A DNA stretch of 64,000 bases from Candidatus Scatosoma sp. (GTDB lineage Bacteria; Bacillota; Clostridia; Christensenellales; Borkfalkiaceae): assembly GCA_045594025.1 (NCBI GenBank), contig JAZNXS010000030.1, forward strand, positions 3,230 through 67,229. Reading direction: 5' to 3'. Below, piece after piece: positions 1 to 64,000 of the stretch (positions are counted from its first letter, which is position 1; each line of letters begins with the position of its first letter). The notes under the pieces are model-generated. The model saw nothing but the letters and a program-made list of their open reading frames with translations. It did no database searches and was not told where the DNA came from. The position numbers were made by a program, and so were the translations under genes.

Positions 1-303
1 GATATGCTTTGTCGTATGGCAGATTTCTTCGGCTGTTCTATCGATTATCTGCTTGGCAGAGAAACCGAACGTTATCCAAATACGTTTTATCCCTGCCCCA
101 CTTTTCAAGAACGTTTGCCTGCACTTTGCCAGCAACTCAAAATCACAAAATACCGTTTACAAAAAGAAACGGGGGTTGCCGAATCTGCAATTTACAGTTG
201 GCAAAACGGAGAAAGTTCACCAAATATTATAAATATTTTAAAAATTGCAGAAGCCTTTGAATGTTCTGTAGATTTTGTTATAGGTAGAAGTAAAAATTTA
301 TAA
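1..303 (+). CDS. XRE-family helix-turn-helix transcriptional regulator, 5'-truncated by the window edge
   Basis: The frame is open to nt 1. Two HTH_3-like segments are visible: the first ends ...FFGCSIDYLLGR, and the second is LKITKYRLQKETGVAESAIYSWQNGESSPNIINILKIAEAFECSVDFVIGR. Confidence 0.6.
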   Translation, partial: DMLCRMADFFGCSIDYLLGRETERYPNTFYPCPTFQERLPALCQQLKITKYRLQKETGVAESAIYSWQNGESSPNIINILKIAEAFECSVDFVIGRSKNL

Positions 304-310
304 AATATTA

Positions 311-352
311 ACCGCCTCGCTATGTGTAGCGAGGCGGTCTTATTTTTGTTTT
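311..352 (+). terminator. Rho-independent terminator between convergent genes
   Basis: 11-bp stem ACCGCCTCGCT / AGCGAGGCGGT with a 6-nt loop, followed by a T-rich tract. Confidence 0.7.
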
Positions 353-418
353 TGCCTATCGGCATATCAAACGCTTTGCGTTGATGGCGAAAAACTGCGT
401 TTCTCGACTTCCTATCGT

Positions 419-1615
419 TTACTTCGTTAAGCCGTATTCTTCCGCTAGCTTTTTGAAAAGCGGTAACGCTTTTTCGATGCGTTCCGTTTGTACGCAGTAA
501 GCAATACGTACCCAGCCCTTTGCGCCGAAGTCCGCGCCGTTTACCAACAACAGCTCGTATTTTTTCGCGCGCTCGCAGAACGCCGCCGCATCCGCTTCCG
601 CCGCCTTCATAAACAGATAGAACGCACCGTCGGGATAAATGCAGGTAAAACCGCATTCCGTCAAGCCGTTATACAACAAATCACGGTTGCGCTTGTAGAC
701 GCTTAAATCCGCCGTCATGCCATCGCATTCTGCCACTACTCTTTGGAATAACGCAGGCGCACATACATACCCGAGCTTTCGCCCTGCGCCGCATACCGCC
801 GCATATACCGCTTTCGCACCTGTCGCCTTGGGGTTTACCGCAATATAACCGATTCTTTCCCCCGGCATGGACAACGATTTCGAGTACGAATAACACACCA
901 CCGTATTGTCGTAGTACGCCATCGGGCAGGGTACTACCGTTTCCTTGTCGTATACCAGTTCTCTGTACGGCTCGTCCGAAATCAAATAGATAGGCGCACC
1001 GTATTCTGCCGATTTCTCTTGCAGTAAAACAGAGAGCTTTTGCATCGTTTCCACACCGTACACTACCCCCGAGGGATTGTTAGGAGAATTGATAATCACC
1101 CCTTTCACGTGGGAATTGAGCGCTTTTTCCAGCGCATTAAAATCGGGTAACATCGTTTTTTCGTCCGATTGCAGCACGGTGAGTTTTGCCCCTGCCCCTG
1201 CCACGAATACCGCATATTCGGGGAAATAGGGCGCAAATACGATATATTCGTCCCCTTCGCAGGTCAATGCGTGCAAGGTAATCGTTAAAGATGCTGCCGC
1301 ACCGCAGGTCATATACAAATCGTCGCCCGTCAACTGTACCCCAAAACGTTTCGTGTAATTTTTTGCAATCTTCTCCCTTACGTCCTGACCGCCCTGTGCA
1401 GAGGTATACCCGTGCAACGCCACCGACGGCGTTTCTTGCACGATACGAGAAATCGCTTCGTTTACCGCTTCGGGCGCGGGTACGGAGGGATTACCGATGG
1501 AAAAATCGAATACGTTCTCCTTGCCAATCTCTGCGCTGCGCGTTTTCGCATATTCGAAAATCTCGCGGATTGTCGAACGCTTACTACCTAATTGATACGC
1601 TTTTTCGTTGTACAT
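419..1615 (-). CDS. PLP-dependent aminotransferase, class I/II (aspartate/alanine aminotransferase-like)
   Basis: 398-aa ORF with the PLP-lysine context YSYSKSLSMPGERIGY, plus INSPNNPSGVV and DEPYRELVY motifs. The substrate cannot be assigned. Confidence 0.85.
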   Translation of the reverse strand: MYNEKAYQLGSKRSTIREIFEYAKTRSAEIGKENVFDFSIGNPSVPAPEAVNEAISRIVQETPSVALHGYTSAQGGQDVREKIAKNYTKRFGVQLTGDDLYMTCGAAASLTITLHALTCEGDEYIVFAPYFPEYAVFVAGAGAKLTVLQSDEKTMLPDFNALEKALNSHVKGVIINSPNNPSGVVYGVETMQKLSVLLQEKSAEYGAPIYLISDEPYRELVYDKETVVPCPMAYYDNTVVCYSYSKSLSMPGERIGYIAVNPKATGAKAVYAAVCGAGRKLGYVCAPALFQRVVAECDGMTADLSVYKRNRDLLYNGLTECGFTCIYPDGAFYLFMKAAEADAAAFCERAKKYELLLVNGADFGAKGWVRIAYCVQTERIEKALPLFKKLAEEYGLTK

Positions 1616-1704
1616 ACTGCCCCTTTCCTTATTATTATATACGCGTGTGTATACGCGTACGCGTAAGCCTCCCTTTTCTTTCGAGGGAGGCTATCGTTTT
1701 TTGC

Positions 1705-3306
1705 TTAATATAAATTGAAGAACGCCTTACTGCCTGCAAGCAGCTTTTCATCCAACACCCATTCGCCGTTTTTCTGCACGAGCCCGAAGGAGCATTCCTT
1801 CGCCGCGTCATACAAATCGTTACCGTCGTAGCCAACGATTTTATCGGACATGGTTTCCAAAATCCGCTTTGCGTCAGGCGTAAACCGAGAGGTCGTTATG
1901 AATATTCCACGGCAGTTTTGCTTGCCGTCTCTGGCTTGTCTGCAAGCACACGCGCCGATGAATTGCTGTAACAGCGTTTCCCCAACTACCCACAGCTTTT
2001 CGTCCCCCTTTTCAGGGTTCCAGTTTTTCGACTGTATGTAGATGGTCTCTCTAAAACCAAGCTTATCCGTCAGCTCGATTTCTCCGTCGATACCGCCGTC
2101 ATGGTCGCCGCCGTTGATTTTCATCCCCTCCAACCGTCTGCCGTTTTTTAATGAATATCTTTCCAGTAAATACACGGAATAATACTCGAAATAGTCTCCG
2201 CCAAGCGAACGAATGCGCTTTAAAAACGTTTCCTTTAAACGCTCGTCCTTGGTCAAAGGCTTTTCCGCCTGCTTTTTCGCCACACGCAGGGGCGTGGGCG
2301 CTTTTAACGTCTTTTTAGACGCTTCCGCTTTCGCCGTTTGCGCAGGTTTTTCCTCCGCTTTCATGGGCGCTTGCTTAGGCTTTTCTTCCGTTTTTACCGC
2401 TTTGATCGGCGCGGTGGGCACAACGGGAGTAGAATTTTTTACTTCCACTTTCGTTTCCGTCGGTTTTTGTTCCGCTTTTTCTGTCTTTTCCGCAGACTTT
2501 GCAGGGGTTTGTGCCGATTTTGCAGGGGTTTGCGCCGACTTTGCGCCGAATAAGAAGCTCATGTCCATGACGACGCTCTTTTTCGCCACTTCTGCCTTTT
2601 CCTTGATGATCAGCTCCCCTTTGGGTTCTTCTTTTTGGACTTCCTCTTTCTTTTGCGGCTCTTCCACAGATTTTTCCGTGGGAGCTTCCACTAACTGTGA
2701 CGGCGTTTCTTTTTCTGTAACAACTTCCTTTGCCTTGGGTTTTCTGCCACGCTTTTTGGGCGCAGGTTTTTCCTCATCCTGCGGAATAGGTTCGGGCGCC
2801 GATTCGGGGGTAACGGGCGCTACGGGCGCAATCGGTTGTATGGGCGCAGGGGGAAGAGGTTCTGCCTTTTCTTTTTTCGCCGCCGTTTTCTTCGTCTTTT
2901 TGACGGGTTTTTCTTCCGTATCCTCTGCTTTTACTACAGGTTCTTCCGTCTTTTTCTTGGATTTCGTTGTTTTCTTTGCAGGTTTTTCTTCCGCTGCTTC
3001 GGGCATAACGGGCAATGCGCGCGCTTTCAATGCGTACATACCGTCCTCGTAAGCAACGTCGCCCTCTTTTTTCATAATATCGAGGACAGAACCTACCCTT
3101 CCTTTCACGTCGTTGACGTTATCTGTTTCCTCACCGCCGAAACGTTCGGTGTACAACTTGGAAACCCCTTCTAAAAGCTCGTTGTGTTTATGCGGTTTTA
3201 CCGCCAAAAGTTCTCTAATCAGGTTTTTGGTCGCATCCTTTTTCTCTGCGCGAGTAACGACCGCCGTTTCCTTAACGGCTTCTTTCTTTTTTGTTGTTCT
3301 TGCCAT
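1705..3306 (-). CDS. Mrr-type restriction endonuclease-domain protein with a long K/E/P/A/T-rich low-complexity linker
   Basis: The C-terminal segment GGDHDGGIDGEIELTDKLGFRETIYIQSKNW fits the Mrr_cat D...(E/Q)xK core. A short folded N-terminal region is followed by roughly 330 aa of charged low complexity. Confidence 0.7.
   Translation of the reverse strand: MARTTKKKEAVKETAVVTRAEKKDATKNLIRELLAVKPHKHNELLEGVSKLYTERFGGEETDNVNDVKGRVGSVLDIMKKEGDVAYEDGMYALKARALPVMPEAAEEKPAKKTTKSKKKTEEPVVKAEDTEEKPVKKTKKTAAKKEKAEPLPPAPIQPIAPVAPVTPESAPEPIPQDEEKPAPKKRGRKPKAKEVVTEKETPSQLVEAPTEKSVEEPQKKEEVQKEEPKGELIIKEKAEVAKKSVVMDMSFLFGAKSAQTPAKSAQTPAKSAEKTEKAEQKPTETKVEVKNSTPVVPTAPIKAVKTEEKPKQAPMKAEEKPAQTAKAEASKKTLKAPTPLRVAKKQAEKPLTKDERLKETFLKRIRSLGGDYFEYYSVYLLERYSLKNGRRLEGMKINGGDHDGGIDGEIELTDKLGFRETIYIQSKNWNPEKGDEKLWVVGETLLQQFIGACACRQARDGKQNCRGIFITTSRFTPDAKRILETMSDKIVGYDGNDLYDAAKECSFGLVQKNGEWVLDEKLLAGSKAFFNLY
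2494..2546 (-). repeat. In-frame 21-nt tandem repeat (2.5 copies) inside the Mrr-like gene
   Basis: gactttgcaggggtttgtgcc / gattttgcaggggtttgcgcc / gactttgcgcc. It encodes AKSAQTP-AKSAQTP-AKSAE. Confidence 0.75.
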
Positions 3307-3323
3307 TTTAAAAATCCTTTAAC

Positions 3324-4046
3324 TTAGTCGAATAACCGAATCAATTCCCCTAAATTTTCGAATTTGGATTCGGTCTTTTCGGAAAGATACGCTTTCACGA
3401 GGCGCAGAGCGCGTTTCTTGCCCCCGTCCAAAGCGGATTCCGAATAGGTTAAACCCGCGCATTTGCGCAAGGTATGATAGGTGGAGAGACTTGCTCGCTC
3501 TCCGTTGACGCACCGATCGAAGGTAGTAAATCTCCCGTCTGCGAAATCAAACCAAAGCCGTTCGCCGATACCCCCGTCGCATTCCTCTAAAAAACCGAGG
3601 TCGATGGGATAGCCGCTTTCCCGAAGGGCAATCAGCGCAAAACCAAGCACAGCCTCAGCGGGATCGTCTTCGGATAACGCAAGGGATTTTAAACATTCGA
3701 TAAGCCCGATAAACAGGCTTTCATAGCTTTCGTTTTCATAGAGAATTGCAAGGCAGATCTCCGCCGCCGCGCAAGCCGCATAAAAACGTACGATGTCGTA
3801 GCGAAGGGAGAAAAAACTTTCGTGCAAGTACGCGCTTGTCACCGTGTACCTGCCCCCCTTCTCCGCGAGAACGTATTCTGCAAAACAGAAAGGCTGCGCC
3901 GAAAACGCCAGCTTTGCTTTCGGTTTCTTTACACCGCGTGCGCCTGCAGTGATCCTACCCAAAGTCGGGGAAAAAAGCGTAAGCAATTTATCGTTATCTT
4001 TATAGTCGATTGATTGTAAAACGATTGCTTCCGTTTTGATCTCCAT
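3324..4046 (-). CDS. recO: DNA repair protein RecO
   Basis: 240-aa ORF with a typical RecO N-terminal OB-fold sequence (MEIKTEAIVLQSIDYKDNDKLLTLFSP...GRITAGARGVKKPKAKL). It lies downstream of era, as in Bacillus. Confidence 0.9.
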   Translation of the reverse strand: MEIKTEAIVLQSIDYKDNDKLLTLFSPTLGRITAGARGVKKPKAKLAFSAQPFCFAEYVLAEKGGRYTVTSAYLHESFFSLRYDIVRFYAACAAAEICLAILYENESYESLFIGLIECLKSLALSEDDPAEAVLGFALIALRESGYPIDLGFLEECDGGIGERLWFDFADGRFTTFDRCVNGERASLSTYHTLRKCAGLTYSESALDGGKKRALRLVKAYLSEKTESKFENLGELIRLFD

Positions 4047-4062
4047 ATCTTTTGTTCCTGTT

Positions 4063-4176
4063 TTACTTTTTTCTCATTAAATCGTAGTACAGCATATAAT
4101 AGCTGATACTACCCGTTTTTTCGAAGAGCTCCCACGCCATTTTAGCGGCGCCGTTTTCTTCCTTTTTGTCGTGCAT
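4063..4176 (-). CDS. yqzL: YqzL-like small protein (37 aa), not in the supplied ORF track
   Basis: Hand translation gives MHDKKEENGAAKMAWELFEKTGSISYYMLYYDLMRKK. An SD GGGAGGG lies just upstream. The W..F..TG.I..Y pattern and the position between era and recO match YqzL of Bacilli. Confidence 0.55.
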   Translation of the reverse strand: MHDKKEENGAAKMAWELFEKTGSISYYMLYYDLMRKK

Positions 4177-4227
4177 AGTTTCGCCCTCCCAACATCAGTT
4201 TGAGACGAGCGAGAGGAAAGTATGCAG

Positions 4228-4400
4228 GGGAATTACCTAACGTATCCTACGGATGTTAATTACGCCTAACAGCGCGTGAATTGGCTAACGCCGTGAATTG
4301 TCCTACGGACGTGAATTGCAACGCAAAGCGTTGCGTTGTGGAAATATTACAATAACGACGGCAAAGCCGTCAATTCACTGAGCGACAGCGAAAATTCACG
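4228..4400 (+). repeat. Hairpin-ladder repeat, GTGAATTG family, copy A
   Basis: GTGAATTG at 4276, 4293 and 4311, with degenerate GGGAATTA at 4228 and GTTAATTA at 4255. These are separated by mini-hairpins (GGCtaacGCC, GTCCtacGGAC, GCAACGCaaaGCGTTGC, GACGGCaaaGCCGTC). Inverted units follow: CAATTCAC at 4371 and AATTCAC at 4393. The core aligns with the reverse complement of 38042-38152. Confidence 0.7.
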
Positions 4401-4452
4401 AAAGCTTTGGTTAACCGAGCCGCGACGAAGTATTGCGCTGCAAATATACGTT

Positions 4453-5340
4453 TTACTCCACGTCGTCGTATCCGTATTCGCGTAAAAGCCCCGGCTTATC
4501 ACGCCAATCCTCTTTCACCTTAACGTAGGTAGTGAGGAAAACCTTTGCGCCCAAGAATTTCTCCATGTCCTGACGGGCAAAGGAAGAAACCTCCTTAATC
4601 GCCTTGCCCTGCTTGCCGATCAAAATGGCTTTGTGGTTGGCTCTCTCGCAAACAATATCGAGATTCACCTCGTACACGCCGTTATCCTGCAAACGGAAGG
4701 TGTTGATGACAATGGCGATCCCATGGGGAATTTCTTTGTCAAATTTTAAAAGAATTTTTTCACGCATGATTTCGGAAATCATAAAGCGTTCGCTCTTATC
4801 CGATACAATATCTTCCGTGAATACTTTCTCCCCCTCGGGCATCTGTTTTGCAAGGAACTCTTTCAGCTGGCGCACGTTCTTCCCCTTACGCGCTGAAACA
4901 GGGAAAACGTCTAAATCGAGCTCCGCATCCGAGAATTTCGCCATATCTAAAGGAATGTTTTCCTTAGGCATAATATCGATCTTCGTATACGCAACCGCCA
5001 TGGGCACGCCGAGCGCTTTGTACTTTCTAATCAGCTCAAAATCCTCGTCCTTTACCCCTTCGTGTCCATCCAAAACAAACAGGATATAATCCACCGCTTT
5101 CGCGCTGGAGTCCGTCGTGCGCATCATCATATCCGTCAAGGCGTTTCTCGCCTTATAGATCCCCGGCGTATCCACGAAAACAATTTGATAATCATCCTCC
5201 GTCAATACCCCCAAAATCCGATCCCTCGTCGTCTGCGGTTTGGGAGAAACAATCGACACCTTCTCCCCTACCATGACGTTAATGAGCGTACTTTTTCCTG
5301 CATTTGCTCTGCCGATAACCGCTACGTATCCGCTTCTCAT
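4453..5340 (-). CDS. era: GTPase Era
   Basis: G1 GRANAGKST, G3 DTPG, G4 TKID, and a C-terminal KH domain. Confidence 0.95.
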   Translation of the reverse strand: MRSGYVAVIGRANAGKSTLINVMVGEKVSIVSPKPQTTRDRILGVLTEDDYQIVFVDTPGIYKARNALTDMMMRTTDSSAKAVDYILFVLDGHEGVKDEDFELIRKYKALGVPMAVAYTKIDIMPKENIPLDMAKFSDAELDLDVFPVSARKGKNVRQLKEFLAKQMPEGEKVFTEDIVSDKSERFMISEIMREKILLKFDKEIPHGIAIVINTFRLQDNGVYEVNLDIVCERANHKAILIGKQGKAIKEVSSFARQDMEKFLGAKVFLTTYVKVKEDWRDKPGLLREYGYDDVE

Positions 5341-5364
5341 AATTTTGTTCTTACTCCTAACTAT

Positions 5365-5847
5365 TTACTCCCTCGTAATACCGAGTTTTGCCAAAATAAA
5401 TTCTTCCTTTTCACGCATTTCCGCCTTTTCTTCGTCCGTCATGTGGTCGTATCCAAGGCAGTGCATGATGCCGTGTACAATCAAGTAGTGCAGCTCCCGA
5501 TTGTACGAATGTCCGTATTCCTCCGCTTGCTCTTTCGCGCGGTCGCAACAAATCGCAATCGAACCGATCACAAGCCGTCCTTCTTCATCCATCTCGAATG
5601 GATAGTCCTCCCCGTAAATCGGCTCGCCTTTGATGCCGTCGAGCGTAGGAAAACTGAGCACGTCCGTCACCTTGTCTATGGAACGCAACTCGCGATTCAG
5701 CCTTTGAATTTCTTCCCCGTCCACAAAAACGAGCTCCACCGCCAAGCAAACGTCCGTTTCCACAAAACCCTGCATGGCATTTTCCAAAGCCGTTACGTTT
5801 TCTAAGGACAGCGATTCATCATCGCAAAGAATTACAAATTCCCTCAT
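5365..5847 (-). CDS. ybeY: rRNA maturation endoribonuclease YbeY
   Basis: Zinc motif HGIMHCLGYDH. 160 aa. 4-nt overlap with the upstream gene. Confidence 0.9.
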   Translation of the reverse strand: MREFVILCDDESLSLENVTALENAMQGFVETDVCLAVELVFVDGEEIQRLNRELRSIDKVTDVLSFPTLDGIKGEPIYGEDYPFEMDEEGRLVIGSIAICCDRAKEQAEEYGHSYNRELHYLIVHGIMHCLGYDHMTDEEKAEMREKEEFILAKLGITRE

Positions 5848-7349
5848 GCGTTTTCACCTTTCGTGCCGTGTTCCGTACGCTTATACTTGATACTGGGATA
5901 TTTCACTCTGTGATGATATACCCCCGTCAGCGTATTGACAAGCGCTTGTCTGATCTTCGTTAAGTCTACCATCGTGATGTCACACTCGGAGAACTGTTCC
6001 AAATCCATTCTTTCTTCGATAACCGCACGGATCGCTCTTTCCGCTTCTTCTGGCTTTCTCGCGTCTACTGCGCGCACCGCCGCCTCCGAGGCGTCCGCAA
6101 TCATGATGATTGCCGCCAGCTTGGTTTGCGGCTTCGGGCCAAGATAGGAGAAGTCCTCGATGTTCAATTCCCCGTCCGTCATCTTCAAGGCTTTCGCGTA
6201 GAAATAACGGATGGGCATCGTACCGTGATGCTGTACCGCAATTTCCGCCAAGAAATCGGGCAAGTGATTTGCTTTAATCAACGTGTAACCGTCCTTTGCG
6301 TGGGAACGGATAATATCTGCGGAAAGTTCCGGCGTCAACTCATCGTGCAGGTTGTAATCCCCTTGGTTTTCGGTGAAGTGTTCGGGATAATGCAATTTCC
6401 CTACGTCGTGATACAACGCCGCCGCACGCGCGTAATCTACGTCCTCGCCGATTGCCGCCGCGCTCGCCTCCGCAAGCTGCGCCACCATCATCGAGTGGTT
6501 GTACGTACCGGGCGCTTCCTCTTTGAGTTTCTTCAAAATCTTTGCGTCCGAGCTAGTCAGTTCGCGTAATCTATACACCGTCAAACAGTTAAACATGACC
6601 TCGAAAAGAGGCAGTATCGATAAGAAAAATACCGTGGACATCACGCCGCCGAATAAGCCGTAGCCCATGTGGAGAACAATCTGTTCAAACGCGGAAAGTC
6701 CGCCGCCTGCAGGCGCTTCTACAAACCTCGAAGTTTCCAAAAGGAAAATAATGATATCGACGGGGATAACAATCGCAATACCCACCGCTACGACGTGGAA
6801 ACGGGTTTTTGCTTTACTGCAGAAGAAAATCGCAAACATACCGGCAGAGAACGAAATCAGCAAGGAGGAATAGTACGCTCTATCCACCGAATAGCCACCC
6901 GTAAACGTATCCAAAACGAATATAAGCAGCGCGCTGATAATGTTCATGAAAATTGCCGAACGGCGGCTGACCAACACACACATCATAAGCGCCATAAATG
7001 CTACCGGACGGGCGTAAATATCTAAATATTTGCCGATTAACATGGAAATAAGCAAAGAAAAATCCAACACCGTAAAAAGGAGGGCTATGTTTCTCGCATT
7101 CGCCAACATCGACTTATCTTCAAAATAATAGTACAGGTAGGTGATCAGCACCAAAAGGAATATACAGAACAGCGCGTATAAATAGCTGGCGCCGTCCTTT
7201 TCCATATGCGTCGACAAATTTCCCAACTTATCCCCCAGCACCAACAGGGCGCTGATCAATACCAGTAATACGAAATGCAGGAAAAACAACAGAATACTTT
7301 TGAAAATATCCTGCTTTGTCCATTCTCTGTTGAGTCCGTTTATAACCAT
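5844..7349 (-). CDS. pgpH: 7TM-HD (HDIG) membrane phosphohydrolase, PgpH/YqfF-like
   Basis: Multiple N-terminal TM helices followed by HD-domain motifs (HSMMVAQLA, LYHDVGK, QHHGT). It sits in the conserved position between phoH and ybeY. Confidence 0.8.
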   Translation of the reverse strand: MVINGLNREWTKQDIFKSILLFFLHFVLLVLISALLVLGDKLGNLSTHMEKDGASYLYALFCIFLLVLITYLYYYFEDKSMLANARNIALLFTVLDFSLLISMLIGKYLDIYARPVAFMALMMCVLVSRRSAIFMNIISALLIFVLDTFTGGYSVDRAYYSSLLISFSAGMFAIFFCSKAKTRFHVVAVGIAIVIPVDIIIFLLETSRFVEAPAGGGLSAFEQIVLHMGYGLFGGVMSTVFFLSILPLFEVMFNCLTVYRLRELTSSDAKILKKLKEEAPGTYNHSMMVAQLAEASAAAIGEDVDYARAAALYHDVGKLHYPEHFTENQGDYNLHDELTPELSADIIRSHAKDGYTLIKANHLPDFLAEIAVQHHGTMPIRYFYAKALKMTDGELNIEDFSYLGPKPQTKLAAIIMIADASEAAVRAVDARKPEEAERAIRAVIEERMDLEQFSECDITMVDLTKIRQALVNTLTGVYHHRVKYPSIKYKRTEHGTKGENA

Positions 7350-7355
7350 CTTTCG

Positions 7356-8375
7356 TTACTCTCCTTCCGTGCTTTGCACACGGGCTTTCGCCTTCTTTTC
7401 TAAACGTTGCCTTTCCGCTTTTTCCGCGTCCTTCTCGTACGCACGTATAATTCGCATGACAAGCGGATGCCTTACAACGTCCTTTGCAGACAGCCGAACC
7501 ACCGATACACCCTCCACGCCGTCGAGTACTCCCGTTGCGTGAACAAGACCGCTGTCCTTGCCGTCTAAGTCGATCTGGGTAATATCCCCCGTTACAACCG
7601 TTTTACTTCCCTCACCCATACGGGTAAGGAACATTTTCATCTGTTCTTTTGTCGTGTTTTGCGCTTCGTCTAAAATAATAAACGCATTCGACAACGTGCG
7701 CCCGCGCATGTATGCGAGGGGGGCGACCTCTATCGCGCCTCTTTCCATTAGTTTTGCATACGTTTCTAACCCTAACAATTCTTGCAAAGCGTCGTACAAC
7801 GGACGAAGATAGGGATCCACCTTTTCATGCAGGTCGCCGGGTAGAAACCCAAGCTTTTCCCCTGCTTCCACCGCAGGTCTTGTCAAAATAATCTTCTCCA
7901 CCTGCTTACTCTTAAACGCAGAAACCGCCATACATACCGCTAAGTAGGTTTTCCCCGTACCCGCAGGCCCTACACCGAACACTACCGTATTTTTGCGGAT
8001 CGCTTCCACATAGGTTTTTTGCCCCACCGTTTTACACTTGATCTGCTTTCCTCGCGCCGTAATCGCTACCGTACCGCTTTCAATCAAGGCGATTTCATCC
8101 GCCCTGCCCTCTTTGGCAAGCTCGATACAGTACGCCACGCGCGCCTCGTCGATACGTTCGCCGTTTTTTACCGTCTGAATCAACGCATGAAGCACCGATT
8201 CTCCGCAAGCAACGTTCTCCTCTGCGCCCTCTAAACGGATTTTCATACCGTCTACGTACGCCAAAAGATCAAGCTCCCTCGAAAGATAAGTGAGGTTTTC
8301 ATCGTACGTACCCAGCACGCAGGACAGCTCGTCCAAGGATTTTAATTCAATTGTCTTTTTGATGGTAATGGACAT
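7356..8375 (-). CDS. phoH: PhoH-family ATPase
   Basis: Walker A GPAGTGKTYLA, Walker B IILDEAQN, and PhoH-like length and context. Confidence 0.9.
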   Translation of the reverse strand: MSITIKKTIELKSLDELSCVLGTYDENLTYLSRELDLLAYVDGMKIRLEGAEENVACGESVLHALIQTVKNGERIDEARVAYCIELAKEGRADEIALIESGTVAITARGKQIKCKTVGQKTYVEAIRKNTVVFGVGPAGTGKTYLAVCMAVSAFKSKQVEKIILTRPAVEAGEKLGFLPGDLHEKVDPYLRPLYDALQELLGLETYAKLMERGAIEVAPLAYMRGRTLSNAFIILDEAQNTTKEQMKMFLTRMGEGSKTVVTGDITQIDLDGKDSGLVHATGVLDGVEGVSVVRLSAKDVVRHPLVMRIIRAYEKDAEKAERQRLEKKAKARVQSTEGE

Positions 8376-8384
8376 GGACGCCTC

Positions 8385-9302
8385 TTAAAAATTTACGGTT
8401 TCTATTACCGAATACTCTATTTTCACGCGGTAACACGCGCCGTTTTGTATTGTTTCTGTTTTTAAAATTTCGTCTTTCTCGGAAAGACAAATGTTTAAAT
8501 AGGCTTTTGCAAAAGCTTCTTCCGCCGTTTCCGCCTCGATCTCCGCTTCGTACGCACACATAATGCGCACGCGCGAAATAATTTCAACGCGTACCTGCCC
8601 CCCTTGTTCGGTTTCGAAATACGGTTGGACAAGGATTTCCCCCTCTCGTACCGTATCCCCCACCTTCTTCGTGGGCGTTCCGCGCAGTACCGTCATGGCG
8701 ATGATTTCGCCCGTATGTTTTGCCTTCATGGCATTTTTGTCTATCGATTGCGTGGGGAAAGGACTGGTTTGGATTTCCACCAACACGCGATGGCCTTTCC
8801 GTTGCACCGAACAAAACTCCACACCGTCGATCCGCAATAATTTTGCGCAAACGAGGTCCTCTTTCCCTGCTTGGTAAAAGGAAAACGGGCGAATACCTAC
8901 CTCTTCTAAAGCCGTATACGCTTCCCTTGCGTATACGTCCGTACCCACAAAATCTATCGCAAGCACCAACGGATCGAAGTAGGTTGCCATAACCAAGCAA
9001 AGCACGCCGCCGAGCAATAATCCCAGCCGCGCTTTCGCTTTCTCCACGTATTTTCCAAGCCCCACAGCGCCCATTCTTTTTACCGTGTAAGCGCTATATA
9101 CGGACTTATTATAACATACATCCGGATAAATTGCAAAAACTTTTTCACAATCTTTTTTGTTTATACAAAAAAGTATTTGATTTTTCTCGACTTTTTTTGC
9201 ATAAAAAACGGGAATTCCCGCGCGACGAAGGCGCAATAGCGCCCGTTCGGGCATCAAGCCCTCTATCAATAATCGTTCTTTCGGGGAATACGGAAATTTC
9301 AT
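8385..9302 (-). CDS. yqfD: Sporulation protein YqfD
   Basis: Start reassigned to ATG 9302 (MKFPYSPKERL...), which has an SD GGAGGG and overlaps the yqfC stop (ATGA). It has one TM segment and YqfD-like length and context. The 349-aa track ORF has an unsupported N-terminal extension. Confidence 0.75.
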   Translation of the reverse strand: MKFPYSPKERLLIEGLMPERALLRLRRAGIPVFYAKKVEKNQILFCINKKDCEKVFAIYPDVCYNKSVYSAYTVKRMGAVGLGKYVEKAKARLGLLLGGVLCLVMATYFDPLVLAIDFVGTDVYAREAYTALEEVGIRPFSFYQAGKEDLVCAKLLRIDGVEFCSVQRKGHRVLVEIQTSPFPTQSIDKNAMKAKHTGEIIAMTVLRGTPTKKVGDTVREGEILVQPYFETEQGGQVRVEIISRVRIMCAYEAEIEAETAEEAFAKAYLNICLSEKDEILKTETIQNGACYRVKIEYSVIETVNF

Positions 9303-9568
9303 TTTCCCTCCTCCGAAGACGGATTTTCCACACGCAACACGTGAATATTGCCGTCGATTTGCAAATCGCCGTCGTAGTATTTTCGAATGGACAGATTTTT
9401 CCCTTCCGCCGCCACCGTTGTTTTCGGAAAACATACGACGATCCGTTCTGAGGAAAAATCCCCCACCGCTTTTACGCCCTCAAAATAACCGCCGCCACCC
9501 GGCACTACCGTGCACCGAGTAAACGCCGCGCCATCCGCATTTTTAAAGATTTCATCATATAACCGCAT
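9299..9568 (-). CDS. yqfC: YabP/YqfC-family sporulation protein
   Basis: 89 aa. Its position directly upstream of and overlapping yqfD matches the yqfC family. An SD AGGGG precedes the ATG. Confidence 0.75.
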   Translation of the reverse strand: MRLYDEIFKNADGAAFTRCTVVPGGGGYFEGVKAVGDFSSERIVVCFPKTTVAAEGKNLSIRKYYDGDLQIDGNIHVLRVENPSSEEGK

Positions 9569-9616
9569 ACCTGCCCCTCCACTCTTTACTATATGAGCGA
9601 ACGTCGCAGAGTATGT

Positions 9617-11239
9617 TTAACCTAAAATATGTTCCAACTCGTCCTTGATTTTTTGCGGTTGATCGGTTTTACAAACGATCGTCAATACGTCGCCGCTATG
9701 CAATACGGTGTCACCATCAGGAATAATATGCTCTTCTCCCCTAGAAAGCTCTTTCACGATTGCGCCTGCCGGCCACAGAATATTTCTCACCTCGCGCTTG
9801 TCCGCAATCGCGCCGGGCGCCACCTCCATTGTATATACCTCTCGCACAGCACGTTCGTGAATACCCGTTTCGTGCTCGTATTCCTTCAAAAGATCCTCAT
9901 AAATACAGTCAATTCTTGACATTTCCCCAATGACATAGCCTAAGCATACCGCAATAATCACGGGTAAAAGCGCGGCAAAGCTACCTGTAAATTCACAAAT
10001 CATGACGATCGCCGTAATAGGCGCTTTCACCACCGTTGTAAAGAACGCCGCCATACAGATCATCACCATTAAATCACAGTAGGGTAAAAAGCTTGGGTCG
10101 ATCCCCAGCCAAAGCCCGTTGAGCAAGCCGCCAAGACAGGCGCCGATGGCGATGATGGGAATAAAGATACCGCAGGGAATCCCTGAGCCGACGTTTACCG
10201 TCGTAATACCCAGCTTTAACACCAAAACGATAAGCAACGTCCATACCAGGGGCAAGCCGAATACGCTTTCCGTCATCACCGACGTCAAACCGCCGTTTGT
10301 ACCGAGGGATTCGATAAGTTCGTGTCCGCCGCCCATAACGCCTGCCGCAAGCAACGATACGATTCCACCCAAAAGCACCGCAATGAAGATACGGATACCA
10401 TGGGCAATCCTTACGTCCTTCGTTTGGATTTTTTTGAAAAGCTTACGCACGGCAAAGCACGCCTTATAAAAGAGTACGCCAAGGAGTCCGCAGACGAGCC
10501 CTGCCAACACCACGTAACCGTAATAGGTCAACGGGAAATCACGGAAAACGTAGGAATGAAACGCCCTTGCAACCTCCATATTCAACAAGCGATAAATCGC
10601 ACTGCGCGTCAGCATCCCGAAAATAACCGAAGAAAACGCACAAATGAATACTTCTGGCGTAAAACGCTTATGCGCTTCTTCAAAGGCAAACGCAATCCCC
10701 GTCAACGGTGCGTTGGACGCAACGGCAAGCCCTGTACAAGCGCCTCCCGTTACCTGATATCTGCGAATCATTTCATTGCGCTTTGTCAAGGTAGATACCC
10801 CGTCGCCCATTGCCGAGCCGATCAATACGCTAGGCCCCTCCGCGCCGATGGAAAGCCCCATAAAAATACTCAATAAGCTTGCCGCGAACATCGCGGAAAG
10901 ATCTCGCCACCACGTAAAGCGGACTATTCCTCTCGTCGCACCCTCTGCCTGCGGAATGCCGCAGCCACGAATGACAGACGACACGTTAACCAGCACGCTG
11001 ATTAGAAAAGCGCCTGCAAACAATCCTAAAAACAGCAAAGGAATAAAGCCCGGATTTTCGCGCACGTAAGCATAAACGCCTTGCGAGATTTTCTCCCCCT
11101 CGTGCGCAAAGATATTGAAAAGAGTAACGATGGCGCCGGCTAAAATCCCCGTAACGCTTCCCACAGCAATCAATTCCAAAAAGCTGCGGTAAAATTCACC
11201 CTTTTTCTTGTTTTGCTTTTGCTTGATTTCCTTTTGCAT
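9617..11239 (-). CDS. ClC-family chloride channel/antiporter with a C-terminal TrkA-C domain
   Basis: ClC motifs GCGIPQ, GAEGP and GIFIP, about 10 TM helices, and a C-terminal soluble RCK_C-like segment. Confidence 0.85.
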   Translation of the reverse strand: MQKEIKQKQNKKKGEFYRSFLELIAVGSVTGILAGAIVTLFNIFAHEGEKISQGVYAYVRENPGFIPLLFLGLFAGAFLISVLVNVSSVIRGCGIPQAEGATRGIVRFTWWRDLSAMFAASLLSIFMGLSIGAEGPSVLIGSAMGDGVSTLTKRNEMIRRYQVTGGACTGLAVASNAPLTGIAFAFEEAHKRFTPEVFICAFSSVIFGMLTRSAIYRLLNMEVARAFHSYVFRDFPLTYYGYVVLAGLVCGLLGVLFYKACFAVRKLFKKIQTKDVRIAHGIRIFIAVLLGGIVSLLAAGVMGGGHELIESLGTNGGLTSVMTESVFGLPLVWTLLIVLVLKLGITTVNVGSGIPCGIFIPIIAIGACLGGLLNGLWLGIDPSFLPYCDLMVMICMAAFFTTVVKAPITAIVMICEFTGSFAALLPVIIAVCLGYVIGEMSRIDCIYEDLLKEYEHETGIHERAVREVYTMEVAPGAIADKREVRNILWPAGAIVKELSRGEEHIIPDGDTVLHSGDVLTIVCKTDQPQKIKDELEHILG

Positions 11240-11260
11240 AAATTCCCCTTTAACCAGAGA

Positions 11261-13039
11261 TTAAGCAAACTGCCCGTTATACAGGGTTGCGTATGCGCCG
11301 CCAAGCGCCAACAATTCTTTATGCGTTCCCTGCTCCACCACACTGCCGTTCTCCATGACGAGAATGCAATCGGAATGGATAATCGTGGACAGCCTATGCG
11401 CTACGATAAACGAGGTTCTACCCTCCATCAGCTTTCCAAACGCATCGCTGATTTTCAGCTCTGTGCGGGTATCGATGGAAGAAGTCGCTTCGTCTAAAAT
11501 CAGCATGGGCGGTTTCGTCAACATAATTCTCGCAATACAAAGAAGTTGTTTTTGTCCCTCGGAAAGCGAGCCGCCCTCCCCAAGAACGGTATCATACCCC
11601 TTTTCCATACGCTTGATAAAGCTATGTGCGTGCGCCGCTTTCGCCGCCGCGATCATCTCTTCATCCGTTGCTTCAGGTTTGCCCATTTTTAAGTTTTCAC
11701 GGACGGTACCACTCTTTAACCAGGTTTCCTGCAATACCATACCGTAATGCTCGCGCAAGGATTTTCTCGTTAAACCGCGTATATCCTTTCCGTCCACTTG
11801 TACGCAGCCGCCCTTTACGTCGTAGAAACGCATCAAAAGATTGATGAGGGTGCTCTTACCTGCCCCCGTTCTACCGACGATTGCCACTCGCTGACCGGGC
11901 ACAACCTGCAAGGAAAGCCCTTCGATCAGCTTCTTCGTTTCCGTGTACGAGAAAGAAACGTCTTCCAACACAACACAGCCCTCTGCGTTTTTCAACACTT
12001 CATTTTCCGCATCGGAGCTTTCTTCCGTTTCGTCGATAAGCTCGAAAATACGCGCCGCGCATACGAACGCGCTTTTAAGCTCCGTCACCACTCCTGAAAT
12101 TTCATTGAACGGTTTCGTGTACTGGTTGGCATACGAAAGGAATTTCGTCAACTGCCCCACCGTGAAACCGCCAACGCCCATCACGACGTCCAGCGCGCCG
12201 AGCAGCGCCACCAACGCGTATACCAAATTATTGACAAACCGAGTGGAAGGATTCGTGAGCGAAGAATAGAAAGTAGCGTTCATGGACGCCTTTTCCAAAC
12301 GGCGGTTTATTTCATCAAATTTTTCTGCGTTTTCATCCTCGTGCGCAAACGCTTGCACCGTCTTTAACCCGCCGATCATCTCCTCGGTGAAAGCAGTCTG
12401 CTCTCCGCGCGTCGCCGTCTGTTCTTTAAAAAATTTATGGGTGTGATTTGCAACAAATCTCGCCACAAACAGCGAAACGGGGGTTACCAGTACCACGACG
12501 AGCCCGATTTTCACGCTGGTCAACAGCATGAATACGATGGTACCCAAAATCGTCAAAACACCGGTAAAGAATTGGGTAAAGCCCATCAAAAGCCCATCGG
12601 AAAATTGATCGGCATCCGCAACGACGCGACTGACCGTATCCCCATGGGAATGGGTGTCTACGTATTGCAACGGCAATTTTCCAAGTTTTGCGAAAGCGTC
12701 TTGGCGAATATCCCGTACAACGTTGCAGGAAATGCGATTATTGCAAAGACTGGTCAGCCATTGTGAAAGCGCGCCGACGCCAACAATGATAAGAATGTTA
12801 AGAAAAATTGATTTTAGCTTCGCCCACTGCACACCGTTTGCCATAATACAATCGATGGCGTCCCCGAAAAATACGGGTACTAACAACGTCGCCGTTACCG
12901 TCAATACGGAAAAGAACAACGACGCGATCAAAGATAAGGGATATCTCCCCACGTAACGCAGAACCCGTCGCAACGTGCCTGCGTTCTTCTTGCTTTCAAC
13001 CTGTACATGGGTGGGTGCTTTTACATTTCTCATGCGCAC
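11261..13039 (-). CDS. ABC exporter, fused permease/ATPase (type 1 exporter half-transporter)
   Basis: Six-TM N-terminal domain, Walker A GRTGAGKST, signature LSEGQKQ, Walker B ILDEATS. Confidence 0.9.
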   Translation of the reverse strand: MRMRNVKAPTHVQVESKKNAGTLRRVLRYVGRYPLSLIASLFFSVLTVTATLLVPVFFGDAIDCIMANGVQWAKLKSIFLNILIIVGVGALSQWLTSLCNNRISCNVVRDIRQDAFAKLGKLPLQYVDTHSHGDTVSRVVADADQFSDGLLMGFTQFFTGVLTILGTIVFMLLTSVKIGLVVVLVTPVSLFVARFVANHTHKFFKEQTATRGEQTAFTEEMIGGLKTVQAFAHEDENAEKFDEINRRLEKASMNATFYSSLTNPSTRFVNNLVYALVALLGALDVVMGVGGFTVGQLTKFLSYANQYTKPFNEISGVVTELKSAFVCAARIFELIDETEESSDAENEVLKNAEGCVVLEDVSFSYTETKKLIEGLSLQVVPGQRVAIVGRTGAGKSTLINLLMRFYDVKGGCVQVDGKDIRGLTRKSLREHYGMVLQETWLKSGTVRENLKMGKPEATDEEMIAAAKAAHAHSFIKRMEKGYDTVLGEGGSLSEGQKQLLCIARIMLTKPPMLILDEATSSIDTRTELKISDAFGKLMEGRTSFIVAHRLSTIIHSDCILVMENGSVVEQGTHKELLALGGAYATLYNGQFA

Positions 13040-14784
13040 ACCTCCCCTTCCGCATCGTATTGCGAAAAGTAAATTTCACGGTACACTTCACAGTCTTTCA
13101 TCAACTGCTCGTGCGTGCCGATTCCTACCGCCTTTCCGTCGTCTAACACGATAATTTTATCCGCGTCACGCACGGAAGAGGTGCGTTGCGACACCACAAA
13201 TACCGTCGTCTTTAATTGTCGAATCCCCTTCCTCAGCGCCGCGTCCGTCGCATAGTCAAGCGCCGAGGACGAATCGTCCAAAATCAAAATTTCAGGGTCT
13301 CTCACCAACGCTCTGGCAACAGTGAGACGTTGCTTCTGTCCGCCGGAGAAATTCTTGCCGCCTTGTTCTACGGTCGCATCCAAGCCACCTTTTTCTTGAA
13401 TAAACTCGTCCGCCTGCGCCATTTTTAACGCATTCCAAAGCTCTTCGTCCGTAGCGTTCGCTCTGCCCCAAAGCAGGTTTTCACGAACCGTGCCCTTAAA
13501 CAGCTTTGCTTTTTGCGGTACGACGCCGATACGTTCCCTTAAGAAGGATTGCAGACTTTTCTGCCTTACGTCTATGCCGTCAATAAACACACTGCCGCCG
13601 CTTACGTCATAGAAATGGGGGATTAAATTGACAAGCGTGGTTTTTCCCGAACCCGTACCGCCGATTACGCCTATCGTCTCGCCTTTTTGCACAGCGAAAG
13701 ACAGCTCTGAAAGAGCTTCGTCCGCGCCTTCGCTATAACGAACGCTGACGTTATCAAACACGATAAACCCGTCCATACCCCCTTGCTTCTCCGTTCTTTC
13801 TACCGTTTCCAAGGAAGGTTGCATTTTTAGTACTGCCTCGATACGGTCTGCGCTTGCTACGGCTTTGGCTACCGTCACAATCAGGTTAGCAAGCTTGATC
13901 AGCTCAATCAAAATCTGGCTCATCAAATTGTAGAGCGCAATCACTTCCCCTTGTGAGAGTAAACCGCTTTCCACGCGGAGCGCCCCCGTATACAGCAATA
14001 CGATAATGGCAAGGTTGACCAGTGCAAACGTTAAAGAGTTGGTGATGGCGGCTATTCCGCCAACAAATTTTCTTTCTTTCGTCAACTCTTCGTTGCGTTC
14101 GTCAAATAGCTTACGCTCGTCCTCTTCTTTACAAAATGCGCGCAATACTCTTGCGCCCGACAGATTTTCACGAGTGGAAAGCAGCACTTTATCCAACTTT
14201 GCCTGCGTCTTTTTATAAAGCGGCATACAAATGAACATGACGGCGTACACCACTGCCGCAAGCACGGCAATCGCACCGCCGAATACGCCGAACGACGCAG
14301 GATCGATGATACACGCGCAAATCAGCGCGCCGAATACGATAAACGGAGAGCGCAGCAGTAAACGCAAAAATAAATTGATCCCCGTTTGCATTTTATCCAC
14401 GTCGCTCGTCATACGGGTGAGCATGGTCGATTCGCCCATTTTATCAATGTCTTTATAGCTAAGCGATTGTAATTTTTTGAATAAGTCGCTACGCACGCTC
14501 GCCGCGACGCCCGTTGCCGCTTTTGCAGAGAAATACTGCGCCGTTACGGAGAAAATCAAACCCACCAAACCAAATACGGCAAGCACCAAACACATACCGA
14601 CGATAAATCCTTTATCCGCATGAGGATACCCAACGCCATCCACGTACTGACCAAGCCCTTTGTCCACAATCAAAGCCACGATAAAAGGAACCAAAAGCTC
14701 AAACGTCGCTTCCAGCAATTTAAACAGTGGTCCTAACAGGCTCTGCAATTTATACGGTTTAAAATAGGTGAAAATCTTTTTCAT
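13030..14784 (-). CDS. ABC exporter, fused permease/ATPase (partner half-transporter)
   Basis: Walker A GGTGSGKTT, signature FSGGQKQ, Walker B ILDDSSS. The gene overlaps the downstream partner by 10 nt. Start set to ATG 14784 (MKKIFTYFK). The track start is a TTG inside a promoter-like sequence. Confidence 0.85.
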   Translation of the reverse strand: MKKIFTYFKPYKLQSLLGPLFKLLEATFELLVPFIVALIVDKGLGQYVDGVGYPHADKGFIVGMCLVLAVFGLVGLIFSVTAQYFSAKAATGVAASVRSDLFKKLQSLSYKDIDKMGESTMLTRMTSDVDKMQTGINLFLRLLLRSPFIVFGALICACIIDPASFGVFGGAIAVLAAVVYAVMFICMPLYKKTQAKLDKVLLSTRENLSGARVLRAFCKEEDERKLFDERNEELTKERKFVGGIAAITNSLTFALVNLAIIVLLYTGALRVESGLLSQGEVIALYNLMSQILIELIKLANLIVTVAKAVASADRIEAVLKMQPSLETVERTEKQGGMDGFIVFDNVSVRYSEGADEALSELSFAVQKGETIGVIGGTGSGKTTLVNLIPHFYDVSGGSVFIDGIDVRQKSLQSFLRERIGVVPQKAKLFKGTVRENLLWGRANATDEELWNALKMAQADEFIQEKGGLDATVEQGGKNFSGGQKQRLTVARALVRDPEILILDDSSSALDYATDAALRKGIRQLKTTVFVVSQRTSSVRDADKIIVLDDGKAVGIGTHEQLMKDCEVYREIYFSQYDAEGEVCA

Positions 14785-14791
14785 GGGTATC

Positions 14792-14820
14792 ATTATAGCA
14801 CTATTTTTCCATAAACGCAA
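14792..14820 (-). promoter_or_regulatory. Sigma-A-type promoter abutting the ABC exporter start (possible leaderless transcript)
   Basis: The minus strand reads TTGCGT - 17 nt - TATAAT - gataccc - ATG. No SD precedes the ATG. Confidence 0.45.
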
Positions 14821-14830
14821 GGAAAAATGC

Positions 14831-14898
14831 TTTTTTTATAAAAAATACCTCTCTTTATGAGAGGTAAATCATAAACGGAGCAACTTGGTGCTCCGTTT
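14831..14898 (-). terminator. Tandem hairpins / rho-independent terminator after the 312-aa gene
   Basis: Read on the minus strand: AAACGGAGCAccaagTTGCTCCGTTT, then TACCTCTCataaaGAGAGGTA followed by TTTTTT. Confidence 0.7.
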
Positions 14899-14908
14899 GG
14901 TCATTGTA

Positions 14909-15847
14909 TTATTCTATCACAGCCGTTTCCAATACAGGCGTTGCAGTCAACGCTTCGTAAAGCTCTTTCTTTCCACGGATTTCCAATAAGGTTTTACCCT
15001 CCTCCGTCGAATCCAAACGCTCGTTCAAACGATACATGCGCGCCGCATTAATAAATTTGTTGGTGAAGATCGCAAACACGATAAACAATACCACGGAAAC
15101 ACAACCCATGATAATGGTGGGTACAATATAGGTGTCTTCTCTTGTGGAAAAGTTTTTAAGCCCGATCACAACCGTCACGATTACCGCCACAAGCAGGGGA
15201 ATCATAGAAAGCAAGAATCCAAGCCCCGTATGAAGCTTACGCACAGAAAGTATTTCCCTGCGCTTTTGTTGCTTGCTCTCCACCACTTCCGCAAGCGGTT
15301 TTTCCGCCTCAGAAAGTTCCGCTATACGCTTTTCAAACGCACCATGGTAGTCTCGTTTGATAATATCTGCCGCTTGATAACCCAAATCGAATTCCAAGCT
15401 TTCCAGCCCGGCTTCTACGTATTCGTCTATCAATACGTCGGGGTCTTTAAAATCGGAGGTCTTCGCTCTCCAATACCCAACGGAAGCTTCCGTTGCTACG
15501 TCATCGTAATCAAGCGCGCGTTCGTATTCCAATTCCGCCGCGTGATAACTGCCCGTTTCCAACAGCATTTTACCCTGTGCGCAAAGGTTTTCGTACTGCG
15601 CCAATCTGCGCGCGCTAGCTTGCGCTTTTTCTTTGCGAACGCGTTCCGCTTCCGCGGGGGTAAGGTCTACCAAATCCTCATCGTCCGTTTCCACCTCAAT
15701 CACAGGCATTTCAGAATCGAAATCCATAACGAATTCCTCCCCTTCTTCCAGCTCTGCCGTTGCGTCTACAATCTCCAACGTGCCGTCCGCCTTTTTCTTA
15801 TAACGGATCTCCTTACCGATTTCGTCTTCTAACATTCTTTCTTCCAT
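14909..15847 (-). CDS. Hypothetical membrane protein (acidic N-terminus, two C-proximal TM helices)
   Basis: 312-aa ORF with coherent composition and TM segments GLGFLLSMIPLLVAVIVTVVIGL and IVPTIIMGCVSVVLFIVFAIF. I recognise no family. Confidence 0.5.
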   Translation of the reverse strand: MEERMLEDEIGKEIRYKKKADGTLEIVDATAELEEGEEFVMDFDSEMPVIEVETDDEDLVDLTPAEAERVRKEKAQASARRLAQYENLCAQGKMLLETGSYHAAELEYERALDYDDVATEASVGYWRAKTSDFKDPDVLIDEYVEAGLESLEFDLGYQAADIIKRDYHGAFEKRIAELSEAEKPLAEVVESKQQKRREILSVRKLHTGLGFLLSMIPLLVAVIVTVVIGLKNFSTREDTYIVPTIIMGCVSVVLFIVFAIFTNKFINAARMYRLNERLDSTEEGKTLLEIRGKKELYEALTATPVLETAVIE

Positions 15848-15860
15848 AGTTTGCTCCCTT

Positions 15861-16793
15861 TTAACTTTCTATTTCTTCTTTGGAAAGTGCAAACGGATTT
15901 CTCCAACCCGTCTTTTTCCTCCCTACATAATCGGGGACCACCGTCTCCGTAACGTACGTGCGGAACTTCCCTTTATAACGGCTTTGCGCCCATTGACAAA
16001 GTTCGTTGGTTTCAAATAGCGCAATTACACAACTTCCCGAGCCCGTCATCACCGCGCCGAGTGGCGAAAACGATTCGGCTTCTTTAAACGCCTTTTCCAC
16101 GTCGGGATTGAGGTGTAACGCAGGCACGTATAAGTCATTCATCAAATACCTGCCCACCTCATTTATGTTATTACTAAGCAAGGCGTCTATACAACCTTGC
16201 GTTGCGCTTTCTTTCCACTGTAAGGTTTTGGGCAACTCGTCATACTTGCGGTAGCAACCGCCTGACGAAACCTCCGATAAAGGACAAATCAATAGCAAAT
16301 GCAGCTTTTGATCGGTGGAAATGTTCGTCACGTTCTCCCCTCTACCCTGCATGCGCGCAAAACCGCCCGTGAGCATATAGCCCGTATCACTGCCGAGAGC
16401 GTCGGCAAGCGCTTTTAAACGTTCTCTTTCCGTAACGCCGTACAGCTTTGCCATGCCGTTGAGCACCCCCGAAACGTCCGCAGACGAACCGCCAAGGCCT
16501 GCGCCCATCGGAATTTGCTTATATACAGTGATGTCCGCGCCGTTCGTTCCAAACGTTTCCGAAAAGAGCTCTGCCGCTTTCAACGCCGTGTTCTTTTCAG
16601 GAGGGATAGACTCACTCCCCATGCCTTTCATGGTTACACTTGATAGCTTGTCCTTCCTCTTTCGCAAAACAATTTTATCATACAGCGCCACGCTGGCAAC
16701 GAGGGAATCCAAGATGTGATATCCCACTTCCACCCCCGTGATCTCAAGAGTCAAATTCACTTTTGCATGCGCTTTGATGGTTACCGTATTCAT
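15861..16793 (-). CDS. ispE: 4-diphosphocytidyl-2-C-methyl-D-erythritol kinase
   Basis: GHMP kinase motif PMGAGLGGSSADVSG and the N-terminal AHAKVNLTLEI typical of IspE. Confidence 0.9.
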   Translation of the reverse strand: MNTVTIKAHAKVNLTLEITGVEVGYHILDSLVASVALYDKIVLRKRKDKLSSVTMKGMGSESIPPEKNTALKAAELFSETFGTNGADITVYKQIPMGAGLGGSSADVSGVLNGMAKLYGVTERERLKALADALGSDTGYMLTGGFARMQGRGENVTNISTDQKLHLLLICPLSEVSSGGCYRKYDELPKTLQWKESATQGCIDALLSNNINEVGRYLMNDLYVPALHLNPDVEKAFKEAESFSPLGAVMTGSGSCVIALFETNELCQWAQSRYKGKFRTYVTETVVPDYVGRKKTGWRNPFALSKEEIES

Positions 16794-16927
16794 CCTTCTT
16801 TCACCTGCGTATTGCGAAAATTGCGGCGAGGAACCCTCGCCGCATGGATTGCTCTTTTTCTATTTTACCATATTTTTACCGAAATTACAATATTTTAAAT
16901 AAAAATATTGCACGTTTTTGTAAAAAA

Positions 16928-18412
16928 TCACTTGATTTGTCTGTAAACGAAAATCCTTTCCCCTTCTTTTAACGGGAATTCTAAATCGGGATTGCACCGT
17001 TTGACGTCCTCGGGCGCACAAGCCAACCGCTTGGAAACCTGCCAAAGCTCTTCCCCAGCATTCGTCATGAACACCGAAAATGCCGCGTCCGTTTCACCGT
17101 ACGGTTCCCCTTCCGTTACCTCGGAAAGATATTCCCAGTTCCTCTGTTCATAACTGCAAAGGCTGAGCTTCAACGTAGCTTCCGCTTCCGTTTCACCATT
17201 CTTTTTACGGCGCACGTTTAAGCCGCAAACCATGCCTTCCGCTTCGACAATCTCCCCCTCTGTATCTATAGGAAACATAAACGGCAACGTGAGCGTTGTA
17301 CTACGGCGACTTCCGTCTGCGCCGCCAAGCAATACCTCCGCCAAAATCACGCCCTCTGCCTCCATACCTCTATCACCTTTACGGCAAGTGATTTCCGCGC
17401 GAGGCAATACAGCCGCTTGTAAGGTGTACTCTCCGTCCATCTCAGGCGAAAGCATGGAGACGCCGCTGATACGTTCGACGAATTTTGTGTGATTCGTTAA
17501 ATACATACCCCCGTCATTTTGCTTTTTTAAGAAAATTTCAGCCCCTGTGGAGAACGCGTCCTCCACCACGGAAACCTCCTCATGTGCCACCACGTAGCAC
17601 TCTGCTGAAAGGGTGTACGAAAAGACGATATGACTGGCGCCCTTTTCTTCGTCCGTGCCTGCCGCAAGATGCGCAGATTTTACAAACACTTTTGCTGCCG
17701 CAGAAACGTTCCCAAATGCTTCGTCGCAAGGTACGCTGATGGTAAAGGGAAGCAGCCTTTCATACGAACAAACCGAATCGTCGCTCTTTAATACGCAGAT
17801 ATTTAAACCGATTTCCCCTTCCACGTCGATTTGCCCGTTGCTGATGGAAACACGATTGACGATCGCCGTTTCGCTGTGCAGAAGAATATCCCCCACGTAA
17901 TCGGTATCAAATTCGTCCTCGCCTTCCATTTCGCCGCTGACGCAGACCGTCTTATAAACCTTAGCGACGTCTTTCTTCACAATCAACCCATCGCCGCCGG
18001 ATAAATATTCCATTTGCTTGCTGCCATATCCCGTAATATCTGCGTCGACAACAACGGACACGTACAATCCGGAACCCTCCCTGCGCCAAGTGACGTTGGC
18101 AGGCGTCAACGTAGTTTTCGCAAAGCAAGCCGGGGTAATCTCTCCGCCCTCCGCTTTATGGAAAAACTCTGCGCCGCGTTCTGCTCTACAAATTTTCTTA
18201 TCCCCATCTTCATACACAATACAAAGCAATAGCTTGCCGCCGTATTGCACTTCGCCGTCCACGCAAACGTTTTCCGTTGGCACTGCCTTCGCATGCACCG
18301 CCAAAATACTGCTAATCTCACTGCCGGGAAGCCGACATTCTACAATCGATTGACTCTTCAAACGGCAAATTTTTCCAACGTAACGATAGGTTTCAAACTG
18401 CGGTTTTATCAT
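16928..18412 (-). CDS. DUF3794-like repeat protein with a C-terminal LysM domain (possible SpoVID/SipL-type spore morphogenetic protein)
   Basis: The C-terminal ~45 aa (ELWQVSKRLACAPEDVKRCNPDLEFPLKEGERIFV) is LysM-like. The upstream beta-rich repeats resemble DUF3794. The functional assignment is tentative. Confidence 0.55.
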   Translation of the reverse strand: MIKPQFETYRYVGKICRLKSQSIVECRLPGSEISSILAVHAKAVPTENVCVDGEVQYGGKLLLCIVYEDGDKKICRAERGAEFFHKAEGGEITPACFAKTTLTPANVTWRREGSGLYVSVVVDADITGYGSKQMEYLSGGDGLIVKKDVAKVYKTVCVSGEMEGEDEFDTDYVGDILLHSETAIVNRVSISNGQIDVEGEIGLNICVLKSDDSVCSYERLLPFTISVPCDEAFGNVSAAAKVFVKSAHLAAGTDEEKGASHIVFSYTLSAECYVVAHEEVSVVEDAFSTGAEIFLKKQNDGGMYLTNHTKFVERISGVSMLSPEMDGEYTLQAAVLPRAEITCRKGDRGMEAEGVILAEVLLGGADGSRRSTTLTLPFMFPIDTEGEIVEAEGMVCGLNVRRKKNGETEAEATLKLSLCSYEQRNWEYLSEVTEGEPYGETDAAFSVFMTNAGEELWQVSKRLACAPEDVKRCNPDLEFPLKEGERIFVYRQIK

Positions 18413-18541
18413 GATTTTTCCTTCCTCTCCGTTTTATTTCGCTATGTATTTTTATGCAAAAAGCATGGCACATAGAACATACAAAAGGAAAATTTTTCCG
18501 TTTCTCGCATAATTTTAAGCGGCGTTGGGCATACTAAACGT

Positions 18542-18781
18542 ATGATTAAGCCGACAAAAAATATCAAGGACGTTAAACAAATGGTAAGAAGCTGCTCGGC
18601 ACAACGCGTCGCCGTGCGATTGAATTTGGGCAGAAATAAAAGCGTTAGCTATTCGGGTGTTCTTTCAGGAATCTATCCCTCCTTGTTCACCGTCAAGCCT
18701 GATGACGAGGATTTTTTAGGTAAAACCGCCTATTCCTATTCCGACGTGCTGTGCGGTACGGTGAAAATTAAACGTATATAA
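18542..18781 (+). CDS. veg: Veg protein
   Basis: 79 aa. The segments GRNKSVSYSGVLSGIYPSLFTV...YSYSDVLCGTVKI align by eye with B. subtilis Veg ([20 protein letters not shown]...YSYADILT). Confidence 0.85.
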   Translation: MIKPTKNIKDVKQMVRSCSAQRVAVRLNLGRNKSVSYSGVLSGIYPSLFTVKPDDEDFLGKTAYSYSDVLCGTVKIKRI

Positions 18782-18788
18782 TAAGGAA

Positions 18789-18826
18789 GAGGGCGCAACC
18801 GCAAAAGCGGTTGCGCCCTCTTTTTA
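18789..18826 (+). terminator. Bidirectional rho-independent terminator (veg / uvrA convergent)
   Basis: 14-bp stem GAGGGCGCAACCGC / GCGGTTGCGCCCTC with loop AAAA, followed by TTTTT. Confidence 0.85.
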
Positions 18827-18857
18827 CTCATTTCAATACATACCTGGTATACTTATT

Positions 18858-21680
18858 TTAGTTTTGTAACACTTTTTTAAGGAACTGTCCTGTATAGCTT
18901 TCCTTGACGTTGGCTACCTCTTCCGGTGTCCCCTCGCAAACGATTGTACCGCCGCCGTTGCCGCCCTCGGGGCCTAAATCGATGATATAGTCCGCCGTTT
19001 TAATAACGTCTAAATTATGTTCGATAACGAGCACTGTATTTCCGCCCTCGCGCAGCTGTAACAAAATTTTAATCAGCTTGTCCACGTCATAGGTATGCAA
19101 ACCCGTCGTGGGTTCGTCTAAGATATAGCAGGTCTTACCCGTAGAACGTTTTGCAAGCTCGGTGGCAAGTTTTACACGTTGCGCCTCACCGCCGGAGAGC
19201 GTTGTGGAGCTCTGCCCCAGCTTGATATACCCCAACCCAACGTCGTTAAGCGTTTTAATTTTATTATATACGGTAGGCACGGGCGCAAAAAATTCACACG
19301 CTTCCTCCACCGTCATATCCAACACGTCGGAAATACTCTTTCCTTTGTATTTGACCTCCAGGGTTTCACGGTTATACCGTCTTCCGACACAAACCTCACA
19401 AGGCACGAAAATATCGGGCAGGAAGTGCATTTCAATCTTCAAAATACCGTCGCCAAAACAGTGTTCACAGCGACCGCCTGATACGTTGAACGAGAACCTG
19501 CCTGCCTTGTATCCTCTTTCTTTGGCGTCGGGCGTCATCGCAAACAGATCGCGAATGGCATTGAATACACCCGTATACGTAGCCGGATTACTTCTCGGCG
19601 TTCTGCCGATGGGCGATTGATCGATAGCGATGACTTTATCGAAATATTCCACGCCGTCCGCGCGATCGTATTTCCCCTGCGCGTGCTTTGCGCCGTTGTG
19701 CGTGTTGGCGAGCATGGGGTACACAATTTCGTTGACAAAGCTGGATTTACCGCTTCCCGAAACCCCCGTTACCGCCGTAATTAAACCGACGGGCACTTTC
19801 ACGTCGATATTTTTTAAATTATTCTGCTTACAACCGTATACCTGCAACCATTTATCCGTCGCCTTTTTGCGTACGGGCGGCGTTTCGATTTTTCTTCTGC
19901 CGGCAAGATAGTCCCCCGTGATTGAACGAGGCTCTGCCATGATTTGTTCCTGCGTGCCGCAAGCTACAATCTCCCCACCGTGCACACCTGCTTGCGGGCC
20001 GATGTCCACAATATAATCCGCCGCTTTCATGGTATCCTCGTCATGCTCGACAACGATCAAAGTATTGCCAAGATCGCGCAAGCCCTTTAAGGAATTGAGT
20101 AGCTTTTCATTATCCCTTTGGTGCAGACCGATACTCGGTTCGTCCAAAATATACAACACACCCGTAAGCGCGCTGCCGATCTGCGTAGCCAAACGAATAC
20201 GTTGGCTCTCACCACCCGACAACGTGACCGCCGTACGGGTAAGCGTCAAGTAATTGAGCCCCACATTGCGCAAGAAACCCAAACGGTTATTGATTTCCTT
20301 GATAATGGCGTCCGCAATCAAATGCTCGGTATGCGTCAGCTTGGTGGACAACTCGTCCATGAAATCACAGAGCTTATCCACGGACATTTCGCAGACGTCC
20401 CAAATATTTTTACCGCCTACGTGCACCGCAAGCGCTTCTTTTTTTAATCGTTTGCCTTGACAGCCGTCGCAGGGCGCGTTGCGCATCAAGCGCTCAATGT
20501 CGCTCTTTACGCCGTCTGAGGTCGTTGCCCCGTAACGACGCTGCAGATTGTTCACGTATCCTTCCCACGTCTTCTTAAAGCTACCCGAAAACGAACGGGT
20601 TTGGTAATGCATATCCACCGTTCTGTCGCTGCCGTACATCAGCACGTCATAAATTTCTTTCGGTAGATCCTGCACGGGAACGTCCAAAGAAAAGCCGTAG
20701 GCTTTGGCAAGCGCCGACATCTCCATCAGCGCCATAGAGCTAGAACCCAAGTTCCACCCCGTCACTTTCATCGCGCCCTCGCGCAACGTTTTCGTCTTAT
20801 CGGGACAAATCAGGTCAGGATCGACAAACTGCTTCATACCAAGCCCCGAACAGGTAGGACACGCGCCGTACACCGTATTGAATGAGAACATACGCGGCTC
20901 GATTTCCTCCAACGAAATACCGCAATCAGGACAAGCGTAGTTGACGGAATACAACTCTTCATTGCCCTCGCAGTCAATCACAACCAGTCCGTCTGCAAGC
21001 TTGAGCGCCGCCTCCAAACTATCCGTTAAACGCTTTTGCACGGTGGGCTTTACAATCAATCTATCCACAACCACCGAAATGTTATGCTTGATGTTTTTTT
21101 CCAGCTTGATTTCTTCCTGTAAATCATAGACGATTCCGTCAATTTTAACCCTGCCGTAACCGCTTTTCTTAAAGCCGCTGAGCTCCTTGACGTATTCCCC
21201 TTTTCTACCTCGAACCACGGGCGCGTTGATCAGAATTTTACTCCCCTCAGGCAACGTCATAACTCTGTCGCAAATCTCATCTACCGTCTGACGGCGAATC
21301 TCCCTGCCGCACTTCGGACAGTGCGGAACGCCGATTCTTGCAAACAGCAAACGGAAATAATCGTAAATCTCCGTTACCGTTCCCACCGTGGAACGGGGGT
21401 TACGCGAAGTCGTCTTTTGATCGATGGAAATCGCAGGGGAAAGCCCGTCTATGCTCTCCACGTCAGGCTTTTCCATCTGCCCCAAAAATTGACGGGCATA
21501 GGAAGAAAGACTTTCCACGTACCGTCTTTGTCCCTCGGCAAAAATGGTATCAAACGCCAGTGTGGATTTACCGCTTCCCGAAAGCCCGGTAAACACCGTC
21601 AGTTTGTTTCTGGGGATGGTCACGTCCACGTTTTTTAAGTTATTCTCTTTTGCGCCTCTTACTACTATATTTTCTTGCAT
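18858..21680 (-). CDS. uvrA: Excinuclease ABC subunit A
   Basis: 940 aa. Two ABC ATPase modules (GLSGSGKST, GVSGSGKSS) and zinc-finger CxxC pairs. Confidence 0.97.
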   Translation of the reverse strand: MQENIVVRGAKENNLKNVDVTIPRNKLTVFTGLSGSGKSTLAFDTIFAEGQRRYVESLSSYARQFLGQMEKPDVESIDGLSPAISIDQKTTSRNPRSTVGTVTEIYDYFRLLFARIGVPHCPKCGREIRRQTVDEICDRVMTLPEGSKILINAPVVRGRKGEYVKELSGFKKSGYGRVKIDGIVYDLQEEIKLEKNIKHNISVVVDRLIVKPTVQKRLTDSLEAALKLADGLVVIDCEGNEELYSVNYACPDCGISLEEIEPRMFSFNTVYGACPTCSGLGMKQFVDPDLICPDKTKTLREGAMKVTGWNLGSSSMALMEMSALAKAYGFSLDVPVQDLPKEIYDVLMYGSDRTVDMHYQTRSFSGSFKKTWEGYVNNLQRRYGATTSDGVKSDIERLMRNAPCDGCQGKRLKKEALAVHVGGKNIWDVCEMSVDKLCDFMDELSTKLTHTEHLIADAIIKEINNRLGFLRNVGLNYLTLTRTAVTLSGGESQRIRLATQIGSALTGVLYILDEPSIGLHQRDNEKLLNSLKGLRDLGNTLIVVEHDEDTMKAADYIVDIGPQAGVHGGEIVACGTQEQIMAEPRSITGDYLAGRRKIETPPVRKKATDKWLQVYGCKQNNLKNIDVKVPVGLITAVTGVSGSGKSSFVNEIVYPMLANTHNGAKHAQGKYDRADGVEYFDKVIAIDQSPIGRTPRSNPATYTGVFNAIRDLFAMTPDAKERGYKAGRFSFNVSGGRCEHCFGDGILKIEMHFLPDIFVPCEVCVGRRYNRETLEVKYKGKSISDVLDMTVEEACEFFAPVPTVYNKIKTLNDVGLGYIKLGQSSTTLSGGEAQRVKLATELAKRSTGKTCYILDEPTTGLHTYDVDKLIKILLQLREGGNTVLVIEHNLDVIKTADYIIDLGPEGGNGGGTIVCEGTPEEVANVKESYTGQFLKKVLQN

Positions 21681-21717
21681 AATTTACACCTTCATCTCGT
21701 ACACGGTACACCCTTTC

Positions 21718-23679
21718 TCATTTCTGCGCTTTTCTAAGCTTCATTTTGAGCTCAGCAATCTTTTCCCGAATTTCAATGGCGCGTTCAAAGTCAAGCTGAC
21801 CGCTTGCCACCTTCATGAGCGCCTTCAATTTCTCAATCTCGTCGGGAATATCTTGCATCTTGATATCGTCGTCCGTCTTTTTCTTGGTGATATTCAAGGT
21901 GGATTTCACTTCCTTGATAATCGTTTTGGGTACAATGCCGTGCGCCTTGTTATATTCGTCCTGCACCTTGCGGCGACGGTTGGTTTCGCCTATGGCGCGT
22001 TTCATGCTGTCCGTGATCGTATCCGCATACATGACCACTCGCCCTTCACTGTTACGTGCCGCACGCCCGATCGTTTGGATCAGCGCCGTATCGCTACGCA
22101 AAAAGCCTTCCTTATCCGCGTCCAAAATCGCCACGAGTTTTACTTCAGGTAAGTCCAACCCTTCGCGAAGCAGGTTGATTCCGCAAAGTACGTCAAATTC
22201 CCCCAAACGAAGCCCGTTGACAATGTCAATTCGCTCCAACGTATCCACGTCGCTGTGCATGTATTTCACCTTGATAGAATGTTCCTTTAAATAGTCGGTG
22301 AGCTCCTCTGCCATACGCTTGGTAAGCGTGGTGATCAAAACCCTGCCCCCCTCGTTTATCACAGTATGGATCTCGGATAAGAGGTCATCGATCTGTCCTT
22401 TCGTGGGTTTTACCGTGATTTCAGGATCCAGTAAGCCCGTGGGACGAATGAGCTGTTCCACCTTTTGCCCTGCTTGCTCCAGCTCGTACGGCGCAGGGGT
22501 TGCAGATACGCATACCATCTGTGGCACTCTAGCGTCAAACTCCGAAAAGGTAAGCGGTCGGTTATCGTACGCGGAATTCATTCTAAACCCATACTCTACC
22601 AAATTCTTTTTTCTCGAAAGGTCGCCGTGATACATGGCGCGAATCTGCGGAATCGTCATGTGGCTTTCGTCAATGAATACAAGAAAGTTCCCCGACGGAA
22701 AATAATCCAACAAGGTAAACGAGGGCTCGCCCGGTTGTCTGCCGTCGAAATAGCGGCTGTAATTTTCAATACCGCTGCAATAGCCTATCTCACGCATCAT
22801 CTCTAAATCGTGCTCCGTACGCTGCTTTAAACGCTGTGCTTCGAGGATCTTTCCACTCTCCTCAAACGCGCGTACTTCACCGCGAAGATCCTCTTCAATC
22901 ATCGCCAGCGCGCCCTTTAATTTCTCCGTGCCCACCGCATACTGGCTAGCAGGGAAAATCGCCACGTGAGAAAGCTCGTTTAAGCGGTTGCCCGTCAACG
23001 CTTCCACCTCGTAAATCTTCTCGATCTCGTCGCCGAAAAACTCCACGCGAATCGCCACTTCCGAGTTGGAAGCAGGGAAAATCTCCAAGGAATCCCCACG
23101 CACACGGAAGGTAGAACGCTTGAAATCGGTGTCGTTTCTCGCATATTGTAATTCAATTAACTTGCGCATGAGCGCGTTCCTCTCCCATTCCATACCCGGA
23201 CGAAGAGAAAGCGAAAGGCGGAAATATTCCTCCGGCGCGCCCAGACCGTATATACAGGACACGGACGCGACAACCAAAACGTCCTCGCGCTCCATTAGCG
23301 AGCCCGTTGCGCTGTTACGCAGCTTGTCGATTTCGTCGTTCATGCTCAGGTCTTTTTCAATATAGGTATCGGTGGAGGGAATGTAGCTTTCCGGCTGATA
23401 GTAATCGTAGTAGGATACGAAATATTCTACTCGGTTTTCGGGGAAAAACTCCCGAAACTCATTACAAAGCTGCGCCGCCAACGTCTTGTTGTGCGCGATG
23501 ACGAGGGTAGGCCTATTGACGTTTTTGATGACGTTTGCCATCGTAAACGTTTTACCGCTACCCGTAACCCCGACAAGCACCTGCGTGCGAATGCCGTCCA
23601 GTATCCCTTCCGTCAGCTTTTCAATCGCCTGCGGCTGATCGCCGGTAGGCGCAAACGGCGCATGCAATTTGAAATCCAT
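21718..23679 (-). CDS. uvrB: Excinuclease ABC subunit B
   Basis: Helicase motif [10 protein letters not shown] and a C-terminal UVR domain. Start set to ATG 23679 (MDFKLHAPF) with an SD GGAGG 8 nt upstream. Confidence 0.95.
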
Positions 23680-23693
23680 ATCACGATCCTCCA

Positions 23694-23717
23694 CAAACGA
23701 ATGTTTGCTTTATTATA
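23694..23717 (-). promoter_or_regulatory. Extended -10 (TGgTATAAT) plus a LexA/Cheo-like palindrome upstream of uvrB
   Basis: CAAACGAATGTTTG (23694-23707) is a perfect 5-4-5 palindrome with one mismatch to CGAACRNRYGTTYG. TATAAT lies on the minus strand at 23712-23717 with an upstream TG. Confidence 0.4.
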
Positions 23718-23759
23718 CCACACAATCCGTCAAAAGTAAACAAAATAAACGGATATTTT

Positions 23760-24128
23760 TTAAAATATCCGTTTCAGCACCAAACCGACGAGGAATGCCA
23801 CAATCGCCGACGCAACCGCCCAGAATAGCTTTACCGCCCCATCACGCTTTTGTTGCAAGGAGTAACGCTTATACGCATATCCGTTTGCACGCAGGGAAAT
23901 GACGTACATTTTTTCCCCTTTCCGTTCGGAAGAAAGCAACTCGAAATAATTATCTAAGGCAAGCTCGCTCAAAATCGCTTCCAGCTGCGTTTCCGTGTAT
24001 TTTTTTCGGTTAGGAAGCATGGATAAGAGTTCGGATGGAGAAATTAAACAGATGCCCTTTTCATGACAAACCGAATAGACAACGTTCATCACCTCGTTTT
24101 CTCGTCGATTTAGCATATCACCCTCCAT
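23760..24128 (-). CDS. Hypothetical small protein with a winged-helix-like N-terminus and a C-terminal TM helix
   Basis: 122-aa ORF. An alternative start at 24116 (MLNRREN) follows an SD GGAGGG. The C-terminal hydrophobic segment is LFWAVASAIVAFLVGLVL. The BlaI/CopY-like resemblance is weak. Confidence 0.45.
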   Translation of the reverse strand: MEGDMLNRRENEVMNVVYSVCHEKGICLISPSELLSMLPNRKKYTETQLEAILSELALDNYFELLSSERKGEKMYVISLRANGYAYKRYSLQQKRDGAVKLFWAVASAIVAFLVGLVLKRIF

Positions 24129-24389
24129 TTCATTGTATACCTGCCCCTATGATTTATTTTTAATCTCGTACCTGCCCACCGCATTTCTTTGTGTTAGTAT
24201 ACGCCTTTTTCGTCCATTTCATGCGCAAAAGACGAACGCCTGCCGCGAAAAAAGGCGTTTCTTGTGTGAAATTTTCGTTTTTTTGCTACTTTTTTTCTCT
24301 CTTCACTTCCCTTTTTTATTTTTTTATGATATAATATGCGTATGGGCGTATCCGTTACGTCTGTAAACGCGAGTATAAAGGAGGCTTTT

Positions 24390-25229
24390 ATGCCTGCAAT
24401 TTACGCACATCTACGCTTTGGAGAAGAAGTAGCCAAAACACTGCCCATTCCCTTTGCAGATTGCATTGAAAAATATCCCGAACCGTTCGCTTTGGGTACA
24501 CAGGGCCCGGATATTCTGTTTTATCATCATCCTATGAAGAAAAACGAAATCCGCAAGCGCGGCACGTTTTTACACACGCTTTCGGGAAATGCATTCTTCT
24601 TAGAACAAGCAAAAAAGCTTGAGGCAGGGGAAACCGTAGCGGAAGTTTTGAAAAACAACGGCGCATTCGCTGCCTACCTTTGCGGATTTTTATGCCACTT
24701 CACCTTGGACGTAAGCTGTCATCCGTATATTGACGGACATTCTAACGAGGCGGTTTCCCACGGTAAAATCGAATCGGAATTCGATAAACATATATTGAGA
24801 CTAGACGGAAAGCCCATCCGAGGGTATAACACAGCAACGCCGATTTTAGATCAAAACGGAACAAAGGAGGCGGTTTCCAAAACCTTGGACGTCCCTGCGG
24901 AAAACATTGCCGTCAGTATTAAGACGATGCGCCAAATCAACGGTTGGTTTTCCAAAAAATGCGAGCCCTTCCATTGGATCGCGCACGTGTTTTTAAAGAT
25001 CGCGGGTATGGAGAGAAAATTTGGGGATATGTTCCTGCATAAAAAGGACGATCCTCTTTGCGAAGAACCCAACCGCGATTTGACGGAAAAATTCTATGCG
25101 GCAATCCCTAAAGCGGCTGCTCTTATTGAAGAATTTTTTAATAACGCACAGGCGCTTATCCAAAACGGTGAGCTTGAAAACGAACTCTTCCGCTATAACT
25201 TTAGCGGTATATTAACAACGGAGGACTAA
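24390..25229 (+). CDS. Zinc-dependent phospholipase C-like family protein
   Basis: Start at ATG 24390 with an SD AAGGAGG. The N-terminal AHLRFGEEV...GTQGPDILFYHH histidine-rich pattern resembles the Zn-PLC-like family. Family call is tentative. Confidence 0.5.
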   Translation: MPAIYAHLRFGEEVAKTLPIPFADCIEKYPEPFALGTQGPDILFYHHPMKKNEIRKRGTFLHTLSGNAFFLEQAKKLEAGETVAEVLKNNGAFAAYLCGFLCHFTLDVSCHPYIDGHSNEAVSHGKIESEFDKHILRLDGKPIRGYNTATPILDQNGTKEAVSKTLDVPAENIAVSIKTMRQINGWFSKKCEPFHWIAHVFLKIAGMERKFGDMFLHKKDDPLCEEPNRDLTEKFYAAIPKAAALIEEFFNNAQALIQNGELENELFRYNFSGILTTED

Positions 25230-25234
25230 TACTT

Positions 25235-26611
25235 ATGCAGGAAAACAACACCCCCATGCAGACGGTAAAAAAATCCGCTTTTACAAAGCATGAAAAGAAC
25301 TGGATTTTGTACGACGTAGCCAACTCGGCTTATACGTTGCTCGCTACCGCACTGCTTGCCTTTTACTTTGATTTCCTTTCCCCTTCCGAAAGCCTTACAA
25401 CGGTTTGGGGCTCGGTAAACGTAATCGTAACGGTAATTGCCGTTATCCTTTGCCCCATTATGGGTACTTACGCCGATTTTAGCCAAAAGAAAAAAATCTT
25501 TATGATTTTTGCAGGCGTCGGTATAGGCGGTTGTTTATTGCTGTCTATCTTTAGCGCTTTCAAAGGCTTTGCTATCGCAGGCGTACTGTTCATGATCATT
25601 TACGTCATCACCGAAGTGGGTTATACTTCCGCAAACGTATTCTACGATTCAATGCTGTCCGATATTACCACGGACGAAAAGATGCACAAGGTCTCCGCAA
25701 ACGGTTACGCTTGGGGCTATATCGGTAGCTGTATTCCTTTCATCGTTTGCTTGGTACTGTACGTGCTTGGCGATATGGTTTTGGTTACGAAAGACGCCGC
25801 TGGGGTAGTTGTTGATAAACCTTATCTTGGTGTTGCTTATACGCTTTGCTGTGTGATTACGGCAGCTTGGTGGTTCATCTTCACAATGCCCCTTTATAAG
25901 AGCTACAAGCAGGTGCATTTCCTGCCTCGCCCCGAACATCCCGTGAAAGAAACGTTCGTACGTTTGGGCTCCATCTTCAAAGAACTTGCAAAGAATAAGA
26001 AAGCGTTGTTCTTCCTGATTGCATACTTCTTCTATATCGACGGCGTACATACCATTATTAAGATGGCAATGAGTATCGGTAAGGACTTGAACTTCCCCAA
26101 CTTCGGCGTAGTAAAACTCGTTATCGCATTATTCGTTACGCAGATCGTAGCCTTCCCGTTTGCTATTCTATTTGGTAAGTTGGCTTCTAAATTCAAATCT
26201 AACTTCCTCCTGATTGCATGCATCGGCGCATACATGGCTATCGGTCTCCTCGCCGTGTTCCTTCGTCAGGAATGGCAATTCTGGGCGATGGCTGTCGGCG
26301 TTGGTATGTTCCAGGGCGGTATTCAGGCAATGTCCCGTTCCTACTTCACGAAGATTATTCCCGCAGAAAGAACAGGTGAATTCTTCGGTATTTACGATAT
26401 CTTCGGCAAGAGCGCCGCTATCGTGGGCGTGGGCTTGATCTCCTTGCTCAGCGGTATCTTCCCCTTGGCAGAAGGCACGTGGATCAATATTTCCTTGATT
26501 CCCCTTCCCATTCTGTTTGCGCTTGGTTTGGTATTCTTCATTATCTCTATGAAAATCCCTGCAGATAAGGATAGCAAGCTTGCAAAAGAAGAGGAAAGCT
26601 TTGAAAACTAA
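25235..26611 (+). CDS. MFS transporter (UMF1/Atg22-like)
   Basis: 458 aa with about 12 predicted TM helices. It lies 6 nt after the upstream gene. Confidence 0.7.
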   Translation: MQENNTPMQTVKKSAFTKHEKNWILYDVANSAYTLLATALLAFYFDFLSPSESLTTVWGSVNVIVTVIAVILCPIMGTYADFSQKKKIFMIFAGVGIGGCLLLSIFSAFKGFAIAGVLFMIIYVITEVGYTSANVFYDSMLSDITTDEKMHKVSANGYAWGYIGSCIPFIVCLVLYVLGDMVLVTKDAAGVVVDKPYLGVAYTLCCVITAAWWFIFTMPLYKSYKQVHFLPRPEHPVKETFVRLGSIFKELAKNKKALFFLIAYFFYIDGVHTIIKMAMSIGKDLNFPNFGVVKLVIALFVTQIVAFPFAILFGKLASKFKSNFLLIACIGAYMAIGLLAVFLRQEWQFWAMAVGVGMFQGGIQAMSRSYFTKIIPAERTGEFFGIYDIFGKSAAIVGVGLISLLSGIFPLAEGTWINISLIPLPILFALGLVFFIISMKIPADKDSKLAKEEESFEN

Positions 26612-26626
26612 ATCCGTATAAAAGAA

Positions 26627-26660
26627 AAACACTCGGCGGTTGCCGAGTGTTTTTTTGTTT
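26627..26660 (+). terminator. Bidirectional rho-independent terminator (MFS / ridA convergent)
   Basis: AAACACTCGGC ggtt GCCGAGTGTTT followed by a T-run. Confidence 0.85.
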
Positions 26661-26666
26661 CAAGGA

Positions 26667-27047
26667 TTAGTGCGTTGCGATGACTTCCACTTCCACAAGT
26701 ACGTTTTTAGGAAGCTGTTTAACAGCCACACAACTTCTTGCAGGGTTGGTGGTGAAATATTTTGCATATACAGCATTGAAAGCCGCAAAATCGTCCATGT
26801 TCGCAAGATAGCACGTCGTTTTGATCACTTTTTCAAAGCTGCTTCCCGAAGCCTTTAATACTGCGCCGATGTTTTGCATAACCTGTTCCGCTTGCGCTTC
26901 AATCGTCGTCGCCTCTACATTTCCGCTTTCGGGATTGATGGGAATTTGCCCCGAGGTGAATACCATGTCCACGTATACCATCGCTTGGGAGTAAGGGCCG
27001 ATTGCAGCAGGCGCATCGGGGGTAGATACTTTCTTTAATTTTGCCAT
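26667..27047 (-). CDS. ridA: RidA-family reactive enamine/imine deaminase
   Basis: 126 aa with YjgF/RidA-like sequence (APAAIGPYSQA...GQIPI...TTCYLANMDDFAAFNAVY...PARSCVAV). Confidence 0.85.
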   Translation of the reverse strand: MAKLKKVSTPDAPAAIGPYSQAMVYVDMVFTSGQIPINPESGNVEATTIEAQAEQVMQNIGAVLKASGSSFEKVIKTTCYLANMDDFAAFNAVYAKYFTTNPARSCVAVKQLPKNVLVEVEVIATH

Positions 27048-27062
27048 AATGTTTATTCTCCT

Positions 27063-28256
27063 TTATAATAACTTGAAACCGTAATCGGTCAATGCTTTTC
27101 TAATTTGTTGGATATGTTCGTAGTTCCTCGTTTCCAAAACGATACGCAAATAACAGCCGTTTACATCCGAGCCTTCGTTGGCTCTTTCATGATGAACGGA
27201 AGTGACGTTGCCGCCGAGATCGGCAATAATCCTGGAAACGTTCTTTAACTGACCGGGTTTATCAATCAGCTCGATCATCAGCTGACAGCTTCTTCCCGAC
27301 ATTAAAAGACCACGTTTGATGACACGGGAAAGAATGGTTACGTCGATATTACCGCCCGATAGTATACACACCGCTTTCTTCCCTGCGATATCCACTTTCC
27401 CGAACATTGCCGCCGCTACCGCTACCGCGCCTGCGCCTTCCGTGACCAGCTTGTGCTGTTCCATCAGCGCCAAAATCGCCGCGGAAATCTCATCGTCGGA
27501 AACCGTTACGATCTCGTCTACGTACTTTGTACAAAGCTCGTACGTGAGTTCACCCGGTTGCTTCACCGCAATACCATCTGCAATCGTCGATACCGAACGC
27601 AGCGCCTCAATCTCTCCGTGTTCCAAGGCATTCTTCATAGACGGAGCGCCCGAAGCTTCCACGCCGTACACTTTTACGTGTGGATAGAGCGTCTTTATCG
27701 TATAAGCAATCCCTGAAATCAATCCACCGCCGCCAACGGGAACGATTACCGCGTCCAAATCGGGGAGCTGTTCTGCAAGCTCTAAGGCGATCGTACCCTG
27801 CCCTGCAATCACGTCCTCATCATTGAACGGATGCAGGAAAGTGTACCCCTGCTCATCACGTAAAGAAAGCGCTTTTTGATAAGCGTCGTCGTACACACCC
27901 TCCACAAGGCAGACCTCTGCGCCATAGCTTTTCGTTGCCTCTACTTTGGAAATGGGCGCGCCGTCAGGCAAACAAATGACTGCCTTGATACCGCTTTTTT
28001 GCGCCGCAAGCGCTACGCCTTGCGCGTGATTTCCTGCCGAGCACGCCACCACGCCTTTTTCCTTTTCCGCCGCGGAAAGCCGCGACATTTTATAATACGC
28101 GCCACGCACCTTGAACGAACCCGTAATCTGTAAATTCTCCGTCTTTAAATACAGCTGCGCATTCTCACAAAGTTTGGGCGCATAGATTACGTCCGTTTTT
28201 CGAATGACGTTTTTTAAGGCTTGACTTGCCCTATATACGTTGTCAATCGTAAGCAT
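27063..28256 (-). CDS. ilvA: Threonine ammonia-lyase (threonine dehydratase)
   Basis: PLP lysine motif SFKVRGA, glycine loop GGGGLISG, and a single C-terminal ACT-like domain. Confidence 0.9.
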   Translation of the reverse strand: MLTIDNVYRASQALKNVIRKTDVIYAPKLCENAQLYLKTENLQITGSFKVRGAYYKMSRLSAAEKEKGVVACSAGNHAQGVALAAQKSGIKAVICLPDGAPISKVEATKSYGAEVCLVEGVYDDAYQKALSLRDEQGYTFLHPFNDEDVIAGQGTIALELAEQLPDLDAVIVPVGGGGLISGIAYTIKTLYPHVKVYGVEASGAPSMKNALEHGEIEALRSVSTIADGIAVKQPGELTYELCTKYVDEIVTVSDDEISAAILALMEQHKLVTEGAGAVAVAAAMFGKVDIAGKKAVCILSGGNIDVTILSRVIKRGLLMSGRSCQLMIELIDKPGQLKNVSRIIADLGGNVTSVHHERANEGSDVNGCYLRIVLETRNYEHIQQIRKALTDYGFKLL

Positions 28257-28303
28257 ATTTACCTCTTTATCACATACCTGGGTATATAATTTTTTATTTT
28301 TCC

Positions 28304-29491
28304 TTACAATAGTGAATTAATAAACTGTTCCGCACATCTTGCCGAACGGTTGCCCTTTCTTAAGGCGAACGCCTCCGCTTGCACTTCCAACGTCTTTTCG
28401 TCCATTTTGATTTGGAAACGCTTCGCAAGTTCTTTCACAATCTCCAAATACAGCTGTTTGTTAGGCTTGGAGAATAGAACGGTAAGCCCAAAACGTTCGG
28501 AAAGGGAAAGCGTTTCTTGCAACGTATCGTTTCTATGTACGTCATCGCCCTCGCGATCGGCAAAGCTTTCCTTGATGATATGGCGGCGGTTGCTGGTTGC
28601 ATAAATCACTGCATTGTCCGCCATGGCACTCGCCGAGCCCTCCAACGCCGCTTTCAGCATGCTGAAATTATCGTCGTTTTGATTGAAGGACAAATCGTCG
28701 ATAAAGATAATAAACTTCAACGGATTACCGTTAATTTTTCCCATTACCTCGGGAAGATAACGAAGCTGATCCTTGCGCAGCTCTATCAAACGCACGCCCT
28801 CGTGGAAAAATGCGTTTGCCACCGCTTTTACCGTGGACGATTTTCCTGCGCCTGCGTCGCCGCAAAGGAGTACGTTTGCCGCAGGTCTTCCCTCCACAAA
28901 CGCTTTGGTGTTTTCCACCACCTTGCCGCGCTCCTCTTCATAACCGATAAATTGAGAAAGCTGGGTTTTATCCGCGCTGGCAATCGCCTCAATATTCCGT
29001 TCGTCCGTGAAACGGAACATGACGTTGTAGGAGAATATCCCATAACCGTATTTATCGATATTTTGCAATCTTTCACGGTACAAGATATCCATGTCCGCAT
29101 TGAACGAGTCAAAACCAGGAAGCTCTTTCAAATCGACGCCCATATCCTCCGCAAAGTCCTTCGGCGTTAAAGAAGCGAATTCAGCAAAAATTTTCAATTC
29201 TCTTTCAGCCGAAGCAAGAATATGCGGCTTAACCGTTTCCCTCTTTGCCGCTGCTTTCACATAGACGTTTTCATCGGTAAAAACGAGCTTTTGCACCAAC
29301 TCCGTCAGATTGCCGCCGTGCCGATATATCTCTGCGACAAAGCCCGCGTAGGAATCCATTTGCGCATAAGCGTCTTCTTCGCTAAGGAAGCAATATCCCC
29401 CGAAAAGCGAAAATAAGGAGTGTTCCAAAACCCCTCGAAAAACGGCGCAAGAGCAGAGCCTCATATGCAGTTTTTGCAGTTTGTTTTCCAT
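28304..29491 (-). CDS. DUF815-type AAA ATPase
   Basis: Walker A GDAGAGKSS and Walker B FIIFIDDLS. The 395-aa length and overall pattern match DUF815 proteins. Confidence 0.65.
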   Translation of the reverse strand: MENKLQKLHMRLCSCAVFRGVLEHSLFSLFGGYCFLSEEDAYAQMDSYAGFVAEIYRHGGNLTELVQKLVFTDENVYVKAAAKRETVKPHILASAERELKIFAEFASLTPKDFAEDMGVDLKELPGFDSFNADMDILYRERLQNIDKYGYGIFSYNVMFRFTDERNIEAIASADKTQLSQFIGYEEERGKVVENTKAFVEGRPAANVLLCGDAGAGKSSTVKAVANAFFHEGVRLIELRKDQLRYLPEVMGKINGNPLKFIIFIDDLSFNQNDDNFSMLKAALEGSASAMADNAVIYATSNRRHIIKESFADREGDDVHRNDTLQETLSLSERFGLTVLFSKPNKQLYLEIVKELAKRFQIKMDEKTLEVQAEAFALRKGNRSARCAEQFINSLL

Positions 29492-29503
29492 ACTCGTTCC
29501 CTT

Positions 29504-30574
29504 TTATAACGCTTCGATAATTTTATCCGTCATTTCTGCCGTGCTCAAAGCAGGTGCTCCGTGCGCAAGGTCTGCCGTACGATAACCTGCCTCCAGTACC
29601 TTATCCACCGCCGAAACAATCGCCTCCGAAGCCGCCTTTTCATCAAACGCATACAAAAGCATCATCGCCGCAGAAAGCAGGGTGGCAATCGGGTTGGCCT
29701 TGTTCTGCCCTGCAATATCGGGCGCAGAGCCATGAATCGGTTCGTAAAGTCCCCTCTTGCCATCGTTGAGTGAAGCCGAGGGCAACATACCGATCGAGCC
29801 CGTAATTTGCGAAGCTTCGTCGGAGAGAATGTCGCCGAACATATTGCTCGTTACAATAACGTCAAATTGCGAAGGGTTGCGCACAAGTTGCATTGCGGCA
29901 TTATCCACAAGCATATCGCTTACCGTTACGTCGGGATATTCCGCCGCGATTTCACATACGATTTTGCGCCATAATCTGGACGTTTCCAACACGTTCGCCT
30001 TGTCGATGCTTGTCAGCTTTTTATTGCGCTTTCTCGCTGTTTCAAACGCTACGCGTACGATACGTTCGATCTCCATACGACTATACGCCTCTGTGTCGTA
30101 AGCCTCTTCGCCGTACTTGCCCTCACGATACCCTCTTTCACCAAAGTAGATACCGCCCGTAAGTTCTCTTACAATCATAATATCAAAGCCGTTTGCAACA
30201 ATATCCTCACGAAGAGGGCATTCCCCTTTCAGCGCAGGATAGAGCTTCGCCGGACGGAGATTTGTAAACAATCCCATCGCTGCACGAATACCGAGCAGCG
30301 CCTTTTCGGGGCGCAAGTGCCCGGGCAACGTATCCCATTTCGGGCCGCCAACCGCGCCAAGTAATACGCTATCCGAAGCAAGGCAGCCCTTTACCGTTTC
30401 TTCGGGTAAGGGCGCGCCGTAAGCGTCGATTGCCGCGCCGCCGATTAAATACGGCGTAAAGGTAAAGGTGAGGTTATACTTTTTACCCACTGCCTCTAAA
30501 ACGCGTACTGCGCTATCCACGATTTCAGGGCCGATTCCGTCCCCTTTTAATAAACCGATATTGTAATTTTTCAT
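29504..30574 (-). CDS. leuB: 3-isopropylmalate dehydrogenase
   Basis: N-terminal [11 protein letters not shown] and the [12 protein letters not shown] motif. Start at ATG 30574 with an SD GAGGTG. Confidence 0.93.
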
Positions 30575-30604
30575 ATTCACCTCATACACGGTGCCTTCAT
30601 TTCG

Positions 30605-31096
30605 TTAAATGGAGCCCTTCCTAATAGATTGAACTAACCCACCGTTTGCAATAATTTCCTGTATGAACGCAGGGAAAGGCTGTGTTTTAAAACTCTTACC
30701 CGTCGTGCGGTTATAGATAACGCCGTTATCCAAATCCGCCTCCACTTTATCCCCCTCGGAAATTCCGTCCACTGCTTCGTCGCATTCAATAATCGCAAGC
30801 CCGATGTTGATAGAGTTGCGGTAAAAAATACGCGCAAAGCTTCTTGCGATGACCAAAGAAATACCGCTTGCTTTGATGGCGATGGGAGCGTGCTCTCTCG
30901 AAGAACCGCAGCCAAAATTGTTCCCTGCCACCATGATATCCCCTTGCGATACCTTGTGGATAAAATCCTTATCGATATCCTCCATACAATGGACAGCAAG
31001 CTCTTTATGATCGATGGTGTTGAGGTAACGCGCAGGAATGATTACGTCCGTATCTACGTTGTCCCCGTATTTGATTGCTTTTCCGTTAAAAATCAT
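30605..31096 (-). CDS. leuD: 3-isopropylmalate dehydratase small subunit
   Basis: [13 protein letters not shown] motif. The start at ATG 31096 overlaps the leuC stop (ATGA) and follows an SD GGAGGTG. The track ORF N-terminal extension is rejected. Confidence 0.92.
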
Positions 31097-32358
31097 TCCA
31101 TCACCTCCAAAGGATCTGCAATGCGGCCCAAAACCGCACTTGCCGCCGCCACTGCAGGGCTCGCCAAATATACTTCCGAATCCACGTGCCCCATTCTGCC
31201 AACGAAGTTTCTGTTCGTCGTTGCCACAGCGCGTTCCCCTGCGGCAAGGATACCCATATATCCGCCGAGACAAGGACCGCAGGTGGGCGTGGACACGATA
31301 CAGCCCGCTTCAATGAAGATTTTTAACAGTCCGTTTTCCATCGCTTGCATGTAAATATCCTGCGTTGCGGGAATGATGATGGCGCGTACTCGTTTCGCTA
31401 CTTTTTTCCCTTTGAGAATTTCTGCGGCTTCCGCAAGATCTTTGTACTGTCCGTTGGTGCAGGAACCGATAACGACTTGGTCGATTTTTACCTCGCCGAT
31501 TTCGTCAAAGGTCTTTGTGTTTTCAGGCAAATGCGGAAATGCCACCGTCGATTTGATTTGAGATAAATCGATTTCGTACGTTTCATCATATACCGCATCT
31601 TCATCTGCGGTATAGATGGGGTATTCCCTATCCGAACGCTCTTTCACGTAGCGCACCGTCTCCTCGTCCACTTCGAAAATACCGTTCTTTGCGCCGGCTT
31701 CGATTGCCATGTTGGAGATGGTCAAACGATCGAAAATCGTCAGCGATTTTACGCCATCGCCCGTAAATTCCATGGATTTATACAACGCACCGTCCACACC
31801 GATTTTACCGATAATATGTAAAATCACGTCCTTGCCGGATACGTATTTATTCAGCTTGCCTTTGAGGATAAACTTGATAGCGGAAGGCACTTTAAACCAA
31901 GCCTTACCCGTCGCCATGCCGCAAGCCATATCCGTCGAGCCTACCCCCGTAGAGAACGCGCCGAGTGCGCCGTACGTGCAGGTATGGGAATCCGCGCCGA
32001 TGACAACGTCGCCGGGGACAACCAAGCCCTTTTCAGGGAGTAACGCATGCTCAATGCCCATTTGCCCAACGTCATAAAAATGCGTAACCTCGTGCTGATC
32101 GCAAAAGTCTCGGCACATTTTGCATTGTGCCGCCGCTTTGATGTCTTTGTTGGGGGCAAAGTGGTCCATGACCATGGTCACTTTGTCCTTGTCGTATACT
32201 TCGGTAGCGCCGATTCGTTCAAATTCTCGAATCGCCACAGGGGAGGTGATGTCGTTGCCCAAAACACGGTCTACGTTCACCAAAATCAACTGCCCTGCCT
32301 CTACCTTGTCCAATCCTGCGTGCGCCGCAAGGATTTTTTGCGTCATTGTCATTGACAT
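31093..32358 (-). CDS. leuC: 3-isopropylmalate dehydratase large subunit
   Basis: Aconitase-family motifs (GADSHT, GSCTNG, CGPCLG). 421 aa. Confidence 0.93.
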
Positions 32359-32385
32359 AGAAATACCTGTCCTATAAATAATTTT

Positions 32386-32775
32386 TTACCAAATTTCATA
32401 TCCTACCAACTCGTGAACGCGGCAGGAAACCGGTTCATAGTTCGTCGTAGTTCTAGCGCAGAAACGCCATTTACCGCCAACTTCAATCAGTTCAACCGAA
32501 TCATACCCCGAACCGATTACGTTGCCATCGGCATCGTAAATCAATATGGATATACTACCCGAAACGTCCTTATCCGCCGTGTTTTCCACAATCCCTTCCA
32601 CGTACACGTCGTAATATTTGTATTCTTCGTCATACATCGAGGAAATGACCGGTTCTTGCACAAGCGTAAGGTCTACGCTTTGGTTTTCAAAAAACCACCA
32701 ACAACCCGTAAAGGAAAATACAGACAAAATCACCATAAGTACGGATACTAATGTTTTTGCTAATTTTGTTTTCAT
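32386..32775 (-). CDS. Hypothetical lipoprotein
   Basis: Signal peptide plus lipobox (VLMVILSVFSFTGC). 129 aa. I recognise no family. Confidence 0.55.
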   Translation of the reverse strand: MKTKLAKTLVSVLMVILSVFSFTGCWWFFENQSVDLTLVQEPVISSMYDEEYKYYDVYVEGIVENTADKDVSGSISILIYDADGNVIGSGYDSVELIEVGGKWRFCARTTTNYEPVSCRVHELVGYEIW

Positions 32776-32844
32776 GATTTTACCCCCTTTGTCGCATACA
32801 TGGTATGCTTATCATTACATTTTGCTATCGCAAAGCAAAACATG

Positions 32845-34503
32845 TTACTTGTTCAATATTGCCCCTTTGTCTGCCGACGAAACCTGCGCCGCATACCGCT
32901 TCAAATACCCCGATACTTCTTTCTTTTTGATGGGCATTTCCGCTTTGCGTTTTTTCAGCTCTTCCTCGGAAACTTTAAGCGTAATCGAATAGTTGGGAAT
33001 ATCAATCGAGATGACGTCGCCGTCCTTGACGTAGGCGATAACGCCGCCCGAAACCGCTTCGGGAGAAACGTGCCCGATAGACGCGCCGCGCGTTGCGCCT
33101 GAAAAACGCCCGTCCGTAATCAATGCTACGTCTTTATCCAAGCCCATACCGGCAATCGCCGACGTCGGGGAGAGCATTTCTCTCATACCCGGACCGCCTG
33201 CAGGGCCTTCATAGCGGATAACGACTACGTCGCCCTTGACAATTTTACCGCCGTAAATTGCCGCAATGCATTCCTCTTCACTTTCAAATACCTTTGCAGG
33301 GCCTTCGTGCACCAACATTTCCGCCGCCACCGCCGCGCGCTTCACGACGCAACCGTCCGGTGCAAGATTGCCTTTTAATACCGCTATACCGCCCGTCTTT
33401 CCAAATGCATTTTCGGGTTTTCTAATCACTTCTTCATCTAGATTGACGATGCCTTCCAGGTTTTCTTTCATGGTTTTACCCGTGCAGGTCATTACCGAGG
33501 TATCCAACAAGGAAAGCGCCTCCAACTCTTTCAATACAGCGTACACGCCGCCTGCCTCGTTGAGGTCTTCCATGTACGTAGGGCCTGCCGGCGCCAAGTG
33601 ACAAAGGTTGGGCGTTTTTTCGCTGATGACGTTCACTTCGTCCAAGTCGAAAGGTACGTTCAATTCGTTGGCAATCGCAGGCAGGTGCAGCATGCTGTTT
33701 GTCGAACAACCAAGCGCCATGTCCGCGGTGACTGCGTTACGAATCGCCGCCGCCGTCATAACATCACGAGGACGGATATTCTTCTTCACAAGCTCCATTA
33801 CCTGCATACCTGCATGCTTTGCAAGCTCGATTCTGGCAGAATATACCGCAGGAATCGTACCGTTGCCCTGCAAGCCCATACCGAGCACTTCGGTCAAGCA
33901 GTTCATGGAATTCGCCGTATACATACCCGAACACGAACCGCAGGTAGGACATACCTTTCTTTCAAACTCGGTAAGCTGTTCTTCGTTGATTTTGCCTGCT
34001 TTATAAGCGCCAACCGCCTCGAACATACTGGAAAGCGAACGCTTCTTACCGTTCACTCTCCCTGCGAGCATCGGGCCGCCGCTTACGAATACGGTGGGAA
34101 TATTCAATCTTGCCGCCGCCATCAAAAGACCGGGTACGTTCTTATCGCAGTTGGGAATCATAACGAGTCCGTCAAAACCATGTGCGCGAACCATCGCTTC
34201 CGTAGAATCCGCAATTAAATCACGGGTAACAAGGGAATATTTCATCCCCGTATGCCCCATGGCAATACCGTCGCAAACGGTGATTGCAGGGAACATAATC
34301 GGCGTTCCCCCTGCCATGGCTACGCCAAGCTTTACCGCCTGCGCAATTTTATCGAGGTTGGTGTGCCCCGGTACGATTTCGTTGTACGAACAAACGATAC
34401 CGATCAAAGGGCGAGCCATTTCCTCGTCCGTCATACCCAACGCATGATACAACGATCTATGCGGCGCATTGTGAAATCCGTCTACTATTGTTTCTTTAAT
34501 CAT
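32845..34503 (-). CDS. ilvD: Dihydroxy-acid dehydratase
   Basis: [10 protein letters not shown] and RFSGATRG motifs. 552 aa. Confidence 0.95.
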
Positions 34504-34697
34504 AATATTTTACCTTAAGTTTGCGTGAAAGTTACTTTGATAAGTGCGCTATGAGAGCGCAAACCGATACAGTACGAAGCTTAAATGGATAGTTGCAAGC
34601 AGTTCAAGGCGTAGCGAGCATATTGATAGGAGTGTACTAAGCGTACACGACTGAAATACGCGGAGATACAACGCCGAAATGCGCCGCAAATATACAT

Positions 34698-35747
<1,050 letters not shown>

Positions 35748-35759
35748 TTATTTTTCTTC

Positions 35760-36260
35760 TTATTCCGTGAACAGAGTTTTACTTCCTCTATCCAGAGCAA
35801 CGATACCGGTACGACACATTTCCAAAATACCGAACGGCTGCATCAGTTTCACAAAGGCGTCAATTTTGGAAGGACTGCCCGTCACCTCAATGCACATGCC
35901 TTCAGGAGAATAATCGATAACCCCTGCACGGAAGACGTCTACCGCTGTCATAATATCGCTACGGTATTTCGATTGATTGCGCACCTTGATCAGCATCAGT
36001 TCTCTCTTGATGGGCTCTTCGTCTAAAACTTCTACTTTCTTGACTACAAGCAATTTCTTCAGCTGGTTGATAAGCTGCGCTTTCATATACGAATCCCCAC
36101 TCATCGCGATCGTGATACGGGAATATTCAGGATGCTCCGTTTCTCCTACCGTAAGGGCGTCGATGTTAAATCCTCTGCGCGTGAACATTGCCGTAACCCT
36201 CGTCAATACACCCGCTTTGTTGTCTACGTATACCGCTATGACAAATTTATTGTTTTCCAT
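35760..36260 (-). CDS. ilvN: Acetolactate synthase small (regulatory) subunit
   Basis: ACT-domain N-terminus (VDNKAGVLTRVTAMFTRRGFNI). 166 aa. It lies directly after ilvB. Confidence 0.9.
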   Translation of the reverse strand: MENNKFVIAVYVDNKAGVLTRVTAMFTRRGFNIDALTVGETEHPEYSRITIAMSGDSYMKAQLINQLKKLLVVKKVEVLDEEPIKRELMLIKVRNQSKYRSDIMTAVDVFRAGVIDYSPEGMCIEVTGSPSKIDAFVKLMQPFGILEMCRTGIVALDRGSKTLFTE

Positions 36261-36272
36261 AATTTCACCCTC

Positions 36273-37952
36273 TTATTTTACTACCGTGATAATGTCGCTG
36301 ATCGCGCCGCCGGGCGGAAGCATAGGAAGCACCAGCTCGTCCTTGTCAATTCTTACGTCGATCACAACGGGTTTATTCGCTTGAATCGCCGCGTCGAACG
36401 CACGTCTGAATTCCACTTCCGTTTCCGCCAAATACCCCTCTGCGCCAAATGCTTTCGCAAGCGCAACGAAATCGGTCTTCCTTTCCAAAATTGTGTTCGA
36501 ATACCGCTTCCCAAAGAACAGCGTTTGCCACTGTCTTACCATACCCAAAACACCGTTGTTCATGAGCACGATTATAACGGGGATTTTATACGTTACCGCC
36601 GTTGCCAACTCGTTCAGGTTCATGCCGAAGCTGCCGTCGCCCGTAATCAAAATAACGGGATCTTTCGTTGCTACGTATGCGCCGATCGCTGCGCCAAGCC
36701 CAAAGCCCATCGTACCCAAGCCGCCGCTGGATACAATTCTGCGAGGACGGTCGAACGTGGAATACTGCGCCGCCCACATTTGATGTTGACCAACGTCCGT
36801 CGCCGTAATCGTGGCAGGCAATTTCTTTTCATTGATGATTGCAAATACCTGCCTGGGGGTAAGGGGCGCTTTTGCCGCCGCGGCAATTTCTTCCTCGAAA
36901 CGCTTTTCTTCCCTCTTCAATTCGTCTACGCGCAACAGCCACTCGCTATTTTCTTTCTTGTCGCAAAGCTTAGCAACTCTCTTAAACGAATCCTCAATAT
37001 CACCCACAAGCCCTACGTCTACTTTGACGTTTTTGTTGATTTCCGCAGAGTCGGGATCTAACTGAATGATTTTACTTCTCTTTGCAAACTTCGCTACGTT
37101 GCCCGTCGCTCTGTCGGAAAAGCGCACGCCGATGGCGATGATTAAATCGGATTCATCCTGCGCCACGGAAGAGGCGTAATGCCCGTGCATACCCTGCATA
37201 CCGAGGAATCTGTCGCTCTCTTGGGGAATGCTCGAAAGCCCCATAAACGAACAACCGATTACCGCGCCGATTTTCTTTGCAAAGGCAACGATTTCTTTGC
37301 CCATACAGAGTCCTGCTGCGCCGCCGCCTACGTAAATATAAGGTTTTTTCGAGGCATTGATCAGCTCTGCCGCCGCCTGCACGTATTTATCCTTTACCTT
37401 AGGCAAAGGCTGTTTTTCCACGATGGACTGCGGCTCGAACTCGTATTTCGCTACCTGCACGTCCTTGGGAATATCCACAAGCACGGGGCCCGGTCTGCCC
37501 GACTTCGCTACCGAAAACGCCTCGCGAAGGGTATCCGCCAAATCCTCAATTTTATGGACGAAATAGTTATGCTTAGTAATGGGCAAAGTCACGCCCGTGA
37601 TGTCGATTTCCTGGAAGCTGTCCTTACCGATGAGAGAACAGGGTACGTTACCCGTGATCGCGACCATGGGTATGGAATCGAGCATCGCCGTAGCAATACC
37701 GGTGACGAGGTTGGTAGCACCCGGGCCACTGGTAGCGATACATACGCCAACCTTACCCGTCGCCCTCGAATAGCCGTCCGCCGCATGCGCTGCGCCCTGT
37801 TCGTGCGCCGTCAGTACGTGATTGATTTTGTCCTTGTATTCGTACAGCGCGTCGTAAATATTGATAACCTGGCCGCCAGGATACCCGAAAACGTCGGTTA
37901 CCCCCTGCTCAATTAAGGTCTGTATTAAAATTTGAGCACCGTTTAATTGCAT
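36273..37952 (-). CDS. ilvB: Acetolactate synthase large subunit
   Basis: ThDP motif GDGSFGMN...NN. Start at ATG 37952 (MQLNGAQIL) with an SD AAGGAGAG. Confidence 0.93.
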   Translation of the reverse strand: MQLNGAQILIQTLIEQGVTDVFGYPGGQVINIYDALYEYKDKINHVLTAHEQGAAHAADGYSRATGKVGVCIATSGPGATNLVTGIATAMLDSIPMVAITGNVPCSLIGKDSFQEIDITGVTLPITKHNYFVHKIEDLADTLREAFSVAKSGRPGPVLVDIPKDVQVAKYEFEPQSIVEKQPLPKVKDKYVQAAAELINASKKPYIYVGGGAAGLCMGKEIVAFAKKIGAVIGCSFMGLSSIPQESDRFLGMQGMHGHYASSVAQDESDLIIAIGVRFSDRATGNVAKFAKRSKIIQLDPDSAEINKNVKVDVGLVGDIEDSFKRVAKLCDKKENSEWLLRVDELKREEKRFEEEIAAAAKAPLTPRQVFAIINEKKLPATITATDVGQHQMWAAQYSTFDRPRRIVSSGGLGTMGFGLGAAIGAYVATKDPVILITGDGSFGMNLNELATAVTYKIPVIIVLMNNGVLGMVRQWQTLFFGKRYSNTILERKTDFVALAKAFGAEGYLAETEVEFRRAFDAAIQANKPVVIDVRIDKDELVLPMLPPGGAISDIITVVK

Positions 37953-38019
37953 ACTTCTCTCCTTGTATATTATCATAGGTTAAGTTTTGCTGTCGCAAAG
38001 ATGTTTCGTGGGCAATACT

Positions 38020-38215
38020 GTGAATTGTCCGCCCTGCGGACGTGAATTTTCGCTGTCGCTCAGTGAATTGAAAACTATGTTTTCGTGAATTGACGGCTTT
38101 GCCGTCGTTGTGGCAATAATTCCGAAACGCAACGCACAGCGTTGCAATTCACGCGCTATTAGGCGCAATTCACGCCGTAAGGCAATTCATTTTTTCACAT
38201 AGTGAAAAATTTCAC
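38020..38215 (-). repeat. Hairpin-ladder repeat, GTGAATTG family, copy B (inverted relative to copy A), plus a flanking TTTTTCACATAGTGAAAAA palindrome
   Basis: On the plus strand, GTGAATT(G/T) occurs at 38020, 38042, 38063 and 38085. CAATTCA(C/T) occurs at 38145, 38166 and 38183. Mini-hairpins lie between the units (GTCCGCcctGCGGAC, GACGGCtttGCCGTC, GCAACGCacaGCGTTGC). The palindrome is at 38191-38209. Confidence 0.7.
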
Positions 38216-38218
38216 TTC

Positions 38219-39877
38219 TTATAAACTTCTGTTCACCGCCGAAACCAGCGCGCATATCGACGACGTCATAATATCGCTGTGGATGCCGACGCCCCAGTGC
38301 GTCTCGTCTCCCTCGACAATGCTGATATACGAAGCCGCCTTCGACGTGGATTTTTCTTCCAACGCGTGGCTGACGTACGTTTCCAAAATATATTCTTTCC
38401 CTGTGACCTCTTTGATCGCGTTGGAAACACAGTCCAAACGCCCATTGCCTTGAATATCGACCAGATGTTTTTCTCCGTTATATTCAATTTCCACCTTGGC
38501 GTTGACCACTTCCGCGCTCGCGTCCTCATACGAGACGTTGATTACGCTGAGTTTCTCACGCACGTTGACGAAATCACGCAGGAAAATATCGTGTACTTCC
38601 TCAGGACTGAGTTCTTTATGCGCATGGTCAGAGATACTCTTGACATGATAACCGAACACCTCGCGCATCTTGGGCGGCAACACCAGCTTGAACTGTGTTT
38701 CGAGAACGTAACCAATCCCGCCTTTGCCCGATTGAGAATTGATACGGATAACATCCGCTTCGTACACCCTTCCAACGTCCGCAGGATCGATGGGAAGATA
38801 GGGAACCGTCCACGTTTCCGCGCCCTTTTCCACACGGTATTTCATACCCTTTGCAATCGCGTCTTGATGAGAGCCCGAAAACGCCGCGAAAACAAGCGCG
38901 CCGCTGTACGGCTGACGTTCGCCCACGTGCATTCTGGTCACACGTTCATACACTTCCGTAATCTTCGGCAAGTCGGAAAAATCCAGCCCAGGATCAATCC
39001 CTTGTGAATACATATTCAGCGCCAACGTAACAATGTCGACGTTCCCCGTTCTTTCGCCGTTACCAAACAGCGTCCCTTCGATTCTGTCGCCCCCTGCCAG
39101 CAAGCCCATTTCACTATCCGCCACCGCGCAACCTCTGTCGTTATGCGGATGCAGGGAAACGATAACGTTCTCTCTGTATTTTAAATTTTTACACATGTAT
39201 TCCACTTGGTTGGCGTACACGTGCGGCATGGAATGGGACACCGTAACGGGCAGGTTGATAATCACCTTATCCTCGTTTGTCGGCTGCCATACGTCTAATA
39301 CGGCGTTGCAAATCTCCGCGGCAAATTCCGGCTCTGTGCCCGTAAAGCTTTCGGGGGAATATTCAAACGTAATTCTCCCTTCCGCTTTTTTCTTGTATTC
39401 CTTGCAAAGCTTTGCGCCGAAAACGGCAATATCCACAATTTCCTTTTTATTCCGTCTAAATACCTGCTCTCTCTGCGCTACGGACGTGGAATTGTACAAA
39501 TGCACGATGGCGTGTTTTGCCCCTTTTAACGCCTCGAACGTTTTCGCAATAATATGCTCGCGCGATTGCGTCAATACCTGGATTGTCACGTCGTCGGGGA
39601 TCAAATCCTGTTCAATCAACGTACGGCAAAATTCGTACTCCGTTTCACTCGCTGCAGGAAACCCGATTTCTATTTCCTTAAAACCGACCTTACACAAAAG
39701 CTTGAAAAATTCCAGCTTTTCTTCCAGACTCATGGGGATAATCAGCGCTTGATTGCCGTCTCGCAAATCCACACTACACCAGACGGGAGGCTTTTCCACG
39801 CAGGACTTCTTCGTCCAGTCCATCGCCACCCCTTTCGGTTCGAAATATTGTTTCACGTATTTGTTGCTATTCCTCAT
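38219..39877 (-). CDS. leuA: 2-isopropylmalate synthase (long form)
   Basis: VDLRDGNQA and HPHNDRG motifs. 552 aa. Confidence 0.93.
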   Translation of the reverse strand: MRNSNKYVKQYFEPKGVAMDWTKKSCVEKPPVWCSVDLRDGNQALIIPMSLEEKLEFFKLLCKVGFKEIEIGFPAASETEYEFCRTLIEQDLIPDDVTIQVLTQSREHIIAKTFEALKGAKHAIVHLYNSTSVAQREQVFRRNKKEIVDIAVFGAKLCKEYKKKAEGRITFEYSPESFTGTEPEFAAEICNAVLDVWQPTNEDKVIINLPVTVSHSMPHVYANQVEYMCKNLKYRENVIVSLHPHNDRGCAVADSEMGLLAGGDRIEGTLFGNGERTGNVDIVTLALNMYSQGIDPGLDFSDLPKITEVYERVTRMHVGERQPYSGALVFAAFSGSHQDAIAKGMKYRVEKGAETWTVPYLPIDPADVGRVYEADVIRINSQSGKGGIGYVLETQFKLVLPPKMREVFGYHVKSISDHAHKELSPEEVHDIFLRDFVNVREKLSVINVSYEDASAEVVNAKVEIEYNGEKHLVDIQGNGRLDCVSNAIKEVTGKEYILETYVSHALEEKSTSKAASYISIVEGDETHWGVGIHSDIMTSSICALVSAVNRSL

Positions 39878-39964
39878 AATCTGTTCCTATTGTTTTTTTG
39901 TCGTGAAGAGTTCTGTTTGTATCTTGGAAAGCGTCTTGAAAGTAAGAACGTCTCCTTCGCCACG

Positions 39965-40215
39965 CGTTTAAAAAACGCCGTTACGAAAGAGACGAAGAAT
40001 ACTCCGCGGTACCACTCTATTTGATGCAAACGCACCCACTCGCGCCCCAAAAGGCATTCTCTGTAACGGGAGATCCCGTCCGAATCTAATAAGCAATTTC
40101 TTGCCGTTCTCTCGGCGGCTCGGGGAGGAGTATATTCCGTAGCGTTCTATCGACTCGCACCCACCGTCGACTCTCTGCAAAGCAACCCTTACGGATTTTG
40201 TTCCCGTCATAGCCT
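39965..40215 (-). promoter_or_regulatory. T-box riboswitch leader upstream of leuA (probably Leu-specific)
   Basis: The minus strand contains the T-box core AGAGTGGTACCGCGGAG (plus coordinates about 40002-40018). The stem I elements AGAGAG and GGTGGGTGCGA are present. CUC codons lie in the candidate specifier region (GAAUAUACUCCUCC). A U-run follows (CGGCGTTTTTT). Confidence 0.75.
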
Positions 40216-40225
40216 TTTATATAAA

Positions 40226-40354
40226 TTATTTCTTGTTCGTTTTACTCCAAGCAATCGCGCCGCAAATCAATGCTACCACGGGAATCAAAACACCGCCCGT
40301 GATAATACTGCCACAACCTGCACAACCGCCAAATATAGCACTTACAGCACCCAT
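40226..40354 (-). CDS. Small hydrophobic Gly/Cys-rich peptide (42 aa), not in the supplied ORF track
   Basis: Hand translation gives MGAVSAIFGGCAGCGSIITGGVLIPVVALICGAIAWSKTNKK. An SD AAAGGAG lies 6 nt upstream, and the gene has its own near-consensus promoter. Confidence 0.45.
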   Translation of the reverse strand: MGAVSAIFGGCAGCGSIITGGVLIPVVALICGAIAWSKTNKK

Positions 40355-40394
40355 AAAAATCTCCTTTTTCACATAGTGAAAATATCTTTTGTAT

Positions 40395-40424
40395 ATTGTA
40401 CTCTATTTCCCCTCGTCTTGTCAA
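40395..40424 (-). promoter_or_regulatory. Sigma-A-type promoter for the 42-aa ORF (and possibly the T-box/leuA transcript)
   Basis: The minus strand reads TTGACA - 18 nt - TACAAT. The palindrome TTTTTCACATAGTGAAAA (40365-40382) lies between the -10 and the SD. Confidence 0.5.
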
Positions 40425-40650
40425 CGGATTGCCCACAGTTTTTTGTGGAAAACATAGGAAAATATCGCTTTAGCTTTGTCACTGAAAATGGTTGATTTGT
40501 GATTTACTACATTTTTACGAGAAAAACACAAGAAAGGCAAGAATGACACAAGGGCGCGTACCCTCTGCGGTCCGTAACCGAGTGTGATACGTAACATTTC
40601 ACAGCGTTTTTCCGTAAAAAATCAACCAAGCGATATGATAGAGCTTTTCT

Positions 40651-41712
40651 TTATAACTTGTACACCCAGCCGTACGGATCTTCCATCTTGCCCCATTGAA
40701 TGCCCGTCAACGTATCGTACAGCTTTTGGGTGACTTCGCCGATTTTTCCCTTATTGACAACATACTCGTCGTCGCCGATTGCCAGTCTGCCGATAGGCGA
40801 AACCACCGCCGCCGTACCGCAACCCCACGCTTCCTCTAATTTACCTGCTTTAATACCTGCCAACAGCTCGTCCACGGAGAAAAGCTTTTCCGTTACCGTA
40901 TATCCCATCGTTTTCAGCACTTCAATACAGCTCTTACGGGTGATACCGGGCAAAATTGAACCCGTCAGCTTCGGCGTGATAATCTCTCCGCCGATTTTAA
41001 ACATAACGTTCATCGCGCCCACTTCTTCAATGTACTTTCTCTCGACGCCGTCCAACCATAATACCTGCGAATACCCTCTTTTTGCAGCTCTTTCGCCTGC
41101 CCTTGTACTCGCCGCATAGTTGCCGCCGCACTTCGCGTACCCCGTGCCGCCGCGCACCGTTCTTACGTCCTCATCCTCAATCATGATGCTGACAGGGTTG
41201 ATTCCCTCTGCATAATAGCTACCGCTGGGGGAGGCAATCAGCATGAACGTTGCATTCTTTACCGCATGTACCCCCAACGCCTCGTCGTTCCCGAACAAAA
41301 ACGGACGCAAATATAGCGAAGTTCCAAACGATTTCGGTACCCATCTCTCTTCCAGCTTCACAAAGGTAGTCAACAGCTTCAGCATGTCCGCTTCCGGCAT
41401 TTCAGGCAAGCTCATACGCTCTGCCGAACGGTTCATACGCTTTACGTTTTCCATCGGACGGAATAACTGTACTCCCCCGTCTGCCCTGCGGTATGCCTTT
41501 AACCCCTCAAAGATTTCCGCGCCGTAATGCAACACCGTGGACGCAGGATGCAACGAAATTCTGCCAAACGGCTCGATTCTCGCATCGTGCCAACCTAGCT
41601 GTTCGTTCCAATCCACAATCAACATATGGTCGGTGAACACCTTACCAAAGCCCAGCTTGTTTTCAGGAGGCATCACCCCTGGATTTTTCGTTTTCGTGAT
41701 TCTGATTTGCAT
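40651..41712 (-). CDS. ilvE: Branched-chain amino acid aminotransferase
   Basis: 353-aa class IV aminotransferase with FGKVFTDHMLIV and LHYGAEIFEGLKAYR motifs. Confidence 0.9.
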   Translation of the reverse strand: MQIRITKTKNPGVMPPENKLGFGKVFTDHMLIVDWNEQLGWHDARIEPFGRISLHPASTVLHYGAEIFEGLKAYRRADGGVQLFRPMENVKRMNRSAERMSLPEMPEADMLKLLTTFVKLEERWVPKSFGTSLYLRPFLFGNDEALGVHAVKNATFMLIASPSGSYYAEGINPVSIMIEDEDVRTVRGGTGYAKCGGNYAASTRAGERAAKRGYSQVLWLDGVERKYIEEVGAMNVMFKIGGEIITPKLTGSILPGITRKSCIEVLKTMGYTVTEKLFSVDELLAGIKAGKLEEAWGCGTAAVVSPIGRLAIGDDEYVVNKGKIGEVTQKLYDTLTGIQWGKMEDPYGWVYKL

Positions 41713-41923
41713 ATTCTTCCTCCTTGCGCACCGAATTTCTTATTCGTTTTTTGCATTACGAAGCGTTTTTTAATTTGTTTAAGTGATAATATAATGATAG
41801 CACAACCGTGCGTTGAAGTCAACGTTTTTCACAAGCGAAACGCGGATTTTTTTCACTTTTTTATGAAATAAAACCGCTTTTCGAGCTTTTTCCCCAAGTT
41901 TACAAATCTTTTAACAATTTTCG

Positions 41924-41953
41924 TTGGCTTTTTTGCCAAGTTATTGCTATAAT
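41924..41953 (+). promoter_or_regulatory. Candidate sigma-A promoter for galM
   Basis: TTGGCT - 18 nt - TATAAT, about 30 nt upstream of the ATG at 41983. Confidence 0.4.
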
Positions 41954-41982
41954 ATAAAGTAACGAAGCGAGGACGAAAAAAA

Positions 41983-43011
41983 ATGATTAAAAAAACGTAT
42001 TCTTTTGAAAAGGACGGAAAACGTTGCGACGTATATACTCTTTCTAATCAAAACGGGTTGGAAGCGGATATTCTCACCTACGGCGGAAGATTGATTCGCT
42101 TAAACGCGCCCGATAGAAACGGAAACTTTACAGACGTTATCGTCGGTTGCAAAACTCCAGAAGATTATTTTGAAGAAAACCCCTATTTCGGCGCAACGAT
42201 AGGCAGATATGCAAACCGTATCGGCGGCGCTAAATTCACCATTGACGGCGGGGAATATACCATCGAAGCAAACGAGGGAGCAAACACTTTGCACGGCGGC
42301 TATTCCGCCAACTTCGACCGCGTTGTTTGGGGGGCGAAAATCAACGGAGATCGACTGATTCTTTCCCACTTCTCCCCCGACGGAGCAGGCGGTTTTCCGG
42401 GAAATTTGACGGTGAACGTCACTTTCTCCCTCTCACAGGATAACGAGCTGAAAATCGAATACACGGCAACGACGGATAAAGACACCGTTTGCAACCTAAC
42501 CAACCACGCCTATTTTAATATCGGCGATACCCCTACCGTCTTAGAGCAGGAGTTGACGATTCACGCAAAGTACATCACTCCTGTGGATAGCAAACTGATT
42601 CCCCATGGCGAGAAGATGGAAATTACAAACACGCCGTATAGTTTCCTAAAACCCAAAAAGCTTGGAACGGATATGCATTCGGACGCGCCCATGATCAAAC
42701 AATGCAACGGCTTTGATTTTAACTACTGCTTGGACAGAGTGGGTAAAGGCTTAGAACGGGTTGCCGAGGTTTACGATCCCGCTTCGGGAAGACGCATGTC
42801 TTGCTACACCACTCTGCCCGGTTTGCAATTATATACCGCTTGCGCTTTGGGTAGCTTCAAGGGAAAGAAGCTGTATACGAACTATGCCGCGCTTTGCTTG
42901 GAAGCGCAAGATTTCCCCAACGCACCCAACTGTCCGCAATACCCCTCAACCCTTTTAAAAGCAGGGGAAACGTATCACGAAATCACCTCGTATAAATTCT
43001 CCGTAAAATGA
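41983..43011 (+). CDS. galM: Aldose 1-epimerase (galactose mutarotase)
   Basis: 342 aa. The motifs GRYANRI, NTLHGG and TNHAYFN are typical of the mutarotase family. Confidence 0.85.
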   Translation: MIKKTYSFEKDGKRCDVYTLSNQNGLEADILTYGGRLIRLNAPDRNGNFTDVIVGCKTPEDYFEENPYFGATIGRYANRIGGAKFTIDGGEYTIEANEGANTLHGGYSANFDRVVWGAKINGDRLILSHFSPDGAGGFPGNLTVNVTFSLSQDNELKIEYTATTDKDTVCNLTNHAYFNIGDTPTVLEQELTIHAKYITPVDSKLIPHGEKMEITNTPYSFLKPKKLGTDMHSDAPMIKQCNGFDFNYCLDRVGKGLERVAEVYDPASGRRMSCYTTLPGLQLYTACALGSFKGKKLYTNYAALCLEAQDFPNAPNCPQYPSTLLKAGETYHEITSYKFSVK

Positions 43012-43159
43012 TTTTAAATCCCCGAATATTCGTCGAGGATTTTTATTCATTGCATACATGCCCCCCTCGTTTTTGTTTTGTGCGTAAAAATCTTTTTTGA
43101 CCTACTTTTAAAAATTTTTGTGAAAAAACTGAAAATCTCGGTTTTCAACCTTAGTAAGG

Positions 43160-43188
43160 TTGACAAAACGGAAAAAATAGGGTATTAT
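43160..43188 (+). promoter_or_regulatory. Candidate sigma-A promoter for the DUF1538/PII operon
   Basis: TTGACA - 17 nt - TATTAT, about 40 nt upstream of the ATG at 43230. Confidence 0.5.
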
Positions 43189-43229
43189 AGTACGGACTTT
43201 ACGAATATAATCAAAAAGGATTCGCAGAC

Positions 43230-44759
43230 ATGTTGAAAGCGTTATTGACAAAAATGAAAGAAGCCGCCGTATCCGTGCTCCCCGTGGCATTGATCGTGCT
43301 TTTATTAAATTTCACCCCCTTGGTGTCCTTCACCTTGGAGGAGACTATCGTTTTCGCATGCTCTTCCATAGCCCTCATTTTGGGCATCTCCCTTTTTAAC
43401 CTCGGCGCAGACATCTCTATGACGCCTATGGGAGAACAAATCGGTTCGACCTTACCGAAATCCGGGCATTTCAAAACGTTGCTTGCGGTTTGTTTTATTA
43501 TGGGTGTGTTCATCACGATTGCTGAACCCGACTTGTCCGTACTTGCTTCGCAGGTAAAAGACGCCATCGACGGAAAACTGCTTACGGTTGCCATCGGCGT
43601 CGGCGTTGGATTTTTCCTGCTTTTATCGGTGCTGAAAATCGTCTTCCGTATCAGCCTTTCCAAGTTATTGACCTTCTTTTATATGTTGTTGTTTGCGTTG
43701 GTATCCTTGGTTCTGATTAACGGAAACGGAAACTTCCTGCCCCTTGCTTTTGACTCGGGTGGGGTTACCACGGGCCCGATCACCGTGCCTTTTATCATGG
43801 CGCTTGGCGTAGGCGTCTCCGCCAGCCTTGGCGATAAGAAGGATAGAGAATCCAGTTTCGGCTTTATCGCGCTTTGCTCCATCGGCCCTATCCTTGCTGT
43901 TATGCTACTCGGCGTGTTTGCGGATAATCAACTGACTTACACCCTGCCGGATTATTCCATGGAAGCGCACTTGGGTGACTTGTCCTCAACCCTGCTCCAC
44001 ACAATGCAGGAGGTTGTGATTGCTATCGCCCCCATCGTTGCGTGCTTCTTTATTTTACAAGCGCTGTTTATGAAATTGCCGAAAAAGCGTCTTTTGCAGA
44101 TCGTCATCGGTATTTTCTACACCTTCTTCGGTTTGGTGATTTTCCTCACCGCCGTCACCGTCGGTTTTATGCCCATCGGTTTTAAATTAGGAACTCAGCT
44201 CGCGCAGACACATAACGCGCTCCTTGTAGCCATCGCATTCGTGCTTGGGTTTGCCGTCGTTCTTGCCGAACCTGCCATTCACGTTTTGAAACGTCAAGTG
44301 GAAACGGTCACAAACGGCGCCGTTAGTAAAAAATCTATGTTGATTGCGCTCTCCGTGGGCGTAGGCGCATCCATTGCGTTGTCGGTCATCCGCATCATCT
44401 TTAATTTCAGCATTCTTTATTATATGATACCCGGCTATTTCATCTCGCTTGGGTTGTCCTTCTTTGTGCCGAAATTATACACGGCAATCGCATTCGACTC
44501 CGGCGGCGTTGCAAGCGGACCCTTGACGTCGACGTTTATTCTCCCCTTTGTTATCGGGATCTGCGCGACGCTCTATCCCGCCGATCCGAATAACGTGCTC
44601 ACCCTTGCGTTTGGGCTTGTCGCCATGGTTGCCATGACGCCGCTTATCACCATTCAGGCTTTGGGCTTTAAATCCATCGCTACTCAGCACTTCAAAGAAC
44701 GCATCGCTATGCGCCGTATTCTTGACGCAGACGACGAACAGATCATTCAATTTATGTAA
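43230..44759 (+). CDS. DUF1538-like polytopic membrane protein with an internal duplication
   Basis: 509 aa with more than 10 TM helices. A duplicated signature is present: AFDSGGVTTGPITVPFIMALGVG and AFDSGGVASGPLTSTFILPFVIG. Confidence 0.65.
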   Translation: MLKALLTKMKEAAVSVLPVALIVLLLNFTPLVSFTLEETIVFACSSIALILGISLFNLGADISMTPMGEQIGSTLPKSGHFKTLLAVCFIMGVFITIAEPDLSVLASQVKDAIDGKLLTVAIGVGVGFFLLLSVLKIVFRISLSKLLTFFYMLLFALVSLVLINGNGNFLPLAFDSGGVTTGPITVPFIMALGVGVSASLGDKKDRESSFGFIALCSIGPILAVMLLGVFADNQLTYTLPDYSMEAHLGDLSSTLLHTMQEVVIAIAPIVACFFILQALFMKLPKKRLLQIVIGIFYTFFGLVIFLTAVTVGFMPIGFKLGTQLAQTHNALLVAIAFVLGFAVVLAEPAIHVLKRQVETVTNGAVSKKSMLIALSVGVGASIALSVIRIIFNFSILYYMIPGYFISLGLSFFVPKLYTAIAFDSGGVASGPLTSTFILPFVIGICATLYPADPNNVLTLAFGLVAMVAMTPLITIQALGFKSIATQHFKERIAMRRILDADDEQIIQFM

Positions 44760-44775
44760 AACGGGGGTTACAGGT

Positions 44776-45183
44776 ATGAGTTTATTGAAAAAACCTCGCA
44801 AAAACAGAAAAGCCAACCTCGTGGAAAAGGACGCACCTATGAAAGCGGACTTTAAGAAATTAAAGCTGATCGTAACCGTGGTCAACCGCAATAAAACGGA
44901 ATTCTTCCTCGACTATTTAACAACGTTTGGCGTCAACTTCCAAACGGCGGTCGCAGGACAAGGCACAGCAAAATCGGAAACGCTGTATCTGCTTGGTTTG
45001 GAAGATTCGGATAAAGGCATTATTTTTAGCGTTATCAACGAGGACAAAGCGCCTGAGGCTATGCAAGGCTTGGAAGAAAAATTCCACACCATTCGCAACG
45101 GCAAAGGGATTGCATTCACCGTCCCCTTAACCAGCGTCATCGGCGTTGCTATTTACCGTTTTTTAAGTAACAATAGGAAATAA
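44776..45183 (+). CDS. PII-like (GlnB-fold) small regulatory protein with a basic N-terminal extension
   Basis: Start at ATG 44776 with an SD GGGGG. The core KLIVTVVNRNKTEFFLDYL...GIIFSVINEDKAPEA...GIAFTVPLTSVIG looks like a beta-alpha-beta PII fold. Confidence 0.55.
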   Translation: MSLLKKPRKNRKANLVEKDAPMKADFKKLKLIVTVVNRNKTEFFLDYLTTFGVNFQTAVAGQGTAKSETLYLLGLEDSDKGIIFSVINEDKAPEAMQGLEEKFHTIRNGKGIAFTVPLTSVIGVAIYRFLSNNRK

Positions 45184-45195
45184 GGAGAAAGACTC

Positions 45196-45525
45196 ATGAA
45201 ATATAATCACGAAGCTATTTTTTGTATCGTAAACAGCGGTTACAGCGACGTCGTTATGGACGCTGCGAAAAAGCTTGGCGCGCGCGGCGGTACTGTGATC
45301 AACGCCAGAGGTACTGCAAGCAAAGACGCGGAATCCTTCTTTGGAATCACCATTCAACCGGAAAAGGAAATCGTTATGATTCTTGTCCCCTCCTCCATTA
45401 AAGACGACGTTTTACACGCTTTGTATAAGGAAGCAGGGTTGGATACGGCAGGCCAAGGGATTGCCTTTGCGCTGCCCGTAGATAGCGTAGTCGGTCTTGC
45501 CGACTCCACCTCGGAAACGAAATAA
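45196..45525 (+). CDS. PII-like (GlnB-fold) small regulatory protein
   Basis: 109 aa. AIFCIVNSGYSDVVMDAAKKLGARGGTVINARGT...EIVMILVPSSIKDDVLHAL...GIAFALPVDSVVG. Confidence 0.65.
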   Translation: MKYNHEAIFCIVNSGYSDVVMDAAKKLGARGGTVINARGTASKDAESFFGITIQPEKEIVMILVPSSIKDDVLHALYKEAGLDTAGQGIAFALPVDSVVGLADSTSETK

Positions 45526-45542
45526 TACATTCACAAATAGAG

Positions 45543-45570
45543 AAAAGCACCCAGCAGGGTGCTTTTTTTG
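45543..45570 (+). terminator. Rho-independent terminator after the PII-like genes
   Basis: GCACCC agca GGGTGC followed by TTTTTTT. Confidence 0.8.
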
Positions 45571-45675
45571 TTGACGACGTTCGTCCCTCTTTTATATCGC
45601 TTAGTAAGAAGGAAGTATTTGACAATATTCTCATACCTACCCCTTTCTTTTTGCTTGTTTTTTCTAAACTTGCTT

Positions 45676-46884
45676 CTACTGATATTTTAACCGCGAAAGC
45701 GCAAAATGCGCATAGAGCGCCGCGCCAACGTACAGCGCGTCCTCGTCAAAACGCGCTTTGGGATGATGCAACGGATATGCGTAGCCTTTCTCTCTTTCCC
45801 CTGCTGACAGCGCCATCATAATCGACGGAACTTCATGCGCGATATAGGCAAAATCTTCCGAGCCGCCGCTTCGTTTCACGGCGCTGTTTGGGCTCAACTC
45901 TTGCACGGTGAACGCCTTCTTTTTTCCCAACAATTCTTTGGCTACGCTTGCCGTAAAAACAGATAATTCCTCGTCGTTCCATAATGTGGGACAACCGCTT
46001 GTAAATTCCGTTTTTGCTTGCAAGCGATGGGCTTTTGCTATGGCATTCACCGTTTCTATAATTCGTTTTTTAAGACGAATACGTTCCTCCTCATTAAAGA
46101 TACGCGACGTTCCTTTCAGGGTAACCATGGACGGAATCACGTTTCCTGCCTCTCCACCGTGTACGCATCCAACCGTTAAAACCGCGCCTTGCGAAACGGG
46201 GATTTCCTGCGCGGTAAGCCCATTTAACGCCAAAATTAAGTGCGCCGCCCCGGAAAGAGGATTTCTCCCCTCCCACGGCGAAGAGCCGTGACAGCCTTTC
46301 CCAGTCAAGCGCACGGTGAAAAAATCTGCGGCAGGTGCGCTGACGCCAGGCGAGGAAATGATCGCCGTTCCCGTAGGGAAATCCGTATTCGTCATCACAT
46401 GCAGCATCATTGCCGCTTGTGGCGAGGGGTTTTCTAGCACGCCGTGTTTCAAAACGTCGTTTGCCCCCTCCAACGTTTCTTCCGCAGGCTGAAACAATAA
46501 CTTAACACAACCGTCGCAATCCCCCTCGTTTTCCTTGAGCAGCTTTGCCGCACCCAATAACATGGCTGTATGAAGATCGTGTCCGCAGGCGTGCATATTT
46601 CCCTTTTTACAGGCAAACGTTTCCCCCGATTTTTCCTGTATAGGCAAGGCGTCCATATCCGCGCGCAAAAGAATACATTTTTTCGCATTCACTCTACCCA
46701 TGGTCGCAATTACCCCTGCTTTTCCACAAGGTTTTGGGATATATCCAAATGATTTTAGCGTGCTTTCCACAAAGCTTACGGTATCCTTTAAATCAAACCC
46801 GATTTCGGCGTGACTGTGTAAGCTTCTTCTATATTGTATAAGTTCCTCTTGCAAGGCTTTGGCTTGTTTCAATAAACTGTTCAT
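45676..46884 (-). CDS. M20D-family amidohydrolase (N-acyl-amino acid amidohydrolase-like)
   Basis: MHACGHDLH metal-binding motif and FQPAEE. The start is uncertain. ATG 46884 (MNSLLKQ) was chosen because the longer ORF overlaps the upstream terminator. Confidence 0.8.
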   Translation of the reverse strand: MNSLLKQAKALQEELIQYRRSLHSHAEIGFDLKDTVSFVESTLKSFGYIPKPCGKAGVIATMGRVNAKKCILLRADMDALPIQEKSGETFACKKGNMHACGHDLHTAMLLGAAKLLKENEGDCDGCVKLLFQPAEETLEGANDVLKHGVLENPSPQAAMMLHVMTNTDFPTGTAIISSPGVSAPAADFFTVRLTGKGCHGSSPWEGRNPLSGAAHLILALNGLTAQEIPVSQGAVLTVGCVHGGEAGNVIPSMVTLKGTSRIFNEEERIRLKKRIIETVNAIAKAHRLQAKTEFTSGCPTLWNDEELSVFTASVAKELLGKKKAFTVQELSPNSAVKRSGGSEDFAYIAHEVPSIMMALSAGEREKGYAYPLHHPKARFDEDALYVGAALYAHFALSRLKYQ

Positions 46885-46906
46885 GCGCTTAGTATGGGCA
46901 AACCGC

Positions 46907-46936
46907 ATAAAAAAACGCACCCTTCCGGGTGCGTTT
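46907..46936 (-). terminator. Rho-independent terminator closing the TIR operon
   Basis: The minus strand reads AACGCACCC ggaa GGGTGCGTT followed by TTTTTTT. Confidence 0.8.
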
Positions 46937-46949
46937 TGATAAAGTTCGC

Positions 46950-49034
46950 TTATTTGGATCCTGCGTTCGACGGCTCGTTCGCCTCTCGTTTAATAACGGA
47001 ATAATCAATCCTATCTAACGCTTCGCACATGCCGTCGATGACCATATAATCATAACGGTATATCGATGCCAGCGTATTCATATCCGTAGAGCCAACCTTC
47101 TTTTCGCCCTTTTCAGCCGCTTCTTGTAACACTTTTTGCTTATGCTTAAGCAGCTTGTCAAGCCCAGCATACGTCGTCAGGCAGGCATGGCGGAATTTTG
47201 CTCCGTTCTTGTGCTGTAACACGTCCTTACCCTTTTCGTTACGCGTCCAAATAAATTCCTTAAACGGTAAGGGCTTATATCCGGATAACAAGTAGTAGGC
47301 ATTCCAACGGGAATGTTCGATAAACGCCAACACGTTAGCCGCCTGCGTCCCAAAGAAGTAGTTGTAATCCTCCCCTTTGCTATCCATAAAGACGCCGGGG
47401 CAGTGCTTTTCGATTTCCGCTTTCGTAAGTCCTTCCCCTTTACCCTTCTTTAATTCTAAGCCCATAAGATGCAGCTTGAAATAGAGGTTCAGCGCCGCGT
47501 TAATGTTAGAATATTGCTCCACCACGGGCAGCTTTTGCCAGTCGCGTAACTGCGCCCATTTATCTTTCGTGTAATCGTTATATAAGTCGTTTACGTTTTG
47601 AGAGAGCACCATTAAGTCATTGTTAACAATGTTTTCATGCAAGTAACACTCTGCATTCTCCCCGAAATAAACAATGTTTTTCTCGTCTTTGTTCAATAAA
47701 CGACTTTCCTTTCCCTTCGAGCGAACGAAAATCTTGTAATTTTGCTCGTCCTCCAAGTATTTTTTAAGATCGTGCGCGAAATCAGCGTCTTGATAATCGT
47801 CGGATATGGACACGATGAAATACGTATACGTATCTTTGTTGACCAGCGCGCGAATCTGTTTACGCGTCTCCGCAGAATGCGCGTCCATCGGTAAGCTTTC
47901 CTTTAAATCGCAAATCTTTTCCGCTGCGGGTAAATCGGAATTTTTAAAAATCTCGTCGTACTCGTTAATCAGCTTGATAAAATGCTCGTTATTGAAGCGT
48001 TCGCTGTTGTTTTCAAAGGTATAATAATGCACGGGCGCGGCATATAACTGATCCCCTTTTTGCTTTGCAAATTGGAAATTCGTCGCCATCAGTTTGAACA
48101 GCTCATAATTGACTTTTCCAAACCCCAAAAAGACAACGTTGACTTCCTTTTCATCTTTCAACGTTAAGTTCTCGTTGAAAAAGCTACGGGGCATGTACTT
48201 GGTGATGGGGTGTTCCATGATAAAACGGCGCGCCATCAGCTCGTAACGGCAGAACGGCAATACGAACGTATTTGCTTGCTCGGAAACGTCCGAAAGATAC
48301 TTTTCACGCACCATTCCCAGCTCATTTACATTGGCTTCCAAATGTAAAAATAATCGCTTATCCCTCTTTTCCTTCAGTTTCTCAAAACACGATAAAATGG
48401 AAAAGTAGGAATAGCTTGTATCGCGGAATACAATCAAATGATACTCTGCGCCCTTTAAACACTTAGAAACGGTTTTTTCGTTCAATGGCGCTTTATGTAC
48501 GGCATGTTGCTGTTTAATCAAGCTCAAATACGTCTCTTTGTCGATTTCTTCCACCCAAAGCACAGCGCCTTTATGGGCTTCTAAGTATTTCAAAGAGCTG
48601 GGCGACAGTCCGATTACGATGTCGCCGCCCATCATGAAGCTTTTGCGTTTCTTTAAGCCGTTTGTGATTGCCACGCCAAAGAAAACGAAAACGCCGAAGA
48701 TAACGGTGATAAACGAGAGAATGCACGCCCCGATCATCGCTGCATGAAACCAAGGATTCGCTTGACTTAAAGCAAGCACCAACGAATCATTTAATTCCAT
48801 GGATACCATGGATAACGTTTCATGAATGAGTAAAAATAACGTATAGAACGTAATCTTCTCGCCGTTATAAACGGTCGCCATCGTATACAGCGCGTACACC
48901 ACAACAAAGGCGGGCAGCGCATAAATCAAGCTTTTTTTGTCGATCACCGCCCTCTTTTTGATAATCAAATACCCCAAAAACCCGATTAACGCTATTTCTA
49001 TACATAAAAACAATATGCTTAATTCCGTATACAT
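46950..49034 (-). CDS. Polytopic membrane protein with Rossmann-like modules and a C-terminal RyR-like segment (third gene of the TIR operon)
   Basis: 694-aa ORF with an SD GGAGAA. Four to five N-terminal hydrophobic helices span aa ~5-125. Rossmann-like strand-loop starts are DIVIGLSPSS and VNVVFLGFGKVNYEL. The C-terminal IEHSRWNAYYLLSGY...FRHACLTTYAGLDKL resembles the bacterial RyR-domain pattern. Confidence 0.6.
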   Translation of the reverse strand: MYTELSILFLCIEIALIGFLGYLIIKKRAVIDKKSLIYALPAFVVVYALYTMATVYNGEKITFYTLFLLIHETLSMVSMELNDSLVLALSQANPWFHAAMIGACILSFITVIFGVFVFFGVAITNGLKKRKSFMMGGDIVIGLSPSSLKYLEAHKGAVLWVEEIDKETYLSLIKQQHAVHKAPLNEKTVSKCLKGAEYHLIVFRDTSYSYFSILSCFEKLKEKRDKRLFLHLEANVNELGMVREKYLSDVSEQANTFVLPFCRYELMARRFIMEHPITKYMPRSFFNENLTLKDEKEVNVVFLGFGKVNYELFKLMATNFQFAKQKGDQLYAAPVHYYTFENNSERFNNEHFIKLINEYDEIFKNSDLPAAEKICDLKESLPMDAHSAETRKQIRALVNKDTYTYFIVSISDDYQDADFAHDLKKYLEDEQNYKIFVRSKGKESRLLNKDEKNIVYFGENAECYLHENIVNNDLMVLSQNVNDLYNDYTKDKWAQLRDWQKLPVVEQYSNINAALNLYFKLHLMGLELKKGKGEGLTKAEIEKHCPGVFMDSKGEDYNYFFGTQAANVLAFIEHSRWNAYYLLSGYKPLPFKEFIWTRNEKGKDVLQHKNGAKFRHACLTTYAGLDKLLKHKQKVLQEAAEKGEKKVGSTDMNTLASIYRYDYMVIDGMCEALDRIDYSVIKREANEPSNAGSK

Positions 49035-49085
49035 CTCTTTCTCCGCGGCCGTCCATAATCCTATACGGTTATGACGCCGATTCTT

Positions 49086-52031
49086 TTATAATTGATCGAT
49101 GATATGTTTAAACTCAAAATTATTCTCTATCATTCTTTCAAACAGCTCGATACCGATTTGCGTCTTCATTTCGTTTTTCTTGCTCTTCCACTGAGACGCT
49201 TCTTCCTGTGTGAACGTGTATTTTGCGGAAGCATAATACTCGAAGAAGGTATATACCGTCTGCAAAACATTGACGTCGTGCGCAATTTTCGCATTGATAT
49301 TGTTGCTGTTATAGTATCCCGTCCAAACGTTATAATAATACGTGAGGTTGGCAATATTCGGATACGTGCCTTTTAAGAAGAGCTTTCTCATAAAATGATT
49401 TTGCTCGGCAGGATCCATATCCTCAGAGACCATTTTCGCCCCCTGGCTTCTGTTTTGAACCTGCGCCATGTCATGAATCAACAGCATATCCAAAATTTCT
49501 TTTTTGTTATAGCCTTCCGCCGCCATTTCTTCCGGCAGGAAGAGCATCGCCAAGAGCCAAGAGCTAAACATGTGCTCTGAAACGCTTTCCGGTACGTCTA
49601 CCGTATCAATCCATTGCGTCCGTTTAATCTGCCTTAAAACGTTGCACTGATTGTACAGCATCGGGCCGATGTCAAGCCCTCCGTCAGCAAGGAAACGTAA
49701 GAAGTCCTCTTTGACGCTCTCGAAATAATAAAGAATTTTAGAGGATACGATATTGTGCGGCTTTTGTTGATACGTTTCCAAATAACGCACTGCATTTTTG
49801 ACGTAGGTTTGAATGTCAAAGTTAGGCTTTATCACCTTACTTTGAATACGGGTTTGCAATAAGGTAAGCAACGTAACTAGATTGTTCTCTACAAACTTAT
49901 CCCTATTGTTCTCCAACGACGCTTCCACTCTGGCCTCCAACGCCTTGATTGCGCCCTCGCCAAAATTCGGGTTCGTGTCCAGATAGTAGGTGTTATGCGC
50001 CCCCATTTGGTACTGTTCGCTGTAATATTCCACCGTTGCGCCACGGTTTACGGCGTTTGCAATATCGTTGGTGATGACAATACACAAGTATTCGTCCATC
50101 ATGTTGGCTTGGCCGTGGAATAACATACCCGTACAAACCGCGCGGAACAATAAATGCTTATCTAAATTATCCTGCGTGTTCTTGTTGTTGGTTTTCACCG
50201 CAGACTTTAACTTTGTAAACTCCCCTGTTAAGAAGGAAAGGGCATAGTTGACCATCTCCTTGCTGTAATTGATTCTACCAAGCCAAAAGGCTGCGTTCGC
50301 TTTTTGACGAACGTCAAACACCTCATATTTATCGTCGATAAAGGCGATGAATTTCTCCTGCAATTCATAGTTATCTTGTAACATTGCCACTACAAACTGG
50401 TTTGCCGTCGCCGTCAGCATAACTTTGAAGAAATCATAGTTATTCAACGTCTTATAATTTTCGATTTGATAAACGAAATAATACGCAATCAAATACCCTA
50501 AGTAAGTATGATGTTTGTTGGGGAAAGACCACACTTTGCCATCGTAAGCATTATCGATACAGCCGTCACCGCCGCTAAATAAATATTCAAACAGCGTTTT
50601 GGATACCTGCAATAGTCTTTCTTCTTCCAAATATTCCGTCAAAACGAACTTTTCATACATGTCGCTGAGGCAAATATCCGTATCGTAGCTGGTGGCAATT
50701 TCCCTTGCAATGAGCCTGATTAAGAATATATCCACAGAGGGATATTTTAACTTCTTTAACAGGTCGTACACCGTCTCGCAAGCCGCGCTTTCCCCATACA
50801 TTTTTAACACGCTGCGAATCACTTTCGTGATTTTTTGTTTTTGTTCGATAGGGATAGAATGGAATAATAATAAATATCCGCCGCGCATTTCCCCCGCGAT
50901 AGGAATTACCTTCTTTAAGCGTATGCGGTTTTGAATCAAACCCGTATCGATCGCCACTGCTCTATTGTAGCGTTCGAAGGGCTTAAACAGCATATAAATG
51001 ATTTTTTCGGGACTCAGACGGGTAACAACGTACTCTCTTACCCCTTCCAGCAAAAGAACGGGTTTTACTTCTTTGTTTTGCTTAACGTACTGGAAAAATT
51101 CCGCCGTGTCCTCCGAAATCAATTCCTGCATTTCGGATTCCGCATCGTTATAATCAAACTTTTCATAATACCCGATGGACAGGTATATCGGTAAAACGTC
51201 GCTTTCGTTTTTCTCGAAGCGATCCAGCATTTTAAAAAACGCCAGCTGTAATAACATGTTTTTCGCGCTGCCGGGCAACCCCTGCACACGGACGATATTA
51301 TGCTCTTTTGCCGATAAAGCGTCTACCAATAAACGGACGTAATCCGTATCTTGCGAAAGCAGTTCATCCTTGTTATAACCACTCACCGTTTCCGAGAATA
51401 ACACGTTGGCTTCTTTTACAAAGCTATTATACGACTCCTCGCCGTCTACGCGGTCGAATAAGCTGTACGCAAATTTCGAGGAAAGCATCTTCAGTTTCCA
51501 TACGATTGCCTTTCTCGTTAGATTATCTTCTATAACCGCCTTTGCCTTGACGGAAGCCTCTTCTGTCTTTTTTATAATGGGTCTGGGAATGCTCCGCAGC
51601 GTATCTGCGCGCGGAATTTCTTTGCCCTTTGCACCCAGAATGCTCATAATGGTCGAGCGCAGTTTTTCCAGCCCTTCTGCAAAATCGTGATACGCGTCAA
51701 TCCAGTGCTTTCTTCCTAAGTAATACAAAAAGCCGTTGGAAAATTTCACGTTTTCGATTTTGAACGCGATGATGGGTTTTTCGCAATCGAACGCGATTGC
51801 CAGCTCGTTGCTGACGTGGTTAGATTCGTTGGTGTCTTCGGAAGCAACCAACACGAACGCATCGCAATTTTTAATTCCTTCCACAATTTCTGTAGGATAA
51901 TCCTTTCCGGGAGAAATACTGTACGGCGCCATCCAACACCCGATTCCGCTTCTTTGCAGAAATTGATATACGGCGTCTGCGCTTTCTATGTTGTTAGAAG
52001 TATAGCTGATAAAAATCGAATTTGCGTTCAT
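49086..52031 (-). CDS. TIR domain - degenerate P-loop (STAND/NACHT-like) - HD phosphohydrolase fusion protein
   Basis: The start is ATG 52031, with an SD AGGAG 9 nt upstream. GTG 52064 is the long-ORF alternative. TIR-like N-terminus: SIFISY, GCWMAP, CDAFVLVASEDTNESNHVSNELAIA. Central region: VRVQGLPGSAKN and KPVLLLEGVRE. C-terminal HD motif: ESVSEHMFSSWLLA...LLIHDMAQV. Confidence 0.7.
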   Translation of the reverse strand: MNANSIFISYTSNNIESADAVYQFLQRSGIGCWMAPYSISPGKDYPTEIVEGIKNCDAFVLVASEDTNESNHVSNELAIAFDCEKPIIAFKIENVKFSNGFLYYLGRKHWIDAYHDFAEGLEKLRSTIMSILGAKGKEIPRADTLRSIPRPIIKKTEEASVKAKAVIEDNLTRKAIVWKLKMLSSKFAYSLFDRVDGEESYNSFVKEANVLFSETVSGYNKDELLSQDTDYVRLLVDALSAKEHNIVRVQGLPGSAKNMLLQLAFFKMLDRFEKNESDVLPIYLSIGYYEKFDYNDAESEMQELISEDTAEFFQYVKQNKEVKPVLLLEGVREYVVTRLSPEKIIYMLFKPFERYNRAVAIDTGLIQNRIRLKKVIPIAGEMRGGYLLLFHSIPIEQKQKITKVIRSVLKMYGESAACETVYDLLKKLKYPSVDIFLIRLIAREIATSYDTDICLSDMYEKFVLTEYLEEERLLQVSKTLFEYLFSGGDGCIDNAYDGKVWSFPNKHHTYLGYLIAYYFVYQIENYKTLNNYDFFKVMLTATANQFVVAMLQDNYELQEKFIAFIDDKYEVFDVRQKANAAFWLGRINYSKEMVNYALSFLTGEFTKLKSAVKTNNKNTQDNLDKHLLFRAVCTGMLFHGQANMMDEYLCIVITNDIANAVNRGATVEYYSEQYQMGAHNTYYLDTNPNFGEGAIKALEARVEASLENNRDKFVENNLVTLLTLLQTRIQSKVIKPNFDIQTYVKNAVRYLETYQQKPHNIVSSKILYYFESVKEDFLRFLADGGLDIGPMLYNQCNVLRQIKRTQWIDTVDVPESVSEHMFSSWLLAMLFLPEEMAAEGYNKKEILDMLLIHDMAQVQNRSQGAKMVSEDMDPAEQNHFMRKLFLKGTYPNIANLTYYYNVWTGYYNSNNINAKIAHDVNVLQTVYTFFEYYASAKYTFTQEEASQWKSKKNEMKTQIGIELFERMIENNFEFKHIIDQL

Positions 52032-52067
52032 CTCATTTTTCTCCTGTGTAACCTGTCTTGTCACGCT

Positions 52068-53375
52068 TTAAAACCAAACGGTATACATAACGTACCCGGC
52101 GTTAAAAATAAACTCTTCGCCGAAAAAAGCCTCTTCCAAATCGTCGTAATATTCATCCACCCAAGCCAAAACTTCTTTTGCCGTTTCGTCGTTGGGATCT
52201 TCTTTCAGCATCAAGCCGAAATCGTTGGGGATAAAAGCGAACCAAGACTCGAATAACAAGCGCTTCGCTTCATAATCCATACCCGTCGAGTTGATCCCGC
52301 AACGCTCTAAGCGGATATCCTTCGCACCAAGCTTTTTCATGTAGCTGTAAATTTGTCTGCCCGATTTACGGAATCCGCCCAGCTTATTAAACTTGTAGAA
52401 AGACTGAAATTCTTTAAACAGATTGTTTTCATCAGGGTAAGCGAACACCAACGTGTCATCCACGTCGCGAATGAACGCTACTGCATTCGGGTTCATATAT
52501 TTCTTGATTTTTTTCAAAACTTTGAACGGAGATTCCAAATCCAAAATTGTCATAGTAAGATTGAGGAAATCAAAGCCCTTAATACCGCGCTCTTGCATGA
52601 CCCTCGGTAATACTTCGTCAATTTTATCCTTGGTTAAATCCATCAGATAAAACCGCATGTTGTCATGCTCTTCACAGAGTTTATTTCCCTCTTCAATCAT
52701 CTGTTGATCATAGGAGAAATATACGGCTTTGCCCACTTCCTTACGATCGAATCTTCTTATGGTAGAATCTGCGCTAAGCACATTAAAATCCAAAACGGCT
52801 ACGTTCTCGCGGCCCAAAAGCAGCTTATCGTAATACGGCTTTTCATAGCTATACAACAGCTCTTCTTCGTTGTGGATTCTTTCACATTCTACTGCGTCTT
52901 CGGGCATGTAGTATTGATTAACCTTTCTTTCCACTTCCACCTTTTCATTCTTCTCGTAGCGCTCTGTTTTCTCAATACCTAAAATAGGCACCAGCTGTTC
53001 GTAAAGGTGGTAAATACTCTGTTCCAAAGGCTCGCTTACGGCGTCGATCCAATGCAGACGCTTTACGTAATATTCCATGGCTTTGGAAAGAATTCCTTCG
53101 TCCACTTTGAACGGGATAATGGTGATTTCACCGTTTAAAATACGCTTGTACGCCATTTCCACTTCATTTAATACGTGCGGAGATTCCGACGAGTTGTGAT
53201 TGAGAATCAAAACGAAAACTTTGCATTTTTCAATCGCTTCCACGATAGACGTGGCGTAGTCGCCGTAAACGTCCCGAGGCGCATACCAACAACGCACCCC
53301 TCTCGTCTCTAATACAGAACAGATATTATCCGCGATCGATTTCGATTCGTGCTCGTAACTGATGAAAACGTCCAT
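52068..53375 (-). CDS. TIR domain - methyltransferase-fold-like fusion protein
   Basis: 435 aa with an SD AGGGAGA. TIR-like aa 1-135: VFISYEH, VRCWYAPRD, CKVFVLILNHNSSESPHVLNEVEMA. The C-terminal half resembles a class I methyltransferase fold with a degenerate SAM loop: VAVLDFNVLSADS and FDFLNLTMTILDLESPFKVLKKIKKYMNPNAVAFI. Confidence 0.65.
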   Translation of the reverse strand: MDVFISYEHESKSIADNICSVLETRGVRCWYAPRDVYGDYATSIVEAIEKCKVFVLILNHNSSESPHVLNEVEMAYKRILNGEITIIPFKVDEGILSKAMEYYVKRLHWIDAVSEPLEQSIYHLYEQLVPILGIEKTERYEKNEKVEVERKVNQYYMPEDAVECERIHNEEELLYSYEKPYYDKLLLGRENVAVLDFNVLSADSTIRRFDRKEVGKAVYFSYDQQMIEEGNKLCEEHDNMRFYLMDLTKDKIDEVLPRVMQERGIKGFDFLNLTMTILDLESPFKVLKKIKKYMNPNAVAFIRDVDDTLVFAYPDENNLFKEFQSFYKFNKLGGFRKSGRQIYSYMKKLGAKDIRLERCGINSTGMDYEAKRLLFESWFAFIPNDFGLMLKEDPNDETAKEVLAWVDEYYDDLEEAFFGEEFIFNAGYVMYTVWF

Positions 53376-53415
53376 ATAATTTCTCCCTTGTCTTTTGTTA
53401 ATTTTGATTTGGTTA

Positions 53416-54039
53416 TTATGCTTTCGTTCCGCGGCGTATCATGCGGTAGCAAGGAACGTCCGTAAAACCTAAATATTCGGTGGTAATTTCAAAACCCACC
53501 GCTTCGTACGTTTTCAACGCCGCCACGTTATCCTTCACCGATTCGAGGTGGTAGGTCTTGTGAGGCGCGGCTTTTACGTATTCCGCCATCATTTTCTTTC
53601 CAATTCCCAAACCGCGATAACGACTATCTACGCAGACGTTAGCAATATAGACCCCATCGGGCTCGTCCTCAAACAGCTTGTAGTATTCGTTAAACGTTTT
53701 CGTGAACCGATCGCCAACCGCTTCGTTTGCATCGAGAAAACAACGCACCATAGCGCCCAAATCAACGGAGATTGGCGTTTCTTGCGCCACGATAATTCCC
53801 ACAATATTTTCACCGAGCGTTGCAACCGTGATATTGCGATAATTGTAGATCGTATCACTGTGAATCATGTTAATGATTACGGGGATTCCCCTTTCAATAT
53901 CGTTATCGTAAAGATATGGGAACACGTAATCGTCCGTATAATAAATCAGCCGCGCCACTTGCATAAGATCGTCGCTAAGCGATAGCGGCCGCAAAATCAA
54001 ATCTTGCTCCATATTCTCTCTCCTTGGCTTATTTTCCAT
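53416..54039 (-). CDS. GNAT-family N-acetyltransferase
   Basis: Acetyl-CoA motif A YRGLGIGKKMM. 207 aa. Confidence 0.8.
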   Translation of the reverse strand: MENKPRRENMEQDLILRPLSLSDDLMQVARLIYYTDDYVFPYLYDNDIERGIPVIINMIHSDTIYNYRNITVATLGENIVGIIVAQETPISVDLGAMVRCFLDANEAVGDRFTKTFNEYYKLFEDEPDGVYIANVCVDSRYRGLGIGKKMMAEYVKAAPHKTYHLESVKDNVAALKTYEAVGFEITTEYLGFTDVPCYRMIRRGTKA

Positions 54040-54535
54040 ACACTTCCCGATAAATTTCTTTTACTGCTTTTTCCGCGTTCTCTAAAACGCACGGACAACT
54101 CATTAAAATCAAGCGCACCTCGTTGCCGTTCTCTCTGTACGAAGGCTGCATATACGGATATTCGTTCGCTACAAAACCCTGTCTTTGATAAAAAGCAAAG
54201 CGACGCACCGCCATAGGCTCTTGAGGAGGTTCTACCTCCAAGACGATTTGTCCGTAGCGTTGTTTAACAACCCCCAAAGCCGTCCCACCAAGCCCCTTAT
54301 TACGGTGCTCGGCGTAGATGACAAAATGCTCCACAAATGCAAACCCGTCAAATGCCCAAATCGCAATAAAGCCCACGTTTTCGCCATCTTTTTGAAGATG
54401 GTATAAATGATATTTCTCGTGGTCGTAAACCTTTTCGGCTTGCGGAAAGTCTCTTATTTCGTCTAAACAGAAATTTTGCTGCATTTGCACGTAAATTTGT
54501 GCCAAATCCGCTTTTTTCGACAAAACAAGTTGCAT
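54029..54535 (-). CDS. GNAT-family N-acetyltransferase
   Basis: Motif A HRNKGLGGTAL. 168 aa. It overlaps the downstream GNAT gene by 11 nt. Confidence 0.8.
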   Translation of the reverse strand: MQLVLSKKADLAQIYVQMQQNFCLDEIRDFPQAEKVYDHEKYHLYHLQKDGENVGFIAIWAFDGFAFVEHFVIYAEHRNKGLGGTALGVVKQRYGQIVLEVEPPQEPMAVRRFAFYQRQGFVANEYPYMQPSYRENGNEVRLILMSCPCVLENAEKAVKEIYREVYGK

Positions 54536-54659
54536 ACTACTCTCCTTTTTTACATCTTAGCCCTATGCGCGAAGCGCATTATACGTATATTTTAACTGAA
54601 ATGACCGAAAAAGTCAATAGTTTCATGATTATAAGTATAGTTTCACGGAAAATCTAATG

Positions 54660-54688
54660 TAAAAAGCACCCACAAAGGGTGCTTTTTG
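54660..54688 (-). terminator. Bidirectional rho-independent terminator after the ASCH gene
   Basis: AAAAAGCACCC acaa AGGGTGCTTTTT. Confidence 0.75.
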
Positions 54689-54690
54689 CT

Positions 54691-54701
54691 TTGGAGCAGG
54701 T
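54691..54701 (-). repeat. 11-nt direct repeat of the tRNA-Gly 3' end (att-like scar)
   Basis: ttggagcaggt at 54691-54701 is identical to 55779-55789, which covers the CCA end and the 3' acceptor stem of the tRNA. Confidence 0.5.
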
Positions 54702-54786
54702 AATAAAAGTTATATCATGTATAAAACCACGAGAATACTGCCCTCTATTTATTTCTTTTCTCATTAAGTAACTCTCTTACAGTGAT

Positions 54787-55131
54787 TTATTTAAGCCTGA
54801 TTTCAATTCCGACAACACCATAGCATTTTTGCTTTTCCAACGAATAATATGCTTCCATATCTTTGGCAGAGGATGTAGCAATTTCTTCGGGTAAGTAACC
54901 ACATTTATCTAATGGTAATATTTGATACAGTTCTTCAAAATTTGCAAAAATATGTAGTTTCTCAACCACGCAAGAAATTGTAGAATTCGCATCTTTGGTG
55001 TTTGTAAAAATCAATGTGTCACCGATTGAAATTAATTGCCTTTTTTCATCAAACAACCGTAGCTCTATGGTCTTATTACCGTTTGCTATCATTGAAAACG
55101 GTTGTGGGTGAAGCTTCATATAATGTGTCAT
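54787..55131 (-). CDS. ASCH domain protein
   Basis: 114 aa. The N-terminal pattern MKLHPQPFSMIANGNKTIELRLFDEKRQLISIGDTLIF is typical of ASCH. Confidence 0.7.
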   Translation of the reverse strand: MTHYMKLHPQPFSMIANGNKTIELRLFDEKRQLISIGDTLIFTNTKDANSTISCVVEKLHIFANFEELYQILPLDKCGYLPEEIATSSAKDMEAYYSLEKQKCYGVVGIEIRLK

Positions 55132-55133
55132 TG

Positions 55134-55481
55134 TTATTTAGATTCCTTTTTCAGCGTTTTACAACTAGCAATTAGCATTCGTCTAATTCGACCGCAAAGA
55201 TTGCGATAGGTTTTAAAAGTTTCTTCGTCTATGGCGTTAGTGTTAAATAACAGTTTGAGCCAACCTTCGGTTTCGTTACATTCTTTGAGTGCTATTTCAA
55301 ATTTCGATATCATATCTGATTTGCTTTGCCCGTAATTTGCTTCGCGTATATTTGCATAAATACTGCTTGAACTTTTCCGTATTTGGAATATAGTGTTTGA
55401 AGAAGCTTTTATATTCTGACAAAGCAATTCGATTTCAGACGCAAGTTGCTCGGAGTATATCAACAAGTAATTCTTTGGCAT
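55134..55481 (-). CDS. Four-helix-bundle protein (23S rRNA intervening-sequence protein family-like)
   Basis: 115 aa. IRKSSSSIYANIREANYGQSKSDMISKFEIALKECNETEGWLKLL matches the family pattern by eye. Confidence 0.65.
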   Translation of the reverse strand: MPKNYLLIYSEQLASEIELLCQNIKASSNTIFQIRKSSSSIYANIREANYGQSKSDMISKFEIALKECNETEGWLKLLFNTNAIDEETFKTYRNLCGRIRRMLIASCKTLKKESK

Positions 55482-55552
55482 AATATCACCTCTTTATTTC
55501 ATTATACCATAACTACATAAATAAAACAAGAGCTTTTCCCATTTCTGCGTCC

Positions 55553-55736
55553 TCATCACGCCATAGGCGTGTATATCATCAAGGCGCAAGCCTTGTATAT
55601 CACCAACACAAAGTGTTGTATATCATCAAGGCGCAGATAGATACACGCTGATGCGTGATGATATACAGCTCCAAAGGAGCTGATGATATCCACCACACTT
55701 CGTGCGGTGATGATATACCAAGTCTGCGACTTGGAT
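55553..55736. repeat. Hairpin-ladder repeat, GTATATCATCA family
   Basis: GTATATCA(T/C)CA occurs at 55571, 55595 and 55618. The inverted TGATGATAT(A/C)C occurs at 55656, 55681 and 55708. Seven perfect mini-hairpins lie between them (CACGCCataGGCGTG, AAGGCgcaaGCCTT, AACACaaaGTGTT, CACGCtgatGCGTG, AGCTCCaaaGGAGCT, CACCaCACttcGTGcGGTG, CCAAGTCtgcGACTTGG). Confidence 0.75.
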
Positions 55737-55779
55737 AAAAAAATACTGCAGAAAATGTGTCCTTTTCTGCAGTATTTTT
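55733..55779 (-). terminator. Rho-independent terminator downstream of tRNA-Gly
   Basis: 15-bp stem AAATACTGCAGAAAA / TTTTCTGCAGTATTT flanked by A/T runs on both sides. Confidence 0.8.
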
Positions 55780-55854
55780 TGGAGCAGGTGACGAGAGTCG
55801 AACTCGCCGGGAACAGCTTGGGAAGCTGCCGCCATACCGCTAGGCGACACCTGC
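55780..55854 (-). tRNA. tRNA-Gly (anticodon CCC), CCA encoded
   Basis: The reverse complement is GCAGGTGTCGCCTAGCGGTATGGCGGCAGCTTCCCAAGCTGTTCCCGGCGAGTTCGACTCTCGTCACCTGCTCCA, which I folded into a cloverleaf by hand. Features: 7-bp acceptor stem, anticodon loop TTCCCAA, T-loop TTCGACT. Confidence 0.9.
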
Positions 55855-55968
55855 ATTTCAATCTTTACTTTCTTATTATATCCCTTTTAAAAGAAATTGT
55901 CAATCCTTTTTTGCTCTTCCTAAAAAATTTCTTTCATAATATGAAAAACGGGCGCTTTCGCCCGTCAA

Positions 55969-56349
55969 TCACTTCTTTAAACACGCCTTGCACGTGCCAT
56001 AAAATTCTACACTGTAACCACTCACTTGAAACCCATGATTCGCCGTTGCGATCAGTCCCTCCGTAGGAATCCCCGTCGCCATTACATCCGCTACTCTTCC
56101 GCACGTCAAACAACGTGCATGATAATGCGGCGCTACGTTATAATCATAACGTACCTCTTCCCCTGCCGTGCGCAATTCTAATGCCCTGCCGTTCGCCGCA
56201 AAACCTCCCAAAACTCGGAACACTGGTGCACGTGAAACAGTAGGGAAGTTTTCGTGCACATAGCCGTACACCTCCGTGGCTGTCGGGTGATCCAACGTTT
56301 TCAACGCATCATATATAATCTGCTTTTGCTTCGTTTGTCTTTCCTGCAT
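55969..56349 (-). CDS. Fur-family transcriptional regulator (Fur/PerR/Zur type not resolved)
   Basis: 126 aa. N-terminal winged helix, HYHARCLTCG and CKAC metal-site motifs. Confidence 0.8.
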   Translation of the reverse strand: MQERQTKQKQIIYDALKTLDHPTATEVYGYVHENFPTVSRAPVFRVLGGFAANGRALELRTAGEEVRYDYNVAPHYHARCLTCGRVADVMATGIPTEGLIATANHGFQVSGYSVEFYGTCKACLKK

Positions 56350-56474
56350 ACCACTTCCTCCTTTATTAAGATTGAGTACTGATTATAGTATAGCATAGAA
56401 TTTGTCGCTCGTCAAGAGTTTTCGATCAATTTTTTACAGTAAAGAAAAAGGCTCTTTTAACAGAGCCTTTTAGA

Positions 56475-58316
56475 TTATCTTACGTTGTTCACGTTGATGA
56501 TTGCAATTTCTTCACCCGTACCTGCATCTAAGAAAATATAATAATTTTCTTCCCCGTACGAACAAAGAAATTCATACGCCGCGCGTTCCCCTCTTGCGGT
56601 ATCTACCACAGCGAGACGGGAAGCCTCCACCGAGAGTTTTTCGCTGAGCTTTTTATAGGCGGTTTCCATGTTGATTTTTACATTCAACTCGTCCCTGCCC
56701 CTATGATTTTTTAAATATTTCGCAGCATCCATACCTGAAACAACCCCTCTGCTACGACATACTTTTACGTGTACCGTATCCGGATAATACACCACGCCAT
56801 CCTCTTCATAGACAAAGGTGAAATCCACCGTAGAGCCGTTCGCCTTATATCTTGCCACCGTCAAATCTTCATAACCAAGCGTCTTTAAAAATTCTTGCGC
56901 GATTCGTTCTGCGTTATCCATATCAAACTTCTCCGCAGAACATTCTTCATAGTAGTCAAAACGGATTAAATCACCGCTGTTTCTATCTACTTCGGCAAAC
57001 AACATCGAGCCTTTCTCATCAAACCCCTGCACGTTATAAGCCGAATACTTCTGGGTTACCGTTTCGCCAACACATTGAAATTCTTGAATATTATACTTAC
57101 TGAAATAGGTTGCGCAAAGCTCCTCCGCTTTTGCCGTATCCACGGCGGAACCTTTGTTTTCCGCGCCGTTGGATGACTTTGGTTGCATACCTGCCCCCTT
57201 CATTTCTTCCATTTTATTCTCAATAGCAGCCCTATTTTCCGCCAACGTCATATTCTCTAAATTATTCATAACGTCAGACAGCATTCCTTTGCCATCCTTC
57301 ATATAATCCATCCAATCCTGATCCGTCATTTTCTCTGTCAACTTATCCAACTCTGTACGAATAGAGTGGTTGGTTTTATACAAGCTTTCCAACGTTTCCA
57401 TGTCCTGTTTAGATAACGTTCCGCCGTTGCGAAGCTTTGAAAGCATTCTTTCGCTCTCTGCTGCCGTACGATTCAAAAATTCTGTGATGTTGCGTTCTTT
57501 TTCCATCGAAATCGGCAACTTTTCAAGATCCGCTTCCGCAAGACGAGCTTGCACCAAAAGATCGGTTAAAATACGGCTTTGCTGCATCGAAGAAGAGGAA
57601 ACGCGGATTCTATCCAAATCGTCGTCTACGTGTTCCATGATGCCCGTCAACTCGTACATGGTACCCCTCTGTGCAGTCATCATACCCTCTTTCATCGCTT
57701 TCATTTCCATAGCGCCAACGGTAACCGTTGTCGCTAAAGCCAAGGTTGTTACGCCAAGCGCCACAACTGCGGCAATCCAACCGCCATATCCTTTTTCGCG
57801 TTTTTTATTTCCATCCGCGTTGTTTTTGCGGTTTCGGTTTGCTCTGCGTTTTGCTCTTTCCTGATTTCTGTTCGCTTTGGCGTGCGCTCTTTCACGAATC
57901 TTTGCTTCCTTTTCCGCGGCGCGTTTTTCTGCAAGGGCTTTCTTTTCGGCTAAACGCTTTTCAATCACCGCCTTTCTTTCTGCAATTCGCTTTTCACGCG
58001 CGGCTTGGCGTTCTGCCTTTTTCTTGGCTTGCGCTTCTTTGCGCGCCGCCTGCTCTTTTTTCTTTTTTAATGCGCGTTCTACCCGTGCTTTTGCGGCTTC
58101 ACTTTCCTTATCCGCTTTGCTTTCCACACTTTTTTTCACCGTCTGTTTAACAGAGTCGCCAAGCGCGGAATCCCCTTTCGCGCTTTCTTTTTTTACAGTT
58201 TTAACCGCAGTTTTTGTTTTGCCGTTTTGTTCCTTTTTTAATTCCTTTTCAACCGTCTCCACCTTTTCCGCGCCCGAGGACACGTTGGTTGCGATTTCCG
58301 TTTCTTTCTTTTTCAT
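56475..58316 (-). CDS. ypeB: Germination protein YpeB-like with an extended K/E/A-rich N-terminus
   Basis: Start at ATG 58316 with an SD GGGGGAA. A TM segment (GWIAAVVALGVTTLALATTVTV) and PepSY-like C-terminal repeats are present. It lies directly downstream of sleB. Confidence 0.75.
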   Translation of the reverse strand: MKKKETEIATNVSSGAEKVETVEKELKKEQNGKTKTAVKTVKKESAKGDSALGDSVKQTVKKSVESKADKESEAAKARVERALKKKKEQAARKEAQAKKKAERQAAREKRIAERKAVIEKRLAEKKALAEKRAAEKEAKIRERAHAKANRNQERAKRRANRNRKNNADGNKKREKGYGGWIAAVVALGVTTLALATTVTVGAMEMKAMKEGMMTAQRGTMYELTGIMEHVDDDLDRIRVSSSSMQQSRILTDLLVQARLAEADLEKLPISMEKERNITEFLNRTAAESERMLSKLRNGGTLSKQDMETLESLYKTNHSIRTELDKLTEKMTDQDWMDYMKDGKGMLSDVMNNLENMTLAENRAAIENKMEEMKGAGMQPKSSNGAENKGSAVDTAKAEELCATYFSKYNIQEFQCVGETVTQKYSAYNVQGFDEKGSMLFAEVDRNSGDLIRFDYYEECSAEKFDMDNAERIAQEFLKTLGYEDLTVARYKANGSTVDFTFVYEEDGVVYYPDTVHVKVCRSRGVVSGMDAAKYLKNHRGRDELNVKINMETAYKKLSEKLSVEASRLAVVDTARGERAAYEFLCSYGEENYYIFLDAGTGEEIAIINVNNVR

Positions 58317-58341
58317 AATCTTTCCCCCTAAAAAATACCCC

Positions 58342-59100
58342 TTAAATAGCAAACACGTGTTTACCGATCACCGTGACCGTTTGTCGATCGAAAATCCAAG
58401 AACTAGTCGCTACCGCAGGATTGTAATAATAGAGCGCGCCGCCCGAAGGATCCCAACCGTTAATAGCATCCCTTGCGGCATTCATTGCCGTTTCGTTCGG
58501 CGTAAGGTTAATCTGTCCGTCGTCCACCGCCGTAAACGCGCCCTTTTGATATACGACACCTGCGACGGTGTTCGGAAATTGATTGCTACGAATGCGGTTC
58601 ATAATCACCGCGCCAATCGCCACCTGACCAGTGTACGGCTCGCCCCTGCCCTCCGCGTATATTGTTTTGGCAAGCAGATACACGTCCGAGCTTGTAAATC
58701 CGCCCGTATTACTTGTATTATTCTTCCCCACGAGCACTTGGTACGAGTTGTTCATCCCTAGCGCCTTATACGTTGACGCGCCAACAACGCCGTCCGCCGT
58801 TAAACCATTCTTTTTTTGAAACTTGATAACCGCCTCGCGAGTTCCTGCGCCGAAAACGCCATCCACGCTACCGTTATAATATCCCCACGTCTTCAACCGA
58901 CGCTGTACCTCTTTAACCTCGCCACCTTTTGCGCCTTGACGCAATACAGCAGCTGCAAGTACTTCGTTTTCCCTCGACTCCGTTACCACAGCCGATTCCG
59001 CATGGCTATTACAAATTTCCGCAATACCCGTAACCAGGGTCGGGGCCATGATTGCGCAAGCAAACGATACCAGCGCCAATTTCTTGATTGACTTCTTCAT
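58342..59100 (-). CDS. sleB: Spore cortex-lytic enzyme SleB
   Basis: Signal peptide. PG_binding_1-like segment (GEVKEVQRRLKTWGYYNGSVDGVFGAGTREAVIKFQKKNGLTADGVVG). Hydrolase_2-like C-terminus (AEGRGEPYTGQVAIGAVIMNRI). Confidence 0.88.
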   Translation of the reverse strand: MKKSIKKLALVSFACAIMAPTLVTGIAEICNSHAESAVVTESRENEVLAAAVLRQGAKGGEVKEVQRRLKTWGYYNGSVDGVFGAGTREAVIKFQKKNGLTADGVVGASTYKALGMNNSYQVLVGKNNTSNTGGFTSSDVYLLAKTIYAEGRGEPYTGQVAIGAVIMNRIRSNQFPNTVAGVVYQKGAFTAVDDGQINLTPNETAMNAARDAINGWDPSGGALYYYNPAVATSSWIFDRQTVTVIGKHVFAI

Positions 59101-59109
59101 TTTTTCCTC

Positions 59110-59676
59110 CTATTTATCTTTTTGAAACTCTTGAATAATTTCCAAAATTTTACTTTTATAAATCACGTTTGTATCCGTCGCGGCAAAACAAAGCGGTGGA
59201 TACACCACACACCACCAGTTGTCCCCCGCACCGCGCCCTAGATTGATGATAAGCGCGGAATACTCCCCGGCAGGCAACGTATAGTCACCATATACCCTCG
59301 TTGGAAAACTTTCCTTCTGCAAGGTTGCCGTCGCGCCATAGGGAAATCCCTCTTTTTGTAGCGTTTTCGTGGCAACCCTCTCCACCTGTTTTAAATGCCG
59401 AGCAATCCCCTCCATTGCAGCTTCTTTTGTAGTATACTCTGCGACAAGCGGCGTTAAATATTCCACAACGCATTCTTTGACGCGATATTTTACGGCTTGC
59501 GCGGCATCCTCGTTGGAATCCGCGCGAATATGAATCCGCAAATAATCGTTGTTTGCGCCCACATTACGAGAATTCGTCGCAGACATGGTGCTTCCATTTC
59601 GCGAAACTCCCCCAAAAGAAACTGCCGTTAAACTTATTATGATTGACAAAAGAAAAATTATGCAATTCTTTTTCAT
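59110..59676 (-). CDS. spoIIR: Stage II sporulation protein R
   Basis: Signal/TM N-terminus, the YLRIHIRADSNEDAAQAVKYRVKECV motif typical of SpoIIR, and WWCVVYPPLCF. Confidence 0.85.
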   Translation of the reverse strand: MKKNCIIFLLSIIISLTAVSFGGVSRNGSTMSATNSRNVGANNDYLRIHIRADSNEDAAQAVKYRVKECVVEYLTPLVAEYTTKEAAMEGIARHLKQVERVATKTLQKEGFPYGATATLQKESFPTRVYGDYTLPAGEYSALIINLGRGAGDNWWCVVYPPLCFAATDTNVIYKSKILEIIQEFQKDK

Positions 59677-59752
59677 AAAAAAATAACCTCCGTGATTTTA
59701 CACGGAAGTTATTCCCTCTTTTTTGTGATTTTATACCTATGAAACAATGCTT

Positions 59753-60256
59753 TTATTCAGCTTCACTCCATTTATGATGATGCAATTCCCCCTCTTCCAA
59801 AAGACCTTGATAATCGGTTTGCCGCAACGCTTCATATAAAGCTACCGCAACAGAGTTGCTTAAATTCAACGAACGAGCCTCCGAAAACATCGGGATACGC
59901 AGGCATTCCCCTTCGTGCTGTAATAACAGCTCTTCGGGCAAACCTTTCGTCTCCTTGCCAAACACCAAGAAATCCCCATCTTGGAACTTCACGTCGCTGT
60001 GGCGATGTCTTCCCTTAGTGGTAAAAAAGAAAAATCGGTTTTCGGAGTATTTCGCTTTTAATTCGTCAAAACTGTCGTAATAGGAAATACTGACGAGATT
60101 CCAGTAATCTAAGCCCGCCCTTTTTAAATACTTATCCGTCACCTCAAAACCTAAGGGGCGAATCATGTGTAAGTGCGTACCCGTAGCCGCACACGTACGC
60201 GCGATATTGCCTGCATTTTGCGGAATTTCCGGCTCAACTAAAACAATGTGGAACAT
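59753..60256 (-). CDS. trmL: tRNA (cytidine/uridine-2'-O)-methyltransferase TrmL (SpoU family)
   Basis: Start at ATG 60256 (MFHIVLVEPEIPQNAGNIARTC) with an SD AAGGAG. SPOUT motifs are present. Confidence 0.88.
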   Translation of the reverse strand: MFHIVLVEPEIPQNAGNIARTCAATGTHLHMIRPLGFEVTDKYLKRAGLDYWNLVSISYYDSFDELKAKYSENRFFFFTTKGRHRHSDVKFQDGDFLVFGKETKGLPEELLLQHEGECLRIPMFSEARSLNLSNSVAVALYEALRQTDYQGLLEEGELHHHKWSEAE

Positions 60257-60471
60257 ATTTACTCCTTGAAAGAATAGGGGCAGGTATGCGTTGAATATAA
60301 TTTTCGCCATGCCCCTTTATATATATTATTGTAGCGGATTTTTGCGGTTTTGGCAAGCGTTTTTCCATAGATTAACAACCCTGATGGCGGATAATCGAAA
60401 AAAAACGTCACATACTAACCGCAGAAGGAAAACGGAAGTCGAACACGGTTCACCTTCATAAGGAGTATTTT

Positions 60472-61068
60472 ATGCAATTTGAAAAAACGGAAACTTTTCT
60501 CAACCTCGCCCGCAGTTTTGCAGGCGAATGCCAGGCGGGAATGCGATATCAAATGATTGCAAAGCTTGCCATGAAAGAAGGCTTGAAAACTTTATCGGAT
60601 ACGGTAAAAACCATTGCTAAAAACGAAACGTTACACGCTACGCAATTCTTTAATAAGATTATTGAAAAATCGGGTAGCCGTGAAAATATTGTGTTTGATG
60701 CAGGCTATCCGTTCCATATGGGCACGTTAGAAGAAGGATTGAAGTTCGCCGCCGCTGATGAAAAAGCGGAAATGGAAGAAATCTACCCTAAGTTTGGTGA
60801 AATTGCCAAACAAGAAGGCTTTGAAGATATTGCCGCTTTATATAAAATGGTGGCAAACGTAGAACAGCATCATAACACAATCTTTCGCTATTTACACGAC
60901 GCTGTAAGAAACGGCACTTTGTATAAATGTGAAAGCCCAATTCTTTGGATTTGTAGCGAATGCGGTCATATGCACGTCTCCACAGAAGCATGGAAAGTTT
61001 GTCCGCTTTGTAAAGCAGGACAAGGCTACGTGGAATTGCATTTACCTTATGAAGGCGTAAGAGTATAA
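60472..61068 (+). CDS. rbr: Rubrerythrin
   Basis: Ferritin-like diiron E..E..H motifs plus a C-terminal rubredoxin-like CSECG...CPLC. Confidence 0.88.
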   Translation: MQFEKTETFLNLARSFAGECQAGMRYQMIAKLAMKEGLKTLSDTVKTIAKNETLHATQFFNKIIEKSGSRENIVFDAGYPFHMGTLEEGLKFAAADEKAEMEEIYPKFGEIAKQEGFEDIAALYKMVANVEQHHNTIFRYLHDAVRNGTLYKCESPILWICSECGHMHVSTEAWKVCPLCKAGQGYVELHLPYEGVRV

Positions 61069-61122
61069 CAAGCAAGGAAGCGTTTTCGAGTTCTTGGATT
61101 TCTATAAATAAGGAGAATTATT

Positions 61123-61257
61123 ATGAAAAACAATCAGAACAACAATCAAAACAAAAACAACCAGAATAACCAGAAAGCAAAAAACTGCGGCAATAAGAAT
61201 TGCGGCAACAAAAACTGCGGCGGCCACGATTACAATCACGGCGGTAACAACGACTAA
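61123..61257 (+). CDS. 44-aa Asn/Gln-rich peptide with three NCG(N/G)K repeats, not in the supplied ORF track
   Basis: Hand translation gives MKNNQNNNQNKNNQNNQKAKNCGNKNCGNKNCGGHDYNHGGNND. An SD AAGGAG lies 7 nt upstream of the ATG. Confidence 0.5.
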   Translation: MKNNQNNNQNKNNQNNQKAKNCGNKNCGNKNCGGHDYNHGGNND

Positions 61258-61412
61258 TGTCGGCAAAACGTACAGTTAATCGCGTACCTGCCCCCACCAA
61301 AAAGGCTTTAAACCTCTTTGAAGATGCAAAGCATTCGGATATAAACGGGAGTTATACGGGACGACCAAAAAATAAAAAAGAGATTCCCGTGCAGGATGCG
61401 GACGACTTATAA
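61257..61412 (+). CDS. 51-aa small protein translationally coupled to the preceding peptide
   Basis: A TAATG stop/start overlap links the two ORFs. Translation gives MSAKRTVNRVPAPTKKALNLFEDAKHSDINGSYTGRPKNKKEIPVQDADDL. A strong terminator follows. Confidence 0.45.
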   Translation: MSAKRTVNRVPAPTKKALNLFEDAKHSDINGSYTGRPKNKKEIPVQDADDL

Positions 61413-61452
61413 AAAAATCCACCGAGCTATTTGCTCGGTGGATGTCTTTTTA
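61413..61452 (+). terminator. Bidirectional rho-independent terminator
   Basis: CCACCGAGC tattt GCTCGGTGG flanked by an A-run and a T-run. Confidence 0.8.
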
Positions 61453-61453
61453 T

Positions 61454-61927
61454 TTAGAAATCGTCGTCGTCATCGTCGTCATCGTCATCGTCGTCATCAT
61501 CCATATCGTAATAATCGTCCGCCGATACGTATTCGAAGTCGTCTTCTCTTTCTTCAATTTCCTCTTCCTCTTCTTCCTCTTCTTCCTCATCGTCAAACTC
61601 GGAATCGGGAATACCAAGGTCGATTTCCTCTTCTTCATCGTCCAGATAACTTCTCCAGGACGCGTCCTCTTTTTCTTCGTCTTCCTCCACTTCGTCTTCG
61701 TAGGTGGATTTCTTTTTACACTCTTCGCACATCTTTTCGCCAAGAGCCATATAGTTCTCGCCGCAAAGAGGACAAAGCTCCGTTTCCTCTACCGCATCCT
61801 CTGCGTCAAAGCCGTCCGCAAACGTCTTTTCTCCACTCAATTCTTTTACGCATACGTCGCAATACTCTTGTTCGTCTGCGTCAATAAAATTCAATTCGCA
61901 TCTGGGGCAAATAATATATCTCGCCAT
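61454..61927 (-). CDS. Double zinc-ribbon protein with an extremely acidic tail ending in a 14-residue poly-Asp run
   Basis: Four CxxC motifs (CPRC, CDVC, CPLC, CEEC), then a D/E-rich tail ending in 14 consecutive Asp and a final Phe. 157 aa. Confidence 0.65.
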   Translation of the reverse strand: MARYIICPRCELNFIDADEQEYCDVCVKELSGEKTFADGFDAEDAVEETELCPLCGENYMALGEKMCEECKKKSTYEDEVEEDEEKEDASWRSYLDDEEEEIDLGIPDSEFDDEEEEEEEEEEIEEREDDFEYVSADDYYDMDDDDDDDDDDDDDDF

Positions 61928-62084
61928 CTGATTTTCCTCTATATCATGATTTTGCTATATTATATTAAGATTTCTCAATTTTGTAAACTGTTTTTTACCC
62001 TATTTTTTAAAGTTTTTATGTTTTTTACTTATTTTTTTGCAAAGAAAAGTCGTTTCCGTTATGGAAACGACTTTTTTCCTCATT

Positions 62085-64000
62085 TTATTCTTCGGAAGAC
62101 TCCTCTGTTTGAGGCGCTTCTGCTTCCTCATCAGCATATACGTCGATAGACTTATCATCCGTCGTGTCAAGCTTCACACGCTTGTGTGCATTGACGATAG
62201 CGTCTGCTCTTGCACGTTCTGCTTTCTTCTTGTTTACAATGACAACGGGGATTACGATTGCCGCCGCAACCACAATCACGCCTGCTGCCACGATCAAGCA
62301 AATCTGCCAAACTTCCAAGCCGGTAGCCGCGACTTCGGTTTCTTCTGCGAAGGGAAGGGAATCCACCCATTCCTGTCTAATCGCTTCCTTGTCTGCAGCC
62401 GTCTGTGCGCCGATAAGCGTGATCAAATCCTTTTCATATACGTGCGCGTAGCTGTCTGCCGCTGCTACGAATTTATTGAATTCTTCATACCATGCAAGGT
62501 CTTTATCGTTGTTCTTCGCTTTATATTCTTCGTTTAACGCCTTCACATCTTCCAACGCATAGTCAGCCGCATTGCCCGTACCTGTACGGAAATAGTATTT
62601 CGCCGCTTTCTTCAAATCTGCGTTTTCATCCGCCAAGTTGTTTTCAATCAACTCGTAAGCCGCTTCGTAAGCTTCATTATTCGCTTCGATCGTATCCGTC
62701 GCCAAAGACGTTGCATAAATATAATTATAGGAGTTGGTTACCGCAGCCTGCGCATTTGCATAGAGCAATACTTGATTGCCTGCTTCTACGGTAATGATTT
62801 CGGGAAGATACCAGCTGCTGGGATCTACGATATCCACGTATGCAAGAACGCGAGGTCTGTATTCTTCATTCGCCTCATCAAGGTTCAGCAAAGGCTCGTA
62901 CTTGTCTTTCGCGCCATTCCACTGAATGCGAATTACGTTGAAGCCCGTCGTTGGCGCAGCATTTACAGGATTCGTACCTGCCGCATAGTAGTAAAGGTAA
63001 TCGCCGTCAACTTTCCAAAGCTTCGCACCGGAGGGAGCTTGGCAAAGTTCGATTTCTTCGCCCTTACCCGTCGTTTCATCCACGTCCACTCTTACAATCT
63101 TAGAAGAGCTGTTTACGTAAATATATTGATGCTGACCGCCGTTTTCAAGGAATAATGCCGTGCTGGACGCGTTCGTCGTACTCCAAGCCACTGCAACGGC
63201 CTTTTCATTTGCCGCAACCGTGTTATTCGTCTCAAATACGCTTTCTGCTACGTAGTACAATCTAGGATCCGTCGTGTCGCCCGTTCTCGTAAAGTAGATA
63301 CCATCGTTATCATGACGGGTAATCGTATACGTATAACCTTTCAAGGTATTAGCGGAAGTGCCTACTAAGGAACCGTCTTCCTTCAATTCGTTATAACGCT
63401 TATCTTTATCTTCTTTATTGCTGTCCACGCCGATACCGTCAACCACCAAAGTACCAAGGTTTACGTAAGGATACGTCGTGTAATCGTCGAACACGTACTT
63501 TGCTTCGTACTTCGTGCCGTTATTTTGCGCAGTCTTCTTCGCTTCTGCGTTCTTGTCTTCCATCCAATCCTTATCGAAATCGTAGGTCTTGTAGTCAACG
63601 TACTTTTCCTGCGCTTTGTCATAGGTTTTTACGGTATAGGAAGCCTCGCCTGCATTTACGCTTACCGTATTTGCCGCGTTTACACAGTAAATCTGGTTAT
63701 ACGACGCCGCAGACGAGAAATCAGTGTCCACTTTGTTGGTAAAGCTCATCGTATAATATACGTTTGCGTTGGTGGGATCTTCCTGGTCGAAGAAATACGA
63801 GCCCGCGCCCTCAACAAGTATCGTCGTTGTCTTATCTTTTGTATTGTAGGATTTCAACGTGCCGCTTTCTACGTAGAGACAGTATACCACACCGTTATCC
63901 GCTTGCACGAAACGATAGTTCGTAATCGAGCTGGAAAGCGCACGGAAATAGTACCCTTTCATAACCTCGGAACCGTCAAGCCTTGCACACTTGAAGTCGA
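62085..64000 (-). CDS. Large secreted/surface-type protein with a C-terminal TM anchor, 5'-truncated by the window edge
   Basis: The frame stays open from 63962 to the window end. The body is beta-rich and Y/N/T-rich. The C-terminal TM segment VWQICLIVAAGVIVVAAAIVIPVVIV is followed by a charged tail. Confidence 0.6.
   Translation of the reverse strand, partial: DFKCARLDGSEVMKGYYFRALSSSITNYRFVQADNGVVYCLYVESGTLKSYNTKDKTTTILVEGAGSYFFDQEDPTNANVYYTMSFTNKVDTDFSSAASYNQIYCVNAANTVSVNAGEASYTVKTYDKAQEKYVDYKTYDFDKDWMEDKNAEAKKTAQNNGTKYEAKYVFDDYTTYPYVNLGTLVVDGIGVDSNKEDKDKRYNELKEDGSLVGTSANTLKGYTYTITRHDNDGIYFTRTGDTTDPRLYYVAESVFETNNTVAANEKAVAVAWSTTNASSTALFLENGGQHQYIYVNSSSKIVRVDVDETTGKGEEIELCQAPSGAKLWKVDGDYLYYYAAGTNPVNAAPTTGFNVIRIQWNGAKDKYEPLLNLDEANEEYRPRVLAYVDIVDPSSWYLPEIITVEAGNQVLLYANAQAAVTNSYNYIYATSLATDTIEANNEAYEAAYELIENNLADENADLKKAAKYYFRTGTGNAADYALEDVKALNEEYKAKNNDKDLAWYEEFNKFVAAADSYAHVYEKDLITLIGAQTAADKEAIRQEWVDSLPFAEETEVAATGLEVWQICLIVAAGVIVVAAAIVIPVVIVNKKKAERARADAIVNAHKRVKLDTTDDKSIDVYADEEAEAPQTEESSEE

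What the first reader, a model, noticed from the sequence alone, without database searches (positions are those of the whole stretch)
4228..4400. GTGAATTG hairpin-ladder element, copy A, between era and yqzL (antisense to local transcription)
This element shares its design with the tRNA-adjacent one but uses a different unit.
- **Units:** There are three exact GTGAATTG units spaced 17-18 nt apart, plus two degenerate units upstream.
- **Hairpins and inverted units:** Each unit is followed by a different small perfect hairpin. A centre with two AAA-triloop hairpins follows, and then CAATTCAC and AATTCAC.
- **Homology:** The roughly 90-nt core aligns nearly base for base with the reverse complement of 38042-38152, which carries one extra unit.
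- **Significance:** This is a dispersed repeat family with at least two copies in 64 kb.
Basis: seen in the sequence. Interest (0 to 1): 0.65.

Follow-up and report, generated by a model that had tools for sequence, protein, structure and literature searches.

The report
Gut-1-type tagged hairpin-array DNA repeat
The element between era and yqzL is one of at least 16 copies of a small non-coding repeat built from a constant 7-base tag (GTGAATT) and ever-changing perfect mini-hairpins. It is a tag variant of the unexplained "Gut-1 RNA" motif, and it behaves like a REP-type mobile DNA repeat in the uncultured gut genus Candidatus Scatosoma.

Summary
Window 4228-4399 (copy A) and 38020-38215 (copy B) hold all nine GTGAATTG words of the window.

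- **Family size and range.** They belong to a family of about 16 intergenic copies in this 1.74-Mb Candidatus Scatosoma MAG. The family occurs in 12 of 25 sampled species of the genus, in two genera of one other family of the order, and in gut-type metagenome contigs.
- **Basic unit.** The unit is a "monad": (GTGAATT + perfect G…C-closed hairpin) repeated, ending in GTTGTGG. Two monads placed head to head make the two-armed "ladder".
- **What varies.** Tags are invariant. Stems covary (97.7% paired against 66% in shuffles). Loops drift.
- **Signs of mobility.** The era-yqzL and leuA-ilvB spacers are empty in most sister species. Two loci share 141 identical bases. Module number varies between copies.
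- **Closest known thing.** This is Rfam Gut-1 (RF01706), which is [GUGAAAU + hairpin] ×3. Real Gut-1 hits occur in six genomes of this genus, but copies A and B fall below the family threshold.
- **Mobilising enzyme.** No RAYT/Y1 transposase accompanies the family.

My reading is a REP/BIME-like modular DNA repeat with an unknown mobilising factor, transcribed only passively. It is a new variant of a known but unexplained motif.

The parts
4228..4399 (+). Copy A of the GTGAATT-tagged hairpin array, a dyad. The left arm has 5 tags (2 degenerate), each followed by a hairpin. Then come the core, one hairpin + AATTCAC, and the TGAG module + AATTCAC.
4276..4334 (+). Three exact GTGAATT tags (4276, 4293, 4311), each abutting a perfect G…C-closed hairpin (ggctaacgcc, gtcctacggac, gcaacgcAAAgcgttgc) with no linker bases.
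4335..4356 (+). AT-rich quasi-palindromic core GTTGTGGAAATATTACAATAAC. It consists of two GTTRTKG half-cores head to head, the junction of two monads.
4357..4399 (+). Right arm: hairpin gacggcAAAgccgtc, AATTCAC, the conserved non-hairpin module TGAGCGACAGCGAA, AATTCAC. The TGAG module defines the 'T strand'.
4400..4452 (-). Truncated remnant of an unrelated second repeat family ('family 2'), lying directly after the era stop codon and abutting the ladder.
38020..38215 (-). Copy B, between the leuA stop and the ilvB start. On the minus strand it reads: GTGAAAT cap with palindrome, 3 tag+hairpin modules, core, 4 hairpin/TGAG modules + AATTCAC. Its left arm is a sub-threshold Gut-1 match (38142-38217, 20.3 bits).
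4453..5340 (-). era (GTPase + KH_2), the upstream gene of the operon.
4063..4176 (-). yqzL-like small ORF (37 aa), the downstream gene. recO follows at 3324-4046.

Best explanation
Copy A is a member of a modular, non-coding DNA repeat family that I call GTGAATT-tagged hairpin arrays. It is a tag variant of the Gut-1-type repeats.

**Construction.**
- The basic unit is a monad: 2-9 modules of [invariant 7-nt tag GTGAATT + a perfect 4-8-bp hairpin closed by G-C, usually with a 3-4-nt loop]. No spacer bases separate tag and hairpin. The monad ends in a GTTGYGG motif.
- In Candidatus Scatosoma two monads sit head to head and share an AT-rich core, which gives the two-armed 'ladder'.

**Behaviour.** The family behaves like REP/BIME or REPIN-type non-autonomous DNA.
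- It occupies only intergenic spacers, often inside housekeeping operons.
- It comes and goes between sister species.
- It exists as near-identical copies at different loci.
- It gains, loses and shuffles modules.

**Most likely mechanism (inferred, not shown).**
- When the DNA is single-stranded, each palindrome snaps into a mini-hairpin. The 7-nt tags remain the only constant, unpaired segments.
- These tags are recognised by a trans-acting factor, not a Y1/RAYT transposase and still unidentified, that copies or moves monads.
- The tags also act as 17-24-nt-spaced direct repeats at which replication slippage and recombination change module number.

**Transcription.** Because the arrays sit inside operons they are co-transcribed. 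The resulting multi-hairpin RNA (what Rfam calls Gut-1) is probably a by-product that may secondarily buffer mRNA decay.

**Shown:** the anatomy, hairpin covariation, tag invariance, copy number, distribution, insertion polymorphism, absence of RAYT and the relation to Gut-1.

**Inferred:** single-strand folding in vivo, the trans factor, and any RNA effect.
For: **Copy number and location.** About 16 copies, 2.6 kb or 0.15% of the MAG, and none is spanned by an ORF of 80 aa or more. Examples are def-[E]-fmt, rpoZ-[E]-priA, leuA-[E]-ilvB and era-[E]-yqzL.

**Hairpins are maintained, tags are fixed.**
- 123 of 186 inter-tag segments are end-to-end perfect hairpins, against 0.76% of shuffles. 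There are 44 distinct stems.
- On 29 distinct 15-nt modules, 97.7% of cells pair, against 65.9±2.5 in shuffles (0/500). The covariation score is 0.833 against 0.196, and slid controls give 29-52%.
- Stems are 98% Watson-Crick, with only 4 G·T in 415 pairs. Three-nt loops closed by C-G dominate. Both features suit DNA palindromes better than a typical RNA.

**Mobility.**
- The era-yqzL spacer is 42-610 nt in 78 Scatosoma species. It is empty in most. It holds a GTGAATT ladder in 3 of them besides this genome, and sister ladders or another repeat in others.
- The leuA-ilvB spacer is about 0-55 nt in most of 30 species, with ladders in G000, G580 and G005.
- The ends of contigs C24 and C42 share 141 identical bases but have different flanks, and three copies break contigs.

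**Patchy range.**
- 12 of 25 genus genomes carry the family.
- 4 of 173 genera of the order matched the tag pattern. Three carry true arrays: the own genus plus two genera of family f25. The fourth matched only a tandem repeat. The reversed-pattern control gave 1 hit.
- A sample of the class gave only trivial hits.
- 28 of 80 fetched metagenome loci carry true modules.

**The tag does not depend on a partner arm.** One-armed monads keep the tag, so the tag is not conserved merely to pair with the other arm.

**Relation to Gut-1.**
- The Gut-1 consensus is [GUGAAAU + hairpin] ×3.
- Gut-1 scores above its gathering score in 6 genus genomes, and 46.5 bits at G000 C22, the arm of a hybrid dyad.
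- It is the only recurrent sub-threshold Rfam hit on GTGAATT ladders.

**No cognate transposase.** No Y1 transposase is found in a 100%-complete carrier genome. The only one in G000 is an ordinary IS200 with its own hairpins.
Against: - No mobilising enzyme, target-site duplication or sharp termini were found. The outer modules simply degenerate.
- Insertion polymorphism was read across species with about 85-94% identical Era, not within a population. Orthologous inheritance with rapid module turnover therefore cannot be separated from repeated insertion.
- Orientation is not random. The TGAG-module strand is the sense strand in 24 of 29 co-directional contexts. Monads elsewhere have the GTGAATT strand in the sense direction in 21 of 28 contexts. 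Either bias could reflect an RNA function.
- Loops are strongly strand-asymmetric: G…A type on the AATTCAC strand in 59 cases against 5. I cannot explain this.
- Weinberg et al. (PMC2864571) rated Gut-1 as certainly an RNA.
- No RNA-seq or same-species reads were available.
Confidence: 0.6

Rival explanations
1. It is a functional structured RNA, either a Gut-1-type sRNA or an intercistronic mRNA element. In this reading the hairpin array is selected because the transcript blocks exoribonucleases, sets differential operon mRNA stability, or presents GUGAAUU/AAUUCAC single strands that titrate an RNA-binding protein.
For: - The elements lie inside co-directional operons and must be transcribed.
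- Predicted RNA folds are more stable than shuffles: z = -3.2 for copy A and -5.1 for copy B.
- Stems covary.
- Orientation is biased with respect to genes.
- Loops are strand-asymmetric.
- The related Gut-1 motif was classed as an RNA by its discoverers.
Against: - Only about 1% of stem pairs are G·U.
- About one in five copies lies in the opposite orientation, copy A among them.
- Module number and order vary freely, and the core can be inverted relative to the arms.
- Copies are absent from the same spacers in most sister species, so no host gene depends on them.
- No promoter or terminator is associated with the elements.
- One-armed and two-armed forms coexist.
Confidence: 0.22
2. It is a double-stranded or cruciform DNA site array. 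In this reading the repeated tags are binding sites for a DNA-binding protein (nucleoid, gyrase/IHF-like as at BIMEs, or a recombinase with arm-type sites around a core). Alternatively the dyad extrudes as a stack of perfect four-way junctions, with GTGAATT pairing AATTCAC and the hairpins as side arms.
For: - Tag-to-tag spacing peaks at 21-22 bp (97 of 186), about two helical turns.
- Arms are inverted around a quasi-palindromic core.
- Minimum-free-energy folds do pair the left tags with the right tags as nested junctions without linker bases.
- Sister families change the tag on both arms together: ATGAATT/AATTCAT, GTGAAGT/ACTTCAC, GCGATAT/ATATCGC.
- The near absence of G·T fits a constraint acting on both strands.
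Against: - Spacing ranges from 15 to 31 bp.
- A duplex-binding protein would not need the intervening sequences to be palindromes.
- One-armed monads keep the tag without any partner.
- Left and right tag numbers are often unequal: 5 against 2 in copy A.
Confidence: 0.1
3. It is a purely mutational by-product. In this reading quasi-palindrome correction and slippage at a few seed sequences generate and homogenise perfect hairpins, with no selection and no mobility.
For: - The palindromes are perfect, with freely drifting loops.
- Module number varies at direct 7-nt repeats.
Against: This cannot explain three observations:
- the same tag across different families of the order and across unrelated GC-rich hairpins in metagenomes;
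- identical 141-nt copies at separate loci;
- repeated colonisation of the same spacers.
Confidence: 0.05

Closest known systems
Gut-1 RNA motif (Rfam RF01706; Weinberg et al. 2010, PMC2864571)
   Same: - The building plan is identical: a 7-nt tag (GUGAAAU) directly followed by a short covarying hairpin, repeated three times in the model.
- Both come from the gut habitat.
- Gut-1 proper occurs in the same genus, as multi-copy monads, dyads and long arrays.
- One G000 element (C22) is a hybrid, with GTGAATT tags on one arm and ATTTCAC tags on the other. The ATTTCAC arm scores 46.5 bits.
   Different: - The tag differs at position 6 (GTGAATT, not GTGAAAT).
- Copies A and B fail the model: copy A gives no hit at E ≤ 10, and copy B scores 20.3 bits against a gathering score of 50.
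- Gut-1 was described as a three-hairpin sRNA candidate from metagenome reads with no host. Here the full unit is a variable-length monad or dyad that behaves as a dispersed DNA repeat.
REP / BIME / REPIN elements with RAYT (TnpA-REP); 'tagged' palindromic repeats (Di Nocera et al. 2013, PMC3733652; Quentin et al. 2018, PMC6006769)
   Same: - A short unpaired tag sits next to a palindromic hairpin.
- Copies are intergenic and mostly lie between unidirectional or convergent genes.
- The family is multi-copy.
- Units are arranged head-head, tail-tail and head-tail.
- Several families coexist in one genome.
- Some tagged families (CGTC) also lack a dedicated transposase.
   Different: - The tag is GTGAATT, not GT[AG]G or CGTC.
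- Stems are 4-8 bp, not 7-20 bp.
- The arrays consist of many different hairpins abutting one another, rather than copies of one REP.
- There is a terminal GTTGYGG motif.
- The host phylum is Bacillota, which the 2013 survey text does not mention.
- No Y1/RAYT gene is present in a complete carrier genome.
BOX elements of Streptococcus pneumoniae and other modular MITE-like repeats (from my own knowledge)
   Same: - Both are modular intergenic repeats with a variable number of internal modules and a strong predicted secondary structure.
- Both are co-transcribed with neighbouring genes.
   Different: - BOX modules are 45-59 nt and conserved in sequence.
- BOX has no invariant 7-mer punctuating dissimilar mini-hairpins.
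- There is no sequence similarity.
The tRNA-adjacent hairpin ladder of the same window (55553-55736)
   Same: - The design is the same: unit + perfect mini-hairpin repeated, a centre, then inverted units.
   Different: - It uses a different unit (TATATCATCA/TGATGATATA).
- It is single-copy in this genome by my array scan.
- An earlier agent reports that it heads a tRNA-targeting gene cassette. I did not test that.

Membership tests
Gut-1 RNA (RF01706) | Infernal score at or above the curated gathering score (50 bits) | tested here: not met
   Copy A gives no Gut-1 hit at E ≤ 10. The arm of copy B scores 20.3 bits, E 0.09. GTGAATT ladders of relatives score 28.9-33.4 bits. Only the ATTTCAC arm at G000 C22 comes close, at 46.5 bits.
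Gut-1 RNA (RF01706) | Three successive short hairpins, each preceded by the conserved heptamer GUGAAAU | tested here: inconclusive
   The architecture is met, but the heptamer is GUGAAUU. GTGAAAT appears only as the outer cap tag of copy B.
Gut-1 RNA (RF01706) | Expressed as a free-standing non-coding RNA | not testable with these tools
   No run holding this species was found. The only two holders carry relatives at 85-90% identity.
REP/BIME with RAYT | GTAG/GTGG tetranucleotide 0-2 nt 5' of the stem (definition in PMC6006769) | tested here: not met
   The tag is GTGAATT. Its GTGA lies 3 nt from the stem.
REP/BIME with RAYT | Fully paired basal stem of 7-20 bp, loop of 2-5 nt | tested here: not met
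   The stem-length mode is 6 bp, and only 18 of 186 stems are 7 bp or longer. The loop criterion is met.
REP/BIME with RAYT | A cognate RAYT (Y1 HUH transposase) gene, usually flanked by the REPs | tested here: not met
   PF01797 gives one hit in G000, an IS200 with its own hairpins and no tags. There is none in copy-rich G003, G005, G012 and G014, and none in the 100%-complete carrier G049.
REP/BIME with RAYT | Multi-copy, extragenic, clustered in inverted or tandem orientation | tested here: met
MITE (cut-and-paste miniature transposon) | Defined terminal inverted repeats plus a target-site duplication | tested here: not met
   The arms are inverted, but the ends are ragged (degenerate outer tags, optional cap). 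No flanking direct repeat is visible in the 16 copies.
CRISPR array | Constant palindromic repeats of 24 nt or more, separated by unique non-palindromic spacers | tested here: not met
   The logic is the reverse: the constant part is a 7-nt non-palindromic tag and the variable parts are palindromes.

The most novel reading that the evidence does not exclude
The tag-plus-hairpin monad is the substrate of an undiscovered single-strand-DNA enzyme system in gut Clostridia, not a Y1/RAYT transposase. This enzyme recognises the unpaired heptamer between mini-hairpins and copies or shuffles modules. On this reading, Gut-1 and its tag variants (GTGAATT, ATGAATT, GTGAAGT, GCGATAT, TATATCATCA) form a third superfamily of tagged palindromic mobile DNA. 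Each tag would be matched to its own enzyme specificity. The strong G…A loop bias on one strand would mark the active strand.
Probability: 0.25. Interest if true: 0.8.

Novelty: new variant of a known kind. Interest (0 to 1): 0.55.

Why it matters
Gut-1 has sat in Rfam since 2010 as a 'certain' RNA with no host organism and no function. This locus does three things.

- It places the motif family in a named lineage, Candidatus Scatosoma and neighbours.
- It shows that the three-hairpin model is a fragment of a longer modular monad or dyad.
- It shows that the family behaves like a REP-type genomic repeat with several tag variants and no RAYT.

That turns an orphan motif into a testable question: what reads the heptamer tag?

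There are practical consequences too. The repeats break MAG assemblies (three contig ends here). They inflate intergenic spacers inside essential operons. They could also serve as strain markers.

Tried and rejected
- **RAYT/IS200 link rejected.** The only Y1 transposase in G000 is a normal IS200 without tags. Copy-rich and complete carrier genomes have none.
- **Phage or plasmid origin rejected.** There was no blastn match in PLSDB or INPHARED. Only one held a tag-flanked segment that passed my hairpin test, an A/T-rich near-palindrome.
- **Autonomous element rejected.** I looked for arms flanking a gene. In G000 contig C2 the elements flank def, fmt, priA, rpoZ and ligA, all housekeeping genes. 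In metagenome loci, neighbouring arrays lie in direct orientation in successive spacers.
- **Tag-tag pairing as the reason for tag conservation weakened.** One-armed monads keep the tag.
- **Transcription versus replication not separable.** Gene strand and GC skew are almost fully confounded here: 85-90% of coding bases lie on one strand and skew is about 0.13.
- **Read evidence unavailable.** The two runs found hold only relatives at 85-90% identity.
- **Generic hairpin-array detector.** It was too noisy with 4-bp stems and too strict with equal spacers. It served only as a sanity check.
- **First look at monad orientation discarded.** A positional-composition gene caller contradicted it, so I do not rely on the early result.
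- **Chance Rfam hits dismissed.** ArcZ, OxyS and snoRNA matches scored 11-17 bits, far below their thresholds.

Full report
**Observation.**
- Two degenerate tags (GGGAATT, GTTAATT) are followed by three exact GTGAATT tags at 4276, 4293 and 4311.
- Each exact tag directly abuts a different perfect hairpin.
- Next comes a 22-nt AT-rich core, GTTGTGGAAATATTACAATAAC (4335-4356), flanked by two AAA-triloop hairpins.
- Then come AATTCAC (4372), a non-hairpin module TGAGCGACAGCGAA, and a final AATTCAC (4393).

All nine GTGAATTG words of the 64-kb window lie in copy A or in copy B at 38020-38215. The two copies give the longest inverted repeats in the window: 69 nt at 87% and 46 nt at 85%. They align almost base for base, with one extra module in B. 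Pfam confirms era, a YqzL-like ORF and recO around copy A, and leuA and an ilvB-type gene around copy B.

**Family and host.**
- The window is contig C30 of a 1.74-Mb, 48-contig MAG. Era-based retrieval names its relatives Candidatus Scatosoma, or simply Clostridia bacterium, from ruminant, deer, chicken and human gut.
- nhmmer finds about 16 copies. All are intergenic and total 2.6 kb.
- Several sit inside housekeeping operons: def-fmt, rpoZ-priA, leuA-ilvB and era-yqzL.
- Three copies terminate contigs. The ends of C24 and C42 share 141 identical bases but have different unique flanks, so very recent copies exist.
- Homologues occur in 12 of 25 species of the genus and in none of 16 other families sampled with the 170-nt query.
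- A tag-pattern search of 401 genomes of the order matched the own genus, two genera of one other family (f25) and one further genus. That last genus and the few matches in a 151-genome class sample are only trivial tandem repeats. The reversed-pattern controls gave one hit in each of the two searches.
- 28 of 80 fetched metagenome loci carry genuine modules.
- Nothing was found in plasmid, phage or IMG/VR collections.

**Grammar.**
- Oriented by the TGAG module (the 'T strand'), G000 copies read as follows:
  - (GTGAATT + hairpin from a small repertoire), 1-5 times;
  - GTGAATT-gcaacgcNNNgcgttgc;
  - the core;
  - gacggcNNNgccgtc-AATTCAC;
  - optionally gaaaacNNNgttttc-AATTCAC;
  - TGAGCGAYAGCGAA-AATTCAC;
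  - optionally a last hairpin-AATTCA(C/T).
- Outer modules degenerate, and no target duplication is visible.
- In family f25 and in most metagenome contigs the element is one-armed: (GTGAATT + hairpin), 3-9 times, followed by GTTGYGG….
- The dyad core is therefore two half-cores head to head. Head-head, tail-tail and tandem pairs all occur, as with REP dimers.
- The core can be inverted relative to the arms between copies of one genome.
- Because monads keep the tag without a partner arm, tag conservation is not explained by tag-tag pairing. This holds even though minimum-free-energy folds of the dyad do pair GUGAAUU with AAUUCAC into nested, linker-free four-way junctions. Fold z-scores are -3.2, -4.0 and -5.1.

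**Hairpins.**
- Of 186 inter-tag segments from 38 elements, 123 are end-to-end perfect hairpins, against 0.76% after shuffling. There are 44 distinct stems, and 139 segments start with G and end with C.
- On an ungapped alignment of 29 distinct 15-nt modules, 97.7% of cells pair (shuffles 65.9±2.5, 0/500). Fifty-six cells carry double changes (shuffles 15.3). The covariation score is 0.833 against 0.196, and slid registers give 29-52%.
- Stems are 98% Watson-Crick, with 4 G·T and 2 A·C in 415 pairs.
- Loops are mostly 3 nt and are closed by C-G in 130 of 140 cases.
- Loops are strongly strand-asymmetric. They are T…C on the GTGAATT strand, which is G…A (GNA or GNNA) on the AATTCAC strand, in 59 cases against 5 (p ≈ 9e-13).
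- From my own knowledge, C-GNA-G is the classic very stable DNA mini-hairpin, and G…A loops are also favoured in RNA. I record this bias as unexplained.

**Mobility.**
- Among 78 Scatosoma species the era-yqzL spacer ranges from 42 to 610 nt.
- The short form is about 42-80 nt. It ends in a conserved gcataaa…caaact…gggagg segment and represents the empty site.
- Three species besides G000 (L016, L037, L078) carry GTGAATT ladders there.
- Other species carry sister ladders whose tag is changed on both arms: ATGAATT/AATTCAT in L059; GTGAAGT/ACTTCAC in L015, L023, L027 and L028; GCGATAT/ATATCGC in L069.
- Many species carry an unrelated repeat, 'family 2', in the same spacer.
- The leuA-ilvB spacer is about 0-55 nt in most of 30 genus genomes. 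It holds ladders in G000, G580 and G005, and family 2 in three others.
- These comparisons are between species, so repeated insertion and old insertion with fast turnover cannot be told apart.

**Orientation.**
- With a codon-model gene caller, the T strand is the sense strand in 12 of 14 co-directional contexts in G000 and in 12 of 15 in relatives. The total is 24 of 29. Copy A is one of the exceptions.
- Gene strand and GC skew are almost completely confounded in these genomes. Transcription and replication direction therefore cannot be separated.
- For one-armed monads elsewhere, a positional-composition caller gives the GTGAATT strand as sense in 21 of 28 contexts. An earlier cruder estimate pointed the other way and was discarded.
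- I conclude only that orientation is biased. No single strand rule emerges yet.

**Comparison with known families.**
- At gathering thresholds Rfam finds nothing at either copy.
- Following an earlier agent's lead, I ran permissive scans. The left arm of copy B matches Gut-1 (RF01706) at 20.3 bits (E 0.09; gathering score 50), while copy A gives no Gut-1 hit.
- The Gut-1 consensus is [GUGAAAU + hairpin] ×3, the same plan with one tag base different.
- A genome search finds Gut-1 above its threshold in six genomes of this genus and at E ≤ 0.01 in 17 of 41 genomes, 16 of them in the genus. It also scores 46.5 bits in G000 at C22:5790-5867, the ATTTCAC arm of a hybrid dyad whose other arm carries GTGAATT tags.
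- These Gut-1 loci are multi-copy monads, dyads and arrays of up to nine modules.
- Gut-1 is the only recurrent sub-threshold hit on GTGAATT ladders of relatives.
- Weinberg et al. (PMC2864571) reported 43 Gut-1 representatives from human gut metagenomes only, with no organism and no function. The library holds no later functional work.
- REP/BIME elements are the closest functional analogue. They have a tag plus a palindrome, are intergenic, form HH/TT/HT dimers, and some tagged families lack a transposase (PMC3733652; definition in PMC6006769).
- However, the REP tag rule, the stem-length rule and the RAYT rule were each tested and are not met.

**Verdict.**
- It is a GTGAATT-tag variant of the Gut-1-type tagged hairpin arrays.
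- It is best explained as a REP-like modular DNA repeat whose mobilising factor is unknown. A functional-RNA reading remains possible, at roughly one in five.
- It is a new variant of a known but unexplained motif. Its value lies in giving Gut-1 a host, a full-length architecture and a testable mechanism.

Noticed in passing
window 4400-4452; window 34591-34692; about 20 places in the genome: A second dispersed repeat, 'family 2' (…GCGTCGCATTTC…CGGTCACGTAC…CCTTGAACTGCTCGC…, about 110 nt), starts right after stop codons. It has about 20 copies in G000. Four of them, plus remnants such as 4400-4452, directly abut GTGAATT ladders, far more than the roughly 0.2 expected by chance. It also fills the era-yqzL and leuA-ilvB spacers in many sister species.
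   Followed up: partly
loci L013-L092 (era-yqzL spacers of 78 Scatosoma species): This one spacer is a hot spot. Its length runs from 42 to 610 nt, and it holds at least four ladder tag variants (GTGAATT, ATGAATT, GTGAAGT, GCGATAT) and other repeats. L069 carries two different ladder families in a single 5.9-kb locus.
   Followed up: partly
window about 4177-4227, and the last ~50 nt before yqzL in all relatives: A conserved segment (gcataaa … C-rich run … caaact … GGGAGG) lies just upstream of yqzL. The C-rich run could pair with the Shine-Dalgarno sequence, which would make it a possible translational hairpin.
   Followed up: no
window 38192-38208 and 40366-40382; G000 C39:2170, C46:13601: The palindrome TTTTCAC-N3-GTGAAAA occurs four times in the genome. 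Three copies are the outer 'cap' module of ladder copies, next to a GTGAAAT tag. The fourth stands alone upstream of the leuA T-box leader.
   Followed up: partly
G003, G008, G014, G015, G017, G018 (loci L421-L426): Rfam Gut-1 (RF01706), published as 'human gut metagenome only, no sequenced organism', scores above its gathering threshold in six Candidatus Scatosoma genomes. This gives the motif a host lineage.
   Followed up: partly
all parsed modules (140 distinct hairpins from G000, relatives and metagenome loci): Hairpin loops are closed by C-G in 93% of cases. They are G…A-type (GNA/GNNA) on the AATTCAC strand 59 times, against 5 on the other strand. The 5' stem arms are C/A-rich on both strands. 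I have no explanation.
   Followed up: partly
G000 contig ends: C24 end, C42 end, C30 start (3.2 kb upstream of the window): Three contigs end inside near-identical ladder copies. The repeat family is one cause of fragmentation in this MAG.
   Followed up: yes
window 55553-55736: The tRNA-adjacent ladder uses the unit TATATCATCA/TGATGATATA with the same unit-plus-hairpin logic. My array scan found it only once in this genome.
   Followed up: partly
G000 C39:11038-11490 (outside the window): A single ordinary IS200 (152-aa Y1 transposase) is flanked by its own ACCCCGCG…CGCGGGGT hairpins. It is unrelated to the ladder tags.
   Followed up: yes
window 39985-40219 (minus strand): A T-box leader (100.5 bits) lies upstream of leuA, so copy B lies inside a T-box-controlled leuA-ilvB transcript.
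   Followed up: no

Follow-up and report, generated by a model that had tools for sequence, protein, structure and literature searches.

Thoeris systems, types I-XI, combine a TIR protein, ThsB, with a signal-activated effector; membrane effectors are found in types II, V and VII, and an 'ion channel' in type X (Yirmiya et al., bioRxiv 10.64898/2025.12.03.692087). The Thoeris signal 2'/3'cADPR is bound or hydrolysed by phage proteins with an RyR domain, by means of an H-x-x-W pair, a His downstream of it and an Asp; one of these proteins, RyDEP, is a glycosidase with a His/Asp dyad (PMC13232231). An independent preprint on RyR Tad names H129/W132, H154 and D171 (10.64898/2026.06.04.730250); both papers are 2026 preprints. 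The RyR Repeat12 domain, as a cADPR-binding module, is the key mechanistic lead for the locus considered here.

That locus lies in a 64,000-nucleotide stretch of Candidatus Scatosoma sp. DNA (the window), and holds two TIR genes, A and B, and a gene, C, for a membrane protein with an RyR-like tail. Their presence in one operon suggests that this is probably an undescribed Thoeris-like immune module. On balance, and with modest confidence, the locus is read as a predicted Thoeris-like TIR-based signalling module with an output protein of a kind not described before.

Thoeris is indeed the closest known concept, as a first-pass annotation proposed. In both cases a TIR gene adjoins a non-TIR protein with a predicted nucleotide-signal-binding domain and membrane helices, and one effector type has diverse TIR partners. 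However, the architecture of C (membrane helices, two RCK-like domains and an RyR-like domain) fits none of the ThsA-L models searched; ThsB HMM matches are only 1e-4 to 1e-5; and an adjacent TIR is present at only about a quarter of C genes. The TIRs of the locus carry large fusions (pseudo-methyltransferase, STAND-HD) and thus are not small ThsB proteins. Type X has TIRs of a different (DUF1863-like) type, and its effector, set against C by description only, might be the same kind of protein. The proposal that the locus is undescribed is supported: no PADLOC, NCBIfam or Pfam model classifies it, and the only matches are at the generic TIR level.

Other likenesses are partial. With RyDEP and RyR Tad, C appears to share a domain of the RyR Repeat12 (PF02026) superfamily, in which the 2'/3'cADPR-contacting H-x-x-W pair and the downstream His are conserved; it differs in being a host membrane protein beside TIR genes, with a far more divergent domain. 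Like GsuK, MthK, TrkA and Slo1, C begins with a membrane domain and continues with two RCK-type Rossmann domains in tandem, the second of which retains the GxG and acidic residue typical of NAD/ATP binding. Unlike RCK-gated K+ channels, C has a membrane region with no K+ selectivity-filter signature (no GYG on reading sequence and consensus), and unlike both RCK channels and TrkA/KtrA rings it bears an additional RyR-like domain. Animal ryanodine receptors are cADPR-modulated Ca2+ release channels with Repeat12 domains; there too a membrane protein carries a Repeat12-type domain and belongs to a pathway that includes a TIR (cADPR-synthase-type) enzyme. The size and membrane domain of C are entirely different; homology is confined to the repeat, and channel function in C is a prediction.

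TIR-STAND proteins are usually seen as self-contained NAD-depleting effectors. B is built like Avs and other antiviral STAND proteins, bNACHT and plant TNLs, with a TIR at the N-terminus, a STAND NTPase in the middle and a helical array on the C-terminal side; unlike them, it has a conserved variant Walker A, GxPGSAKN, and ends in an HD_3 phosphohydrolase, and PADLOC gives no Avs or NACHT match for it. That B repeatedly adjoins an RyR-type membrane protein suggests that it makes a signal, as plant TNLs do, and speaks against a role confined to NAD depletion.

Layout and surroundings of the transcription unit

The three minus-strand ORFs of the first-pass annotation are all present where it placed them (Table 1), and it was correct on the gaps, 36 nt between A and B and 51 nt between B and C, and on an SD before each gene. 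The A-B gap shrinks to 3 nt if B starts at GTG 52064 (ORF 49086-52064, 992 aa); ATG 52031 is preferred, with AGGAG 9 nt upstream and in agreement with database protein P0090. The strong terminator reported there folds with a dG of -27.1 kcal/mol (z -5.6; equalled by 0 of 200 shuffles) and consists of a stem, AAAACGCACCC / GGGTGCGTTTT, with a GGAA loop, then a U run.

Table 1. Coordinates of the locus and its domains (nucleotide positions in the window)
Feature	Position (nt)	Strand	Residues or length	Remarks
Gene A	52068-53375	-	435 aa	TIR + methyltransferase-like
A, TIR	52971-53375	-	aa 1-135	Pfam TIR_2
A, class-I methyltransferase-like domain	52071-52928	-	aa ~150-435	
Gene B	49086-52031	-	981 aa (ATG start)	TIR-STAND NTPase-helical array-HD_3
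B, TIR	51627-52031	-		Pfam TIR_2
B, STAND/NLR-like NTPase + helical array	~49662-51524	-		variant Walker A GLPGSAKN
B, HD_3 phosphohydrolase	49089-49643	-	C-terminal	Pfam HD_3
Gene C	46950-49034	-	694 aa	TM + 2 RCK-like + RyR-like
C, membrane helices	48630-49034	-	aa 1-135, N-terminal	
C, RCK-like Rossmann domain 1	48249-48629	-	aa 136-262	
C, RCK-like Rossmann domain 2	47655-48152	-	aa ~295-460	G304-F-G306-K
C, divergent RyR Repeat12-like domain	46980-47627	-	aa ~470-685	E573-H574-x-R576-W577, H616-x-C618, D662
Intrinsic terminator	46907-46937	-		closes unit; stem-loop 46937-46912 + U run
GNAT acetyltransferase	53416-54039	-	207 aa	Pfam Acetyltransf_1 5.8e-11
GNAT acetyltransferase	54029-54535	-	168 aa	Pfam Acetyltransf_1 5.9e-8
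Candidate operon promoter	54589-54663	-		two sigma-70-like matches; consensus matches only

The operon was taken to be three genes long; it probably has five, the 168-aa GNAT gene probably being the first, and the 207-aa GNAT gene also lying ahead of A-B-C. Between the stop of the 207-aa gene and the start of A lie 40 nt that hold neither hairpin nor terminator, and promoter-like sites (TTTACA-18-TATACT and TTGACT-17-TAAAAT, each 10/12 positions by consensus matching) lie at 54663-54589, upstream of the first GNAT gene; the two GNAT genes are therefore probably co-transcribed with A. The 207-aa GNAT recurs in this upstream position: its homologues precede A-C in L014, L015, L028 and L042, whereas in L024, L047 and L053 they precede C alone, at a distance of 18-40 nt. 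Homologues of the 168-aa protein hold the equivalent position in L014 and L015, and in one 866-aa member of the C family (P0324) a homologous GNAT domain is fused C-terminally (residues 685-821, E 5e-8).

The block is AT-richer than its surroundings, with 41-45% G+C against about 46-49% in the adjoining 40-47 kb stretch, a difference of 4-5 points; the spot-check figures of 28-35% were too low. A tRNA-Gly(CCC) gene is confirmed at 55780-55854. The defence or mobile-island setting found no such confirmation: no integrase or flanking repeats mark the TIR block as an island in the window, and known defence systems are not enriched beside C. A sporulation gene, YpeB, lies near the locus.

Domains of the three proteins

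Most domain claims of the first-pass annotation held. Both TIRs exceed the curated Pfam cut-off (TIR_2 1.5e-18 for A, 8.2e-20 for B) and are 36% identical to each other (E 3e-27); the Glu said to be kept at the catalytic position (E71 of A, in NEVEMAY; NELAIAF in B) aligns with the W..EL-helix Glu of the Cat1 and TIR-STING TIRs. The methyltransferase-like fold of A gives a sub-threshold Methyltransf_23 match (19.3 vs 27 bits); of its 282 homologues, distant ones (38-46% identity) carry full Methyltransf Pfam matches, and the family profile matches methyltransferase 3mgg (1.5e-10) and the Cat1 TIR (4.9e-7) in the PDB. In alignment A5 the subgroup of the window reads VLDFNVLSAD and FSYD, against VLDLGSNNG and GLEY in intact members; SAM-binding motif I is lost from the domain.

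What had been called a 'degenerate P-loop module' in B is identified by Foldseek as a STAND/NLR-like NTPase. The best fold match of the AF2 model (pLDDT 84) is the plant TIR-NLR RPP1 (1.8e-6), with further matches to the NLRP3 NACHT, STAND-TPR 6mfv, Apaf-1, the SPARTA and SARM1 TIRs, and HDDC2. The HD phosphohydrolase was correctly recognized (HD_3 2.4e-14); in a PDB profile search this region matches the HDDC2/YGL101W 5'-nucleotidases (5e-14) and DatZ (9e-4), and H820, H853, D854 and D919 are invariant in it.

The Rossmann-like and RyR-like segments of C are borne out by AF2 and Foldseek and by C-terminal profile matches. In the AF2 model (pLDDT 86, pTM 0.81), the best fold matches of C are nucleotide-gated channel assemblies: NAD-bound GsuK (8e-6), then the TrkA ring (2e-4), and also MthK and Slo1. 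Of the HMM matches anticipated, those to TIR_2 and HD_3 were found; TrkA_N and PF02026 gave none in C, and Methyltransf stayed below threshold in A.

By remote homology, the C-terminal domain of C is a divergent RyR Repeat12-like domain. Pfam PF02026 matches neither C nor any of 66 relatives. A C-terminal profile of 116 diverse relatives matches nine non-family ORFs among 4,826 (1e-7 to 8e-4); eight of these ORFs were tested by Pfam, and in all eight the same region passes the PF02026 gathering threshold. Its sole PDB match is an RyR1 repeat (E 0.017), with H616-A-C-L-T-T-Y of C opposite H-P-C-L-V-P-Y; hhalign of the domain with the HD-RyR-SLOG family gives E 0.006. Only G304, in the Rossmann domain, and W577, H616 and D662, in the RyR-like domain, are invariant in 116/116 relatives, while E573 (114/116), H574 (103/116) and R576 (113/116) are nearly so. 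W577 and H616 fall opposite residues that contact the ligand in canonical RyR domains; the acid that these have 17 residues past the second His is not conserved in C. Foldseek against viral structures returned nothing, and viral contigs yielded no relative.

Recurrence of TIR genes beside C-type proteins

Gene-neighbourhood evidence links TIR genes to the C family, as had been supposed: of the Pfam families in operon-like C neighbours, TIR_2 ranks first (15/100, from 46 of 60 species-level loci) and GNAT second (7/100). A TIR gene lies within two genes of C at 16 of the 60 species-level loci, and is absent at 44. The TIR partners are highly varied, being fused to methyltransferase-like (intact or degenerate), STAND-HD, Sel1/TPR, LRR, MORN or HAD-PfkB domains, or having no other recognized domain; such variety is expected if varied sensors feed one effector.

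Recurrence is modular: a C-type TM-RCK-RyR protein is paired with one or another of a varied set of TIR proteins. A-C pairs (L014, L015, L028, L042, L085/86), B-C pairs (L027, C then B; L153, B then C with a 4-nt overlap) and an A-B pair (L151) recur independently and in different orders; recurrent TIR/C pairs have gaps of 0-50 nt or overlap, and in L010 an RyR-TM protein is followed by B. The idea of a conserved three-gene unit fails: the closest relatives, L014 and L015, are GNAT-GNAT-A-C without B; B is often alone (L006-L009, L152); A is often without C, at no fewer than 10 metagenome loci whose flanks are long enough to tell; and most C loci lack an adjacent TIR. The older cassette would be GNAT-GNAT-A-C, into which B seems to have been inserted.

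Some syntenic loci differ only by the TIR gene (present in L040, absent in L021 and L034). Given these, and the 44 loci with no TIR, C does not need a TIR neighbour, in contrast to known Thoeris effectors. Genes for DUF1538 and P-II proteins keep long-range synteny with C (window, L012, L048, L049, L052), and in this C resembles a resident gene more than a mobile defence gene; among gut MAGs of the Christensenellales type it is widely present and keeps its synteny. On several human-gut metagenome contigs, and in a different sequence lineage, a compact 491-aa protein (TM, LGFGK Rossmann, canonical RyR) adjoins a TIR-NB-ARC-TPR gene. A related locus, L001, encodes a GDPD enzyme.

A proposed mechanism and its rivals

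The locus observation of the first-pass annotation is thus confirmed, and its overall interpretation partly supported. In a Thoeris-like module, A and B would be infection sensors, A with its TIR joined to a methyltransferase-like domain that is catalytically dead. On triggering, their TIRs would use NAD+ to make a signal derived from ADP-ribose, with a cyclic ADPR isomer as the likeliest form; the conserved Repeat12-like pocket of C around H574/W577/H616 would receive it, with possible additional nucleotide binding by the second Rossmann domain; the RCK-like domains would relay the change to the N-terminal helices; these would open or disrupt the membrane, collapsing ion gradients and aborting infection. 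The B HD domain and the L001 GDPD may process or terminate this messenger, or have nucleotide pools as their substrate; an accessory role is probable for both GNAT proteins encoded upstream. The system would be modular, C-type proteins pairing with many different TIR sensors.

A rather unlikely alternative makes the genes neighbours with no functional tie: A and B would each be a TIR NADase that defends on its own, B as an Avs-like single-gene NLR with its own TIR and HD as effectors, and C would be a resident RCK-type protein, an NAD(H)/ATP-regulated membrane or ion-transport protein of normal physiology, beside which TIR genes tend to land in a variable spot. Solitary B genes, A genes without C, the 44 of 60 C loci with no adjacent TIR, the conserved DUF1538/P-II synteny and the housekeeping RCK assemblies that are the closest folds to C all agree with this. 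It accounts poorly for the lead of TIR_2 among operon-like neighbours, for TIR/C pairs that recur closely spaced in varying orders, for the pairing of the compact RyR protein with an unrelated TIR-NB-ARC-TPR protein in another lineage, and for the finding that the residues of C that vary least fall within a kind of domain now shown to bind TIR products.

Two further readings keep the signal but change its use, and each is improbable. By analogy with phage RyDEP, C or its RyR-like domain might be a non-killing regulator, a host sink that binds cADPR isomers, or a glycosidase that cleaves them, with the effect of setting a threshold, avoiding autoimmunity or recycling ADPR. C does keep H574 (in most relatives) and the invariant D662, to compare with the His/Asp dyad of RyDEP, and hydrolases are at hand in the B HD domain and the L001 GDPD; but the catalytic-acid equivalent in C is not confidently placed, a membrane domain of several helices with two RCK-like domains is rather elaborate for a simple sink, and the architecture resembles ligand-gated channels. 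Alternatively, and no more probably, the pathway could be a physiological second-messenger system rather than phage defence, with TIRs making a cADPR-type messenger on cellular cues (in stress, sporulation or germination, for example) and C converting it to ion flux. This would suit the widespread, syntenic occurrence of C in gut MAGs, the GNAT neighbours and the one GNAT-C fusion, nearby sporulation genes (YpeB) and the missing defence-island signal. Against it, the TIR-fused sensors (STAND, LRR, TPR/Sel1, MORN) turn over rapidly and are extremely diverse, like immune receptors, and TIR genes are gained or lost between syntenic loci.

The TIR fusion proteins and the RyR-like membrane protein

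The first two proteins of the locus, A (TIR-methyltransferase-like) and B (TIR-STAND-HD_3), both begin with a TIR_2 domain in the Pfam search (1.5e-18 for A, 8.2e-20 for B), as the first-pass annotation had proposed; the two domains share 36% identity. The Glu that it had placed at the catalytic position is conserved, and aligns with the W..EL-helix Glu of the solved Cat1 and TIR-STING TIRs.

The C-terminal half of A belongs to a family of TIR-methyltransferase fusions of about 435 aa, with 282 relatives. More distant homologues give full Pfam matches (Methyltransf_11, 12, 23, 25 and 31), and the family profile matches the methyltransferase 3mgg at 1.5e-10. The earlier description of a TIR joined to a methyltransferase-like fold stands as regards class I fold homology, but not as regards the cofactor site: SAM-binding motif I (GxGxG) and the acidic residue after it are absent from the window's A and its close relatives. 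In alignment, the window's protein reads VLDFNVLSAD and FSYD, as against VLDLGSNNG and GLEY in intact relatives. An active methyltransferase is rejected for this subgroup; because the glycine loop and the acidic residue are lost, the domain is most likely a pseudo-enzyme, and plausibly serves as a sensor. The literature search turned up no mention of a TIR-methyltransferase fusion.

The AlphaFold model of B is good (pLDDT 84). Foldseek matches it to the plant TIR-NLR RPP1 (1.8e-6), the NLRP3 NACHT, the STAND-TPR protein 6mfv and Apaf-1; the TIR end resembles the SPARTA and SARM1 TIRs, the C-terminus HDDC2. The HD_3 domain scores 54 bits (Pfam cut-off 22.5), its metal-binding H...HD...D is intact (H820, H853, D854 and D919, invariant in the family), and it is closest to HD enzymes of the 5'-nucleotidase type, HDDC2 being matched at 5e-14. 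What had been called a degenerate P-loop is a STAND NTPase fold with a conserved variant Walker A, GLPGSAKN, not the canonical GxxxxGK[ST]. Taken together, sequence and predicted structure make B a TIR-NLR-like protein of bacteria to which an HD phosphohydrolase has been added. It resembles Avs and other antiviral STAND proteins in its N-terminal effector, central STAND NTPase and C-terminal repeats (Foldseek), but differs in its Walker A and gives no PADLOC Avs or NACHT match.

Protein C, taken alone, received no useful name from Pfam, PADLOC, NCBIfam or PDB sequence searches. Its AlphaFold model is confident (pLDDT 86, pTM 0.81): a membrane end with helices 2-25 and 33-56, two short ones and a long one (94-135) is followed by two Rossmann-like alpha/beta domains and a helical C-terminal domain. 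Foldseek finds GsuK (7.7e-6) and the TrkA ring (2e-4), then MthK and Slo1; model, Foldseek and profile links thus agree with the first description of a polytopic membrane protein with Rossmann-like and RyR-like segments. With GsuK, a K+ channel that has two RCK domains and was solved NAD-bound, C shares a membrane domain and a tandem RCK fold, but it departs from RCK-gated K+ channels in lacking the selectivity filter T-V-G-Y-G: a GYG-type motif is absent from residues 1-135 and from the family consensus. Because the filter is missing, C is not called a K+ channel, and that candidate was rejected.

The C family is large, with 1,046 cluster representatives found at E <= 1e-3; among its 150 best matches, length and layout are mostly the same. 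No Pfam model describes it; a scan of 57 close and 66 distant relatives gave a single TrkA_N match. In the fetched loci its members come mainly from gut Clostridia-type MAGs, and the closest genomes are Candidatus Scatosoma MAGs. Across 116 relatives (21-42% identity) only four residues never vary: G304, which is part of the LGFGK loop in the second Rossmann domain, and W577, H616 and D662. E573, H574 and R576 are near-invariant.

Neither C nor any of the 57 close and 66 distant relatives exceeds the Pfam gathering threshold for PF02026. A profile of the C-terminal domain built from the 116 relatives nonetheless matches nine ORFs outside the family (1e-7 to 8e-4) among the 4,826 ORFs of the fetched loci, and all eight tested exceed the PF02026 cut-off of 27.4 over the same region (27.8-39.1 bits); the broad profile was needed, one of the close subfamily reaching no PF02026 protein. 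One of these, a 588-aa protein of locus L010 (L numbers denote fetched comparison loci), matches C over its whole layout, in the membrane and Rossmann modules as well as the C-terminal one. The sole PDB match of the domain profile is an RyR1 repeat (E 0.017), in which C's H616-A-C-L-T-T-Y lies against the RyR signature H-P-C-L-V-P-Y. An hhalign comparison of the C family with a family of HD-RyR-SLOG proteins gave E 0.006 but 6% probability, and is weak on its own.

This identity matters because two independent 2026 preprints deal with phage RyR domains, and with phage proteins only: there the domain family binds 2'/3'cADPR, and the ligand is contacted by an H-x-x-W pair, by a His further along and by an Asp that follows this His at 17 residues (PMC13232231; 10.64898/2026.06.04.730250). 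C keeps the H-x-x-W pair (H574 in 103 of 116 relatives, W577 in all) and the downstream H616 (116/116); the canonical Asp at +17 is not conserved across the family, and the invariant D662 lies elsewhere. On profile and motif evidence, C ends in a divergent RyR Repeat12-like domain. The model of C had no match below E 0.03 among viral structures (Foldseek, BFVD), and viral contigs, when scanned by pattern, yielded no relative of either C or B.

Layout and recurrence of the genes

The three-ORF block first annotated on the minus strand is present in the window, and its reported layout agrees with the reread starts and SD sites: 36 nt separate the A stop from the preferred B start and 51 nt the B stop from C, each gene has its own SD, and the strong terminator said to close the unit is borne out. 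Upstream lie two overlapping GNAT genes. As the 40 nt between the GNAT gene end and A hold no terminator, and the closest good promoter-like sites upstream of A stand before the first GNAT gene, the transcription unit is probably GNAT-GNAT-A-B-C.

Two statements about the surroundings need amending. The block is poorer in G+C than the neighbouring stretch (41-45% versus about 46-49%), but not to the 28% and 35% of the original spot checks; and the accessory stretch was said to end at a tRNA gene, which is real, but the island test of the window found neither an integrase nor repeats bracketing the TIR block. A tRNA-linked island was dropped: the sole repeat of the tRNA 3' end encloses just the ASCH and 23S-rRNA-IVP genes. 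This 21-nt copy (17/21 identical, 1,088 nt off) may be a small tRNA-targeted insertion remnant, or a chance match. Elsewhere in the window, the IVP-tRNA interval holds a direct repeat of 36 nt, its two copies 78% identical and separated by 47 nt, a near-identical sequence (AAAAGCACCC...GGGTGCTTTT) recurs in three terminator hairpins, and C is flanked by a DUF1538 membrane protein and two P-II-like proteins.

Features of the window and of the comparison loci (positions without a locus handle are those of the window)
Feature	Position or locus	Strand	Remarks
A-B-C block	46950-53375	minus	
Gene A	52068-53375	minus	435 aa; ATG; AAGGGAG 5' of start
Gene B, preferred start	ATG 52031	minus	981 aa; AGGAG 9 nt upstream; agrees with database protein P0090
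Gene B, alternative start	GTG 52064	minus	in frame
Gene C	46950-49034	minus	694 aa; GGAG upstream
Terminator of unit	directly 3' of C	minus	hairpin with U run; dG -27.1 kcal/mol, z -5.6
Terminator hairpins with shared sequence	45543-45568, 46913-46938, 54662-54687		
DUF1538 and two P-II-like genes	43230-45525		
Two GNAT genes	53416-54535		overlap by 11 nt
tRNA-Gly(CCC) gene	55780-55854		
Copy of tRNA-Gly(CCC) 3' end	54690-54710 vs 55778-55798		
36-nt direct repeats	55553-55635		
A-C pair	L014, L015, L028, L042; L085/L086		deeply diverged, with overlapping ORFs, in L085/L086
B-C pair	L027		order C, then B
B-C pair	L153		order B, then C; 4-nt overlap
B-C pair	L010		order RyR-TM protein, B, TIR-LRR
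A-B pair	L151		without C
Compact version	L101:6390-10316; L102-L105, L109, L115, L128		
HD-RyR-SLOG family	L022:7559-9934, L025:208-2469, L032:7580-9883, L035:7220-9490, L039:2778-5075, L033:4041-6311, L053:17462-19732, L042:3-1358		
TIR fragment 3' of C	L002:12219-12479; also L003, L004		86 aa
B-type gene in the same position	L027:2661-5654		997 aa
C beside GDPD	L001:7763-9849 (= L011)		
TIR-HAD-PfkB fusion	L017:4645-7581		978 aa
B homologue at uvrB-uvrA	L006/L007:8001-15885		

A pattern scan for C, taken at one genome per species, gave 60 loci, most from gut Christensenellales-type MAGs. By an iterated TIR HMM, a TIR gene stands at most two genes from C in only 16 of the 60, and within 10 kb in 22. 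Among 100 operon-like neighbours (same strand, gap <200 nt, at most two genes from C), TIR_2 is the leading Pfam family (15), followed by GNAT (7); PADLOC adds nothing beyond TIR-level matches. The TIR partners are strikingly varied: the TIR is joined to a pseudo- or intact methyltransferase, STAND-HD, Sel1/TPR, LRR, MORN or HAD-PfkB, and in some cases to no other recognised domain.

In this comparison the three genes are not conserved as a unit; what recurs are pairs, the A-C, B-C and A-B pairings each doing so independently. The window's closest relatives, L014 and L015, read GNAT-GNAT-A-C without B, so that in the window B seems to have been added to this cassette. The idea of a precise insertion scar was dropped, since an alignment of the spacers on either side of B with the A-C spacer of each of these two loci showed no clear junction. 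A compact version, of a different sequence lineage, occurs on human-gut metagenome contigs: a 491-aa protein combining TM, LGFGK Rossmann and canonical RyR parts is encoded directly upstream of a 790-aa TIR-NB-ARC-TPR gene.

GNAT genes neighbour C-family genes in the window and in L014, L015, L024, L028, L042, L047 and L053. The database protein P0324 (866 aa, C family) ends in a GNAT domain, a homologue of the 168-aa GNAT of the window (E 5e-8); the fusion suggests that the GNAT genes and C are connected in function.

Readings of the locus

We lean, if only slightly, towards reading the locus as a modular, Thoeris-like TIR signalling system. The likeness lies in A and B, TIR-domain proteins that keep the catalytic-position Glu; the difference lies in C, which matches no ThsA-type effector model (PADLOC, NCBIfam), and in the weakness of the A and B matches to ThsB models (1e-4 to 1e-5, far under the NCBIfam cut-offs). 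These being the only matches, no model places the locus in a named system, as first supposed. The text and part of the tables of a 2025 Thoeris survey (Yirmiya et al., bioRxiv 10.64898/2025.12.03.692087) describe 29 putative types, some with membrane effectors; RyR, TrkA and methyltransferase do not appear in them. Type X, as described there, has an ‘ion channel’ effector and an unknown signal, and its TIRs are of another type than those of A and B; by TIR type it is provisionally set apart from the locus. A literature search for an RyR/TrkA pairing returned only irrelevant papers.

Under the Thoeris-like reading, the TIRs of A and B would make a cADPR-type signal, the RyR-like pocket of C would bind it, and the RCK and membrane parts would turn it into membrane or ion disruption. 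The observed part consists of domain identities, the conservation pattern and neighbourhood statistics, and there is evidence on the other side as well. In most C loci no TIR gene adjoins C, which counts against such a system. Some syntenic loci differ only in the TIR gene, L040 having it and L021 and L034 not; A and B are each also found without C; and C keeps long-range synteny with the DUF1538 and P-II genes in the window and in distant species (L012, L048, L049, L052), unusual for a mobile defence gene. All this would suit genes that adjoin without working together, C then being an RCK protein with a housekeeping role; given the first rank of TIR_2 among operon-like neighbours and the repeated pairings, we consider that unlikely. 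A second-messenger pathway unrelated to defence would agree with PADLOC's finding no other defence genes clustering with C, but we give it a slim chance. It is similarly improbable that C is a signal sink or glycosidase.

Within the Thoeris-like reading, a more specific pathway can be proposed, tentatively and with the balance somewhat against it: a host-side TIR enzyme would make a cyclic ADP-ribose signal for an RyR-domain membrane channel, TIR sensors gating an RyR Repeat12 pocket coupled to RCK. The sensors would be varied, and would include NLR-like TIR-STAND signal generators, as plant TNLs are. Such a pathway, if true, would be a prokaryotic counterpart to the way cADPR controls ryanodine receptors in animals, and perhaps its evolutionary origin; it would also be the natural target in the cell that the phage RyR-domain sponges described in 2026 mimic.

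If signalling from TIR proteins to C is real, TM-RCK-RyR would be a new effector class in TIR-based bacterial immunity, with TIR-pseudo-methyltransferase and TIR-STAND-HD as new sensor fusions; some bacterial TIR-NLRs would signal to a separate effector and not be limited to NAD+ depletion, in parallel with plant TNL immunity; and bacterial RyR domains, hitherto known only from phage anti-Thoeris proteins, would have a cellular role. The question raised is whether RyR Repeat12 is an ancient cADPR-sensing module tied to ion flux, a matter that touches the long debate over how cADPR acts on animal ryanodine receptors.

Further neighbours of the C and B families

Beside or near C in several species stands a soluble family of about 760 aa. 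It combines an HD-like motif at the N-terminus (HRDHYSHS...LFHDIGYP) with a bona fide Pfam RyR domain and, at the C-terminus, a Rossmann region that is SLOG/DprA-like; this HD-RyR-SLOG protein is a candidate for another nucleotide-signal receptor. In L001, C (66% identical to the window's) is divergent from genes for GDPD and a 447-aa protein with a C-terminal TIR, so that a phosphodiesterase takes the place of the HD domain of the window's B. In L017 a TIR-HAD phosphatase-PfkB kinase fusion, an unusual architecture, is encoded upstream of the C homologue, at a distance of 178 nt. A short TIR fragment lies 3' of C in L002, followed by RHS/YD-repeat genes; a full B-type gene holds the same position in L027, and the fragment looks like the remains of a B gene. 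As for B itself, a homologue adjoins uvrB-uvrA in one species, and others lie near a small SIR2 gene in a second and near an ADP-ribosylglycohydrolase in a third (L152:3692-4420; L154:2629-3573).

Follow-up and report, generated by a model that had tools for sequence, protein, structure and literature searches.

Which effector reads the TIR signal is what defines Thoeris-type immunity, and the locus considered here, within a window of 64,000 nucleotides from the gut bacterium Candidatus Scatosoma sp. (the whole stretch of DNA that was analyzed), raises that question by placing the gene of a membrane protein, P0001, directly behind two TIR genes. P0001 is encoded by the last gene of a five-gene operon on the reverse strand, where all genes, protein segments, the ribosome-binding site and the terminator given below also lie. 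The first gene of this putative operon encodes a 168-aa GNAT (54029–54535), followed by the genes for a 207-aa GNAT acetyltransferase (53416–54039), a 435-aa TIR-methyltransferase-like protein with TIR_2 and a methyltransferase-like domain (52068–53375; all three from Pfam), a 992-aa TIR-STAND-HD protein with TIR_2 (Pfam, 8e-20), a STAND-like core and HD_3 (2e-14; 49086–52064), and P0001 itself (46950–49034). Both TIR_2 genes lie directly upstream of P0001 in the same orientation, the gaps between the genes being 3 and 51 nt. With an ATG start, the open reading frame of P0001 codes for 694 aa, and it has its own GGAG ribosome-binding site 6 nt 5′ of the ATG (49041–49044) and a strong intrinsic terminator directly after the stop codon (46909–46937), a 9-bp GC-rich hairpin AAACGCACCC-GGAA-GGGTGCGTTT followed by T7, both read from the sequence, so the gene assumed in an earlier sequence-only reading of this DNA is a real one. 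Promoter-like sites are found at 54589–54663, near the 168-aa GNAT gene, and the sole terminator found in the operon is the one behind P0001, which is apparently co-transcribed with the two TIR genes. The operon sits in a low-GC island adjoining a tRNA-Gly gene. DUF1538 and P-II genes, which are near family members in four loci, are also present in the window.

What kind of protein P0001 is could not be read from direct searches, as it has no match in Pfam (E≤10), NCBIfam, PADLOC or PDB phmmer searches. The HMM searches for TrkA_N and RyR that the sequence-only reading had proposed found nothing, and neither Pfam model matches P0001 or about 107 other aligned family members scanned one by one in batches of 42 and 66. 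The AF2 model of the protein (pLDDT 86, pTM 0.81) shows a three-TM membrane module arranged in a pore-loop-like way, then a pair of RCK/TrkA-like Rossmann domains and, last, an RyR domain that is tandem and Repeat12-like. Compared with the PDB by Foldseek, it matches GsuK (E 7.6e-6), the TrkA ring (2.4e-4) and MthK (6e-3), all with a probability of 1.0, and also Slo1. Rossmann and RyR similarity were both found by Foldseek and by profile-profile comparison, and the motifs on which the sequence-only reading had based these modules are where it placed them (DIVIGLSPSS at residue 138, VVFLGFGKVNYEL at 300, HSRW at 574 and HACLTTY at 616).

The membrane module comprises residues 1–135 (48630–49034) and, from hydropathy, model and conservation, contains TM1, TM2, short helices at 63–77 and 83–92 and a long TM3. 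Hydropathy identifies three strongly hydrophobic segments (1–27, 35–55 and 94–129) and the AF2 model five helices (2–26, 33–56, 63–77, 83–92 and 94–135), and we therefore assign three TM helices and two shorter helices that are possibly re-entrant. The four to five N-terminal TM helices counted previously are thus present as five helices in the model, but only three of them are strongly hydrophobic and there is no clean four- to five-TM arrangement. In the model the topology of the module resembles a pore loop, and TM3 ends in the near-invariant N125. The module could not be placed in the K+ channel pore family, since P0001 has no K+ selectivity filter of the TVGYG type in its sequence and no Pfam match to Ion_trans_2 (PF07885), and the hhalign alignment of the module with the Ion_trans_2 profile, while co-linear, reaches a probability of only 10%.

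The two Rossmann domains that follow form a tandem like that of RCK gating rings, as seen in the AF2 model and by Foldseek. RCK1 (residues 136–292; 48159–48629), which gives Foldseek matches to GsuK, TrkA and MthK, has a degenerate glycine loop, D138-IVIG142-L-S144, with GxSxxS instead of GxGxxG, and no sequence-level similarity to TrkA_N (hhalign 0.4%). RCK2 (residues 293–470; 47625–48158), assigned by Foldseek, hhalign and conservation, has G304-x-G306-x-x-N309 and E341 at the end of beta-2, the acidic position being Asp in 60 of the 66 relatives compared, and aligns with the KtrA/TrkA profile over the GxGxxN and acidic motifs (hhalign, Prob 61%, P 8e-5). Both glycine-loop motifs fall at a strand-loop-helix start in the model (strand 138–141 and helix 145–153; strand 297–303 and helix 307–319), in agreement with the two strand-glycine-loop starts claimed from sequence. 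A membrane module followed by two tandem RCK domains is also the arrangement of GsuK (NAD+/ADP/Ca2+), MthK, TrkA/KtrA and Slo1, and RCK2 keeps a GxGxxN...D/E nucleotide motif. P0001 differs from these RCK-gated K+ channels and regulators in the missing TVGYG filter, the lack of Ion_trans_2 and TrkA_N matches, the degenerate RCK1 loop, an extra N-terminal TM helix and the RyR tail. The RCK domains admit a reading in which information flows in the reverse direction: the RCK and RyR sites of P0001 would detect that the membrane or the ion balance is disturbed, or that the level of a nucleotide such as NAD+, ADP or ATP has changed, and P0001 would then activate the neighboring TIR proteins as NAD+-depleting effectors. 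The classical role of RCK domains, also in the matched proteins GsuK and TrkA, is the sensing of ATP, ADP, NAD+ and ions; the R12 domains of animal RyR bind ATP/ADP according to PDB titles, and many bacterial TIRs are NADase effectors (Yirmiya et al. 2025, 10.64898/2025.12.03.692087). We return to this reading with the TIR partners below.

The tail (residues 471–685) consists of two RyR repeats of unequal preservation. Repeat A (residues 471–560; 47355–47624; hhalign Prob 59%, P 9e-5) is degenerate, with N482 and Y485 in place of the H..W pair and S509-N510 in place of Asp. Repeat B (residues 561–685; 46980–47354), assigned by hhalign against PF02026-type domains, by Foldseek and by conservation, contains E573-H574-x-R576-W577, K609, H616-A-C-L-T-T-Y and Y-D662-Y; a helix is inserted in it at 622–642. 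When the C-terminal profile of the family was compared with a bona fide PF02026 profile by hhalign, the probability was 98% over residues ~565–685 (E 2.6e-13, for a single pairwise comparison) versus 0.2% for the RCK region as control, so that the RyR-like pattern noted at the C-terminus is more than a chance resemblance. A separate model of the C-terminal 230 aa (pLDDT 89) gave Foldseek matches in the PDB of which the top 21 are all RyR Repeat12 or whole RyR, at weak scores (E 0.03–0.7, TM 0.3–0.4), the best being RyR3 Repeat12 and Repeat12 domains with ADP/AMP-PCP or dantrolene bound. A profile search against the PDB ranked the RyR1 chimera 6uhi first, at an E of only 0.34, and Foldseek against predicted viral structures returned nothing meaningful. 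PF02026 has no match in the window's own genome. In the animal Repeat12, tandem RyR repeats make up one globular nucleotide- and drug-binding domain on an ion channel, an arrangement to which that of P0001 would correspond. P0001 differs in having only 10–15% identity, a degenerate repeat A and the inserted helix of repeat B, and its putative channel part is not related to the pore of RyR, which has six TM helices.

It is repeat B that connects P0001 with TIR signaling. Two 2026 preprints report that RyR domains bind or cleave TIR-made 2′/3′cADPR (PMC13232231; 10.64898/2026.06.04.730250), and the positions of repeat B map onto H75/W78/H100/D117 of RyDEP (PMC13232231) and H129/W132, K147/H154 and D171 of RyR Tad (10.64898/2026.06.04.730250). 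Among 66 relatives with 20–40% identity the pocket is conserved at E573 in 66, D662 and W577 in 64 each, H616 in 63 and H574 in 55. In these alignments, repeat B keeps, near-invariantly, the residues that phage RyR proteins use for 2′/3′cADPR. The phage proteins RyDEP (a glycosidase or sponge) and RyR Tad (a sponge) share with P0001 the RyR/R12 fold and a pocket of H-x-x-W, the His before 'CL..Y' and Asp (PMC13232231; 10.64898/2026.06.04.730250), but they are small, soluble, homodimeric counter-defense proteins, whereas P0001 is host-encoded and membrane-bound, and its two tandem repeats, of which one is intact and the other degenerate, are joined to RCK domains. Because the His/Asp dyad of the RyDEP glycosidase is also kept in P0001, sequence cannot separate sensing of the signal from its cleavage. 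P0001 might accordingly be a membrane-anchored terminator or buffer in which cADPR isomers are either cleaved by repeat B, in the manner of the RyDEP glycosidase, or sequestered by it, which would set a threshold for TIR signaling or end it and so protect the host from self-activation. The dyad equivalents H574 and D662 speak for such a role (PMC13232231), as do small RyDEP-like RyR proteins of 92–103 aa that adjoin TIR genes in related bacterial genomes (e.g. G044:C33). The position of H574, however, is Lys in nine of the 66 relatives while W577, H616 and D662 are kept, which argues that binding and not catalysis is the conserved feature, and none of eight RyDEP homologs tested cleaved the signals while six bound them stably (PMC13232231). 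A membrane module and two RCK domains in 694 aa also far exceed the needs of a hydrolase or sponge, and we regard a terminator or buffer as quite improbable.

The relatives of P0001 place the RyR domain in a wider set of membrane proteins. The family HMM matches 550–561-aa TM-RCK-RyR proteins from the TM part through RCK to repeat A (E 1e-15 to 1e-24), and the repeat B of these relatives exceeds the gathering score of the Pfam RyR model. In the TM-RCK-RyR relatives L073, L076, L077 and L079, for which the family HMM gives E-values of 1e-10 to 1e-24, the RyR match lies at the repeat B position with 33–37 bits (Pfam or PF02026 search); L079 aligns with the family HMM only over hmm 51–282 and a short stretch of repeat B. 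The HMM also matches proteins that combine Ion_trans_2 (with TVGYGD) and RyR (E 1e-10 to 1e-12), one of which (G195:C34) has a TIR gene 9 nt behind it. The four TM-RCK-RyR relatives and three Ion_trans_2 + RyR proteins (L078, L081 and L084) are homologous to P0001 either in RCK2 plus the RyR repeats or from end to end, and some of them directly adjoin TIR genes. All seven have a Pfam-recognized RyR and the latter three a canonical K+ filter, while P0001 has neither, and its subfamily has diverged beyond HMM detection in both pore and RyR. A neighboring RyR protein (L020) was rejected as a paralogue of P0001 by BLASTP, the similarity being at the level of the RyR repeat only. In these loci several effector-like modules, a SLATT/DUF4231 membrane domain among them, have an RyR domain fused to them, as would be expected if RyR served as a sensor domain.

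The family itself is unannotated and patchy, with about 1,400 clusters at 50% identity, and is carried by 30 of the 301 genomes of the order and three of the 61 of the genus; tblastn of P0001 found nothing similar in the phage and plasmid collections searched. Among 135 neighboring proteins in 45 species-level loci, TIR_2 is the commonest Pfam family and RyR the next. A TIR is present in 14 of the 45 loci and in five of six looked-up contexts, and absent within 6 kb in the other 31 loci, where many of the neighbors are housekeeping genes (IF3, DnaA, LeuRS, serine dehydratase). P0001 could be a nucleotide-gated ion channel, or a regulator of a transporter, with a housekeeping or stress-related role, and its link to TIR would then stem only from a location in variable regions of the genome. 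The two thirds of loci without a TIR close by and the many housekeeping neighbors are in keeping with this, as are a fold that is that of K+ channel regulators and the recurrence of DUF1538 and P-II genes nearby. Such a role is nevertheless unlikely. The genome already encodes a canonical tandem TrkA, on another contig, the family is absent from 58 of the 61 genus genomes and 271 of the 301 order genomes, and the residues with which the RyR pocket would hold cADPR isomers are conserved. In addition to the prominence of TIR_2 among the neighbors, 27 of the 30 carrier genomes have TIR_2 versus 69 of 271 non-carriers (Fisher p 4e-12, odds ratio 26, a test that treats genomes as independent and ignores phylogeny and general defense-island load). 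Judged by this distribution, the homologs are accessory genes with TIR_2 as their commonest neighbor, and not housekeeping genes.

The identity of the TIR partners bears on the direction of signaling. In the family tree, members with an adjacent TIR are dispersed, a pattern that forces nine changes or more, and the window's own clade is wholly TIR-linked. At least five architectures adjoin family members: TIR-MTase-like, the roughly 990-aa TIR, a CAP12-PCTIR TIR, TIR-MORN and GDPD+TIR. Orthologous TIR proteins of roughly 980–1000 aa flank family members in two loci (L016 and L025), and TIR proteins of ~430–460 aa directly flank them in seven (L009, L013, L014, L026, L027, L036 and L038), the one in L009 having TIR_2 and methyltransferase domains in Pfam. 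That unrelated TIR architectures are interchangeable beside the family fits a diffusible signal better than specific protein contact. It also speaks against the reverse flow described above, as do the sensor-like domains that the TIR partners themselves possess (STAND, MTase-like, MORN) and the finding that family genes are often far from any TIR even though the genome has one, and we judge a P0001 that activates the TIR proteins to be improbable. The two GNATs are conserved companions of the family: homologues of the 207-aa GNAT, a recurring partner, adjoin family members in six loci (L013, L014, L022, L044, L049 and L121), the 168-aa GNAT has homologues in L013 and L014, and a GNAT fusion occurs in one family member. 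In L039, L035 and L042, the small unannotated proteins encoded immediately behind the family member have no Pfam match and were not recognizable as cryptic TIRs.

The operon shares with Thoeris a TIR gene beside a membrane protein with a cytoplasmic nucleotide-binding module, accessory and island-borne genes, and interchangeable TIR partners. As described in the main text and supplementary tables of the preprint on types I–XI (Yirmiya et al. 2025, 10.64898/2025.12.03.692087), Thoeris membrane effectors include ThsC of type II (TM+Macro), ThsF of type V (DUF2270), ThsG of type VI (DUF6650+/-TM), ThsH of type VII (SLATT) and ThsK of type X (ion channel). The modules of the eleven types are given there as SLOG, Macro, caspase-like, DUF2270, DUF6650, SLATT, TPR-hydrolase, small channel and HIT, with 29 putative effector classes in all, and these parts of the source make no mention of RyR, RCK or TrkA in effectors. 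The 'ion channel' effector ThsK (Vibrio, 208 aa, pore-only, with an LTYGGF filter-like motif) was rejected as a protein of the P0001 kind (hhalign 0.1%). Unlike Thoeris, the operon has two TIR genes and two GNATs, and P0001 has no PADLOC match. The best reading of this comparison, made by sequence for ThsK only and by the descriptions in that preprint for the others, is that the P0001 system would be distinct from Thoeris types I–XI.

P0001 closes an operon with two TIR genes and has an RyR tail, and is therefore probably a signal-activated effector in anti-phage defense. With moderate confidence, we predict that it is the membrane effector of a Thoeris-like TIR signaling system, with the RyR domain as its sensor. 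We propose the following hypothetical mechanism. Upon phage infection, one or both TIR proteins would use NAD+ to make a signal derived from ADP-ribose, probably one of the cADPR isomers, which would bind to the cytoplasmic pocket of RyR repeat B formed by H574, W577, K609/H616 and D662, possibly together with a nucleotide that occupies RCK2 at its GxGxxN...D/E site. The RCK ring would then change conformation, as in GsuK, MthK and TrkA, and its movement would open or reorganize the membrane module, leading to depolarization or ion leak, and growth of the cell would stop before the phage cycle is completed. Speaking against this reading are the missing HMM matches to RyR and TrkA_N, the weak Foldseek scores of the RyR part, the lack of a selectivity filter, the loci with no TIR close by, and the upstream TIR-STAND-HD protein, which could be a self-contained sensor-effector. 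That P0001 is a membrane effector receiving a TIR-derived metabolite was already the suggestion of the sequence-only reading, and the near-invariant pocket, the Rossmann and RyR similarities and the accessory, TIR-associated distribution lend it support as a predicted function; the module that does the sensing had been left unnamed.

In the literature searched, no host effector with an RyR domain is reported, and with the P0001 family come about 1,400 sequence clusters (at 50% identity), of which Pfam and the defense finders now in use detect none. In animal cells, the axis from cADPR to the ryanodine receptor has long been debated and gating of R12 by cADPR is unsettled there, and the family offers a small, tractable test of whether a cADPR isomer can act through an R12 domain to gate a membrane pore. 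It is possible, though we hold this broader view only tentatively, that P0001 and its K+-pore relatives are bacterial channels gated through an RyR Repeat12 by TIR-made cyclic ADP-ribose, that the animal cADPR-ryanodine receptor axis has in them its prokaryotic equivalent and perhaps its evolutionary origin, and that RyR is a general sensor module of TIR immunity like SLOG, Macro, SAVED and CARF. The 2026 work on phage RyR proteins left open the role of cellular RyR domains (PMC13232231; 10.64898/2026.06.04.730250). The P0001 family with its conserved pocket offers an answer, which, if true, would be that the host uses the same RyR fold as a receptor.

P0001, the 694-residue membrane/RCK/RyR protein, is encoded on the minus strand by an ATG-initiated open reading frame (49034 to 46950), exactly where the sequence-only reading had placed it, with the ribosome-binding site GGAG 6 nt upstream of the ATG and a strong intrinsic terminator directly after the stop codon (46909-46937; 9-bp GC-rich stem, GGAA loop, T7). 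An M20 peptidase ORF called from GTG 46920 overlaps this terminator (46906-46920), and its true start is more likely ATG 46908 or a later Met. Four co-oriented genes precede P0001, with intergenic distances of 51, 3, and 40 nt and one 11-nt overlap, and they encode a 992-residue protein in which a STAND-like core is combined with TIR_2 and HD_3, a 435-residue protein (TIR_2 and a methyltransferase-like domain), and two GNAT acetyltransferases. Based on this spacing, the promoter-like sites that precede the first GNAT gene, the failure to find a convincing terminator inside the five-gene block, and the terminator after the P0001 stop, the five genes are predicted to form an operon in which P0001 comes last. 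As a group they have a lowered G+C content (0.39-0.43 vs 0.46-0.50) and adjoin a tRNA-Gly gene.

Searches of Pfam (even at E≤10), NCBIfam, PADLOC, and PDB sequences gave no significant match to P0001. The anticipated TrkA_N and RyR domains did not appear in Pfam, but similarity to both was present in structural and profile-profile comparisons. Homologues are plentiful, all without annotation: 89 clusters at 90% identity come from gut Clostridia MAGs, and a profile search (E≤1e-3) yields 1,417 clusters at 50% identity, 410 of which reach E≤1e-30; among the 150 best listed clusters most are full-length, at 650-750 residues. The AlphaFold2 model, for which 42 homologues were used, has high confidence (pLDDT 86, pTM 0.81) and places five N-terminal helices before two beta-alpha-beta Rossmann domains (RCK1, residues 136-292; RCK2, residues 293-470) and a helical C-terminal domain, the two glycine-loop motifs picked out in the sequence-only reading being the exact starts of the two Rossmann domains. 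The highest ranked Foldseek matches in the PDB are the GsuK channel (E 7.6e-6), the TrkA gating ring (2.4e-4), MthK, and Slo1, all of which are tandem-RCK ion-channel regulators. At the sequence level, likeness to TrkA is detectable by hhalign only in RCK2 (61%, P 8e-5), where G304-x-G306-x-x-N309 aligns to the GxGxxG loop and E341 to the ribose-binding Asp, a position that is Asp in 60/66 relatives; RCK1 has a degenerate glycine loop and no profile similarity to TrkA. In the membrane module, a cytoplasmic KKR loop precedes TM2, which is followed by short helices and by a TM3 that runs into the RCK domains. The module contains no recognisable K+ selectivity filter and reaches only 10% against Ion_trans_2 in hhalign, and a channel function is plausible given that this topology fits and that relatives of the protein carry a K+ pore.

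The C-terminal region comprises repeat A (residues 471-560) and repeat B (residues 561-685). A separate model of residues 465-694 (pLDDT 89) has as its 21 best PDB matches only ryanodine-receptor Repeat12 domains or complete RyRs, among them RyR3 R12 bound to ADP/AMP-PCP and dantrolene, with weak E values (0.03-0.7) and TM scores of 0.3-0.4. When the family C-terminal profile was compared by hhalign with a profile of genuine PF02026 domains collected across 301 same-order genomes, residues ~565-685 matched with Prob 98% and E 2.6e-13, bearing out the RyR-like pattern noticed in the sequence-only reading, and the degenerate first repeat (residues 473-530) with 59% and P 9e-5, while the RCK region, as a control, gave 0.2%. 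In addition, the broad family HMM matches proteins of 550-561 residues across TM, RCK, and repeat A (E 1e-15 to 1e-24), and since Pfam recognises RyR in their repeat B above the gathering score, they form a transitive homology chain to P0001. From these profile scores and this chain, we conclude that P0001 in all probability bears a diverged tandem RyR domain that is invisible to Pfam. The ligand contacts of the phage RyR-domain proteins RyDEP (H75, W78, H100, and D117; PMC13232231) and RyR Tad (H129/W132, K147/H154, and K170/D171; 10.64898/2026.06.04.730250) align by hhalign with H574, W577, K609/H616, and D662 of P0001. Over 66 relatives at 20-40% identity, E573 is conserved in 66, R576, W577, and D662 in 64 each, H616 in 63, and H574 in 55 (Lys in nine); few positions anywhere in the protein are better conserved than these. 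The repeat A equivalents are N482, Y485, and N510. The same pocket could belong to a membrane-bound hydrolase or buffer of the signal, a reading we consider improbable.

In 5/6 looked-up contigs with homologues at 25-66% identity, a Pfam-annotated TIR gene adjoins the family gene, and these five have different architectures (GDPD + TIR_2, CAP12-PCTIR TIR, short TIR_2, TIR-MORN, and TIR-methyltransferase). In species-representative genomes a TIR gene lies within 6 kb at 14/45 loci, mostly as an immediate, co-oriented neighbour, and among 135 scanned neighbour proteins within 1.3 kb TIR_2 leads the Pfam families (11), with RyR joint second (5). TIR adjacency is scattered over the family tree, with at least nine changes forced by supported branches and near-identical pairs that differ solely in the presence or absence of the TIR gene; the clade of the window is entirely TIR-linked. 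The family is an accessory one, present in 30/301 genomes of the order and 3/61 of the genus, and TIR_2 occurs in 27/30 carrier vs 69/271 non-carrier genomes (odds ratio 26, Fisher p 4e-12, a test that ignores phylogeny and defence-island load). Set beside this distribution, it seems quite unlikely that P0001 is a housekeeping nucleotide-gated channel. The linkage could also reflect the opposite direction of signalling, with P0001 as an upstream sensor for TIR NADase effectors, to which we give similarly little weight. What is supported is the interpretation offered with the sequence-only reading, whose description of combined membrane, Rossmann-like, and RyR-like modules is confirmed, namely that P0001 would act as a TIR-signal membrane effector.

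P0021, a 61%-identical homologue (L002:8001-18043), has the same flank as window 55134-59676 (23S-rRNA-IVS protein, FUR, YpeB, cell-wall hydrolase, and SpoIIR), and is partnered by another TIR, of the CAP12-PCTIR type, on the opposite strand, an arrangement that points to a variable hotspot here in the chromosome. Homologues of the 207-residue GNAT (53416-54039) adjoin family members at six other loci, and one distant member is fused to a GNAT. At three loci (L022:3044-5957, L044:3057-5979, and L121:2099-4970) the GNAT follows an unannotated protein of ~755-770 residues without a Pfam match (the L022 copy also lacks a PDB match), making a recurrent three-gene module with the family member; at L049 a 195-residue homologue takes that position. 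A DUF1538 membrane protein lies within ~2 kb of family members at four other loci (L011, L045, L046, and L048), with small unannotated ORFs of 108-150 residues alongside, and the window holds a DUF1538 gene and two P-II-like genes at 43230-45525; the DUF1538 protein may be functionally connected with its neighbour or may recur through synteny alone.

The association extends to RyR domains in general. TIR_2 is found in 39/42 genomes with Pfam RyR (PF02026) vs 57/259 without (p 4e-19; genomes of the same order), and at least 16 of 35 RyR matches above the cut-off have a TIR_2 match no more than 10 kb away (examples of RyR with TIR, by genome:contig, are G044:C33:23181-23848, G109:C5:3751-7736, and G284:C6:756470-767055). 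At these loci RyR is fused to varied modules: an HD-like N-terminus (H..HD motifs, by eye) in a 750-790-residue protein, a SLATT/DUF4231 membrane domain, RCK2 in soluble proteins, and a canonical K+ pore (Ion_trans_2, TTVGYGD) in three proteins. In this respect RyR resembles SLOG, SAVED, and CARF, each of which is one sensor domain joined to many different outputs. Small RyDEP-like proteins (92-103 residues) directly adjoin TIR genes in same-order genomes. A second RyR-protein family stands directly beside P0001 homologues at 8/45 loci, in a long form of 750-790 residues (L020:3559-5931, L023, L030, L033, and L037; RyR significant in Pfam and PDB) and a short form of ~590 residues (L016:227-1999, L031:4176-5954, L042, and L050), the two scanned copies of which, L016 and L031, both have a DUF4231/SLATT-type membrane domain. 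The proteins with an N-terminal K+ pore and C-terminal Pfam RyR are L078:46-1731 (G195:C34), where a TIR_2 gene begins 9 nt beyond the stop codon, L081:160-1698 (G057:C7), and L084:103-1686 (G106:C145), with a TIR 2 kb upstream. With soluble proteins of 335-494 residues (L076:1747-3018, L077:160-1461, L055:1778-2785, L056:1769-3253, and L057:1778-2962) the family HMM aligns solely over RCK2 and RyR, and these proteins directly adjoin membrane-bound family members or small RyR proteins.

A systematic survey of Thoeris, the TIR-signal anti-phage systems, covers types I-XI and 29 putative configurations and assigns an 'ion channel' to type X (10.64898/2025.12.03.692087); in the portion available, none of its effectors is described as RyR, RCK, or TrkA. 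A Vibrio type X locus retrieved through its TIR sequence (L135:3369-3995, Vibrio sp. JCM 19052 contig) has two ThsB_TIR genes flanking a 208-residue membrane protein, for which no Pfam family was recorded. This effector is pore-only, with a motif, LTYGGF, that is similar to a K+ filter, and is unrelated to the P0001 family (hhalign 0.1%), ruling out that P0001 is the type X effector. Both RyR preprints concern phage counter-defence proteins and contain no host RyR effector (PMC13232231; 10.64898/2026.06.04.730250), and none relevant was found in the other literature searched. The computation shows the architecture of P0001, its homology, the conserved pocket, the arrangement of the operon, the accessory distribution, and the association with TIR; the ligand, the direction of signalling, any pore activity, and a part in defence are inferred. 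We put forward a mechanism, which we favour by a modest degree, in which P0001 is the effector of a system resembling Thoeris. An ADP-ribose-derived signal produced by TIR would bind the pocket of RyR repeat B, perhaps joined by the nucleotide site of RCK2, and the RCK domains would pass its effect on to the membrane module, whose response would be an ion leak or depolarisation in the service of defence.
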